A DNA stretch of 64,000 bases from Paraspadella gotoi (GCA_051294375.1 JBJCIZ010000042.1:62001-126000), one strand, 5' to 3'; counted from the first letter of the stretch, positions 1 through 64,000 are shown. Notes: generated by a model from the sequence alone, not told the origin. Program-made: numbers and translations.

Positions 1-149
1 TTTTAGTATTACAGACCTGTGCAATAAAAAAGAGGACACTCCAAAACATTATGAAATAATAATAAGTATTGATTCTCTTCAGAGGCAATGGGTTTGAATC
101 TTAATCACTGCCACCCGACAATATCATGGGGTTTCCAGGGGTGAGAGAG

Positions 150-1893
150 AGCTTCGCAGAAATACCATGCATTTTTGAAAATTTTGTTCCTGAACTCCTG
201 CAAAGTTTCCTTGTGCCAAAATTTAGTGGAGAAAAACGAATATCACAATCTTGATGGATTTTCCACGCCAGTTTTTTGGCGTCGTACCAACTTCCGGTTT
301 TAAAAAATAAAGGAGTTTTTTGAAAAAAATGAGCTGTTATTCAGCTCACCGCATACTTAAATTAATCAAATAAAGTTATTAATACCTTATTACTAAATGT
401 TTTGTTGTGGTTTTTTAATAAGGTTAAAAATTATTATTAAGAAACACTTCAAATTAGAAATTATTAGTTTTTTTAAGGCCAAATCGTCCCTGACCAAATT
501 ACTTTACAAATTCTAAATAAGATTGTATAAGAAAGTATGATTTGGTTATTATAAATAGAACTCTCTAAGGGATTTTAAATATTTAAGTCCCTTAAGGCCA
601 AATATTGTCTTTAAAGGTTTGCCAAATAATACAAAAAAGAAAGCAGCGATTAGTTAAAAGGCGCCTTGGTCTTTGTGGCTCAGGCAAGCCTCCCACTTCA
701 ATTTTAACGCCTAAAACCTCTCTCCCAACCAAAACCTTAGTCTAGGCCTTTTATTCATTTGCAAGCCTCAATCTTAATATCCCTAGTACAAGCCTTTCTA
801 AGCTTGCTTATAACAAGATTAAGGTATTGTGATATTGCAATTTGGACAGGGCTAAGAAAAGGACAGGAAGCTCGGGTTAGGTGTTAGGGAAAGTACTGGG
901 GGAAGTAATTAAGAATTAAAACTTAGGCTAATTGATGGCCGGGAAGCGGTCAGGGCATGCCTGAGTTGAGTGTGAGGGCCAAGAGGTGAAGCCCTCATGA
1001 GAAGGCTGATGTGAGGGTTGGGTGGAGAGGCTCTGGAGTGATGCAGGGGCTAGGGTGTTCTGGGCAATGAATATTAAAGCGAGAGGATGGCCTAGGTTAG
1101 GGTTAGGGCTAAGGAAGTGGCTCTCTGCAGATTTCACCAGCGCAGGGAAACTGGTGAGTGTTTGGATCAGGGACCAGTTTAGGGTTAAGGGTTGAGCAGG
1201 AAGTACACGATCTTGGGTTAAGGTTAGGGGAAAGGCTGCTGCGGGTAAGACAAAGGCCCACGTTAGGGTTAGGGCTAGGTTAGATATCGCCAAGCCAGGG
1301 AAACTGATTAAGATTAAAGGTTTTGTTTAGGGGCCCGGTTTAGGGTAAGGGTTGAGTAAGATGGGGCTTGGCTAGCTGGCAAAAGGCTAAAGTTGCCTAC
1401 CATCTAATTCGGGCTAGCTGTTTGGCATCAGTTGGTAATCTTTTTAAAAGCCAATATCTTGGTTTAAAGATTAAAGATTTAAAATCCTAAGACAGTTCTA
1501 ATTTGTTTTCAGCCAGATAGTCAAATTTATTATAAATTAGTAAAAGTAAGTTTGGTCCAGCGGCCAATTTGGCTTAAAAGAATTATGAAGTTTTAACTTG
1601 ACGCCCTTTTGTAATAAATATTTTATAACCTTATTATAGAACTAAAATAAAAATGTAATATTAAGGTTATTGGTATCAAATTTTTTTTGATTAATTTAAG
1701 TATGCTGTGCTGAATAACAGCTTATTTATTTCCTAAAACCGGAAGTGGTTCACGCAAAACTGGCGTGGAAAATCCATAATGAGCATCCAGGGAAATTTTT
1801 TTATTGTGATATTCGTTTCTCCACTAAATTTGGCACAGAGAAACTTTGGCAGGTATCAGGAACTTTCATAAATGTATGATATTTCTGGGGAGC
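150..1893. mobile_element. Foldback / long-TIR non-coding element with GGGTTA-rich core
   Basis: About 150-620 is the diverged reverse complement of about 1435-1893 (e.g. gtgccaaaatttagtggagaaa vs tttctccactaaatttggcac; gctgttattcagc vs gctgaataacagc). Weaker pairing extends to ~790/1300. The core 870-1360 has degenerate ggttagggttag repeats. Confidence 0.6.
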
Positions 1894-1902
1894 GCGTATC
1901 TA

Positions 1903-2110
1903 TGTGAAGAGTCTTGATTAACGCTATGAGAACCAAGAACAGGCAAAGTCTATTTATAGCTGAGAAGAGGATCAGCGACACAGGAAGATTTTCCGATTCA
2001 ATCTAGCTTGCGATCTGATTGGTTAGTTGGAATCCCTCGGCGACCAATTGGATTCGTTGATTCCATTTATGAGGCGTTCGCCCGATCCTCTGATCCGTTT
2101 TCGATTCTCA
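1903..2110 (-). mobile_element. Candidate solo LTR (~208 bp)
   Basis: Termini TGTGAA...TTCTCA are near-inverted. The minus strand has two CCAAT boxes followed by TATAAATA. No TSD found. Confidence 0.4.
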
Positions 2111-2646
2111 AAGGTTAAAGTTCCTTTGATTATATTATAAGTGAAAAAATATTCATGGAAAAAAAACTATTTATGTAAAGTTGATTATTATATGGCTATC
2201 CGTTTCTAAGCAATGATTTTTAGTCGGAACTGCATATCGCAGATTCCGACTCTATAATTCACTTTGTCGGTCCGTCTGTCCACCCCCCCAATCTTGTCGG
2301 TCATTCACTTAGATCATCTCAGAACATCAAATTATGATAAATTATGCAAAAAAAATAGTGTCTGTCCGTCCGTCCATCCTCCCGTAGCATTATACTCCAA
2401 TTACTCGTGATTGGATGTATGGATTAGATCGAAATTTTGTGTGTGGGTAGGAAATGTATGATTGAGCTGGATATAAAGTTTCGATGGAATCTTGCAAGGG
2501 AAATTGAGTTTAAATGGAAAAAACATAAGTCACTTTAACTTAAGTCTTTTTTTAATTTTAACTCTGCAGACATTGTGATTAAACTTTCTTAAACCTGTCC
2601 TCACATTTCACCACTGTCCTGTCTCATATCTTTGTTGGCCATTTCT

Positions 2647-2683
<37 letters not shown>

Positions 2684-2727
2684 TCCAAAGTCAATTTGGA
2701 AAACATAAAAATTGTGAATTGTCAAAA

Positions 2728-2767
2728 GCACTGATGAAGGCTTGAATGAAAGCCGAAACTTGTCTGT
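2728..2767 (+). ncRNA. Minimal type I hammerhead ribozyme in a Penelope-like pseudo-LTR fragment (~2560-2815)
   Basis: gca-CTGATGA-a-ggctt(gaatga)aagcc-GAAAC-tt-GTC-tgt contains the full catalytic core, stem II, a minimal stem III and a GUC site, followed by AATAAA. This is the layout known for PLE pLTRs. Confidence 0.75.
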
Positions 2768-2849
2768 ACAATAAAATAAAATTGTTGCTGTATCAAGACT
2801 TTGTCTTTAATTTCAATAATTTTAACTCATAATTACTCGAATCAATAAT

Positions 2850-3308
2850 GGCTAAATACTCTTCGATACCCCTTTGCCGTATGACAGAGCAGCGAATCTC
2901 TCTCGCTCTCTCTGCCTGGATGACTCAAAGTCAGGATCGGGATCGACAAAAACGACAATAATTTGAACGATGGTTTAATTGTTTATGGTTTTTGTTAGGG
3001 ATAAGGTTAGATTAGAGGATAGAGATTAGGGTTAGGCATTAGGGATTACGGTTAGGGATTAGGGTTGTCTTTCCCTATGCTACTTTTACAATAAAAAAAT
3101 TCTGGCTTGTGGGGTGACTCATTGGTTGAGATTGAGATCGACAGAAACAACGACGATAATTTGAACGATGGAGGAAGCAGTTGCGAGGGTGAGAGCGACT
3201 TCGAAGGGAGTGATGATGGAAGCAGCAAAAGATACGAGTTTTGTGCGTGTGTTTGAATTCACTGCTTAAGGAGCCGCAGCAGGGGGGTATCGATGGAAAA
3301 AAGTGCCC
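2850..3308. mobile_element. MITE-like element with imperfect TIRs and internal TTAGGG-like repeats
   Basis: ggct..tcgatacccc / ggggtatcga..gtgccc termini. It is absent from the homologous HINE position at ~38460. Other copies lie at 14175-14645 (inverted) and 55610-55825 (partial). Confidence 0.5.
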
Positions 3309-5320
3309 TTTTTAATTTTTTTAATCCATAATTAATCGATTTATTCTTAATTGGAGGGATACAATGGGATGAAATTTTGTGTGAGGGTAGGAAAGTGTGT
3401 GATTGAGCNNNNNNNNNNNNNNNNNNNNNNNNNATCTTTATCCAGAGTGGAACATGAGTTTTTGCATGGAAAAACCAAAGTCAAGTTGACTTTAAATTTC
3501 TATTATATATCATGCTTACTCATGAATGTTTTAATTAAATTAATTAATTATTAATTAAGTGAATAATAATGATTTAATTAATTACCGTCTAATCGATCGT
3601 GGGCAGATCCCAACATTGTTTTGCTTAAACTTGTTCTATCTCTCATTATAATGTAAATTATCATACTTGCTCTTACATGAATAAATGTTATTTTAGACAA
3701 ATTCCATCTTCTTTTATCGACTTTAGTCATCACGCAATCAAAAGGGGAAATTCTTTTGCGCATCGAGTCAAAACAAAAATGATTTTCGCGATGCCTTTCT
3801 TTACCGATTTTTTTTTCCAGGATTTCTTTTTTCTATATTTTTTTCATCCGTAAATTTTTGGTTAAAAAAAGATTAATCTCCTAAATTACTAGAGGCTTTT
3901 TTAATTAATAAACTCTATACAAAATATCGAAGAATTCAAAATTCAAGTCAGTTGCTTAGGGTAAGAAAAAAGAATAAGAGGAAGGATGAAGCCAGATGAG
4001 TAGCGGTGAAAAATCAGAGAGAAGAAAGAGGAGGAAGAGAGAGAGAGAGAGAGAGAGAGAATCACAGAAAAAGAAACGTGTTTGCAGTTATTTGAAGAGA
4101 GAATTTTTGTAGAGAGGTCGCATGTTGATGCTGCCACAAGAGACACTTTGCAGTATAGTTGCAGCCATCAAAAACCAGAGTCATCAGAATATACGGTGAA
4201 TCCTAAAAATTTATGATAAAACGACAGATTAAAAAGAAAAGTAAATAACAGTTTAAATGCTTTCTTAAAGGATCTCTCAGAAGACTGTTCTCATTTCGTG
4301 CGGGCCATCCGTGAGACATAATCCATGAATCTTCAGTAACAATTGAAACGCTCTTTCATTTCCTCTGAAATTCGCCGTATGCGAACGAAAAATTTTTGTT
4401 CAGGGAAAATCAATAAAATGAAGAAAAGATCACTTAATTCGCGAAATTCAACGCGGTAACTTAAATCTATTCTTTTCGGTTTACCCCCCCCGTTTTATGC
4501 GTGATGCATATGTGTATCCAATGTTTTTTTCATTGTATTCAAATTAATCGTTTATCTACTTTTTTTTAAAACTCTTTGACAGACAGTGAATCAAAACCTT
4601 GACAACGCGATTTCTTTCATATTCAATTGCCTTGGAATTTAGTTGCTAATGTTTCTTACTACGGCCCTTGATGCAACCAATTCTGCATTGAGTGTTCCCA
4701 ATCATAATGTTCGAGTTTCTCATAAATTCCATTTATGCATATTATTTCGCTGTGACCAATTTGAAAAATTTGAGAAAAAAACAAGACACATTCATTATTC
4801 ATCGAATTCATTTCGTTTACTTCGTTAAGTACAGACATCGCGCAAAATAGACACTCTTCGAACTTGAAGCCGTGAATGATTTTACGCAGCATAATTATGA
4901 TGTAGATTTAAATTGCAAAATCCATATATATGTAAGTTGAAAGAAAATCGGTCCATACAGCATTCAAGAGCTTATAGCTCCCGAAAGACAAGGTGCCAAA
5001 AAATAAAATAGAAGAAAAACATTTTTGAAGATCTGCCAAAAACGAGAATACTTTTTAGCTTTAATTTATGGGTCCTTGTATATTATGTTTTTAAAAAAAT
5101 AATGAGAAATCCATGGTGTAACTTAAAAGAAATCGGTACAGTCATTCTAAGAGCTAACAGCATCTCTTAAACACAAGAGGTTAAAATACAACCATCTTCT
5201 CCCTGACCAATTCCTGTCTGATAGCTTCTTTTTTATTAAGTTTGAGCAACAATGTCGGATCTGCCACGTAATTAAGCGGTAATAGATAAATAAATAAATA
5301 AAGATAAATAACTATAGTAG

Positions 5321-5661
5321 CATCACAGATGAATGAAAACCCCGGAAACAGAGGAATAGGATTAAGGAAAGAGGATTCCGGAAGAGGAAGAAGATTCTGG
5401 AATGATTTCGAACGGGATTTAGGAAGCCAAATCCAGTAAAGGAAAAATAGTTTTCGGAAAGAGAAAAGAAGGTTCCAGAAGAGGAAGAGGAGGATTCCGG
5501 AAGAGGAATCTGGCTTCGTCTACATTCCATTATAAATTAGCCTCTGTTTCTGCTTTGATTCATTCTGTTCCGAAATATTGACATCCGTTCTTCTATCTAT
5601 TTCTGTAAAATAAATTCCACTTTTGGTTTCATGCTGAAATCCCTGTCTTCTTACTTAAATG
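5321..5661 (+). repeat. Family A 5' LTR
   Basis: Direct repeat of 12968-13300. Contains ttccggaagagga subrepeats and a TATAAAT box near 5531. Confidence 0.93.
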
Positions 5662-5685
5662 TGGTGAAACAGGAGTGGACTCGAC
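5662..5685 (+). promoter_or_regulatory. Primer binding site, tRNA-Leu-like
   Basis: TGGTGAAACAGGAGTGGACTCGA directly follows the LTR and resembles the tRNA-Leu PBS TGGTGTCAGGAGTGGGATTCGA. The copy is noisy. Confidence 0.55.
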
Positions 5686-5747
5686 ATCCCACCTCTCCAA
5701 AAGAAGAGTCAAGCTTATTCCACTACGAACCACGTAACCCTCAGAAA

Positions 5748-8700
5748 ATGGATTCTCCGGCTCCAAACACTTCCCCGGCCAAAGCCTCATGGAAAAAAAG
5801 GAGCCGCGGCGGCCACCATGAGCGCGCAACAGATGAAAGACGTTGCAGCCACACATGGGGTCGATTCCACAACCTTCGACCTCACGGGACTCTACTCAGA
5901 GCATCAATTAAGGACACACAAGGCGACGCGACGCGCTCAAATCCTGACGCTCATGAAACAATGCAATCTAAAAAACGATCAAAATCATGCAAGAATGACC
6001 AGAGGTTCGAGGAGACGAGAGCAAACTCGGGTCCAAAATGGACGACTTCATGAGATGATGAAACTCATGATGGCTCGTGAAGCAACAACCGTGACATCAA
6101 CACACGGCCAACACAACTGTCACAAACGCACCGCCCCCCTCATCCAACCTCTACCCCCAGTCCCAAGCGCCTCGCCGCCTCCGCTCGCCACAGGAACCAG
6201 TGGACCTTTCACCAACCTAACATTGGTCAAGGAGTACCAATCCGTCGCCGAGGAAACTCCTCGGAAAGCAGGAGAAGGACCCGCCCTCTTACACGCCCCG
6301 TCGAGCAGCCAAATCAGCCTCGAAAGAGGAGAGGCACACGAAGCTCCGGAAGATTTCCTTTTCGTAGCTTTTTAACGAAGGCCTTTAAAGGACTCCCCAA
6401 CACCGGACAAAGTAGATCACGCAGCTGCGCGCCCTCCTGCCGAGATAAGGTTGCAAAGCAGATTCTGGAACTCAATAAACCAGTCCATGTGGCTTGGGAT
6501 TGCGCGGCGCCTGTGGAAAACTCTAGTGAGCATCGCCGAGCCTCCTCGCCGAAAGCGAGATTGAACGTAAATCCTCAGGTTCACGTTCACGGCGAAATAA
6601 CGGCCTCGCTCTGGTAAAACGACGCTAAAAGGAAAACTTTGAGACGGTGCAGGGAGAAGGATAGGGCTCCATACAGACTATGTAGCTCATGATGCTGGTG
6701 GAGGCCTCGAACCCTACGTCCGGAATAACCGCCAGAAAACTCTGGAGTGGGACCCCAAATGTTGGACAGAGGAGTAGACGAGACGCCTCGGGAAAGCAAT
6801 TAGAATTCAAATTGCGCGGCTACCTAAGAAAACGACGGAACACTCCATCAAGGAAACTCGTGCAGACTGTCCTCAGATCGAGACAAAGAGAAGCTCATCA
6901 ATGCTCTCGTTCAGTAAAGGTCAACTGACAAAGACCAAGCAAGCAGCGGCCAACAGGCCTTCTACAAGGGACGGTGCTGCAGGAGATGAATAACATGAAC
7001 GAGAAGATCAAGGAGCTGAAAAGAGAATTGGACAACGCACGACGCCCAAAATCAACAAGAGCACCGCTTCGAAACGTCGAGAATGCCGCAGCCCAAACCG
7101 TAAATTTTGAAAAAAAATTGAGAAAGAGCCGGGATTGGAAAAATGAAAGGAAACCAAGCTGGCGCAGAATAAGAAAAGAAAGAACCACAACACTTTGGAA
7201 GAAGGCGTGATATTGTAGATGTATTAATGAACTTGATATTATCGATCTGCCGATGACGCTAATAAATACGATTCTGATTATTTCCGCGTAAATGGCATAA
7301 AGATAAAAAAAGCGAGACAGCAAAATAAAAGCACTGCAGCAAAAAGATTTAAGAAACAATGCTGGACGCAGCAACTCAGGAAGCTTACCAAAATCTAGGA
7401 AAAAAGATAAATGATAAAACACGCAACAAGTAAAGACAGGAAAACAGAGACACAAATCAAGCCACCTTAGCTTATATGCAAATAAGCTAAAGGGGCAAAT
7501 CCACCGCGTCCCGGATGTACAAAGCTTTTGAAACCCCTTGAATGCTGATGAAAAGCTCTCGCCACGAAACCTTCACAAGATGGGATGGACTCGACTGGAC
7601 AAAGCCGACGCAGGCAGGAAAAAAGGCCATCATTACGAGGTCGAAAGCTGCGAAAAGTGGTCCAAAAAGCAAACCGGTCAAAACTGGTTGAGTTTAATAA
7701 CGGACCATACCAACCCAGCCACAAGAAGAGGAGCCAATAAAAGCCCAAATCAGGCCAAAAGGCAAGGCCAAACCAGCAAAAACGAGAAGGGAAAGACCCT
7801 CCCTCAGGACAACTCCGACCAGCTGGAGATAAGAACCAACCAACTTCGAAATCATCTCGGAAAACAATCATGGCGAATCACTTCACCAGGCAACCATCAG
7901 ACGAGTGGAACTAGAATGTCACCAACCAGAGCATTTTTCTACAACCAAACGCAATGCCAGAACTACCAAAGACGAGAGGGACTTACCAAATCTAAGCCTG
8001 AAAGTCATGACAAAACAACATCAAAAGCAACAAGGACCGCGAACCCAGGGATGACACTTGCCAGAACGTGTCATACAAGGAAAAAAACAGCTATATATAG
8101 CGGTCATTGCAGGAGCACCGGCCAGCTGCCTGTACCGATACAGGGGCATCCTCCGTCATACCCGTTCCAGCACGAAAATTTGGTTGAAAAATGGGCCTGT
8201 CTAAACAAATTTATCACGGAACCTCCACTGCGATTACAACGGCCACAGGGACTAGTAACTCTCACCAGGAGCATAAATCTCAGAATTATGTTTCAAAAAT
8301 AGGATCTTTGAAAACGGTCTTTCTACGTCTCTGCAAGAACGAAACGGACAAGATGTCCATCATTGGAACGGCGATCACGAACCGCTGGACCCCGGACCAG
8401 TTTGTGGTAAAGTCAAAACCATCCAAACCAAGGCAAGATTATAACAGATAGCGTCCATGGAAATAAACCCGTGACCCATCTTTTTACAGTGACGAAAGTA
8501 CGAAAGCCTTAAAGGCCGCCAGAATTGGTGGCCCGGGGAAATGTTGACGAACACATCACAAGTCCAATACATGCCAGACACGATGCAAGACGGAAAGACA
8601 AATTGACTTCCACCAAGACCTACTTGAAAACCTTGCTGTACAAGCGATGGATAAATTGAATCCACGTGACCGGAGAAAATATACACGTCGCTGATGGGAG

Positions 8701-11700
8701 CCAGCTAAGGGAGGGCATCGGCATTCGATACAAGCCCAAGACCCTGGGGAACTGGCAAGACCTCTGATTAAAACGAGGGCAAAAGCTGAGTTGAACTTGG
8801 AAACTGGTTCCACAGCGGAACCAGTGCAAGCAGACCTAACTGGAAGAAAACCCGTACTTAGAAAAGGTGAGGAAAAGGGAAAAGCATTCCGGCCAACTAC
8901 AATTGTTTCATCATAAACCGACAGAAGCAGAAATTAAAGCAGTCGAGGAAGGCCGAAAAAAAGGCAACAAAAAACATGACGCCCGCGAAAAGAAGCTTTC
9001 CTAACCTTTCAAAGACGTTGACCCGTCCTCTCTCCAGGACAAGCAACACTTAGTATGGGAAGTAGTATGGGGAATATCGTGACTCTTCGGGGAGAACGAT
9101 AAATGATTGCAAGAGGGTTTTCACTCAAATTATAAAGTGGACCTTGATACACCACGACGACCTGCCAAACCGAGATTCGCCGAACGCAAGGCCCAGTAAA
9201 AAGGCCGACACTAAAAAGATACCTCGAAGTATAGCGCAAAGGCAGGCATATGTCGGCACAAGAAACGAAGCATATCATGCGTTTCTGATAAAAAAACCAG
9301 GCCACATTGCTGAAGGACAGGATGGAGATGAACGACGAAACATTCGCAAAACAATGGCGACTCATCTGCGATCTCTCCGCGTTAACAACAACATATCGAC
9401 GTATGCAACGGAAACCGCAGCCAATTGCTTCTATCCTAGAACAGTATACAGCCGCACGAGCTGCCAATGCTCCGTTGAATATTCTAGCCTGCTTCCACCA
9501 GGTCAACCTGACTGAGCGCTGCAACAACCCGTGCACAACAAATTCGCCGGCGCAGGTCACAATTGGTGGATGAATAAGCTGCCAATGGGAGGCAGTAAAA
9601 CAGCGTAAATGCTGCTCCGGCGATACTGGACGAGATCTTGCCATGATTCTAGGAACAGACATTAAAAGTTCCCTAGTCTATCGTCGACGACCTCATCCTC
9701 ACAGCAAATCGCCAGAGGACATGGCGCAAAGGCTCCGCGACCTTTTACAAAGATGCGCGAGATGAAAAATGTTGTACTGCAATGGACTAAGACGTCCTCA
9801 CTCAGAAAAAGAGGACATCAAATCCTTGGGTTCAGCATCTCCAAAAGCAGACTCCTTCCTCAGAAAGAGAAGCTTCAAAGCAATCGAGCTCAAGCTCAAA
9901 CACCCTAAGAACACAAAAAGAATTGAGAAGCCATGCTTAAGCGTCACTGCACTACTAACCGGATTGCTTTATCATTCGCTATTCTTCTTATACTTGCCCA
10001 ACCCCTACTCGCCTGACCTACTCGACAAAAAGGATTTCAAGGCTTTCTGATGAAAGCACATCGAAATGCTCCATAATCCTCGTTTGACGAGATCAAGGCA
10101 TGCCCAAGGTATTAAATTTTCTGAACGACGCCAGAATCAAGAAATGGATCCTTATAGAATTTATGCAGATGCCAGCACGAGCGCTATGGGAGGGCTGATT
10201 CACAGCACAAGCTGATGGCATCGAATATCCTTGTCATTTCACTCAAATCCTTCCCTGAAGAATACAGATCAAACACTCACATCTGGAAAACACTGGCGTT
10301 TAATCATGATGGTCCGCAAGTTCAAAGGTTATACATGCGGCAGGACGAGTAACACTAGTCACAGATTCTCATATTTTTACGAAGAGTGTGGACCTCCAGC
10401 ACGACAGAACACAAATGCTTCCAGTAAACAGTCTTAAAGCGTGGATCACCAGAGATACCGGCAGGAGTGCCAACTCAAAGGAAGGTCCATCCTAGTAAAA
10501 AGCGAGGACAATCCGCTGACTTTAACCTCGTTTTCACGGAACAGGGGCAAGTCAACGCCCTTGAGACACTCTTCTTCCCGCCGGCTTTGACGTTGACGGC
10601 GAATATGAAACAGGCTTCGCCGGAAAACCAGTCAGGCACCATGAGACGCCAGAAATCTAGACTTTGGTAACAGGACACGCCCACCCTTGGCGTTAATAGC
10701 GCAAACGCTAGACGAGGAGATTAAAGGCTTCAGAACAAGTTCTTCGAGTTTGTGAGACAAAAAATTTGCATCAGTCAAAAACAACATCGAAAAGCTATAA
10801 AAACGGAAAGGGCCAAAAACAAAGGACGCAGATAACATTTGTCGAGACAATCTCAGCAAAAGGATTGAGGCCTTGGCACCCGAGTTGGAAATGCTGGAGC
10901 GAATGACGGGCCATGACACAATTGTAATGATGGAAGAAAGACTCAGCGCTGCGAGCGGGCTGTAAGTCGAAAGGATGATATGCGACAGACCGACGCATGG
11001 GACACAGAAAAATGAAAATCTCCGAACCTATCACCGGCCAAGTTTAAAGCCCTCATCAGCGACCAGAAATCGGAACATCCCCTCCTCGCCAGTAACCAAG
11101 ATCATCCAACTATTAACCGTAGCAGCCTCAAGCGACCAGAGCAAAGAGGGAGGCCAAAGAAAAAAAGGTCACCAGCTCCACTGGGAAGCATTACCAGAAG
11201 ACCTAGTCCGCATACAAGCCCCAAACATGTCCACACAAGCCAGATCTGATGCAAAGCCGAGCCAAAAATCTCAGCTCAAGTAGAAACATTAAATCAAACT
11301 GGCCTGGAGCGGAAAAAGAGCTGATGGTTCGACAGCTCACTCGAAGCAGACATCGACGCCTCAGAAAATGGAATGGGGAAGAAGCAGCAAACCCACACGC
11401 GAAAGAGAACAGGCTGATGCCATTAGCAACACGCCGTAAAGGAATGGAACAAGAAACGAACTATTTTTAAAGTCTCTCGTCATAAGCACTACATACAAAC
11501 GATCGAGAAACGCAAAAGAGAATCCTAAGCGAAAAGATGAGAAAGAAGACAAACTTGACGAGAGCGATATCTTTTCTAACATACTAACCGATCTCGAGTA
11601 ACGGAGGAAGGAATTCTCATATTAAAAGGATACAAAGTCCGACAGCCCAACATAAGTTCCGTAAGGTCCATCCCAATAAAATCGAGGAGATAGTGAAACA

Positions 11701-12800
11701 AATTCATCAACATTAGGACACCCGGGACGAGACGCACGGCATTCATAGCGCCCAATACGTTACATCACCAGGATTATCAGCGCCGCAAGCAAAATGCTGT
11801 GAGAAACTGTAACAACTGTGCAAAAGCTACAGACGCACAAAGGAACAATGAAACGCCATCCGCCCCAAACCTTGCCATCATCCCCCCTGGGAGTCGCTAA
11901 GGCATCGATTGTGATGTCTCTCCTCCTTCCGGTCGCAGGCTTCAATTACATCCTCGTCGCATCTGACAAGCGTGCGATTATACATGGGGCCATCCCATTA
12001 CGCGTGAGCTTCAGAAAAATTGTTAAACGCTTGGATGAACGAATTTTCCTCCAACACGGCTCATACATGGAATTAAAACTTGATGGCGCCGACCCAGCTA
12101 AACGGAAAAGCTATGAACTCATACTAAACCTACTCGACAGACCACAAGTTGACGGAGAAGGGTGCTGGTCGGAGACAAAGGACAGCAAACAGAGCCGAAA
12201 GGGACATCGGCAGGATAACGCCAGGCACTTCGTAAGGCGTGGAGGATCACCAAGAAAATGGCTAGACCAACTCCCACTTAATGCTGTTTACTAAACGCGA
12301 AACCCAATCATCGGATGGAAAACTGACATGTCGCTATGAGATCACAGGTTTGGACATAGGCCAAGAATTTGTTGAAGCCGCCGATGACTTTACAAAAAGA
12401 ATCTCATCGATTTCATCCGGAAAAGAGAGCCGACGGCAAAGAACAGGCCCGGACGAGGTCTCGGCAGCATCACGAGCGACCACCAACTCCTCACAACATC
12501 GTCAGGGGAAACCCTTACACACAAAAACGACCGCCACGACTTCCCCCAAGGTCGGCCCAGACTCTTGCGTACCCCACCCCCGAGTGACTCATATGGCTGG
12601 ACTACGACAACCGAAAACAAAGTAAAACGGATCTACTACTGGGCCACACAAAGCGTACAACGAGACGGGAATCACTTGTCGTCTCGATTGCCGGCCAAGA
12701 ACCTGAGATACATAGACGAACCGGCTCAAGCTTCACGCACGCATGAGAATAACAAAAATAGAAAAAATTCGGCAACAAACAGACCGTCAACACATGTAAA
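5748..12800 (+). pseudogene. Family A gag-pol polyprotein, frameshifted as assembled
   Basis: Protease LYDTGAS (~8130; clean in the minus copy), RT WRLICDL (~9355) and LVYVDDL (~9675), RNase H IYADAS (~10160), integrase H-x4-H...CxxC (~11705-11822) and catalytic core to ~12300. Confidence 0.88.
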
Positions 12801-12967
12801 TAGAACAATGGAGAATAGATACAGCAACAGCGTAAAAAAAAATCAAAAAACAAAAACACAAAAAAAAAACATTCACTCAAGAAAGTTTTTTTTCAACTAA
12901 AATCTCATCCCTACCAAGCTTCCGACTACCGACTGACCACGTGCGTCTCGCCAGAGGAGGGGGGACG

Positions 12968-13300
12968 CATCACAGATGAATGAAACCCGGAACAGAGAAA
13001 GGATTAAGGAAAGAGGATTCCGGAAGAGGAAGAAGATTCTGGAATGAATTTCGAACCGGGATTGTAGGAGCCAAATCCAGTAAAAGGAAAAATAGTTTCC
13101 GGAAGAGGAAAAGAAGGTTCCAGAAGAGGAAGGAGGAGGATTCCGGAAGAGGAATCTGCTCGTCTACTTGCCGCATTATAAATAGCCTCTGTTTCTGCTT
13201 TGATTCATTCTGTCAAATATTGAACACCGTCTTCTATATACTTTCTGTAAATAATTCCACTTTTGGTTTATGCTGAAATCCCTGTCTTCTTTACTTAATG
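12968..13300 (+). repeat. Family A 3' LTR
   Basis: Preceded by PPT agaggagggggga plus CG, followed by TSD GTAG. Confidence 0.93.
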
Positions 13301-13374
13301 GTAGAATAATTACAAATAAAGTACAATAATTTTTTAACTATTATTATTTTTTCCACTTTAATCTTTTTTTTAAT

Positions 13375-13945
13375 CGCATCACATTTTTCTAACTAGCATC
13401 ATTTTTTAACTTGCCATCATTTTTTCACCTTGCATAATTTTTTCAACTTGCATAATTTTTTCAACCTGCAATAATTTTTTCACCTTGCATAGCATTTTTA
13501 AACTTGCATCATTTTTTCAAATTTGCATCAATTTTTATTAACTTGCATCATTTTTTAACTTGCATTATTAATTTTAACTTGCATCAATTTTTTCAACATT
13601 CTTAATTTTTTCAATTTGCTTCATTTTTACAACTTGCTACATTTTTTTCAACTTACATAATTTTTTCAACCTTGCATAATTTTCTTTTTTAACTTGCAAT
13701 CGTTTTTTCACAACTCACATTAATTTTTTTAACTTGCATCATTTTTTAACTTGCATCATTTTTACAAAACTTGCATCATTTTTTCATTCTTTTATCATTT
13801 TTTTAACCTGCATCATTTTTTCAACTTGCACCTTTTTTTTAAAACTTGTCATTTTTTCAACTTGTATCATTCTTTCAATTTGCATCATTCTTTAACTTGC
13901 ACCTTCTCTTTTAACTTGTATAATTTTTTTTCAATTGAATCATTT
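13375..13945. repeat. Minisatellite (AACTTGCATCATTTTTT)n, ~18-bp unit, internal to a HINE
   Basis: About 30 visible tandem units. The same array occurs inverted at 14795-15180 and at 37110-37195 / 37900-38290. Confidence 0.9.
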
Positions 13946-13959
13946 TTTCCCTTAAATAA

Positions 13960-14792
13960 TTAATTAATTATTTAATTAAACATTCATGAGTAAGCATAAA
14001 TAATTAGAATTTAAGTCAATTTGACTTTGGTTTTTCTCATGCAAACTCATTTCCCGTCCTTGATAAAACGCTGCAATCACACACTTTCCTACCCTCACCC
14101 AAAATTTCATCCCATTGTAATCCTTCCATATTAAGAATAAATCGATTAATTATGGATTAAAAAAATAATAAAAAGGGCACTTTTTTCCATCGATACCGCC
14201 CCTGCGCGGCTCCTTAAGCAGTGAACTTCAAAACACAGCACAAAATCGTATCTTTTGCTGGCTTCCATCATCCACTCCCTTCGAAGTCGCTCTCACCCTC
14301 TGCAACTGCTTCTCATCGTGTCAAATTATCGTCGTTGTTTCTGTCGATCTCAATCTCACAACCAATGGAGTCACGCCACAAAGCCAGAATTTTTTTTATT
14401 GTCAAAGTAGCATAGGGATACAGACAACCTAATCCCTAACCGTATCCCTAATGCCTAACCCTAATCTCTACTCTAATCTAACCTTATCCCTAACAAAAAA
14501 CCATAACAATTACAACCATCGTTTTCAATTATTGTCGTTTTTGTCGATCCCGATCTGAACTTTGAGTCATCCAGGCAGAGAGAGCGAGAGGAGATTCGCT
14601 GCTCTGTCATACGGCAAAGGGGTACGAAGAGTAATTGTAGCCATTATTCGATTCGAGTAATTATGAGTTAAAATTATTGAAATTAAAAGACAAAGTCTTG
14701 ATACAAGCAACAATTTTATTTTATTGTACAGACAAGTTTCGGCTTCCATTCAAGCCTTCAATCGTGCTTTTTTTGACACAATTCACAATTTT
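13960..14792 (-). repeat. Inverted copy of 2705-3550 (HINE body with nested MITE and PLE fragment)
   Basis: Continuous reverse-complement match, including a corrupted hammerhead copy at ~14730-14768. Confidence 0.85.
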
Positions 14793-14794
14793 AG

Positions 14795-15543
14795 TTGTAA
14801 AAATGATGCAAGTTAAAAAATGATGCAAGTTATAAAAATAATGTGAGTTGAAAAACGATGCGAGTTTAAAAAATTATGCAAGTTGAAAAAATTATGTAAG
14901 TTGAAAAAGTGAAGCAAGTTGTAAAAATGAAGCAAATTGAAAAAATTAAGCAAGTTGAAAAAAATTTGATGCAAGTTAAAATTAATAATGCAAGTTAAAA
15001 AAATGATGCAAGTTAAAAAAAATGATACAAATTTGAAAAATGATGCAAGTTTAAAAATGTATGCAAAGTGAAAAAATTATGCAGGTTGAAAAAAATTATG
15101 CAAGTTGAAAAAAATGATGCAAGGTGAAAAAATGATGCAAGTTGAAAAAATGATGCTAGTTAGAAAAATGATGCGAGTAAAATAAAAGATTAAAGTGGAA
15201 AAAATAATAATAGTTAAAAAAATTATTTGTACTTTATTTGTAATTATTCTACTATAGTATTTATTTATTTATCTGATTACCGCTTAATTATCGTGGGCAG
15301 ATCCGACATTGTTTGCTCAAACTTAATAAAAAGTAACTACTCAGACAGAATGTCAGGGCAGAAGATGGGTGTATTTTTAACCTCTTGTGTTTAAGATGCT
15401 GTAGCTCTAGAATTACTGGACCGATTTTCTTTTAAGTTACACATGGATTTCTCATATTTTTTTAGAAAACATATATGCAAGGCCCATAAATTAAAGCTAA
15501 AAAGTATTCTCGGTTTTTGGCAGATCTTCAAAAATGTTTTTCT
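14795..15543 (+). repeat. Inverted duplicate of the family A insertion locus, lacking the element (empty site)
   Basis: Reverse complement of 13305-13770 joined directly to 5020-5320, with a single GTAG (ctac at 15249-15252). Confidence 0.85.
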
Positions 15544-15643
15544 NNNNNNNNNNNNNNNNNNNNNNNNNNNNNNNNNNNNNNNNNNNNNNNNNNNNNNNNN
15601 NNNNNNNNNNNNNNNNNNNNNNNNNNNNNNNNNNNNNNNNNNN

Positions 15644-18600
15644 GCATTGCAGCTCGTGCGGCTTATACTGTTCTAGGATAGAAGCAATTGTCTGCGGTTC
15701 CGTTGCATACGTCGATATGTTGTTGTTAACGGCGGAGAGATCGCAGATGAGTCGCCATTGTTTTGCGAATGTTTCGTCGTTCATCTCATCCTGTCCTTCA
15801 GCAATGTGGCCTGGTTTTTTTATCAGAAACGCATTTGAATATGCTTCGTTTCTTGTGCTCGACACTATGCCTGCCTTTTCGTATACTTCGAGGTATCTTT
15901 TTAGTGCGGCCTTTTTTACTGGGNNNNNNNNNNNNNNNNNNNNNNNNNNNNNNNNNNNNNNNNNNNNNNNCCTTGGCAGTTCGCGAATCTTACGGTTTGG
16001 GCAGGTCGTCAGTGGTGTATCCCAAGGTCCACCTTATAAATAATTGAAGGAAACCCTCTTTGCAATCATTTATCGTACTCCCAAAGAACAGTACACCAAG
16101 AATAATTGATACCACAATACAATAGCGTTCCCATACATAAACAGTAGACACTGCACCTTATGATCCTAGACGGAAAGAGACGGACACCGATTCAAACCGA
16201 TTAACTTTGAATAGTTATTAGGAAGCTTCCTATTCCAAGACACAAGAAGGCGATACAATATCTTTATTGTGCACTATTTTACTGTCAGAGGCATCCTCAC
16301 TAACAAGAACTACAAGTCTCTGAATATGATACGTGCCATTCGAGCTATAGATCAGGGTTAATATGCAATGAACAATATAGACACATATCTCCTTCCGAGG
16401 TATCTTTTTAGTGCGGCCTTTTTTACTGGGCCTTGGTTCGCGAATCTCGGTTTGGGCAGGTCGTCAGTGGTGTATCCAAGGTCCACTTTATAATTGAGGA
16501 AACCCTCTTTGCAATCATTTATCGTCTCCCCAAAGACGTCACGATATTCCCATACTACTTCCCATACTAAGTGTGCTTTGTCCTGGAGAGACGGGTCAAC
16601 GTCTTTGAAAGGTTTTAGGAAAGCTTCTTTTCCGCGGGCGTCATGTTTTTGTTGCCTTTTTTGTCGGGCCTCCTCGACTGCTTTAATTTCTGCTTCTGTC
16701 GGTTTATGATGAACAATTGTAGTGGCCGGGATGTTTTCCTTTCTCACCTTTCTAAGTACGGGTTTTTCTCCAGTTAGGTCTGCTTGCACTGGTTCCGCTG
16801 TGGAACCAGTTTCCAAGTTCAACTCAGCTTTTGCCTCGTTTGTAATCAGAGGTCTTGCCAGTCCCCAGGGTCCTGGGCTTGTATCGAGATCGATGCCCTC
16901 CCTTAGCTGGTCTCCATCAGCGACGTGTATATTTTCTCCGTCAGTGGATTCAATTATCCATCGTGTACCAGCAAGGGTTTTCCAGTAGGGTCTGGTGGAA
17001 GTCAATTTGGTCTTTCCGTCTGCATCGTGCTCGGCATGTATTGGGACTGTGATGTGTTCGTCAACATTTCCCCGGGCCAGCCATCTGGCGGCCTTTAAGG
17101 CTTCGTACTTGTCACGAAAAAGATGGGTCACGGGTTTATTTCCCATGGACGCTATCTGTAAGTCTTGCCTTTGGTCGGATGGTTGAACTACCCACAACTG
17201 GTCCGGGGGTCCAGGGTTCGTGATCGCCGTTCCAATGATGACATCTTGGTCGTTTTCGTCTGCAGAGACGTAGAAGACCGTTTTCAAGATCCATTTTTGA
17301 AACATAATTCTGAGATTTATTCTCTCGGTGAGAGTTATGGTCCCTGTGGCCGTTGATAATCGCAGTGGAGTTCCGTGATAAATTTGTTTAGACAGGGCCC
17401 ATTTTTCAACAAATTTTCGTGGAACGGTATTGACGGATGCCCCTGTATCGTACAGGCAGCTGGCCGGTGCTCCTGCAATGACCGCTGGTATATAGCTGTT
17501 TTTTCCTGTATGACACGTTCTGGCAGTGTCATCCCTGGGTTCGGGTCCTTGGTTGCTTTTGATGTTGTTTGTCATGCTTTCAGGTAGATTTGGTAAGTCC
17601 CTCTCGTCTTTGGTAGTGTCTGGCATTGGTTTTGGTTGTAGAAAATGCTCTGGTTGGTGACATTCTAGTTCCACTCGTCTGATGGTTGCCTGGTGAAGTG
17701 ATTCGCCTGATTGTTTTCCGGAGATGATTTCGTAAGTTGGGTTGTTCTTATCTCCAGCTGGTCGGAGTTTCCTGAGGGAGGGTCTTCCCTCTCGTTTTGC
17801 TGGGTTTGGCCTGCCTTTTTGCCTGATTTGGGCTTTTATTGGCTCCTCTTCTTGTGGCTGGGGTTGGTATGGGTCGTTATTAAACTCAACCAGGTTTGAC
17901 CGGTTTGCTTTTCTGACCAGCTTTTCGCAGGCTTTCGACCTCGTAATGATGGCCTTTTTTCCTGCCTGGTCGGCTTTGGTCCAGTCAGTCCATCCCATCT
18001 TGTGAAGGTGTTTGTTGGCGAGAGCTTTTTCATCAGCATCAAGGGGTTTCAAAAGCTTGTACATCCGGGACGCGGTGGATTTGCCCCTTAGCTTATTTGC
18101 TATATAAGCTAGGTCTTTGATTTTGTCTCTGTTTTCCTGTTTTACTTGTTGCGTGTTTTTATCATTTATCTTTTTTCCTAGATTTTGGTAAGCTTCCTTG
18201 AGTTGCTGGTCCAGCTTGCTTTTTAAATCTTTTTTTGCTGAGGTGCTTTTATGTTTTGCTGTCTCGCTTTTTTTATCTTTATGCATTACGCGGAAATAAT
18301 CAGAATCGTATTTATTAGCGTCATCGGCAGAGTCGATATCAAGTTCATTAGATACATCTACAATATCACGCCTTCTTCCAAAGTGTTGGGGTTTTCTTTC
18401 TTTTCTGTCATCGCGCCAGCTTGGTTTCCTTTCATTTTTCCAATCCCGGCTCTTCTCATATTTTTTTTCAAAATTACGGTTTGGGCTGCGGCATTCTCGA
18501 CGTTCGAAGAGCGGGTGCTCTGTTGATTTGGGCGTCGTAGCGTTGTCCAAATCATCTTATTCAGCTCCTTGATCTTCCTCGTTCATAGTTATTCATCTTC

Positions 18601-20445
18601 CTGCAGCAACCGTCCTTTGGTAGAAGCTGTGGGCGCTGCCTGCTGGGGTCTTTGTCAGTTTGAGCGCTTTCTGACGAGAGCATTGATAGCTTCTCTTGTC
18701 ATCATCTGAGACAGTCTGACGAGTTTCCCTGATGGGAGTTGTGCCGTCGTTTCTCAGTACCGCGCAATTCTGAATTCGATGCTTTTCCCGAGCGTCTTCG
18801 TCATCTCTCTTTCCAACATTTGGGTCCCTCCCAGAGGTTTCGGCGGTTATCCGGGCACGTAGGGTTCGAGGCCTCCACCAAGCATCTGAAGCCTACATAG
18901 TCTGGTATGGAGGCCCTATCCGCTTCTCCATCACCGTCTCAAAAGTTTTCTTTGGCGGACGTTTACCAGAGCGAGGACGTATTTCGCGTGAAACCTGAGG
19001 ATTGACTTCAACTTACGCTTGCGCGAGGGCTCGGCGATGCCTCCACGAGGAGTTTTCCTCGCAACAGAGGCGGCGCAATCCCAGCCACCATGGGACTAGG
19101 TTTATATGGTTCCAGGAATCTGCTTGCTGAATCCTTAATCTCCAGGGCCAGGAGGCGCGCGCAGCTGCTTAGATCTACTTTGTGCCGGTGTTTGCGGGAG
19201 TCCTTAAAGCTTCGTAAAAGCTACGAAGGAAATCTTCCGGAGCTTCGTGCGCCTCTCCACTCTTTGTTTCGAGCTTGATATGGGCCTGCTCGACGAGGGT
19301 GTAAAGAGGGCGGGTCGGCCTTCTCCTGCTTTCGTGAGGATTATCCATCGGGCGACGATTGTAACTCACCTGTTGACCATGTTAGGGTTGGTGAAAGGTC
19401 CACGTGGTTGTCCTGTGGCGACGGAAGGCGGCGAGAGGCAGCTGGGACTCAGGGGTAAGGGTTGGATTGGAGGGGGCGTGTATTGTAGACAGTTGTGTTG
19501 GCCGTATGTTGATGTCAACGGTAGTTGTCACGAGCATCATTGATTTTCACTCATCTCATGGATGTCGTCCATATTATGAGAGCCTAAGAGTTTGCTCTTC
19601 GTCTCCCCTCGAACACTTGTTCATCTTGCATGATTTTGATCGGTTTTTTAGATTGGCATTAGGTTTATGAGCGTCAAGGATTTGACAGCGTCGCTTCCGC
19701 CTGGTGGTGATCCTTATATGCATTCATCTAGTGAGCTCCCGTAGAGGTCGAAGGTGTGAAAATTCAGGTCCAACATAGGTAGGCTGCTACCAGCTTCAAT
19801 CATGCTTGGCGAGCGCATCAATAGGGTGGATATGCAGCCGCGGCAAGAGCCTTTTCCATCGAGGCTAGCGATGGCAAGGAACTGAGGGAATGGTTGGAGC
19901 CCGGAATCCATTTCGTGAGGGGATAGACGATGGTCGTAGTGGATACATATGCATGTTGACATCTTCTTTTTGGAGACGAGTCGGACGAAATTGTCCGTAG
20001 TCCACTACCATGTCACGCAGAAGATTATTAAGTAAAGAAGACAGGGATTATCAGCATGAAACCAAAAGTGGAAATTTATTTACAGAAAGATAGATAGAAG
20101 AACGGTGTCAATATTTGGACAGAATGAATCAAAGCAGAAATACAGAGGCTATTATCATAATGTGGCAAGTAGACGAACCAGATTCCTACTTCGGAATCCT
20201 CCCTACATTCCTCTTTCTCGGAAGCACCTTCTCGATATTCGCTCACTTAGAACATCCGGAAATCTAGAGTGGTCTCCTTGTACTGGCATTTGGCAATGAT
20301 CGACTGAAATTTGTCCCGTTCACGACTGATAAATCAAGATATGCCACAGAAGGTAGAGTCTGTCCCTCCTAGTTCCAGGAATCCGTCTGCCACCTTATAG
20401 TCCTTGGTCCATCTGTTTCCGGGTTTCATTCAATGGACTGTGACC
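15644..20445 (-). mobile_element. Family A partial copy (5' LTR to RT)
   Basis: Degraded LTR at ~20025-20445, gag, and RT fragments up to the gap. 15880-16080 duplicates 16395-16560. Confidence 0.9.
16395..18550 (-). CDS. Family A Gag C-terminus + aspartic protease + RT start (730-aa open segment)
   Basis: ASCLYDTGASVNT and DVIIG protease motifs, then WEYRDVF pre-RT motif. Shows gag and pol in one frame. Confidence 0.85.
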
Positions 20446-20669
20446 TGATAGAAGCTAGGATACAGAATATACTAAATATAAGGCGTATAGTTATATTACA
20501 TAACGATTATCATATTGTATTGTAGTTACTGAGCCACCACCACCACCTATGACCCCCTACTCCATATCCGTTGTGCTATTCACGGGTTGTGGAAAGAGTA
20601 AAGACCCCAGAAAGCCGTATTATATTTAATATAATATCTATTTAATATTTAATCAAGTACTAACTCACC

Positions 20670-21000
20670 TCCTCCGACGACCCTTCATTCGTAAATGTTA
20701 GGGAATGTGCGTTTCGGAGTCGTGTCATTTTTATGAGCCACTTCGTCGCCGCACTTCGCCTCTCTGCCGAAATTCATCGTAAAAAGTTCTAAAACGAAAA
20801 ATAACAGATAACTATTTTAATGAATTACAGGACATTCTGTATATATATTAGGCAGATTAATATTGTGAATTGTCTGAATGACGATTTGAGTTTCCTCAAT
20901 CTCATTTGCCATATTGTTCGTATTTTGAATTAAGCCTTTGATAAATAACTCATGTTCTATTACCTAAAGGTTTAATATAATTATTTTACATTAGTAAATT
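20670..21000 (-). pseudogene. Probable hAT transposase C-terminal dimerization domain remnant
   Basis: Minus-strand SAERRSAATKWLIKMTRLRNAHS (20703-20770) resembles the hAT motif saERsFS.lk.IKtrLRn. It is preceded by an open stretch ending IHNINLPNIYTECP. Confidence 0.5.
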
Positions 21001-21617
21001 TCATAGTTTAATTCTGTGGTTCCGTTACATAGCTAATAATTAATGCTTTAATTGTCATAATGCTAAGTATTATTACTTTCAACATATTCTATGTGATTCN
21101 NNNNNNNNNNNNNNNNNNNNNNNNNNNNNNNNNNNNNNNNNNNNNNNNNNNNNNNNNNNNNNNNNNNNNNNNNNNNNNNNNNNNNNNNNNNNNNNNNNNC
21201 TGCATCACAGCTAGCTGGCGAAGAACTGTCAACACAACAAATATATGGAAAAAATTTGCGCGTTATTTGCTTACTCCCGGCAGAGGGTTTATAAATATTT
21301 CAAATTGAAAACAAATCATTCCTTTTACTTCACGGCAAACTTTGCCCTCCATAGTTAATTTAATTTCAAGGTGACATGCGATAACAATGCACTGATCGCC
21401 GACCGTGGCTCCGAATGCTGCCTTTGTACTTAAATCTAGCGGCACGTGCGCACTGCGCGCAAACGCGCGCGTTTCGCGCCCGCGAAATAAAGACTGACTG
21501 TCTAGCTCGTCTCTCCCTCTTCATGATACGAATTGGTGAATAAATAAAAATGTAAAAAAATATACTTACTGAGTTGAGTTTTCGTGGCCGGACGGGTTCA
21601 TTACATGAAAAGCCACA

Positions 21618-21845
21618 GAACAAGGAGCATGACCCGGTTACGCGTTTCCATGACAACGCGGCACGGCGCGTGTAGAAAAAATCAACTTGGCCTAGTTTCT
21701 AGTCGGTGAGAACGTGGATGTAAATGGGAGGAAAAATCAAACTTGACCTAGTTGCCTCCACATTACAAGGAACATGACCCGGTTACGCGTTTCCATGACA
21801 GCGCGACACGGCGCGTGTAAAAAAAAAATCAACTTGACCTAGTTG
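21618..21845. repeat. ~80-bp direct repeat pair
   Basis: acaagga.catgacccggttacgcgtttccatgaca...aaatcaacttg.cctagtt at ~21620 and ~21765. Confidence 0.85.
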
Positions 21846-23074
21846 TCTCCGGGCGGGATCGTTACGCGTAAAGCTACGTGTAAAAGAAGTCCAGAGTAAA
21901 CAATGTTCGATCGACTTGACCTAAATGTCACCGTCGTCGCAAGGCGACGAGTAAATTGCAAGGGAAAACGAATTTCGGAGGCCCCGCGTGAAAATGGTTG
22001 ACTTTTGGATGCCTTTAAATTTTGAATGATATTTGAATAATATTTGAGTGACATTTGAATGATATTTGAATGATTGATTACAAATACATGTTGCATGCCC
22101 CGCCGGCTGCGGCAAAATCGGAGGACAGAAGAACGGAAATACGGACGTGGAAGAGGTCGTCAAGAATAATCTTGTGTCGTTGAACGCCATCCTCGCCCGT
22201 TTGGAAGAAGTCAAGCTCCGCCTCAACCAGCTGGAACCGCACGGCGGAAAGCTGCATCAGTTTGAGCTTGAGAGCGCTCTCGCCATTCCCAGGGACGCCC
22301 TCGCCCTCCCGAGGCACTTCGGATTCTGAGCCGCGCCCACTTCCGGGTCCCGCCCTACAATCCCATGACCGACGACGTAGTACATTAGAATGCAGAGAAA
22401 AGGAGGCGGCTGTGCCTCGCAAAAAAATCTTCAAAATAAAAAAAAAACTATTTACGCACCTATATTACGCATGCGCTGGGAGAGAAGAAGGACCTGATTG
22501 AGAAAGGCGGCGCGGCCACGCCCCCTGCCTTCAGCCTCCAATGACCGGGATATATAGGGGATGTATGTAACGCTCCGCACAGGCACTCAGCATCCACTGA
22601 ATAATTGATTTTTTTGCGTATATATATTTTTTTTTTTTTCTCTTTCTCTTATGTTTTTGTTTTTTTTAAGCTTATGATGTTGCTCATATTAATGATGATT
22701 GTGATATTTTTTTTTTCATGATGATACCTATGATGCCCCTGGTGATACTGCTTCCCAGGTTTTGTGATAATTGCGTTGATTCGTCTCAGCTTGCCAATGA
22801 TGTGATCTGACGTTGTCCCGTTTGTGATGATTCCTCCCCCCCCCTTTTTTTTTTTTTTCTCTGATTTGTACTTGACTGTTACTGTTTGATGACTTGTAAT
22901 TGACTTTATTCGTTTGGTTTTAATTATGTGCATGATTGTTAGTTTCCCCCCCATGTTGACACGCTTGCATCACGCTTTCCATGCACTGAGACTCACCTTT
23001 GACCTTCGCACGTGCACGATGCGATCCCATGCCATTCTAGGCACTGGATGCCATCTCGGGCAAAGTATGGGGCG

Positions 23075-23318
23075 CGATGAGGAGGAGGGGTTCAGCCGAA
23101 GGCATCGTCATCCTCCCCTTTCCTCATCCTCTTCTTCTTCGAGCTCGCGGGATTTCGGGGTCCAGGTTTTTAGTTTCGAAAATATTCACTCCACCTTTTT
23201 CCCTCTCTTTAGTCAGACGTACAACTTGTTATTATTTTATTCATCCTTTTCCTCCTTTTCAATAAACGCCTTTTTTCTCTCATTCGAATCTTATTTTGCC
23301 AGAGACATGATTATAGGG
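23075..23318 (+). repeat. Family B LTR (probably a 3' LTR)
   Basis: Matches 55839-56084. Preceded by purine-rich aaagtatgggg plus CG and not followed by the PBS. Confidence 0.85.
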
Positions 23319-23797
23319 CCTCCATACCAGACTATGTAGCTCAGATGCTCAGGCTCAGGCCCTCGAACCCTACGTGCCCGGAATAACCGCCGAAACTCTG
23401 GAGTAGACCCAAATGTTGGAAAGAGGAGAGACGAGACGCCTCGGCAAAGCAATCGAATTCAAATTGCGCGGCTACCTGAAGAAGACGACGGACAACTCCA
23501 TCAGGAAGCTCGTCAAGACTGTCTCAGATGATGACTAAGAGAAGCTCATCAATGCTCTCGTTCAGAAGGGTCAAACAGACAAAGACCCCAGCAGCAGCGC
23601 CACAGCCTTCTACCAAGGGACGGTGCTGGCAGGAGATGAATAACATGAAGCGAGAAGAATCAAGGACTGAAAAGAGATTTGGACAACGCACGACGCCCAA
23701 ATCAACAAGAGCACCGCTTCGAACATCGAGAACGCCGCAGCCCAAACCGTAATTTCGAAAAAAAATATGAGAAGAGCCAGGATTGGAAAAATGAAAT
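23319..23797 (+). mobile_element. Family A gag fragment
   Basis: Matches 6667-7148. Confidence 0.9.
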
Positions 23798-23909
23798 GAA
23801 GGTTAAGACTAGCGAATGTCCGCAACACGTCGGAAAAAAGTCCGCAAAAAAAAAATCTGAAAATAATCTGACGACGTTATAGATTTAATAAAGGGAGAGT
23901 ATCCCTAAT

Positions 23910-24541
23910 GGGGAATGGTTGGGGCTACTAGGCGGGGGTTTAAAGGGGGATTTGAAATTTCGAGTTGCGGACTCGTTGCGGACTCGTTGCGGACTCGTTG
24001 CGGACTCTCTTTTTAATTAAGAGTTGCGGACTCTTTGCGGACTCCTTATCATATTACATTTTATCTGACAAGGAAGATTAAATCTGATTTTAATCTGGCA
24101 AGGCAGACTAAATCTGATTTTAATCTGACAAGGCAGACTAAATCTGATTTTAATCTGACAAGGCAGACTAAATCTGATTTTAATCTGACAAGGCAGACTA
24201 AATCTGATTTTAATATGACAAGGCAGACTAAATCTGATTTTAATCTGACAAGGAAGACTAAATCTGATTTTAATCTGACAAGGCAGATTATATCTGAGAG
24301 AGAATAAATTCAACTTTAATACGAGTCCGCAACGAGTCCGCACAGAGTCCGCAACGAGTCCGCAACGAGTCCGCAACGAGTCCGCAACTCCAAAAAATTG
24401 TTATATCATTTTTAACGAGTCCGCAACGAGTCCGCAACGAGTCCGCAACGAGTCCGCAACGAGTCCGCAACGAGTCCGCAACTTTTGATAATTTTGTGCT
24501 AAATCCCTTTTAAACCCCCGCTAAAAGCCCCAACCTTTCCC
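23910..24541. mobile_element. Palindromic foldback/MITE with 11-bp subterminal repeats and a central 30-bp array
   Basis: gggaatggttggggct..gcgggggtttaaagggggattt is inverted at 24500-24541. (GTTGCGGACTC)n on the left, (GAGTCCGCAAC)n on the right, and (TAATCTGACAAGGCAGACTAAATCTGATTT) x8 at 24061-24300. Confidence 0.7.
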
Positions 24542-24599
24542 TTTTAAAAATATTTTTTTTAATAAATGGTCAATAATTGCAATTTTTAGGGACAAAGCT

Positions 24600-27500
24600 C
24601 ATTGAAAATCTCTTTAAAAATATCTCTCCATTAGCGATTTTTTGGAGTTGCGGACTCGTTCCTGCGATCTTCATTATGCGGGTTATTCTAACTCTCAAAA
24701 AATTATGCCTCGTGCTCAGGGTAATATGCCCGATTATCTCTCTGGTTGTCGACCATGTTGGCAAGCAAACTTACAGTCTGGCAGAGAAAACCCATACTCT
24801 CTCTAGTGGCAGGACTCTTATAACCAATATATTAGTGCATTATTCGAAATGATATATAGGCAAACAATAATTCTTTGCCCGGTTGGTCTCATGGCAGGAC
24901 TCGTTTAGCCGAGAGCTTCAACTCTTCGATCCTTCCGGTGACTCAATTCTCAATATTGATAACCTCTTTCTATTATAAGGATTATTTTATAGGGTTAGCG
25001 GATCTGCTGGTTGCCTGGATTCTACAAGTGCGGGTAATATCTCTTTATTTAAAAGAATACATCATCTCTAAAAGTATTAATAGCTGATTTTTAGGAGTTG
25101 CGGAACCTTGCTGTTAGCTGGGGACACTCATGCGGACTCTTTAAAAATATCTCTCTATATAGCGATTTTTTTGGAGTTGCCGAAAGACTCGCTTGCGGAC
25201 TCATTGCGTGGACTCTTTAAAAATATCGTCTCTATATTATACTAGCAGATCACATTTCGCGCCTCCTGCGGCAACTTACCGGCTTGAGCGGGAATCTAAT
25301 TTCGCGTAGCTCTTTAACCCGAAAATATTTCATCTCTTACGGCCGGAGGTCGACTGAGGCGTGATTCTTAATTTATGGATCGAGCTGCGGAGTGCGTCTG
25401 TCGCGTGACGCTCCGTCTGCGACTCTCTTCAAAGAATATCTCTTTTAAATTACTCAGCCGATTTTTTTGTGCCGCAAGAACCAGGAGTCGCAGAGACTCG
25501 TGCGCGAACTCATGACAGTGTCTAGGAAACAACTCCGTCTTTACCAAATCATCTCCTATATAGCGATTGTTGTTGGAGAGAGAAGTTGGCTCTGGGGCTC
25601 CTGAGTTCTCCGGGAACTGCATCTGTGCATCTGTATTCATTCGTTTTTTTATAAATCACTCTTCTCGTTCCCGTCTTTTTTTCCTTCACCGTTTTCTTTT
25701 CTTTCATTTTTACTAGCGATCCTTTTTTTGCCAGTTGGGACCTCTCTCTGTTTTTTCGGCCCACTTCATTGCGGTGTAGGTTTCCATATTTCTTTATTAT
25801 ACTTATTCTCTCTTCTTTCGTATAGCGTATTTTTTGGAAGTTTGTCTTTGGACTCGTCGTTTGCCCTTGGCTTTATACTTCATGCTTGGCACTTCTCCTT
25901 ATAAAATATCTCTCATTCTTATTAGTCTGCTCTGTGGTATTCTTTTAATGTACTGTTGCTTTTCCGGACTCGTTGCGACTCATTGCGGACTCTTTTAAAA
26001 ATATCTCTCTTCCCTTTTTATATGTCTGTTATTCTTTTGGCGTGTTGCGGACTCGTTGGCACGGTGCACTCATACTCTGCTCTCTTGGTGTGACTCTTTT
26101 TAAAAAATACTACTTTTCCCTTCTTTTTTTATACTCCTATAGTCTCGATTGTTTTGGAGTCTCTGGAATTTCTCGTGTTGCGAGATTCTCTCATTTTTTG
26201 CGGAGACTTCAAACTTTATAAAAATGCTCCTACTAGAATACGCAGCGATTTTTTGGAGTGTGCGGATTCGTTGCAGACTCATGTGCGCGACTCTCTCTTT
26301 AATAATATCTTCTCGATCAATAAAATATTAAAGCCCGCATGTCTTCGGTTGTATCAGTGTGTCGGGATCTCGTTGCGTGACTCCATTGCGGACGTCTTTA
26401 AAAATATCTCTCTAACTCATAGTTGATTTCGGGCTTAAAGATGTGCGCGCGCTGACCATCCCGCCTTGCGTGCGGACCTGCTACTCTCGCGGACTGCTGT
26501 TACAATTAATAATACTCTCGCCGGCTCCGTATTAAGCGATGTTAACTCTCCCGGTAGCTTGGCGGCGACTCGTTGCGGACTCATTACCCGGCACTCTTTT
26601 AAAAAATATCTCTCTATATAGCTGTCATAATTCTAACGTGTTGGAGTTGCGATTATCCTCCCCGACGTTGTGCGGAACTTCATTTTGTTGCGACTCTGTT
26701 AGAAAACTATCTCCTCTATATAGTTATTTCTCTTGGCAGTTGCCCTCGGACCCCTCGTGTGATATATCTCTCGAAGACGATACTCATTGCGGCTACCTCA
26801 TTTTAAAACTTACATCTACTCATTATCTACTGTATAGCGATTTTTTGGAGGTTGCGGCCCTACTCGCATGTGGGCAGGACAGCGCCTCATATTGCGGTAA
26901 CTCTATTGATGAAGAGTCAGTTCTCGAGTCTCATATTTTTAATAAGCGATTTTCTCTGGACGTTGCCGGACTATCAGTGTCCGACGCGACGCTCGCTACT
27001 TTGCACGGACTCATTTAAAAGGGAAGGTGATCTCGTACAAACCGTGAGCCTTTTAATTCTAGTGATTTAGTTCGCGCATTTAATTTTTTTTGGTAGTTGC
27101 CCGGACTCCCTTTGTTTTTGCTTGGGCAATCTTTTCATTGCGGGAATACTCGATCTTCTCTAATATTCACTACCCTTCCTCACGTGTCTCATAGGCGATG
27201 TTCTTTGTGGAGGCTCTCCAGACGGGACTTCGTTCAGCTTGAGCGCCGAGAACAGACGGCTCATTGCGGCCTCTTTTGTTCACAACCAGTAGCGTTGCCT
27301 TCGCCCCACTCTTCGAACGCCCTCGTATCAGAGAGCGAATTTAATTCGCAGAGCGTTGCCGGGACGTCCTGGATTGCGCGGAATTCGTCAGCCTGTGCAT
27401 GGAGTCCTGCTCTACAAAACTTATCTCATCTCAACGTATAGGGATTTTTGGGTACAGATATGCTCCAAGACGACTCCGGTGTGCGATAGGACCTCGAGGT

Positions 27501-27850
27501 GTGAGTGCACTTCTTATAGAAATATGACTCTCGGTATATCTTAGTATAAGCTCGATTTTTTTGGAGTTGCTTGTACTTCGTCTCGCCGGGACTTCATTGC
27601 CGGGAAGACTCTTTTATAAAACTAATATCTTCCTCAGTTTTATTTATATAAGCGTTTAATTATAATTTGGCAGTAAGGTTAGCTCTGGACATCAAGTTTG
27701 CGGACTCATATTGCGAGGGATATCTCCTTTACGAATTTTAAGAATAATCCTCTATACTATAATAGGCGTATATTTTTAGGAAGTGCTGATGGTACTGCGT
27801 TCGGCCGCGACTCATACATTACACTTTGCCGGTCTCTTATTCAATACACT
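24600..27850. repeat. Degenerate ~68-bp satellite built on GTTGCGGACTC
   Basis: Recurrent agcgatttttggagttgcggactcgttgcggactcattgcggactctttaaaaatatctctc under heavy insertion noise. Confidence 0.75.
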
Positions 27851-29482
27851 ATTCTCATCGGTATGATATAGCATTATAGGATGTTTTAATGATTTTGACG
27901 CACTATTCGTAAGTGGTAATAGAGATATATGCCTATTTACTCTTTTTTTATCATAACAAAAACGAATGAAAAGCTCGGGTTCTCACAACAAATAAATTTT
28001 TAATCGAATTCTGACTCTCTAATAATTCTCGTTCTAGTGAACCAGACGCTCCATGTGTAAAATCACTGGAACTCTTCTTTACTCTGGAACTAAAACTAGC
28101 TAGATTATACATAATCCTAAACTACACTTTGTACTAGATCACTCGTAATACATGAACTCTTTTTAAGAAGAATCCTTATTATGTACTATGATTTATTGTA
28201 CATAATAATAAAAAAACTATGGCATGTGGCCAAGAGACTATTACAAGCCTCACCTCTTCATTTTGCTCACAAATATCAATATTTTTTCTATTTGCCTTGA
28301 CATGGCGATAATACTCCCCTTAAATACGCTTAGTAGATTGAGGGTGTAACAACTCATTTAAAAGTTTACCCATTCACCTTTTACTCTGAACACTCCTGGA
28401 TCATACGCCGCTCTCCCGGTAATACTCAGAGTGAAGGACAGTCTGTGTTTGATAGCCTCTAATACTTGGCCATCTCTTCTCGCCGAATGAGCCCGAAAGT
28501 TTTATGTCTCGATGTCTCAGAAATGTACGTATCTATAATCATTAGAGATAATGGTATACTCCGCGTGCTATTATATGTGAGAAAAATTTCGAGTACCCAC
28601 TTAAGTAGGAAAGGAATGGCCGTCCTCCATAGGAGATCAAACTAATCAGCTCAAGAGAAAGAAATATCGGCTCTTAGGAACCAAAGTGAAAGCTCGTCCT
28701 GCCACCAAACCTATCTTTAAGAGTAGACACTTGTTTGTAATATATGTACCAATGTAGAGCACAGTTAGGTCATATACACATTCTTCACGGACTAGCCAAA
28801 AAGCGTTCCCTATGATCTCAAAACCGTCTCAACCGTATACTTCCTAGAATGGAAAAGAAGAAGACCTTAATCTCTGATTTGTTGATCACTAAGTGTAAGA
28901 GATTCAATGAAAGCTGCGTAAGGATAGAAGTGGTGGGACTGGGGGACGNNNNNNNNNNNNNNNNNNNNNNNNNNNNNNNNNNNNNNNNNNNNNNNNNNNN
29001 NNNNNNNNNNNNNNNNNNNNNNNNNNNNNNNNNNNNNNNNNNNNNNNNAGATCTTGTAAAGCAACTGGAGGAACAAAGGCTCCGCCGCCCTTCGCACGCG
29101 ATCTCACTCTTGCCTCATACAATCCCAAATCAGGGCTTTGCGCGACGCGAAGATCGAAAATCTTTACTGCGGCATTGCAACCAAATTGCCTCTTCCTCAA
29201 TTCCCAGCTCCCGAAGCCTCGATGCGAGGGTTAAATCTATCCCCTTGCCTTATCCCTCTCGTCCCCAACCTCTGTAGTAGTTCACCCAATTCTGGACGGA
29301 TGATTAGTCAGTTTCTGAATCATATTTTAAATTAGAATATTTTATTGTGCTACAAGAAATCGTTATTTTAAATCTTTTGACCATTTCGATTGTTCTTAAT
29401 TCTATTGATCTTCTTGTTAAATGAAAAAGTATTTTTAATTTTGGATTTAAAATTGTTTTTGGTTTTGAATCCAAAATTAAAA

Positions 29483-30465
29483 ATGAATTTCACGAGGGAA
29501 TCTGTCTCGCTTTCGACTCAAAAACTCGTCAATGGTGTTAAAAAACTCATCGGCGATCAACTCAGAAGACTCGAAGTTGAACTTTTAAATAAGGAAATAG
29601 AAAACGACGATGCGTGGGCTTTTGTTTATAACTACAAAGCCCGCCTCGATCAACACAAAAGCTGTGGCCTCATCGAGTGTCCCGAAGTTGCCACGGCTGA
29701 AACTCAAACGGAAGAATGCGCTTCTTCCTCTTCATCTGGCTGCAGCCTCGCGGCGCCTCCTGTCTCAGAAGTTCAAAATGACGGGGGAATGTCGCTATCG
29801 GAAAGCTGCAGCATCACGTCTCAATTCGAAAGATCATCTTGCAACGACGGGGGTCTGACCCCGCTGCCATTTCAAAAATCTTGGCTCACTAAAAGCCGCA
29901 AGAATCCACGACGAAGGTTCTCACCTTTGCCAATTTCTTCAACGCCGGATCAAGTAAGGGAACTGACTTCAACACCTCGCGATTCACCGCGGTCCAAAAG
30001 AGAAAACGCTTGTTTCTTTTGTCAAAAGAAACATTTTCTTTCCTGCTGCTCTGATTTTAAAGTATCAGAGCCTCAAATAAAAAGGGACTTTTCAAAATGG
30101 AATCATCTCTGTTTCCGATGTCTTCGACGTGGACATGTTGCCCGCAATTGCCTTTCTGAGCGCCGTTGCATCGTGTGTGACGGCGGTCATCAGTGCTTCA
30201 CGACGTTTTCTTCCTGATGCCGTCAATGACAACGCCATCTTCAAGGGCTTCGGCATTGACGAAGGCGATAGAAAAGGAAGCTACGTCGTCACTGGAAACT
30301 CAATCATCGCCCGAAGTGTCTAATCCAGGGACTTTGGATCTACCAAAAAGTCTTGAAACGACGGGGCTATCTGATAAAAAAAAAACTATGAAGAATAACT
30401 TTGAATTTGTTATTTCACTTATATGTAATACCAAGTATCGTGATATGCGTACTATTCTACTTTAA
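29483..30465 (+). CDS. Protein with BEL/Pao Gag-type triple zinc knuckle (one frameshift near 30190)
   Basis: CFFCQKKHFLSCC, CFRCLRRGHVARNC and CIVCDGGH, with VLH in the next frame, matching the BEL C..C...HH.LLH pattern. Confidence 0.7.
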
Positions 30466-32277
30466 CAATATTCATGTTAAATATTGGACGGGGGTGATAA
30501 GAATAGTTCGTCCTTTTCTCTCTAAAGACTCGTTCAGGTCATTTTAAAATGACCACTATTTAAAATGACCATTTTGATTATTTTTACTTTCGTGAGAGCT
30601 TGCGATACGTTTTTAGTTTCTCTTCAGAGCTCAAATGTTGTACCCGCTTCGAAAACCCGTTTTTACGGGTCTCCGGTAGGATTTTGACTAATAAAGTTTC
30701 ACAATAAAATAAGAAACGTCTTTTCTATTCGGGCCCATGTTAAGACAGTCGGAACGGGCAACGTTCGAATGTTTGCCTTCGCGAGCGTGAGACCAAAATA
30801 TCTCACAATTATTATTATTATTATTATTATTTAAAGATCAGAGTTGTTTGACTTTATCTCCACTGATAATTTAAGGTTAAGACTTTGTCATAATCTTTTT
30901 CTGTCGTTGTATATTCATGAGATACTAGAGGTGCTAAATGATAAAAAGTGCTTAACTGTATCCTTGTTAGTAATATTTTAATGTAGAACTACCTAATTTA
31001 GTAATTAACTTTCTTTCAAATTTTGTCTCTCTTATTTCTGTAAGTTCCAAAGTTTAATATTTCATAGATTCCCTGGAACTCGGCGCCTATTTTGTAAACA
31101 TTTTGTCTAAGTAGAATAAACAAAGGAAGAGAGACGAGAGGGAGGCCGAGATTTTAGTACATTCCATTTTTAGATCTCAAGGGAGTAAGACGCAATATTT
31201 TAACAACTGTTTGATTTATTAATACAACTTTGGCAATCTACAATTATTTCAGGTAACTTCAAAAACTAATTAGACAGACTATGCGTAGTTCAGCTCTCTA
31301 TCCGTCATCTATTGAGGGCCACAGGTCACATTACCGACATGGTGGCCAGCGTTGTTCGCTTAACGGACAGCCTCGAAGTTATCTGTACGTGCGAATGATT
31401 GTTTTTGTCTGAGTTGATAAGGGGGAAATATAAGATTTTTTTTCTTTTCCCAATGAAACAAAATGCATTGTAAAGTGAAGAAATTTTTTCTTAAAACGTT
31501 TAGTATATTTTTTTGTTTTTGTTTTTGTTTTAGCCTCTCTGACATACGAAAATGATTTATTGTTGATAACGATGAATTTTTGGATGTTTTTACTCGAAAA
31601 CCAAAGCATTAACCTAAAGCCAAATAAATAGATCACGACTTTCTTATTATGTTAAATATTTTTATTTTCACGCCTCACTCGACGTCCAGTCAAACGATTT
31701 TTTTCGAGCTTTCTTTCCTTTAATTCCTCACTTTCTGATTATCTCTCCAACCCTCTCGCAAAATAATATTTTATTTTCATGATTCAACGAATTCTTTCGA
31801 ATTTTTGGCACTAATTTGGACATAAAAAAGAATTAGTGTAAACGATGTGATCTATGTTTAACGAATTTCGACGTTTTGGTTAATTATTTATTTTTGCTCG
31901 GTTCCTATTTAAATTGTTTTTCGGCATGAAATTTCTTTTCTTTTATTATATTGCACGGTTGAAACAAACAATGTATTTGTGTAACAATAATAAATGGCAC
32001 GGTATGTTACAAAGCATTTGAAATTGGGTCAAATAATATAAACAAGTTGGAACAGAATTTTTCCTTCCTTTGGGCGGAGGGGAAAGCGTACCTAAAGAAA
32101 CGAAAAATTATCTGAGTAAACAAATTTATACTATTTTCACCAGGATTACAAGGAAACCAGAACCGGACCGTTAAGATTTCGAATTTCGAATTTCGATTAC
32201 GGATTCACGACGGATTGCTTTCTACGACCGATTATTTCATTGTATAAAAAAAAAAACGAATATAAGCCAAATCGACG

Positions 32278-33120
32278 ATGTCCTCACATGTTGAATTGGA
32301 ATCATGGCCGACGCAAGAGCTCGACCCGCGATCATGGACGAAGAGACGACGGTTGATCAATAACATTCTAAACAACTATGCATGCCTTCAATGGCTCCGC
32401 GATCAGGGCGTCGACGTGGGAGATGACGTCGATCATGATTTCCCTCTGAGATTGCCGCTGCCAGACGAACGCCCACCGCTTTCGACGACGAAGACGGGAG
32501 ACCTCTTTGCGAGGTTATGAGGCGACGATGGCTGACGCGTCGTTGGAAACCGCGGCGCCGCCGACTGTTACATTTTCCGACGCCAATAGTGTACAAAGGT
32601 CAAAGGTGCGAGAGGTATCCAAAGGTCAAAGGTTGTTGCGAGAGGTTTCCAAGGTCAAAGGTTGTTGCGAGAGGTTTCCAAAGGTAAAGGTTGTGCGAGA
32701 GGTTTCCAAAGGTAAAGGTTTGCGAGAGGTTTCCAAAGGTAAAGGTTTGCGAGAGGTTTCCAAAGGTAAAGGTTGCGAGAGGTTCAAAGGTAAAGGTCTG
32801 CGAGAGGTGTAAATGTAAAGGACTAAATGTGAAGCATCGGAGCATTCTCCTGCTGCTGTAAATACATATATCAACTAAACGATACAAAAGAAAAGTGTAC
32901 GATAAACGTCACTTCGACCGATGATTTATTAGCAAACAAACCAAAACTCGAAATCGAAGTTTGAAAATATAGAATTGCCGACGCTTTCACAAATAGGAAG
33001 CGAAAGAATTCTAAAATTACAAAACGACTCGACGAAATACAAAGGTGGAAATCTTGGATCATAAACAACGAAACTCGGCCACGAAAAGCGACGCTTACAA
33101 TTAGAGTCACATGACTTAAC
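32278..33120 (+). CDS. Unknown cargo gene with ~27-bp tandem repeat (REVSKGKGL-type) and conserved C-terminal block
   Basis: ORF fragments 32278-32812. The downstream block is shared with 34540-35001 (minus), with synonymous changes in the NIELPxLSQIGSERILK frame. Confidence 0.45.
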
Positions 33121-33414
33121 GATATTACGACACTCTCGCTTTTCAAAATAAATAGTCAGCAAATTATTTTTAGTTATTTTGAAATAGAAATTTGTAAAGG
33201 AAATGAGAAAATACGCATAATAATTTAATAGTAATAAACAGCTGACCGAAATGAGGGAAAGTACACCATAATATGGACATTGTAATTTTAATACTGTTTT
33301 TAAAATTATATACTATATGCCTGGAATGCGACGACGAATTACGACGAATCAGAAACTGTCATGTTTGTGTGAGTTAAACTAAAACCGACGGTGAAGGAGA
33401 AACCATCGACAAAA

Positions 33415-33999
33415 ATGCCTTTCGCACCGAGAAATACTTTCTTGCGATTTGTTGGGCCGATAGCAAACTCGAAGGTATAAATATATATTCACTCTAAAGA
33501 CGCTTATAGTAGAATCTTTTAATACCATTGAAGATGTCGCTACAGATTTTCTTAAAGATATTGAATCTCATGGAATTTGGGATTGCGTTTCGATCGATGG
33601 TAAATGGTGACTCAACGAAAGATCGATCGAACTTATACAATTATCGTTTTCGTTTTACGTTTCGATGCAAAGATGGGTTGGGTAGATGCCCTCACCCTGG
33701 CGGCCAGTGCGGGTTTTTAGTTAAAATAAAATATTATTTTGGTAGGAAATTTTGTAAACACTAATGCAGAAAATTGTTTTCGTTCATTCTGCTCGGCAAA
33801 CTCGGCCGGAAATATGGGAAATCATGTTCCAGTCAGCCCGACCATTTTACTTTTATTTGGTCGTTCTTGTTGCATTGTCAATTGTCTGTCTGGCATTGCT
33901 CAGCGCATCGTCCCCTTCAATGTCGTCATTGTGTCAGTAAGAGAAAGGTGCAAATTAATTCAGTGCCGAATACATGCAAAAGAAATAATTTCGAAATGA
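33415..33999 (+). CDS. Putative spliced gene with Cys motif resembling the FAR1/WRKY-GCM1 (Mutator) DNA-binding domain
   Basis: aaaaATG start; GT-AG segments 33475-33499 and 33742-33769 restore the frame; ESFNTIEDVATDF...FRCKDG..GQCGFLVKI. One further indel is needed near 33600. Confidence 0.4.
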
Positions 34000-34336
34000 A
34001 AAGTGCAAAGAAATTCGTGCAACAGATATTAAAAGGGTGCAAAAATTTCAGGATCGTCCTGTTCGAAGTATCGTTTGTGGTTCCTTGTACTCTGCTCAAT
34101 CACCGCAACAAGAGCAAGAAACATCCGGTTGCGCCTCAACGTTTTTTTTTTTTTTTTTCTCAAATTTTGTCCAACCTTTTCCAGGTTGACTTCGATCAAC
34201 ATTACATTTTCGATATGCATGTATTACCCTTTACTTTCATCTCAACATTTTCAAAAATGATAAATAAATAATTCTGTTTATAATTCAGTTAAATTAATAA
34301 CAAAATCGTATCTCGAGTGAGGCGACTTCCGATCGA

Positions 34337-34373
<37 letters not shown>

Positions 34374-34539
34374 CGCCTCACAAGTCTGTTGTTTACTTTC
34401 AAACGTCGCCGTAAGATGCTGTAAATAAAATGATTACTAAATATCGGTCATGCGGCGAAGCATTATTATTATACTAATGTTCACACCGATTTGATTAATT
34501 TTGAATAATTACTATTAATTTTAATAATAACTTGTTCGA

Positions 34540-35745
34540 CTTGTCGCTCTTCATTGGCCGAGATTCGTCGTCAGTGATCCAAGATTTCCACTTTTTTATC
34601 TCGGTCAAGTGTTTTGAAATTTGAGAATTCTTTCGCTCCCTATTTGCGAAAGCTTCGGCAATTCTATATTTTGAATCGTTTCTTTTATTTCAAGTTTCGG
34701 TTTATTTGCTAATAAATCATCGGTCGATGTTACTTTTATGTACATTTTTCTTTCAATTATTTAGTTGAGATATACAATTACAGCAGCAGGAGCAATGCTC
34801 CGATTACATTACACATTACAATTATACATTAACATTACATTAAACCTCTCGCAGACCTTTACCTTTGAAACCTCTCGCAACAACCTTTACCTTTGAAACC
34901 TCTCGCAAACCTTTACCTTTGGAACCTCTCGCAACCTTTACCTTTGAAACCTCTCGCAAACCTTTACCTTTGGAACCTCTCCAACCTTTACCTTTGTACA
35001 CTGCCATCCTGCAGGCGGATTCGTTTGCTTCTTGAGTTTCAACCCCTGAGGTGCAGCGGATTCCACTTTCAGATCCAGGGCCCAAAAAGATTCTAAAGGG
35101 AAGATTTCTGACTCATCTGAATTTATTTTAGATATTTTAGATATTTTTACCAAGGGCCCTCTTTTCCCCCTTTCAAAAATAAATTCATTTCATTTCGTTT
35201 CTCCTCAGAGAAAAGGTTTTTGTAGGGATAACCTCACCCTGTGATTTCTAATAATAATAATATCGCGAAAATATTTTTAGCCTCTGACATTTTCGAATTT
35301 TCTAATTTTCGTCGCTCGGTTCCAAACTTCTGATAATTGATCGGCGGCATTTAAAGTCGAGGTATGAAACGAACAATAATGTTATATCTATACTAAGCCA
35401 ATAAACAACTCTAAAATCGACAAAAACATGAGTTTTACAAAATTTATATTTTCGTTTTCGTCGGTCTGTCCAGCTACTATATTTAGCTTCCTCTGGAGAA
35501 CGGAATAAGGTAACCCTTTCACCTTTTATTTTAATATATTTTTCATAATCATACTGTCATTGAATGCCTTCACATCACTACCTATTAAATTCGGACATTC
35601 ATTTACCATCACATGCGCAAAAACAGAAAAATCGATATTAAAATCTTCATCAAATGTCATCAATTCAATCACATTAAAAAAAGAAGTGGTGCTATCGAAC
35701 CCGGGCGCGGAGCTCTCGATGCCAGACCCGAGCGAATCCTGGCGC

Positions 35746-35779
<34 letters not shown>

Positions 35780-36061
35780 GCGGCGGCGGCGCGGAAGTCG
35801 TCGAGAACCCCAATCCGTCGCAACTCCTTCCTGGTGATCGTCGGTTCGATTTTGCGCTTGCGTCTCCTGATGAAACGTCGGCGCGTCGCGTATCCAGTAC
35901 TGCGGAGCAGCGTCGTTCGTCGATTCTTGCGTCTGCTGCGGCGGCGGCTGCATCGGTGGGTGCAACATCGATTGATGCTGCTGAAACTGAAATCGTTGCA
36001 TCGTTTGCTGCGTGTCNNNNNNNNNNNNNNNNNNNNNNNNNGCCGGGCCAAAATTGAACAT
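34540..36061 (-). CDS. Unknown cargo gene(s): Q/P-rich N-terminus, then a paralogue of the 32588-33095 repeat and conserved block
   Basis: ORF fragments 35669-36061, 35526-35813 and 34840-35085. Continuity between them is not demonstrable. Confidence 0.35.
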
Positions 36062-37195
36062 CGTTTTTATAACTTCTTGTTCTCTGTAAAATTTATTTTT
36101 TTTCTTCTATACTAAATCGATTTTCAATGAACTTTTGAATTAGTTCATTGGGTTGTTGCACTGAAGCTTTTAAATATTTATTAATATATAATAAATATGA
36201 TAAAGTGATTTGACGGAATTGTGCCAGGAAAAGATGAGACTTAGATGGAAAAAATCATAGTCACATTAGCTTGAAATCTTTAATATTAATGATTACTACT
36301 AACAGTACTTAATTAATGAATTATATTTATTTAAATGTAAAAAGATCATTAAAACATCGAAAAAAAGATCGTCCAATTGCAAATAAAGAGGAGTACGGGA
36401 GATAGCTCAGAGAAAATTTAGGAGTGGATAACGCACCCAAACCATAAACCAATCCAAAACAACAACTTGCTTTCAAGGGCATATGGCGTCAATGCGCGTC
36501 TTACGTATGTCATTTTAAAAACAGATTTGGAATTCTTCAAACGCATATTTTAGCCTAGTACTTGACGACATCAAGTTAACGGAAAATTAAAAAGAAAATT
36601 ATTCTAATATTTTTAGTTAATATCTATCGATTTGCAATGAAAAAAAGGCACTAGATATAGGCATGCGGATTTGAAATCAATGTTTTCGGCAATATGATTT
36701 ATCAAATTTTATGTATTTGTAAGTATTTTAAGTATTTTTATTCAAGTGAGTTAAAATAACAAATTTTTTTTTATTCGCTTAATTTTATTTCCTGGACGCT
36801 TTAAACGGCCAGACGTCCCTAAATTAATAAGAGTCGAGATTCTGCTGAAAACCGGTTTTCGAAAGCGGGACAAACAGTTTGAGCCTGAAGAGAAACTAAA
36901 AACGCGTTATCCGCAAGTCTCTCCACGAAAGTAAAAAAATAATCAAAATGGTTCACATTTTAGGAATGTGGGTTCATTTTAAAATTTACCCCTGAAGCGA
37001 GTCATTAGAGAGAAACAAGTTTGAGCAAGACATATGTCGGATCTGCCTACATATAATTAAAGCCGGTATCTCTAATCAGGATGATAAATCACAAATATTA
37101 TTTAAAAATTTTTTTTAACTCTGCATCATTTTTTTAACTCAGCATTATTTTTTTAAGCTCATGTAATTTTTTTCAGAAGCACTAATTTTTCAACT

Positions 37196-37882
37196 TGAAA
37201 GAGACAGTAATTATTTGTTAATGGACGTTAATAGTGCAGTACCCTGAGCTTGCGATCAGCTGTAACACCCGTGTTACAGGGGGTTAAGCGCCCCGTCCCT
37301 CTTAACTGCAAGCGACCACCGGGCTAGAACCCCGGACCTTTGGGTTGGGAGGCGAATGACTTGCCTCCGGCACCAAATGGCCGCTGATGAACGGTTGGTG
37401 GATTTTTAGTCCACCATAACATCCCCCCTCCCGTAGGAGAAATCTGTTGGTCTCTTCAGTGAATTGTTGTTGTTGGTGGAAAGTTCGTCACCTAAGTTGA
37501 GGCATGTCGCCTGATGTGTTGTTGGGGAAAGTGCATCGCCAGTTGAGGCTGTCGCCTGAAAGTGTTGTTGTTGCTGTTGTGTTCGACGTCGGGCTCACCA
37601 TGAAGAGACAGTAATTATTGATAGTGTTAATGACAGAACCGTTCATATAAGCAGTCCCTGAGCTTCGGATCAGGCTGTAACACCTGGTTTACATAAACGT
37701 TAAGCGCCCCGTCCCTCTTAACTGCGCAGACAAGCGACCTATTTTTTAGGAGTGCTAATAGACCTCACGGATCTTTTGGGTTGTGGATGGCGATATAGAC
37801 TTGCCTCCGGCAGGCCTACCAATATTTTTGGACCAGTCGGATTGAACAGTATGGAGTTTGGATTTTTTTATGTTCCACCATA
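37196..37882 (-). mobile_element. TRIM (non-autonomous mini LTR element) with tRNA-like sequence in its LTRs
   Basis: LTRs at 37601-37882 and 37196-37418; PBS 37583-37600 close to tRNA-Trp (TGGTGACCCCGACGT); PPT 37422-37432; 182-bp non-coding interior; TSD AACT/(t)AACT. Confidence 0.9.
37312..37384 (-). ncRNA. tRNA-derived (Gly-CCC-like) 73-nt segment inside the TRIM LTR
   Basis: GCGGCCA...TGGTCGC forms a 7-bp acceptor stem; TCGCCTCCCA anticodon region; AGGTC-CGGGGTTCTAGCCCGG T-arm/B-box. The D and anticodon stems are imperfect, so this is not a functional tRNA call. Confidence 0.7.
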
Positions 37883-39310
37883 TAACTACATCCATTTACT
37901 TTCAATTTACCTCATTTCTACAGATTGGGCGCTAATTTTTCTTACAGTCGCAGTCATTTATTTTTCACAACGCAACATTTAATTATATATTTCACTAATG
38001 CATTTTTTCAATTTACGTCATTTTAGTTATCATTTGTCATAATTTTGCATAATTTTTTTTTTAACTTGCATCATTTTTCATACTTGCATAATTTCTCTTT
38101 TTACCAACTTGCATATTTTTATTCTTTCAACATGCATAATTTTTTCAACTTGCATAATTTTTTTCAACTTGAATCATTTGCATATTTTTTTCAATCTTGT
38201 ATTTTTTCACTGCATATTTTTTTCAACTTGAATAATTTTTTTCGAAAAACTTGCATAATTTTTTTAAAATTGTATCATTTTTCAATAATTAATTTATATT
38301 AATTAAAAACATTTATTAGAATTCATAAATAAAAAAGATTCAAGAAATATGAATTATGTTTTGTCTCCATTTAAATTCATTCCACAGGCACCAATTCTGT
38401 CAAAATTTATATCTACTTGCTTCTTATCACAACTTTCCTTTTCAATCTATTAATTCAATTATGATTAATTCGAGTAATTATGGGTTAAATAGTAACATTG
38501 CATTAAACAAGATCGTGAAAAAAAAGATTCAAGTAAATGTTGAACTCATTTATTTTTTTTATTTAAAACTCATTTCCACTCGTCAGTTTCCAACGGAAAC
38601 TTTGTATCAAGCTTCGTTCAAACATCCTACCTACGCACAAATTTCACTATCTGATTATCTATTAGATACATTGAGTATTATTGGGTTCAATAAATAAGTG
38701 ACAAAAATTTTGTAATGCACTATTTTTTTCCCATTTAAACTCAATTTCCACTCGGAGACGATTCAAATCGAAAACTTCATATTAGCCTCATCCACACTGT
38801 CTTCAGACCCACAACACAAAATTTATATTCCAATCCATCCACGCCAATCACGAGTATTGGGTGTTTTTGCTAAGATGGGAGGGGATGGACGGATTACCGG
38901 AACATTATATTATATTTTGGCATAATTTTATTTATAATTCTGATTGTTCTGACATTGATTTAAGTTAGTGCCTGACAATATTGAGGGGGCGGACCTACGG
39001 AACGAACAAGTTGGAATTATAGAGTCGGGATCTGCAGGTGATAAGGCAGATCGACTAAAACATCAAACTAATATCTTATCATCTTATCTCTCAGACAGAA
39101 GACCAAATTTCATAGAAAGTAGTAAAGCGAAAATGCTCATAGTAGGAAGAAAGTAAGTAGAGCAAATCCGTGCACGTAGGAATGAGAAAAAAATTTAAGG
39201 TGAACGAAAAAAATTAAAAAAAAAGGAACAATATTTCCAAATAAAAAAATTTTACAATTTCTGGCATTCAAATCAGTAATTTAAAGTAATGGACTAAAGG
39301 GTACTTTTTT

Positions 39311-40050
39311 AGTCGGATCTGCTTATCAGCAGATCCCGACTCTATAATTCACTTTGGTCGTCCGCCCCTCAATATTGTCGGGCACACACTTATATCATGT
39401 CAGAACATCGAATTATGATAAATTATGCAAAAAAATATGTCTGTCTGTCCTGCCGTCCGTCTCCTACCTTAGCAAAAAACACCAATTACTTCGTGATTGG
39501 ATGATGGATTTGAATGAAATTTTGTGTGTGGTAGGAAGTGTGTGATTGAGCTGATATGAAGTTTCGATGGAATCGTCGAGTGGAAATGAGTTTAAATGGA
39601 AAAAAAAAAAATATATTTCACTATTTGAACACCATTGCTCATGAGTGGATGGGGCGATTGACCTGAATTTTGTATGTGGGTAGGAAAGGTGTGATTGAAG
39701 CTGGAAATCAAGTTTCGATGGAATCGTGAGTGGAAATGAGTTTAAATGGAAAAAACAAAAAACCTGTTTCACTATTGATTATGCTTTTCCTTTTATATTA
39801 AATGTAAATGCAAGATGTATTAATTAATAATTAATATAATTAATCAATTAGTCAATTAATTATAAATATTTAATTAGTCAATAAATCAATCAATATCAAA
39901 CATTCGCGATAAAAACTAAACAAAACTTTGGAATCAAATTAATTAATTAATTATATTAATTCATTAATTAATTAAAATTAATTTAATTTTAATTAATTAA
40001 TTACCAATAATGATCTGGGCAGATCGACATTGTTTGCCTCAAAACTTGTT
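39311..40050 (+). mobile_element. HINE copy, head-to-head with 37014-39060
   Basis: agtcggatctgc..gcagatcccgact 5' end, GTCC repeats, 3' gcagatcgacattgtttgcctcaaaacttgtt, T-runs on both sides. Confidence 0.7.
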
Positions 40051-40718
40051 TTTTATAGCTTTTCATACTTTGTTAAAATTTTTAGAAAACACAATTTTGA
40101 GGGGGTGCGGACCCGACGGACGCGATCGAAAGTGAATTTAATGTCCGGGATCATAAAAATAATAACGAAACGGAAAACAAAGCGAATTGATAAAATAAAG
40201 AATTAAAAAATAAGTATTAAAAAATGACTGGATTAAATAAAGAAGGAATCAAAGGAAAGCTCGAAAGCATATTATTGTTGTCGTCATCTCCTGCCATTTG
40301 CTTTTTGTCCGTGATTAGTTGTGAAAGTCTAATAAAAACATTTTGGATCAAATTAATTAATTTATAATTGCTAAATTACGCTAAAATGGATCGTGGGCAT
40401 ATCCGACATTAGTTGCTCAAACTTGTTTTGAATTCTTGACGAGGCTTTAGGCGGGTGTAAAAAAGATCGACCGAGTAGATAATGAGAACGAAGACAATTA
40501 ACTACACTGCCCTCCAAAATCGTAGGATTTTAATTATCTTACCTACGAATTAAAAATGTTTGGCTGCCTGTCGGTTTTTTGTGCTATTCTTTGTAGCAAG
40601 AATTTTAAAAATTGGCGTCAATAAAAGGGAAGATATTGTTCTTTTAAAGATTCATCGATATTCGTTGCATATTTAGGATTCATTGAAATTTTCTCCATTA
40701 ATTTGATTTATTTAAAAA

Positions 40719-40964
40719 TGAAGAGACCAGTGGATAATTGTTATGTATAATGGACAGGAACCGTTCAATATAAGCAGTCCCTGAGCTTTCATATCAGGCT
40801 GTAACCCGTGTTACAGGCGGGTTAAAGCAGCCCGTCCCTCCTTAACTGCTTAGTGGGCCACGCGGGCTATAACCGCCGGAGCCTTTGGGTTGGGGGCGAA
40901 TGACCTTGCTCCGTGCACTAATGGGTCGGCTGATGAAGCGAGTTGGTGGAATTTAGTCCACATA
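40719..40964 (-). mobile_element. Solo LTR of the tRNA-bearing TRIM
   Basis: Matches 37196-37418; AAAA on both sides. Confidence 0.85.
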
Positions 40965-41510
40965 AAAATGAAATGGTTTTTTCTTAAATCAAAATATCTT
41001 GTGTGATTAAGGAAGTAGTGAAAGTTGCAGATCAATTTCGAATAGTTGTATCATAAACCAGTCTGTACTTGAAGAACCTTGAATATAGTAATACCATAAG
41101 CTTGTTTTTTTGTCGATACTGGCGCTGATCGCTGTGCTTATAATATATGTGTCTGGTCTCTGTAACAATAGGCGCTAGCAATGCTAGCATAGTGGTATGA
41201 GTGGGAGAAGGAGATGAACGCAATGGGATCATTTTTTCCAAATAGGCCGATTTACTTTTGGCCCTCTAACGCGTTCTTTGGTTTTCCAGCTAATTCTCCC
41301 AATGTCAGAGGCAGAAATCGTTAACATCCGAAAAATAATTTTCTAAAAACTGTTTCACACAAATGTTAATATATTTAAATTATTTATATATTAATTATTA
41401 AATATGAGCACTTAAGAGATTAATTAATAAATTAATTCTTCCTTCTATTCTAAGTTTGAAACAATTCCGCATGCTCGGATTTTGGTAATCTCCGCGAAAA
41501 TTGTACTCGT

Positions 41511-41760
41511 TGAAGAGACAGTAGTTATTGGATATGTTGTTGTCGACAGAACCGTTCAATATAAGGCAGTCGCTGAGTCTTCGGATCAAGGCTGTACACC
41601 GTGGTTAGCAGGGCGGGATAGAGCGCCCCGTCTCCTCTTTAACTGCTAAGGCGACCAACGCGGGCTTAGAACCCGGACCTTTGGGTTGGGCAGGCAAAAG
41701 ACTTGCCTCCGGCACCAATGGCCGCTGATGAAACAGTTGTGTTGTATTTTAGTCACCATA
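41511..41760 (-). mobile_element. Solo LTR of the tRNA-bearing TRIM
   Basis: Matches 37196-37418; perfect TSD TCGT (41507-41510 / 41761-41764). Confidence 0.9.
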
Positions 41761-42069
41761 TCGTCTCTAAAATATACGCTTGGTAGTTCTAATTAAGTGT
41801 ATTAAATATTTAAGGTATTTTAGTATAGTAGCATTTTTATAGTCTTCCTACTCCTTATGGTTAGAGCCAAAACTTCGTCAAATGGTGGGGTGGGTCAGAA
41901 GTTTGATTTGGGAACCTTCAAATGAAAGCTCATACATTTCGTGAGAAAATTTCAATGGAGCCAAAATTTTTCTTAAAAATGCAAGAAGCAATAGTATTAA
42001 TTTTTTAATATTTTTTATAATAGGAAATGTCAAAAAATTTTTTTTTGAATTTTTTATTTTTAAAAGCAG

Positions 42070-44542
42070 CATTCACAGATGAATGAAACCCCGGAAACAG
42101 AGGAAAAGATTAAGGAAGAGGATTCCGGAAGAGGAAGAAGATTCTGGAATGATTTCGAATGGGATTTTGGAAGCCAAATCCAGAAAAGGAACAATAGTTT
42201 CCGGAAGAGAAAAAGAAGGTTCCAGAAGAGGAAGAGGAGGATTCCGGAAGAGGAATCTGGCTTCGTCTACTTGCCCCATTATAAATAGCCTCTGTTTCTG
42301 CTTTGATTCATTCTGTCCAAATATTGACACGTCTTCTGTCTACGTTCTGTAATATAAATTCCACTTTTGGTTTCATGCGAAATCCCGTCTTCTTACTTAA
42401 TGTGTGACAGGGACGTGGATCATTCGACAGTGCGTCCACTCTCCAAGACAGAAGCCCAGCCTTATCGGCACCCGACAGAAGCTACTTTTTTTCCACTAAG
42501 GTTTCTGGCCGGGGGAAAGTGGTTGGAGTCCAGAAGAATGCCATTTGCTGGTTGCTTTGAGCGGCTAGCTCGCTCTGTCCAAAAAGAAGAGCCAAGCCTT
42601 ATCCACTACGACCACGCTACCTCTCAAGAAAATGGATTCTCTGGCTCCAACCATTCCCCCGGCCAAAACCTCGTGGAAAAAAAGGAGCCGCGGCGCCACC
42701 CATGAGCGCCGCAACAAACGAAGACGGTAGCAGCCACCGTGGGGACCTTGAATATCACACCTTCGACCGCACGGGAGCTCTACTAGAGCAATGCCAATTA
42801 AGGACACCACAAGCGGAAGCGACGCGTCAAATCCTGACGCTCATAAACAATGCCAATCTAAAAAACGATCAAAATCATGCAAGGATGAACAAGAGGTTCG
42901 AGGAGACCGAGAGCAAACTTGGCTCCAAAATAGACGACATCCATGAGATGATGAAACTCATGATGGCTCGTGACAACAAGCGCGTTGAACATCTAAAAAG
43001 CAGCGGGCATGCGCCCCGGCCGCCCCCCAAACACCGGGGGGTAAAAGGTCGGTGCGTGGGGTGGGGTGTCACTAACGCTACGCCGGGCCCTCCATGCGCA
43101 ACCTCTACCCAGTGACGCAGCGCCCCCATCGCGGCGCGCCGTCGGCCACAAGACAAGGCCGCCGGCTGGCCGCCCGGGGCGCGCCGGCGGGCGCCCCGCC
43201 GCGGCGGGCGCTCGTGGATCGCTTTTCAGGCAATGCCAATAGCATTGTCAAGAAGTAGCGCTAATCGTCGGCCCGTAGGAACACTCCCTCTAGAATAGGG
43301 CGGGAGAGCGACGCTGGCGCCTCTTACAGCACCGCGTCGATGGCAAGCGGCCTAATCATAAGCTGGGCGAAAAGAGGAGAAGGCGAAGCGAAGCTGTCGC
43401 GGAAATTTCCATTCGTAGGCGTTTTACGAAGCCTTTAGGACTCCCGCTAACCACCCAAGACAAAAGTTATGATCGGGGGCAGCTAGCGCGGCCTGGGCTC
43501 TCTGGCCTGTGCGAAATAAGGTTTGCAAGGCGATTCGCTGAACCAAATAACCTAGTCATGTGGTCTGGATTGCGCAGCCGCTGTGTGAAACTGCCTGCGG
43601 TGGAGCATGCCGAAGCTGCTCGGCGGCAGAAGCGAAAGATTTGTAGTCCATGCTCATGGTTCTACGCAAAAATACGGTGCCTGGCGGCTCTGGTAAACGC
43701 GCAGGCTAAAGAAAGCTTCGAGCGTGAGTGGAGAAGGATAGGCCTCGCAGTACCCAGACTATGTAGCTCAACTGATGCGTGTGGAGGCGCCCTAGAAACG
43801 GCGCAATTTACGTGGTGGCCGATAACCGCGCGTGGAACCCTAAAAATGTTGGAAAGAGGGAGAGCGAGACGCTCTTCGGCAAAGCAATCGAATTCAATTG
43901 CGCGGGTCTACCTTGAAGAAGTACGACGACCAACTCGGCGTCTTAGGGTAAGTACTGTGCGTGCAGAGCTGTCTACAGTATGNNNNNNNNNNNNNNNNNN
44001 NNNNNNNTAAAAAACTGATCAAAATCATGCAAGGATTGCAAAAGAGGTTCGAGGAGACGCACGAGAGCAAACTTGCGCTCCAATAATTAGGACGACATCG
44101 CATGAGATGGATGAAACTCATGATTGGCTCGTGACACAACCGTGACATCAAAACACGGCCAACACAACTGTCACAACAAACCACGCCCCCTCCATCCAAC
44201 CTCTACCCCAGTCCCTGCGCCCTCGCGGCCGCCGTCGCCACAGGACAACCTCGTGGACCTTTCACCAACCAAACATTGGTCAAGGAGTACCAATCGTCGC
44301 CCGAGGAAACTCCCTCGGAAAGCGGGAGAAGCGACCCGCCCTCTTACACACCCGTCGAGCAGCCAATCAAGCTCGAAAAGAGGAAAGGCGACGAAGCTCC
44401 GGAAGATTTCCTTCGTAGCTTTTATGAAGCCTTTAAAGACTCCCCAACACCAGACAAAGTAGATCAGCAGCTGCGCGCCCTCCTGGTCCGAGATAAGGTT
44501 GCAAGCAGATTCCTGGAACCAATAAACCAGTCCATGTGGCTG
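42070..44542 (+). mobile_element. Family A 5' LTR (42070-42402) and gag fragments
   Basis: Matches 5321-6500. 44008-44542 repeats the noisy 42850-43560 segment across a gap. Confidence 0.88.
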
Positions 44543-44927
44543 GGTTTTTAGTTTCAAAAATATTCACTCCACCTTTTTCCCTCTCTTTAGTCAGACGTAC
44601 AACTTATTATTTTATTCGTCCTTTTTCCTCCTTTTCAATAAACGCCTTTTTTCTCTCATTCGAATCTTATTTTGCCAGAGACATGATTATAGGGTGGCGC
44701 CCAATGTGGGACGTCGTCCTTTAACCACGTTTCGCCCCTCTCTTTTTCACCTCTCTTTTTCCTCTCTTTTGCAACACTACTCAAAAAAAAATATATATTT
44801 TTTTTTTCCGTCGTCCGTTCTCGAACGACAGTTTTTTTTCTCTCTCTCTCTCTTTCCAACTGAAAAGCGGAGAAGAAAGGAAGGCAGGGCAGGAAGGCGT
44901 TAACCAATTTTTCCCTCAGGAACGCCA

Positions 44928-45270
44928 AAGGGAAACGACGCTTTCCCCCGGGCTTCTCTGACAGGAGAAGGGCCGCGCAGGACTAAGTGAGAGGGGAAAC
45001 GACGTTTTCCCAGGCCTTCTCTGACAGGAGAAGGGCCGCGCTAAGTGAGAAGGGAAACAACGTTTTCCCTGGCCTTCTCTGACAGGAGAAGGGCCGCGCT
45101 AAGTGAGAAGGGAAACGACATTTTCCCTGGCCTTCTCTGACAGGAGAAGGGCCGCGCTAAGTGAGAAGGGAAACGACGTTTTCCCTGGCCTTCTCTGACA
45201 GGAGTGAAAGAGAAGGGAAAAACGGCGTTTTTTTTTCCTGGACTTCTCTGTCAGGGGAAGGGCCGCGCTG
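44928..45270 (+). repeat. 58-bp tandem double-hairpin repeats in the family B leader
   Basis: Unit agtgagaagggaaacgacgttttccctggccttctctgacaggagaagggccgcgcta, about 5-6 copies; also at 49520-49960 and 56325-56715. Confidence 0.85.
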
Positions 45271-45877
45271 AAAAAAGAGAGAGGTGAGACGCAGGATGGC
45301 GCGATGATTGACGAGTTAAGCCGCCAACAGCTCCGGGAAATATTTGAGTTTTGGCTACTCCACCCGCCAGTAGCGTCAGAGTCGCCGCAGGTGCTGCAGC
45401 ACGCTAGCTTATCGTTTACCGAGATCAATCCAAACGTCCCGCAGAACGCCGCCTATCGCGTAGTCCACGGTTGTCGACGTCTTTCCGGACGGCAGTCGGG
45501 AGGTCGTTCACAGGTTCTCGAACCTAAAGGGGGAGGTATGCGTTGCGACGTGCGGGAGCTCGCCGCCGACATCTCTGTCCGAGCCAAAAGACCTCACGTG
45601 TCCGCCTACGCAGCCGCCGCCGGAAGAGCAGCGTATAGAGAGAGAGTAGGTCCCTTTGTGCCGGCCAGATGCCGAGAACGGAGGCGGTCACCGTCCCCAT
45701 CGAAGTGAAAATCGTCGACGGCCTCCTCTACATTGATCCGCCGCCACAATTCGCCGATGTGATCCGGCCGATGATTATTGACCTTTGACCCGCCCTCCGC
45801 CAGTTTGACGACGCCAAAGCGAAAGCGGATAAATCGGTGGCGTAAGGGAATGACGGAGAAAAGAGATAGAGAAACTA

Positions 45878-46063
45878 ATGGAGGGAAATGATGGGAAAGT
45901 GATTGAAATCCCCACCATCGTCAAAGACGGGAAGCTGATTATCGTGCCGCCCCCTATGTACGCCGCCCTTGGCTTTACCCCGACCGCGGTACCGCTCGCT
46001 AAAGCCGACAAGGAGCCGGTCCCGCCGACGCCGAAAACATCTGAAAAAAAGAGAGAGAATTAA
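45878..46063 (+). CDS. Family B small accessory ORF-B (61 aa)
   Basis: MEGNDGKVIEIPTIVKDGKLIIVPPPMYAALGF...; present in all three copies (57377-57561 with indels); motif shared with ORF-A. Confidence 0.45.
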   Translation: MEGNDGKVIEIPTIVKDGKLIIVPPPMYAALGFTPTAVPLAKADKEPVPPTPKTSEKKREN

Positions 46064-48985
46064 GATCGAGGTCATGAGTACCCAATTTTTCGCGGCCGCC
46101 TTCTCTCTCTTTGTTATTGTTAAAGAAATAGTTTTCGCTTCCTTTTGGTCTCGTCGTTTTTTTTGATTTCTCGTTTCTATCGACTTTAAATTTGGTCGCT
46201 TTCTCCAAAAGGTCGGACCGACCTCCACATTCCGAGACCCGATCGGCCGAAAATTTCTTTCACCGCTTATCTAAACGACCGGTGATTAGAAATCGAGCAT
46301 CGGCGAAAGAGAGAGGGGTCGGGAGAAAGAGAAAGAAAGAAGGAAGGGGGTTAAGAGAAAGAACGAGAATAAGATAACCGACGCCGAAACAAAAGAAATA
46401 AAATTTTAAAAGTCGTTTCAAAAAATTCGGGAATTAGGTGATAAATCGGGCTGATAGCTGTCGAGAAAGGGTTTTCAAACCCGATAAGAATCGAGACAGT
46501 CGGGCCGCCCTCCCGAAGCATTTATTTGAAAGTAATAAAATAAAATAAAAAAATAAGAGAAGGACGTCCGAGGACACGTCGACCTGAAGAAATAAAAGTT
46601 TCCAATTTTCCCCTTCAAAATAAAAGAGGATAAAGACAAAAAAAAAAAAGAAAGAAGGAATTCTGATTATGAAAGAAGGAATTCTGATTATGAAAGAAGG
46701 GAGAAAGGTGGATGGTTTACCTTCAGTGACATGAGTGACGGACCGACCGCTCCCAATTCGCGTGTAGGCGACTGCCAACGCCGGCCGAATTTTCGTGACG
46801 CGGACGGCAACTGGTGGACAACTGAAGAGGCTTATTTGCATACTAGTGACTGTCCCCAGTGTCGCGTCTACTTTTTCTGCCCTATGTGCGGCAGCTTCTC
46901 GCATCCCATCCATNNNNNNNNNNACGCCCAAACAGGAGGTAATAAACATGGCGGAGCCACAGAAGGCGATCACGGCGCCACCGGAAGTGATTCCGGAGAG
47001 CGATAGAGAAAAGGAAGAGACGAGACCGCGCGGCCGCGGCCTTTCACGTGCAGATTCCCTGGATTACAGCTGGCAGACGATGCAATGAGCGCGTTCCCGA
47101 TCACGTGACCCGAGCGCTGATCGAACGCCCCATTCGGAATCAGGGGCGTTGCTCCCACAATTTTCCGTCCGGCGCCAAACGCCGCCCCCCTTCAATTCGG
47201 ACTCATCCGAGGAGGACGAAATAAAATCCGTACGAGAGCGCTTTCAGCTGCTCGATGTGGTGCGGACGGATAATGAAAAACTGCAGCAGGACTTGGCCTC
47301 TGTGGCGTCACAGTCGTCGATGATTCACGGCGAGAACGAGCAATTGAAACGGGCGTTAGATGACGCTGAATCAGAAATGGTCAACTACAAAGACCAGAAT
47401 ACAGATTTAGCGCAGGAAAACGCCGAGCTGCGGGAGGCGCTAGAATTTTTTAAGACTCAGATCCACACCAAAAACGCCCAGGAGGCGTCCGTCGAGCTAA
47501 GGAAGCGTAAAACGGAAGACGACGCCGCGTCAGTGGCCACTTCCGGTTTAACGGAGGCAGATAGCGCGCGACGAATCGATGAAACGGCGTCCTTGCCACA
47601 ATCGACGGCGTTAAGCCGCCCTTTTTCCGACGAGACGCTCAGATGCGTCCGCTCAGCACCGGTTTCACCGCTGAAAAAGAAATCGGCGACGGAGGACGAG
47701 GTTGAGAGATTGAGAGAGATGCTGAAACGCGCCGAGGCCAAAGGAGAAAAATATAGAGAACGATTGAAAGAGGTGAAATCGATGGTCAGCGGCGTTCGAG
47801 GCTTCACGGCGGNNNNNNNNNNNNNNNNNNNNNNNNNNNNNNNNNNNNNNNNNNNNNNNNNNNNNNNNNNNNNNNNNNNNNNNNNNNNNNNNNNNNNNNN
47901 NNNNNNNNNNNNNNNNNNNNNNNNNNNNNNNNNNNNNNNNNNNNNNNNNNNNNNNNNNNNNNNNNNNNNNNNNNNNNNNNNNNNNNNNNNNNNNNNNNNN
48001 NNNNNNNNNNNNNNNNNNNNNNNNNNNNNNNNNNNNNNNNNNNNNNNNNNNNNNNNNNNNNNNNNNNNNNNNNNNNNNNNNNNNNNNNNNNNNNNNNNNN
48101 NNATCCGCCGGAAACGTCGTCAGACGCGTCGCGTTACCTTGATGACATGAAAGCAAAATTTTTTCCACGAAGAGAGCACCACCCGATGTTTACGGATTAT
48201 CTCAAGTCGTTGAGAACGTTTGTCAACCGCTTATAGATAGGGAAGCCAGGTACTCTGGAGGATGAATAAACGAGACTGTGAAAAGAGAATCTTGATTGAA
48301 AGCTTGCAGGGACCCTGCTATGTGCATTAATCTCGTAAGAGTGATGGAGGCCTTAAACCACGCAAAGGCATGGATAAGTTTTATATTGGGTTGTAGCCAA
48401 TTTCATATAGAAAAATGACACAAAGCCAAAAATTTCATTTAACAAATGATAAAGTTCAAAGTTCATACCCATAAACGGGGATAAAAGATTTAATGAAAAT
48501 CGACGTAAGTAAAACACGTTGTGAACCGGGTTTGTTTTCCATATATATACGTATTTAACCCCAATCCTGCGATCCTTAAAGTCTTAGGAACCGCAATTCC
48601 CCGCTTATTCTCTCCACAAAAAATTAGAGAAAAAAAATGTTTTCTCTCGCAAATCACCAATAATCTCTCCAATCGCAGTCGCGAAAGTCCACGAAATTGC
48701 CACTATGGGTCGCAGCCTGCGTCGGGCGCGACGTCTCCGCTGCATAAGGATACCAACGCCGCCAAGAGGGCCGTGGGCGAAGGAAACCGCTCGACCATCG
48801 GAGATCTCTCTCTACTCTTACATCGCGACCAAATCAGAGAACGTTTCCACTCGCCTTCGAAATATTGACGGCGGAAAGGCGTTGACACCGTCAAACACAA
48901 GGTGAACCACCAGCACGAATACAACGAATGTTATTTTCGTCGTTTGATTTTTGGATAATAATTGGAATATATTAGTTTCGAATGA

Positions 48986-51900
48986 CGATGAGGAGGATGG
49001 GGTTCAGCGAAGGCATCGTCATCCTCCCTTTCCTCATGCCTCTTCTCCTTCTAGAGCTCGCGGGTATTTCGGGGTCAGGTTTTTCGTTTTCAGAAATATT
49101 TCACTTCCAGCCTTTTTTTTCTCCTCTTTCTTTAGACAGGACCTACAACTTTTGTTATTTTATTCGTCCTTTTTTTCCCCTTTCAATAAACGCTTTTTCT
49201 CTCATTCGAATATTATTTTTTAAGCCAGATGACAGTGATTATAGGGTGGCTTACGCCCAATTGTTTGTGGGACGTCGCTCCTTTAACCACGTTTTCTCCC
49301 CCTCTTTCTTATTATTCATCCTCGTCTTTGTTATCCTCTCTTTTGGAAGACTTTACTCAAAAAAATAAATAAATATATATTTTTTTTTCCGTCGTCCGTT
49401 CTCGAACGACAAGTTTTTTTTTTCTCTCTCTCTCTCTTTGTCCAACTGCTAAGAGCGGAGAAGAAAGTAGAAGGTCAGGCTTGAGGGCGTGTAACCAAAT
49501 GTTTTTTTCCTAAGGAACGCCAAAGGGAAACGTCCAGCTTTAATCCCTGTGACTTCTCTGCCAAGCAGAAGTGGCCTCAGCTAAGAAAGAGGAGAAGCGG
49601 AAGAGTCGCTTTTCCCTGGACTTCTCCGTCTGTAAATCTACGATTGAAGGGCCCTGCAGATAAGAAAATGTCGGGATAGAGGAGGGAAACGACGTTTTCC
49701 CTGGCCTTCTCTCAGACCAGAGAGAAGTGGTCCGCGCTAAGAGGAGAAGGGAACGACGTTTTTCCCCTGGACTTCCTGCTGTCTTACTATGAGAAGGTGC
49801 CGCGCAAAGAAAAAATAGAAGATTAGTAAGAGGATAACTGATCGTTCTTTCCTGGGATCTTCTCTGACAGGAGAAGTTGGCCGCTCGTAATAGAGTTGAA
49901 AGAGCAAGGGAAAACGGCGTTTTTTTTCCCCTGGAACTTCTCTGTTAGGAGAAGGGCGCCGCTGAAAATAAAGAGAGAGAGGTTGAGACTTGCAGTGATG
50001 GGTCGCGATGATGACGAGTTAAAGCCTGCCCAACTAGCTCGTGGAAATATTTTAGTTTTGGCTACTCTCCACCCGCCAAGTAGCGTCAGAGTCGTCCGCT
50101 AGGTGCTGCACGCACGCTAGCTTTATGCGTTTACCGACGAATCTAATTCAGAAACGTCCGCCGCAGAAGCGCCGCCTATCGCGTAGTCACGCCGTTGTCG
50201 ACGTCCTTCCCGACTGGCCAGTTCGGGTGATTGGTTAGTTTCACAGGTCTCGAACCTAAAGGGCGAGGTACGCCTTGCAACGTGCGGGAAGCTTCGCCGC
50301 CGACGTCTCTGTCTGAGCCAGCGAATGACCTGACCGTGTCCGCCTTCACGCAGAGTCGCCTCGTCCGGATATAATAAGAGCAGCGTATAAGAAAGAGAGA
50401 GGATTATGGTCTTTTGTGCCGGTCCGAATGGGAGCCAGGAACGGGACTAGGCCGTGTCCACCGATTCTTACCCATCGAGTGAGATAATCTTCGACGGCCT
50501 CCTCCTTCTACGTTGATTCCGCCGCCCGCAATTCTGCCGATGTGATCGGCCGAATGATTATTGACTCCTTCGACCCGCTCCTCCGCACAGTTTGATCGAC
50601 GCCAAAAGCGAAACGGACAAATCGACGGTGCGCTTCTCGCAAGGGAGAAATATTGAGGAAGTAAAGAGAGAAGTTTCTCAAAAGCTTCACCTTTGTTTGT
50701 TTAACATTTGCTCTGTAAAGACATAAGAGAAACTAATGGAGGGAAAGGATGGGAAAGTGATTGGAAATCCCCACATCGTCAATAGACGAGGAAGCTGATT
50801 TATCGCTCGGCCGCCCCCTATGTACCCGCCTCTTGGTCTTAATGCCTTCCGACCCGGATGGTACCGCTCGCTACAAGCCGACTAGATCCGGTCGCCGCCG
50901 TCGTGCCGTAAAGCATTCTGATAAAAAAGATCGAGAGAATTAAGTTGAGGTCACGGAGGTACCCCATATTTTCGCGGCTTGCCTTCTCTCTCTTTGATTA
51001 TTGTTACAAGAAATAGTTTTTCGCTTTCCTTTCTGGCCTCGTTATTTTTTGATTCTTCGTTTCTATCGACTTTAGAAATATTATGTCGGCTTTCTCTATA
51101 GAAGAAGTTCGGACTGACCTCCTCATTCCGGACCCGATCGGCCGAAAAATTCTTTCACCGCTTACTCTAACACGACCGGTGCATTAGTAATCGAGCGCAT
51201 CGGCGAAAGAGAGAAGGAGTGTTCGGTGAGAAAGAGAGAAGAAAGAGACAGGGGGTTAAGAGAAAGATAACGAGAATAAGATAACCGACGCCTGACTCAC
51301 AAAAGCGTAAATAAAATATTTAAAGAATTCGTTTCAAAAATTTCGGGAATTAGTTTAAGGTTATAAATCGGGTCTGTAGTGCTGTCGAGAATAGGGTTTT
51401 CAAACCCTGATAAGAAAGTCCAGTACTAAGTCGAAGCGATCTCCGAAGATTTACTAAAGTAATAAATTTTTTTTTAAAAAAAATATAAGGAAAAGACGTC
51501 CGGGGGACACATCGACCTGGAGAAATAAAATTTCCAATTTTCCCCTTTCGAAATAAAAGAGGATAAAGACAAAAAAAAAGATGATAGGAATTCTGATTAT
51601 GAAAGAAAGAAGAAATGGTGGGATGGTTTTACCTCTCAGTGACATGAGTGACGGACCGACCGCTTCCCGACTCGGTGTAGCCGACTGCCAACGCCGGCCG
51701 GAAATTTTCGTGTCCTACGCGGACGGCAACTGGTGGACAATCTGAAAGAGTGCTTAGAGTATTTGCCATGGTCTAACGAATGTCCCCCAGTGCGCGTCTA
51801 TTCTTCTGCCTATGTGCCGGCTGCTTCTCCACCCCATCCAGTGCAGTGTCCGTATCGATAAGACCTACTGCGCGAAGTAGCGGCCTCTGGGGTTCGGATA

Positions 51901-54900
51901 TCGGCGAAGCGGACGCCAATAGGCACAGGGACGGCAGCTTCCGTATGGCTTGATCGAGTCGGACTGCCTCGAGATAGGCGACGCGCCCATCTTTTAAAGT
52001 CCTGGTTTTCGAATTTCGTTTTGAATTTAATTTTTTTTTCTTCTCTCTCTTTTCCCGACGCCCGCGATCTCATTTCTGAGAATTCCCCCGTCCTAGGACT
52101 GTGAAGTAAACAAGAAGAAAAGTAAAAAGAGAGAGAATTTACTTAGTAGTTTTTTTTTAGTTTCGCTTTTTTTTTTTCCGCCTCTTCGGATCTAGATCGA
52201 GAAAACAGGAGAAAGAGGAGAAAAGAGTGAAAATAAGAGGCTAGAAAAGAAAAAAAGAAAAGAGAGAGAAAAAAAAGTGGTGGAAAGTATAGAAAAAGTA
52301 GACGCCGGCAAGAATTGATTTTCAAGCGACGCTTTCGGAGTCCTCTGCGCTCTCCGCTCTTCTCGCCACGCTCCAAAATCAGGAGGGTAATTAACATGGC
52401 TGGAGCCACAGAAGGCGAATCGCTGTACGGCGCACCGGAAGTGATCCGGAGAGCGAGTGAGAGAAAAGTGAAGAGAACGAGAACGAGCGTGGCCAGCGGC
52501 CTTTCACGTGCAGTATCCCCTGGACTACAGCCGGCATTGACGATAGCAACGACGGCGCCGTTCCCTGATCACGTGACCCAGACGCGTCTGATCGAACGCC
52601 CCCATCGGAATCGTGGGCGTCGCTCCCACAATTTTCCGCTACCGGCGCCCAAACGCCGCCCGCCATTCAATTCGGACTCTTTCCGCAGGAGGAGAAATAA
52701 AATCGTACGAGAGCGCGCTTCAAGGCTGCTCGATGTGGTGCGGTCAGCGGATATGAAAAACTGCCAGCAGGACTTGGCCTCTGCGGCGTCACAGTCGTGC
52801 GAATTGATCCACGGCGAAAACAGAGCAACTGAAACGGGCGTTAGATGACGCCGAATCAGGAAATGGTCAACTACAAAGACCAGAATACAGATTAGCGCGT
52901 CGGAAAACGCCGAGCTGCGGGAGGCGCTGGAATTTTTAAGACTCAGATCCACACCAAAAACGCCAGGAGGCGTCCGTCGAGCTAAGGAAGCGTAAACGGA
53001 AGACGACGCCGCGTCAGTGCCACTTCCGTTTAACGGAGGCAGATAGCTAGCGCAGACGAATCGGATGAAACGGCGTCCTTGCCACAATCGACGCGCGGTT
53101 AAGCGCCCTTTTTCCCGACGAGACGCTTCAGATGGCTCCGTCCAGCGCCGGTTTCACACCGCTGAAAAAAGAAATCGCGACGGAGGACGAGGTTGAGAGA
53201 CTGAGAGAGATGCTGAGCTGCGCCGGCGCAAAAGGAGAAAAGTATAGAGAACGATTGAAAGAAGGAAATCGTATGGTCAGCGGCGTTCGAGGCTTCACGG
53301 CGGGGGATAAGCCGCCAGAGAGCGCGCCGGAGACATAGCGATAGAGGCGTCCCGGTTAAGAAGAAAGCATCGAGCATTTCTTTTGCAGGTGGAGATGATC
53401 CGCCGGAAACGTCGTCAGCACGCGTCGCGTTAACTTGACGACATGAAAGCAATAGATTTTTTCTCAAGAGAGAGCACCACCCGACTTTACAGATTATCTC
53501 AAGTCGTTGAGAACGTTTGTCAACGCCTTCCTCATGAGAGGTCTACGGACGCTAACAAGGTGGCGTCGGAGCTCTTCCTGCAGCCTGCACAGTCCGTTAT
53601 AGCTCTGACTTATCTCCATGAGCTGGAGAAGGCTGGACTGGAACTGCCAAGACCCCGACAGTCGCCGAAATATTCAGAGTCACTCGNNNNNNNNNNNNNN
53701 NNNNNNNNNNNAGTCCTCGAGGTCTGTGACTTCGACCACAACAGCTTGAGCAAGAACGCCAGATTTTATCACATGACCCAAAAAGACAGAGAAGACGCAG
53801 CAGATTGGCTGAAGCGTTTGGAAAAATGCTACGATGCCATCTATGCATCAATGGGGGCGTCGGCCCAATACAGCAATCGTCGCCTCCATGAGATAAGAGG
53901 GCGATTCATTGATGGTGGCAAATTTCAGCCTTGGGTGGGTGATAAGCTCCGCCCCTTTCAAAATTTGGCGGACATGGCCTTGACGTGCAGAGACTTGTTA
54001 GAAAAAGAGAAAGATAAGTTGTCAGGGAGAGATGCGCGTCAGCAGCGGCAGCAAGTGCAGCAGTACCGTCCATTCGGGCAATGCCCCCAGCGCCAGTTCC
54101 AGCAGAATCAGCAGCAACAACAGCCGCCGCCATCTCGGCCCCAGCCGGCGCAACATGTCGCATTTGCCGCCTTGGCGCCACCTACGCAGCCGCAGCAGAG
54201 CGCCCCCGCCGCGTTCGGCCAGCCTTATGTCCGCGCAGATGGATCGGTCACGTTCCGCCCAAAGAAAGTGGATCGTCTTCCGGCGCCACGCGATCAGCAA
54301 CGGATGCCGCTGGATGGCGAGCACGCGCCGGACTTTCGAGGCCGCGTCTGTTTGAATTGTCGGCTTATCAACAAACATTTGACGGGCTGCTGCCCATATC
54401 AGGATTACTTGTGTGCTGTTCGCGGAAGAGAACGACCACATCACGAGATATTGCCCGAATGCTGCCGCAGCAGCATCAGCAGCAGCAGCAGCAGCAACCG
54501 CCACACCGGAATTGATGGTCAGCGCGTCCCCGGGGGAGATCATCTTGGCAATTTCGTCGACGCTCTCCCAAAACAGCTGCTGGCCAAAGAAATTTTCCGC
54601 TGGTACATATTTTTAAACAATACTTTAACTGCACGCTTCCACTCTCTCTTCAGATCACACCCTGACGATCCCATTCGAGACCACTCGGGGATCTCTCCGG
54701 GCGGCGCCGTCGTCCGAAGCGCGGCTTCCGCGGGCGACTGTGACATAAACATTTATTGTTAATTGCATTGTCCTTTTCCACACTATGATTATCTATTGAA
54801 TTTTGATGATGTACTGGATTGTTTACATTGCTGAGGCCTCCGAAATAGAAAGCAAGGAAAAGACGCCGCCACGCACTGCGCGTCCGCCGCTCTGACGTCC

Positions 54901-55508
54901 GCCATCCGTTTTCGCCCAACTCCTTCAGATGCGCGCCGAATTCCAGATCTCCTGATTGGCGCGCCGGGCCGACGCAGGAGACGCACGATGACAATCCGCG
55001 CTGTACTAACGGCATCAGCCTAGCAGAGCAGATGGACAATAGTCGGAAAAGAATTGCAAAAACAGCAGTCTTGCTGGCCTATAAGGACCCGACGAAGATC
55101 AAATTCAAGTCACCTTGTCCCACGCGAAAAAAGGGAAAAAAGTATTCGCCGTCCAAATCTCTCCCTAGGGGCAAATCCTGTCGGCACCTCCCCCGGGCGG
55201 GCTCCCCCAGGGGAAAAATCTGAAAAATGTAGAAAATCTTGATTTTTTAGATACTAGCCCCAAAACAGCATGCCTGATAGGCCATTGGCCAGTTATACAG
55301 CCTGATAACAGCCAAAACACTAATATTAAAGCTAATATAAGTAAAAATAATCAAACTACATGGGATTTACAGCTAGGAGAGGAACTAAGGCAAACTCTTT
55401 ATGCGGAACAGGCTGAGGTCACCAGTGCCTTCCTAATAGCTGAAAAAGAGTCTTCTGTATCCCCAACGAAAAGATCAATAACGAGAATGCTGCAGCAATG
55501 GACACCCT
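48986..55508 (+). mobile_element. Gypsy family B copy 2 (LTR to start of pol, very noisy)
   Basis: LTR 48986-49246; collinear with 55839-61927; gag capsid/NC segment 53443-54620. Confidence 0.85.
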
Positions 55509-56084
55509 NNNNNNNNNNNNNNNNNNNNNNNNNNNNNNNNNNNNNNNNNNNNNNNNNNNNNNNNNNNNNNNNNNNNNNNNNNNNNNNNNNNNNNNNNNNN
55601 NNNNNNNNTGGGATCGACAAAAACGACGACGATAATTTGAACGATGCGATTAATTGTTTCAGGGTTTAGGTTAGGCATAAGGTTTTTCCCAGTTTAGGGA
55701 ATAGATATTAGGGATTACGGTAGGGGTAGGGATTCTTCTTAGGGTTGGGATTAGGTTTGGGATTAGGGTCGTTTTTTCCTACGCTACTTTTGCCAACAAT
55801 AAAATTCTGGCTAGCTGCGTGATTCAGCAAAGAGAAAGCGATGAGGAGGAGGGGTTCAGCCGAAGGCATCGTCATCCTCCCCTTTCCTCATCCTCTTCTC
55901 CTTCGAGCTCGCGGGATTTCGGGGTCAGGTTTTTTCGATTTCAGAAAGATATCACTCCACCTTTTTCCCTCTCTTAGACAACCTACAACTTGTTGTTATT
56001 TTATTCGTCCTTTTTTTTCTCCTTTCAATAAACGCCTTTTCTCTCATTCGAATATTATTTTTGCCAGAGACATGATATATAGGG

Positions 56085-56102
56085 TGGCGCCCAATGTGGG
56101 AC
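56085..56102 (+). promoter_or_regulatory. PBS, tRNA-Lys(CUU)
   Basis: TGGCGCCCAATGTGGGAC vs canonical Lys1,2 PBS TGGCGCCCAACGTGGGGC (16/18). Confidence 0.85.
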
Positions 56103-58204
56103 GTCGTCCTTTAACCACGTTTCTCCCCTCTCTTTTTCACCTCTCTTTTTCCTCTCTTTTGGAAGACTACTCAAAAAAAAAAATATATATTTTTTTTCCG
56201 TCCGTCCGTTCTCGAACGACAGGTTTTTTTTTTTTTTCTTCTCTCTCCTCTTTCCAACTGAAGAGCGGAGAAGAAAGGAAGGCAGGGCTGAGGGCGTTAA
56301 CCAATTTTTTTCCTCAGGAACGCCAAAAGGGAAACGTCGTTTTTCCCTGGACTTCTCTGCCAAGAGAAGGGCCTCGCTAAAGAAAGAGAGAAGGGAACGT
56401 CCGCTTTCCCTGGACTTTTCCGTTCGAGAGAAGGGCCCTGCAGAAGAAAAAGTGGAAGAGGAGGGAAACGCGACGTTTTCCCTGGCCTTCCTCAGACAGG
56501 AGAAGGGCCGCGCTAAGAGAGAAGGGAAACGACCGTTTTTTCCTGGACTTCTCTGCCGAGAGAAGGCGCGCGCAAGAAAAAAAAGTAAAGTAAGAAGGGA
56601 AACGACGTTTTTCCCTGGACTTCTCTGACAGGAGAAGGGCCCGCGTTAGAGTGAAAGAGAAGGGAAACGGCGTTTTTTTTCCCCCTGGACTCTCTGTTAG
56701 GAAAGGGCCGCGCTGAAAAAAAGAGAGAGAGGTGAGAGCAGGATGGCGCGATGATTGACGAGGTTAAGCCGCCAACAGCTCCGGGAAATATTTGAGTTTT
56801 GGCTACTCCACCCGCCAGTAGCGTCTCAGAGTCGCCGCAGGGTGCTGCAGCACCGGCTAGCTATCGTTTACCAGAGATCAATCCAAACGTCCCGCAGAAC
56901 GCCGCCTATCGCGTAGTCACGTGTTGTCGACGTCTTCCGGACGGCAGTCGGGAGGTAGTTCACAGGTTCTCGAACCTAAAGGGGGAGGTTACGCGTTGCG
57001 ACGTGCGGGGAGCTCGGCCGCCGACGTCTCGTCTGAGCCGGAAGACCTGACGTGTCCGCCTACGCAGTCGCGCCGAAAGAGCAGCGTTATAGAGAGAGAG
57101 TAGGTCCTTTTGTGCCGGCCGGATGCCGAGAACGGAGGCGGTCACCGTCCCCCATCGAAGTGAGAATCGTCGACGCCTCCTCTACGTTGATCCGCCGCCG
57201 CAATTCGCCGATGTGATCCGGCCGATGATTATTGACCTTCGACCCGCCCTCCGCCAGTTGACGACGCCAAAGCGAAAGCGGACAAATCGGGGGCGTAAGA
57301 GAAAAGAGAGGAAAGAGAGAAGTTTCAAAGCTTCCCTTTTGTTGTTTTACATGCTCTGTAAACATAGAGAAACTTAATGGAGGGAAAGGATGGGAAAGTG
57401 ATTGAAACCCCACCATCGTCAAAGACAGGAAGCTGATTATCGTGCCGCCCCCTATGTACGCCGCCCTTGGCTTTGCCCCGACCGCGGTATCCGCTCGCTA
57501 AAGCGACAAGGATCCGGTCCCGCCGTCGCCGAAAGCATCTGAAAAAAAGAGAGAGAATTAAGATTGAGGTCACGAGTACCCAATTTTTCGCGGCTGCCTT
57601 CTCTCTCTTCTTTATTTGTTAAAGAAATAGTTTTCGCTTCCTTTGCCTCGTTATTTTTTTGATTTCTCGTTTCTATCTCGACTTTAAATTTTGTCGCTTT
57701 CTCTAAAAGGTCGCGACTGACCTCCGCATTCCGAGACCGATCGGCCGAAAATTTCTTCACCGCTTATCTAAACGCACCGGTGATTAGAAATCGAGCATCG
57801 GCGAAAGAGAGAGGGGTCGGAGAAAGAGAGAGAAAGAAGGAAGGGGGTTAAGAGAAAGAACGAGAATAAGATAACCGACGCCGACACAAAGGAAATAAAA
57901 TTTTAAAAGTCGTTTCAAAAATTCGGGAATTAGGTGATAAATCGGGCTGATAGCTGTCGAGAAAGGGTTTTCAAACCCGATAAGAGCCAGACAGTCGGGC
58001 CGATCTCCCGAAGCATTTATCTGAAAGTAATAAATTTTTTTTAAAAAATAAAGGGAAAGACGTCCGGGGACACATCGACCCGGAGAAATAAAAATTTCAA
58101 TTTTCCCTTTCGAAATAAAAGAGGATAAAGACAAAAAAAAAGAATGAAGGAATTCTGATTATGAAAAAAAGAAGAAAGGTGGATGGTTTACCTTCAGTGA
58201 GTCA

Positions 58205-58546
58205 TCAGTAGTGACGGACGACCGGCTCCCGACTCGCGTGTAGCCGACTGCCACGCCGGCCGAATTTTTCGTGACGCGGACGGCAACTGGTGGACAAACT
58301 GAAGAGGCTTATTTGCATGCTAACGAATGTCCCCAGTGTCGCGTCTACTTCTTCTGCCCTATGTGCGGCTGCTTCTCGCACCCCATCCATCAGTGCCGTT
58401 CGAAGACCTACTGCGCGAGAGGGGCCTCTGGGGTTCGGTCTCGGGAGCGGACGCCAATAGGACAGGGACGGCAGCTTCCGGTGACGAGTCGGACGCCTCG
58501 AGATAGCGACCGCGCCACTTTTAGTCGCTTTCGAATTCGTTTTTGA
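58205..58546 (+). CDS. Family B accessory ORF-C, small CCHC zinc-knuckle protein upstream of gag
   Basis: HANECPQCRVYFFCPMCGCFSHPIHQC contains CX2CX4HX4C. Intact N-terminus with ATG in copy 1 (46731). Confidence 0.6.
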
Positions 58547-58887
58547 ATTTAATTTTTTTATTCTCTCTCTCTTTTTCCCGACGCCCGATCTCATTTCTGA
58601 GAATTCCCCCGTTGGCGTGAAGAAACAAGAAGAAAAGTAAAAAGAGAGAGAATTTTACTTACGTACGTTTTTTTATTAGTTTCGCTTTTTTTCCGCCTCT
58701 TCGGATCGAGAGAGAAAGGAGAAAGAGGAGAAAAGAGGAAGAGGAGAAAAGAGAAAAAAAGAAAAGAGAAGAAAAAAAAGTGGAAAAGAAGAAAAGTGAC
58801 GCCCGGCAAGATTGATTTTTTTAGGCGACGCTTTCGAGTCCCCGCGCTCCCGCCTTCTCGCCACGCCCAAACAGGAGGGTAATAAAC

Positions 58888-61020
58888 ATGGCGGAGCCAC
58901 AGAAGGCGATCTGCGGCGCCACCGGAAGTGATCCCGGAGAGCGATAGAGAAAAGGAAGAGACGAGACCGCGTGGCCGCGGCCTTTCACGTGCAGATTCCC
59001 TGGACTACAGCCGGCAGACGATGCAACGAGCGCGTTCCCGATCACGTGACCCGAGCGCTGATCGAACGCCCCATTCGGAATCGTGGGCGTCGCTCCCACA
59101 ATTTTCCGTCCGGCGCCAAACGCCGCCCCCTTCAATTCGGACTCTCCGAGGAGGACGAAATAAAATCCGTACGAGAGCGCCTTCAGCTGCTCGATGTGGT
59201 GCGGACGGATAATGAAAAACTGCAGCAGGACTTGGCCTCTGCGGCGTCACAGTCGTCGATGATCCACGGCGAAAACGAGCAACTGAAACGGGCGTTAGAT
59301 GACGCCGAATCGGAAATGGTCAACTACAAAGACCAGAATACAGATTTAGCGCGGGAAAACGCCGGAGCTGCGGGAGGCGCTGGAATTTTTAAGACTCAGA
59401 TCCACACAAAAACGCCCAGGAGCGTCCGTCGAGCTAAGGAAGCGTAAAACGGAAGACGACGCCGCGTCAGTGGCCACTTCCGGTTTAACGGAGGCAGATA
59501 GCGCGCGGACGAATCGATGAAACGGCGTCCTTGCCACAATCGACGGCGGTTTAAGCGCCCTTTTTCCCGACGAGACGCTTCAGATGGCGTCCGCTCAGCG
59601 CCGGTTTCACCCTGAAAAAGAAATCGGCGACGGAGGACGAGGTTGAGAGACTGAGAGAGATGCTGAAGCGCGCCGAGGCCAAAAGAGAAAAGTATAGAGA
59701 ACGATTGAAAGAAGTGAAATCGATGGTCAGCGGCGTTCGAGGCTTCACGGCGGGGGATAAGCCGCCAGAGACGCGCCGGAGACAAGCGATGAGGCGGCCG
59801 TTAAGAGAAAGCATCGAGCATTTCTTTTTGCAGGTGGAGATGATCCGCCGGAAACGTCGTCAGACGCGTCGCGTTACCTTGACGACATGAAAGCAAAGTT
59901 TTTTCCAAGGAGAGAGCACCACCCGACGTTTACAGATTATCTCAAGTCGTTGAGAACGTTTGTCAACGCCTTCCTCATGAGAGCACGGACGCTAACAAGG
60001 TGGCGTCGGAGCTCTTCCTGCACGCCTCACAGTCCGTGTATAGCTCTGACTTTCTCCATGAGCTGGAGAAGGCTGGACTGGACTGCCAGAACCGACAGTC
60101 GCCGAAATATTCAGAGTCCTCGAGGTCTGTGACTTCGACCACAACAGCTTGACGGAGAAACGCCAGATTTTATCACATGACCAGAAAAGACGGAGAAGAC
60201 GCAGCAGATTGGCTGAAGCGTTTGGAAAAAATGCTATGATGCCATCTATGCATCAATGGGGCGTCGGCCCAATACAGCAATCGTCGCCTCCATGAGATAA
60301 GAGGTCGATTCATTGATGGTGGCAAATTTCAGCCTTGGGTGGGTGATAAGCTACGCCCCTTTCAAAAATTTGGCGGACATGGCCTTGACGTGCAGAGACT
60401 TGTAGAAAAAGAGAAAAGAAAAGTTGTCAGGGAGAGATGCGCGTCAGCAGCGGCAACAAGTGCAGCAATACCGTCCATTCGGGCAACGCCCTCAGCGCCA
60501 GTTCCAGCAGAATCAGCAGCAAACAACAGCCGCCGCCACCTCGGCCCCAGCGGCGCAACATGTCGCATTTGCCGCTGCTCGCCACATACGCAGCCGCAGC
60601 AGAGCGCCCCCGTCGCTTCGGTCAGCCTTATGTCCGCGCAGATGGATCGGTCACGTTCCGCCCAAAGAAAGTGGATCGTCTTCCGGCGCGCGCGCGATCA
60701 GCAACGGATGCCGCTAGATGGCGAGCACGCGCCGGATTTTCGAGGTCGAGTCTGTTTGAATTGTCGGCTCATCAACAAAACATTTGACGGGCTGCTGCCC
60801 ATATCAGGATTACTGTGTGCTGTGCGGGCAAGAGAACGACCACATCACGAGATATTGCCCGAATGTGCCGCAGCAGCAGCAGCAGCAGCAGCAGCAACCG
60901 CCACACCGGAATTGACGGTCAGCGGCGTCCCCGGGGGAGATCATCTTTGGCAATTTCGTCGACGCTCTCCAAAACAGCTGGCCAAAGAAATTTTCCGATG
61001 TACATATTTTAAACAATACT
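58888..61020 (+). pseudogene. Family B gag (coiled coil, capsid, zinc knuckles), frameshifted as assembled
   Basis: MAEPQKA start, coiled coil, FYHMTQK..EDAADWLKRL (major-homology-like), CLNCRLINKH and CAVC..NDHITRYC. Confidence 0.8.
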
Positions 61021-61218
61021 TTAACTGCACGCTTCAACTCTCTCTTCAGATCACACCCTGACGATCCCATTCGAGACCACTTCGGGGATCTCCCGGGCGG
61101 CGCCGTCGTCGAAGCGGCGGCTTCCGCGGCCGACTGTGACATAAACATTTATGTAAATAATGCATTGGTCTTTTCACTAACAATAAATATTGCTGATGAT
61201 GTTTCTATTGATTTGATG

Positions 61219-61532
61219 AATGTACTGGATTGTTTACATTGCGTGAGGCCTCCGAAATAGAAAGCCAAGGAAAAGACGCCGCCACGCCCACCATGTGCGT
61301 CGCCGTTGACGTCCCGCCATGTTTCGCCCAACTCCTTCAGATGCGCGCCGAATTGCGAGATCTCCTGATTGGCGCCGCGCGCGACGAGGAGACGCAGATG
61401 ACAATCCGCGCTGTACTAAACGGCATCAGCCTAGAGAGCAGATGGACAATAGTCGGGAACAGAATTGCAAAAACAGCAGTCTTGCTGGCCTTAAGGGACC
61501 CGACGAAGATCAAATTCAAGTCACTCACTTGA
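61219..61532 (+). CDS. Family B ORF-D (~100 aa) between gag and pol
   Basis: Open frame ...CVAVDVPPCFAQLLQMRAELRDLL...AVLLALRDPTKIKFKS; homologue at ~54809-55120. Confidence 0.4.
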
Positions 61533-61777
61533 TCCCACGCGAAAAAAGGGAAAAAGTATTGCGCCGTCCGAATCAGTCTCCCCTAGGGCAAAATCTGGGG
61601 CACTCCCCCGGGCGGGCTCCCCCAGGGGAAAAATCTGAAAAATATGAAATCTTGATTTTTTGGATACTAGCCCAAAACAGCATGCCTGATAGGCCATTGC
61701 GCAGTTATACAGCCTGATAACAGCCAAAACACGAATATTAAGGCTAATATAAGTGAAAATAATCAAACACATCATAC

Positions 61778-64000
61778 ATGGAGACTTTACAGGACTAGAG
61801 AGGACAACTGAGAAAACTCATGTATGGCGAACAGCGTGAGTCACCAGTGCCTTCCTCATAGCTGAAAAAGAGTCTTCTGTATCCCCAACAAAAAGATCAA
61901 TAACGAAAATGTGCAGCAATGACACCCTCACCACTTAATAAATCTGGTACTGTGTCATTCCAGCAAGTGCTAAATACAGAGCAAAAGTCAGAAGGCCAAA
62001 TGCCTCTATTTGTAGGCATTTTCCCCAACAACAGAATAGTGAAAATGGCCATTGATACAGGAGCAACTTCGTCTATTATATCAGGGACAATGGCAAAAAG
62101 ATTATCTGCAGCAATAACTCCGGGAGTTACCTCATCAATTAGGACTGCTAATGGGATGGTCCATTCAAACAGGCGGGCTACTGCTCTGGTAGACCTGATT
62201 GTCGTGAAGGTAGTGATAACCTTTATGATTATCGATGGTTCTAATTATCCTCAGGACTTTATCCTGATAGGGAATTCGTTCCTAGATACCTACAACTTTA
62301 CCCTGGATAAACATTACCTCACACTGACTAAAAATGTGCGTATTCCACTCATGTATGGGTCTGGGAATGCAGAGAATCATGTTAACTATCTGGAGCTTGC
62401 TACACTTCAGTCAGTGGAGACCAAATCATCCTGAGCGATGAAGAAATGCTTAAGCCAAGGCAGAGCATACTGGTCCAGGTTTATACAGGCGCGAAGCGTG
62501 GTATGCGCTTTACTAACACCAGCCGCCATTTTGAAAATGGTATATAAGGACGTCCCTGGAGTCTACGCCCTGGACCTGCTGATCAATGAAAGGCATGATT
62601 ATTACAAGAACCCCTTTGGTCTTGGTCCTTCGGAATGATACCCCGGATACAGTCATTCTCCCAGCAGGACTGGTAGTTGGGTAACATAAAACCGGTCGTG
62701 GACAAACAGCTGAAGATGAGCTTTCTGCATGTCCTTTAGCGCAGGTAGCATCATTCCCTATGGAAGAACTTCGGGAAAACGTTCCCACACCTACCTGGTT
62801 ACCAGTGGAGAGAAAGAAGAAGGGAAATCAGTTCTTCGGACGAAGATGAGGATAAGACCCATGATGAGGTGAGCCAGCGCCTGATTGGTTGTTAAGAAAT
62901 TGACCAAATGAGTGATCAAGACCATAAAGAAGTACCCAAGGTCTCGAAAGTAACATCAATCATTACCAGAAATGATAAAAAGCAGAGAAGACATAGAGGC
63001 AGCTATAGAAAAGGTACAGAATGACATGCGGCAATATTGGATGGAAAGGGAAACAAGCTTTCCTGGAGAAAGTGGCGTGGGAAATCGGCTAACGGAAGCG
63101 CAAAGAAAAAGGTGCGAAGACCTTTCTTGGGAATACCGCTGTATTTTTGCAGCAAATTTCCAGCACTCTGAGGCAGGAATCCGGGATTACGCTATTTGAC
63201 ATAGCATACGATGAAGAGCTAGTAGAAGCAGTAGCGCCTAGGCCAACAGGGATCTTTCAGAAGGAGCTTTTGTCACGCTACATAGACATTTTGCTAAGAG
63301 CTAATGTTCTAGAACCATCACGATATTCCTCTGTCGCCAATGCCTTTGTTATAGAGAAAAAGAATTGCAAAATTCGCTCTATAGATCAATTAAGGGCAGC
63401 TACTGATGAGGATGTCGCGGCTAATTTCCGACTAGTGGCCGACCAAGCCCACCTCAGCAAAGCCATGAAGCCTTCTCTTAACTACTTGGTCAGTATGAGG
63501 GAGATGATGATTTTCATGGAAAAAGACTGCTACTTTACTACGCTTGATTTCAGTAACTTTTTATTAATATACCCTTGTCAGTGAACTGCAGAGGAATAAT
63601 GGCCATATACGGCGCAGATATGAAATCATACAACTTCCAGAGGGCTACTATGGGGCAGCACCATCTTTCCCACGGCATCGCGAGTTGTGTGGAACTCACC
63701 TTCCGTGACATTTGCATTCTGTGATCCTGTAATACCCGACCTATACCTGTCCTATGCTGATAATTTTTCACCTATAAGCCCATAGGTGGACGAAAGCATA
63801 AGCAGTACAGGATTTTCTTGGAAAGATGCAAACATCAGAACCTGCTGCTAAAGCCAGGGGAAGTCTGCGTCGCAATGAATGTGGAAGAAAAGGACAACGC
63901 CTTCCAGTTTCTCGGCTACGAATTCAGAGAAGGGAAAATTTTCCCAGGCAAGAAAAAAGATCTCGTATTATTCTTCGAGACCGCTCCCTTTCTAGCCGTA
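61778..64000 (+). pseudogene. Family B pol (protease and RT), frameshifted as assembled
   Basis: MAIDTGATSS and ILIGNSFL protease motifs; RT FRLVAD, YFTTLDF, YADN, FQFLGY. Confidence 0.88.

What the first reader, a model, noticed from the sequence alone, without database searches (positions are those of the whole stretch)
55839..64000. Gypsy family B has a complex-retrovirus-like multi-ORF genome
Seen: gag starts ~2.8 kb after the PBS. Between them lie a hairpin-array leader and three small sense ORFs (A, B, C), and a fourth (D) separates gag from a pol with its own ATG. The order is the same in all three copies, and copies 1 and 3 differ by real substitutions (HTSDC vs HANEC). Established: most Ty3/gypsy elements have only gag, pol and sometimes one extra ORF. 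Inference: a lineage with several accessory proteins, possibly expressed by splicing from the AG|GTGAG donor-like site (45284, 56732) to acceptors before ORF-C (ccttcag|tgacATG) and gag (aaacag).
Basis: partly seen in the sequence, partly recalled or inferred. Interest (0 to 1): 0.8.

Follow-up and report, generated by a model that had tools for sequence, protein, structure and literature searches.

The report
Retrotransposon with four genes before gag
A Ty3/gypsy jumping gene, likely from an arrow worm, carries four small reading frames ahead of its capsid gene that likely encode accessory proteins; fruit-fly elements with two such genes are already known, and this one would stand out only if, as predicted but untested, it releases them operon-style through the host's spliced-leader machinery.

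Summary
Partly confirmed. The element is a Ty3/gypsy LTR retrotransposon; gag starts 2,803 nt after the PBS. There are four small sense ORFs before gag (A, B, B', C), not three. B and B' are old paralogues. A, B and B' have gag-like codon periodicity, and indels between variants avoid the ORFs. Against: dN/dS between copies 1 and 3 is 0.82 (gag 0.27), so selection is not shown, and no homologues were found. 'ORF D' is likely not a separate gene: it matches the N-terminal extension of related Pol proteins, and copy 2 reads open into the protease register, so the 'own ATG' of pol at 61919 is likely an assembly error. The proposed splice donor is lost in many variants, and no GT-AG joint was seen. 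Likely mechanism (inferred): early poly(A) after B' plus spliced-leader trans-splicing at AGs just before the ATGs. The host is likely an arrow worm (earlier scan notes; untested here). The layout has a precedent in Drosophila MDG1-group elements (two sORFs before gag), but no ORF here resembles their fusogen. The RT has a clade-wide xADN motif. The scan's notes showed no look-alike elsewhere. New variant of a known kind; interest 0.45.

The parts
55838..56084 (+). 5' LTR of copy 3 (~247 nt); AATAAA at 56027; ends are not TG...CA (begins GCGATG, ends TATAGGG)
   Evidence: (loose ends)
56085..56102 (+). Primer-binding site, tRNA-Lys-like (assignment recalled from retroviral Lys PBSs, not tested against a host tRNA)
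56327..56714 (+). Leader array of ~58-70-nt units, each two short hairpins; copy 1 equivalent 44928-45269; unit number varies between variants
56751..57103 (+). ORF A in copy 3 (broken by indels); ~115 codons, acidic, no membrane helix
45304..45649 (+). ORF A in copy 1; one frame break near 45465, at a place where all four laid runs differ from the window
57123..57298 (+). ORF B in copy 3 (broken by indels); ~58 codons; paralogue of B'
45669..45845 (+). ORF B in copy 1; carries a nonsense codon at 45786 that X1 contigs share
57377..57561 (+).
45878..46063 (+). ORF B' in copy 1, open
57894..58119 (+). Cluster of five AATAAA in the B'-C spacer (six in copy 1, 46397-46624); candidate early poly(A) site
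58205..58510 (+). ORF C in copy 3 (start garbled, broken by indels); Cys/His cluster H-x3-C-x2-C-x5-C-x2-C-x4-H-x2-H; ~100 codons estimated
46731..46913 (+). ORF C in copy 1, first 61 codons, open up to an assembly gap; CAG acceptor-like site 4 nt before the ATG
58888..60915 (+). gag (coiled-coil N-part, two C-x2-C-x5-H-x4-C knuckles, Gln-rich tail, TGA at 60913); copy 1 start 46948; CAG acceptor-like site at 58874
60916..61918 (+).
61952..62392 (+). Aspartic protease domain (DTGA)
   Evidence: (PF13975, E 1.7e-11)
62984..64000 (+). Reverse transcriptase, runs off the window; catalytic motif YADN at 63753-63764
23073..23318 (+). Further LTR of this family, 96% like copy 1; possibly copy 1's 3' LTR displaced by the assembly

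Best explanation
This is a Ty3/gypsy LTR retrotransposon, likely of an arrow worm, with four small sense reading frames (A, B, B', C) between its primer site and gag that likely encode soluble accessory proteins, and a pol that likely begins right after the gag stop and includes the stretch called ORF D. Predicted expression, not shown: one transcript from the 5' LTR. Part of it would end at the AATAAA cluster after B', giving a short A-B-B' message, as MDG1 elements do after sORF1. The host's spliced-leader trans-splicing would cap downstream parts at the YAG sites just before the ATGs of C and gag (and perhaps A and B'), as in chaetognath operons. Full-length RNA that escapes both steps would be packaged and primed by a tRNA-Lys. 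The hairpin array likely acts in packaging or dimerisation, or in protecting the unprocessed RNA. C likely binds zinc and regulates RNA processing or transcription. B and B' are a duplicated small module, likely protein-binding. Gag-Pol is made by recoding at the gag stop; which kind cannot be told, because the two copies disagree by one-base indels there. Shown: layout, paralogy, codon periodicity, D-pol homology. Inferred: translation, functions, processing route, host.
For: Coding signal: base-by-codon-position chi2 p = 0.001 (A), 1.6e-4 (B), 1.7e-4 (B'), 0.043 (C), against 0.26 (spacer) and 0.63 (leader); profiles of A1, A2, B and B' correlate with gag's in the assigned frame, r 0.62-0.87. 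Stop-free shuffles reach the observed value in 1, 0, 59, 275 and 100 of 2000 for B, B', A1, A2 and C. B vs B': local score reached by 22 of 20,000 shuffles; best non-self hit among 2,040 six-frame pieces; 5 of 10 identical residues use different codons. Indels avoid the ORFs: among X6 pieces listed, 1 gap and 30 substitutions in ORF pieces against 12 gaps and 7 substitutions in non-coding pieces (p 4e-6), and a 15-to-61-nt replacement falls exactly between B and B'. D: piece 61212-61529 is the top hit (E 0.0046, 1 of 2,038 pieces) of a profile of the pre-protease part of P0001/P0013; shuffles 1 and 0 of 3,000. Copy 2 is open for 113 codons into the protease register, with 5 synonymous and 2 replacement changes in that frame once adjacent-base swaps are set aside. 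Processing signals: AATAAA 6 (copy 1) and 5 (copy 3) in the B'-C spacer against 0.8-1.0 expected (1 and 0 of 2,000 dinucleotide shuffles); a YAG within 13 nt before 5 of 5 ATGs in copy 1, against 24% of positions and 9 of 25 other ATGs. Chaetognaths trans-splice about half their genes, with 18% in operons, and methylate LTR elements (PMC12460157); copy 1 shows CpG decay, 17 vs 3 in coding parts. C. elegans Cer1 has an SL1-spliced subgenomic mRNA (PMC3315495).
Against: dN/dS, copy 1 vs 3: small ORFs 9 synonymous and 20 replacement or nonsense changes in 274 codons (omega 0.82, p 0.38); A 0.32 (p 0.08), B 0.75, B' 0 of 6 synonymous, C 1.0; gag 0.27 (p 0.007) in the same comparison. C's codon profile does not follow gag's (r -0.18). 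The AG next to B's ATG exists only in the copy-1 allele (45667 differs in X6, X7 and X8), so only 4 of 5 acceptors are general; the 13-nt window was chosen after looking; A and C lack a long pyrimidine tract. The non-coding pieces are homopolymer-rich, which inflates the indel contrast, and only 32 of 348 pieces were listed. The first half of D shows no significant similarity to relatives. The host was not tested here. No spliced-leader sequence was seen among the listed loose ends (24 of 44).
Confidence: 0.42

Rival explanations
1. Same four accessory proteins, but made MDG1-style: from unspliced RNA and a short early-polyadenylated RNA, by leaky scanning and reinitiation (A, B and B' are only about 20-80 nt apart), with no trans-splicing.
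For: MDG1-group elements have two sORFs before gag, unspliced ~7-kb RNA and a short RNA ending after sORF1, with both sORFs detected by proteomics (PMC11952523). WDSV Orf C is presumed to be read from full-length RNA (PMC3185748). The AATAAA cluster fits. ATG contexts of A and B are weak.
Against: gag lies behind 18 upstream ATGs in copy 1, not counting its assembly gap, and 2.8 kb of leader, which is hard to scan. YAG sites sit just before the ATGs.
Confidence: 0.28
2. One reading: cis-splicing from a leader donor to acceptors before C and gag, as in complex retroviruses.
For: Good acceptor-like sites before B' (copy-3 allele), C and gag; several GT donor-like sites exist.
Against: The named donor's T is replaced at full depth in X1, X6 and X8 and partly in X7 and X3. 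The only long joint in X1 (45666 to 46955) is not GT-AG.
Confidence: 0.13
3. The small ORFs are remains of once-coding sequence, or GC-rich structural RNA, and are no longer under selection; the element is an ordinary gag-pol gypsy with a long leader.
For: Pooled omega 0.82, and B' has 6 replacement and 0 synonymous changes. An X1/X2 variant lacks B to C altogether, and X6/X8 variants skip 45718-46012.
Against: Codon periodicity, B/B' protein-level paralogy, and lack of indels inside the ORFs across samples. Copy 1 is a dead, CpG-decayed copy, which dilutes dN/dS.
Confidence: 0.17

Closest known systems
Drosophila MDG1-group Ty3/gypsy elements (412, mdg1, Stalker, Blood, Tabor); PMC11952523, passages read
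   Same: Animal Ty3/gypsy element with small sense accessory ORFs between the 5' LTR and gag; ORF sizes alike (~110 and ~70 aa); a poly(A) site inside the sORF region.
   Different: Four ORFs, not two. None has a membrane helix (best 19-residue hydropathy 1.35 or less) or an MG myristoylation start, so none is an sORF2/FAST-like fusogen. It has a duplicated pair, a Cys/His ORF, a hairpin array and an xADN RT.
[quoted passage not shown]
   Same: Accessory ORF 5' of gag.
   Different: One ORF, 7 nt before gag, in a true retrovirus. Here the RT profile is closest to Ty3 (124 bits) and far from foamy virus (52) and other retroviral RTs (about 20).
Plant Tat/Ogre elements (PMC4408406) and planarian Burro (PMC6431247); passages read
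   Same: Ty3/gypsy elements with extra ORFs, some upstream of gag.
   Different: There the extra ORFs are one or two, large, with PMD, Tr28 or MATH domains. Here they are four, 58-115 codons, with no Pfam match.
C. elegans Cer1 (PMC3315495, passages) and Oikopleura Tor (PMC4402516, part 1 of 6 and passages)
   Same: Gypsy elements in trans-splicing hosts; Cer1 makes an SL1-spliced subgenomic mRNA while its full-length RNA skips the site.
   Different: Cer1 has one SL site and, in the passages read, no cluster of upstream genes. Tor uses cis-splicing or an internal promoter for env.
Unnamed ENA proteins P0001, P0013, P0002, P0003
   Same: Closest sequences: RT 34-44% identical, same insertion in the RT fingers, xADN motif in the three that cover it; P0001 and P0013 share the pre-protease extension; family B groups with P0001+P0013 at 85/84.
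   Different: No DNA context could be fetched, so it is unknown whether they have upstream ORFs.

Membership tests
Ty3/gypsy (Metaviridae) | Direct LTRs with an adjacent tRNA PBS | tested here: met
   LTR at 55838-56084 and 23073-23318, PBS at 56085; the 3' LTR of copy 3 lies outside the window
Ty3/gypsy (Metaviridae) | gag then pol in the order PR-RT-RH-IN | tested here: met
   PR then RT in the window; RH and IN follow RT in relatives P0002 and P0013
Ty3/gypsy (Metaviridae) | RT closer to Ty3 than to other RT classes | tested here: met
   Profile of relatives (A1): Ty3 124 bits, 8r0s enzymatic polyprotein 97.5, foamy 52
Ty3/gypsy (Metaviridae) | Canonical YxDD motif (usual feature) | tested here: not met
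   YADN here; HADN in P0001 and P0013, LADN in P0002; YVDD in P0011
Ty3/gypsy (Metaviridae) | TG...CA termini and target-site duplication (usual features) | tested here: inconclusive
   LTR appears to run GCGATG...TATAGGG; no full insertion with both flanks is in the window
MDG1 group | sORFs between the LTR and gag | tested here: met
   Four rather than two
MDG1 group | sORF2 with membrane helix, polybasic region and N-myristoylation motif | tested here: not met
MDG1 group | RT groups with 412/mdg1 | not testable with these tools
   No named reference RTs were returned; the tree holds unnamed rows, one plant record and two window pieces
Complex retrovirus (Retroviridae) | Retroviral RT clade | tested here: not met
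Complex retrovirus (Retroviridae) | env downstream of pol | not testable with these tools
   The window ends in RT; no genome is held
Complex retrovirus (Retroviridae) | Accessory mRNAs by cis-splicing from a major donor | tested here: inconclusive
   Donor polymorphic, no GT-AG joint listed, but no run is on record as RNA
SL-resolved operon | Spliced leader on downstream cistrons | not testable with these tools
   Only contigs, none recorded as RNA; sequence signals only
Plant Tat/Ogre | Additional archaeal-type RNase H; PMD or Tr28 extra ORF | not tested
   RH lies outside the window; no Pfam match for the small ORFs

The most novel reading that the evidence does not exclude
An animal LTR retrotransposon built as its own operon: four accessory genes plus gag-pol on one transcript, cut into separate mRNAs by early polyadenylation and the host's spliced-leader trans-splicing, with a zinc-binding accessory protein and a leader hairpin array acting as a Rev/RRE-like switch that spares full-length RNA, and copied by an RT clade that naturally lacks the second catalytic aspartate (xADN).
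Probability: 0.25. Interest if true: 0.78.

Novelty: new variant of a known kind. Interest (0 to 1): 0.45.

Why it matters
Accessory genes of env-less retrotransposons can change their biology: the MDG1 sORF2 is proposed to be a cell-fusion factor (PMC11952523). Four unrelated small ORFs in a distant RT clade point to an independent origin of a complex-retrovirus-like layout. If the element uses trans-splicing to express them, it shows how a transposon adapts to an operon-using host while keeping its genomic RNA whole. Separately, a natural xADN RT clade bears on why the Ty1 D211N mutant polymerises but cannot transpose (PMC2148107, abstract).

Tried and rejected
No whole genome is held, so copy number and the 3' end could not be read. 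No RNA holder is listed; X1 is guessed as RNA but not shown to be, and X1 and X2 look like one data set, so neither says anything on expression. Homologue searches: RT piece by word index, none; B/B' alignment, none; Pfam for the small ORFs, none significant; ESM Atlas for C and B', only unnamed clusters under 0.9; ORF A was not searched in the Atlas. Related loci: none in viral contigs or metagenome contigs. Folds: the pol N-extension of P0013 (pLDDT 55) and ORF C (pLDDT 48) gave no match above Z 3.1, so an OTU-like reading of the first half of D, suggested by eye from a recalled motif, is unsupported and not excluded. Rfam: nothing above chance in 44500-47000. The LTR and the B'-C spacer fold no better than shuffles (z 0.65 and -0.74). 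No stable stem after the gag stop (z -0.15 and -1.65). Antisense ORFs over the leader are not shared at the same length between copies. The second gag segment (47639-47811) was set in the wrong frame and is not used for dN/dS. Paper searches for the same layout in this clade or host, or for the motif, found the MDG1, Tat/Ogre, Burro, WDSV and Cer1 precedents but no description of this element. No supplements were read, and Repbase-type records are not searchable here. The scan's notes held nothing nearby or alike by sequence.
Full report
Setting. The window is a nest of LTR elements in a gap-filled, partly unpolished assembly. Family B occurs three times: copy 1 (44542-48227, starts inside the LTR, ends in gag), copy 2 (48986-55508, ends before the protease) and copy 3 (55839-64000, runs off in RT), with one more LTR at 23073-23318. 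Copies 2 and 3 carry many one-base indels (28 gaps in a 2,183-nt contig laid on copy 3). The first part of copy 2 agrees with copy 3 at 74 of 96 sites where copies 1 and 3 differ, so it is not independent. Copy 1 is accurate: four listed X1 contigs match it with no difference. It is also dead, with TGA codons in B and gag where the other copies have CGA, and CpG decay of 17 against 3 in coding parts. The family is held by 9 runs of one organism from 3 studies. Earlier scan notes on this genome call the host an arrow worm; I found no host gene in the window to test that.

What the element is. A 247-nt LTR is followed directly by a PBS of tRNA-Lys type (type recalled), a leader with a two-hairpin ~58-nt array (z -5.0), and gag 2,803 nt after the PBS. 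The protease matches PF13975. The RT found 4 relatives among 1.84 billion representatives, all unnamed ENA proteins, 29-41% identical. A profile of four of these and their cluster members hits Ty3 best in the PDB, and P0002 shows RT-RH-IN. Family B groups with P0001 and P0013 at 85/84 in a tree of 13 rows, in which the family B piece fills 42% of columns. The catalytic motif is YADN here and xADN in P0001, P0013 and P0002, so it is a clade feature, not an error.

The upstream ORFs. In copy 1 there are four: A (45304-45649, one break near 45465 where all four laid runs differ from the window), B (45669-45845), B' (45878-46063) and C (46731 to the gap). They are GC-rich islands between A-rich spacers. 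For coding: periodicity p = 0.001, 1.6e-4, 1.7e-4 and 0.043, against 0.26 and 0.63 for spacer and leader; stop-free shuffle controls of 59, 275, 1, 0 and 100 of 2,000 for A1, A2, B, B' and C. B and B' are paralogues at protein level (22 of 20,000 shuffles; nucleotide identity 17, 15 and 11 of 33 at codon positions 1-3). Indels between variants fall outside the ORFs (1 gap and 30 substitutions against 12 and 7 in the listed X6 pieces; 32 of 348 pieces were listed, and the non-coding parts are homopolymer-rich). Against: dN/dS between copies 1 and 3 is 0.82 for the pooled ORFs (9 synonymous, 20 other, 274 codons) while gag gives 0.27; only A leans to purifying selection (0.32, p 0.08), and B' has 6 replacements and no silent change. 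C has the weakest signal but keeps a Cys/His cluster in both alleles. I put A, B and B' at about 80% coding in origin and C at about 65%. None has a membrane helix or an MG start.

ORF D and the start of pol. The piece 61212-61529 is the top hit of a profile of the pre-protease region of P0001/P0013 among 2,038 six-frame pieces (E 0.0046; 1 and 0 of 3,000 shuffles), and in those proteins that region is in one frame with the protease. Copy 2 has a 113-codon open frame (55169-55507) that ends in the protease register and passes the place of copy 3's ATG without using it; changes between the copies are mostly silent in that frame (5 of 7), and an X3 contig end agrees with copy 2 at that place. 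So D is likely pol, and the ATG at 61919 is likely an artefact. The first half of D (60916-61254) gave no significant similarity. How pol is entered is open: copy 3 has TGA-CGG, the type II readthrough context (PMC3159437, passages), in frame with what follows; copy 2 has an ATG overlapping the stop; the copies differ by single-base indels just after it.

Expression. None of the listed joints is GT-AG; the long X1 joint (45666 to 46955) looks like a deletion variant. These are contigs not recorded as RNA, so this does not exclude splicing. Two signals stand out. AATAAA is clustered only in the B'-C spacer (6 and 5, against 0.8-1.0 expected), the last one about 100 nt before C's acceptor in copy 1. 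A YAG lies within 13 nt before all five ATGs in copy 1, four of five in the commoner allele. In a host where about half the genes are trans-spliced and 18% lie in operons (PMC12460157, passages and section 19), this reads most simply as an operon-like layout; Cer1 shows that a gypsy element can use SL for a subgenomic RNA while its full-length RNA escapes (PMC3315495, passages). I give this 0.42, MDG1-style scanning plus early poly(A) 0.28, decayed ORFs 0.17 and cis-splicing 0.13.

Comparison. Small ORFs upstream of gag are known in animal gypsy elements: the Drosophila MDG1 group has two, translated, on unspliced RNA, with an early poly(A) site (PMC11952523, 12 of 19 passages). Plant Tat/Ogre, planarian Burro and WDSV orf C are further cases (PMC4408406, PMC6431247, PMC3185748; passages). 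Rotifer elements carry extra ORFs downstream of pol (PMC5408684, part 2 of 5). The chaetognath papers read (PMC2678813 part 2 of 6, PMC2997562 passages, PMC2566580 passages) list gypsy elements without such ORFs in the parts seen. PMC13524379 and PMC10886601 (passages) had no hit for 'chaetognath'. PMC2148107 was seen as abstract and outline. The element works like an MDG1-type element with accessory sORFs but fails the sORF2 test and is not a retrovirus.

Verdict. A real, moderately unusual element: a new variant of a known kind. The headline is trimmed (no ORF D, no separate pol start at 61919, precedent exists) and extended (a fourth upstream ORF, a duplicated pair, a poly(A) cluster, an xADN RT). 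Interest 0.45; 0.78 if the SL-operon reading holds (probability 0.25).

Noticed in passing
63753-63764; P0001, P0013, P0002: RT motif YADN/HADN/LADN instead of YxDD in a whole clade with long open pol frames; the equivalent Ty1 D211N change blocks transposition (PMC2148107, abstract). A 'YADN' paper search found nothing relevant.
   Followed up: partly
5316-13300 (family A) and 55838-56084 (family B): Neither family has TG...CA ends. Family A appears to run CAT...ATG with a 4-bp GTAG duplication and a tRNA-Leu-like PBS (type recalled); family B ends in TATAGGG, a TATA-like motif directly before the PBS.
   Followed up: partly
46935-46947 and 58874-58887; 45281-45288: AGGAGG(T) lies 7-8 nt before the gag ATG and GAGGTGA before ORF A: Shine-Dalgarno-like, 7-letter matches occur at 16 of 2,140 positions. 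Probably a by-product of AG-rich sequence.
   Followed up: partly
44008-44541 / 44542 and 23313-23800: Copy 1's left flank and the right flank of the LTR at 23073 are successive parts of family A (5969-6497 and 6661-7152), so they may be two ends of one nested insertion scrambled by the assembly; 21200-23072 might then be the element's 3' region.
   Followed up: partly
22078-22329 +: 83-codon open stretch without ATG, coiled-coil-like, upstream of the LTR at 23073; a TATA-like box follows near 22551.
   Followed up: no
P0001/P0013 residues 1-110; window 60916-61254: The start of pol resembles the second half of an OTU domain by eye (motif recalled); the fold prediction was too weak to test it.
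   Followed up: partly
45666-46955, 45685, 45718-46012: Variants in other runs delete B to C, join B to the end of B', or carry different sequence before B: the accessory region is modular within the family.
   Followed up: no
60745-60860: Both gag knuckles have the spacing C-x2-C-x5-H-x4-C rather than C-x2-C-x4-H-x4-C.
   Followed up: no
55660-55770: TTAGGG-like repeats just upstream of copy 3, similar to 2939-3121.
   Followed up: no
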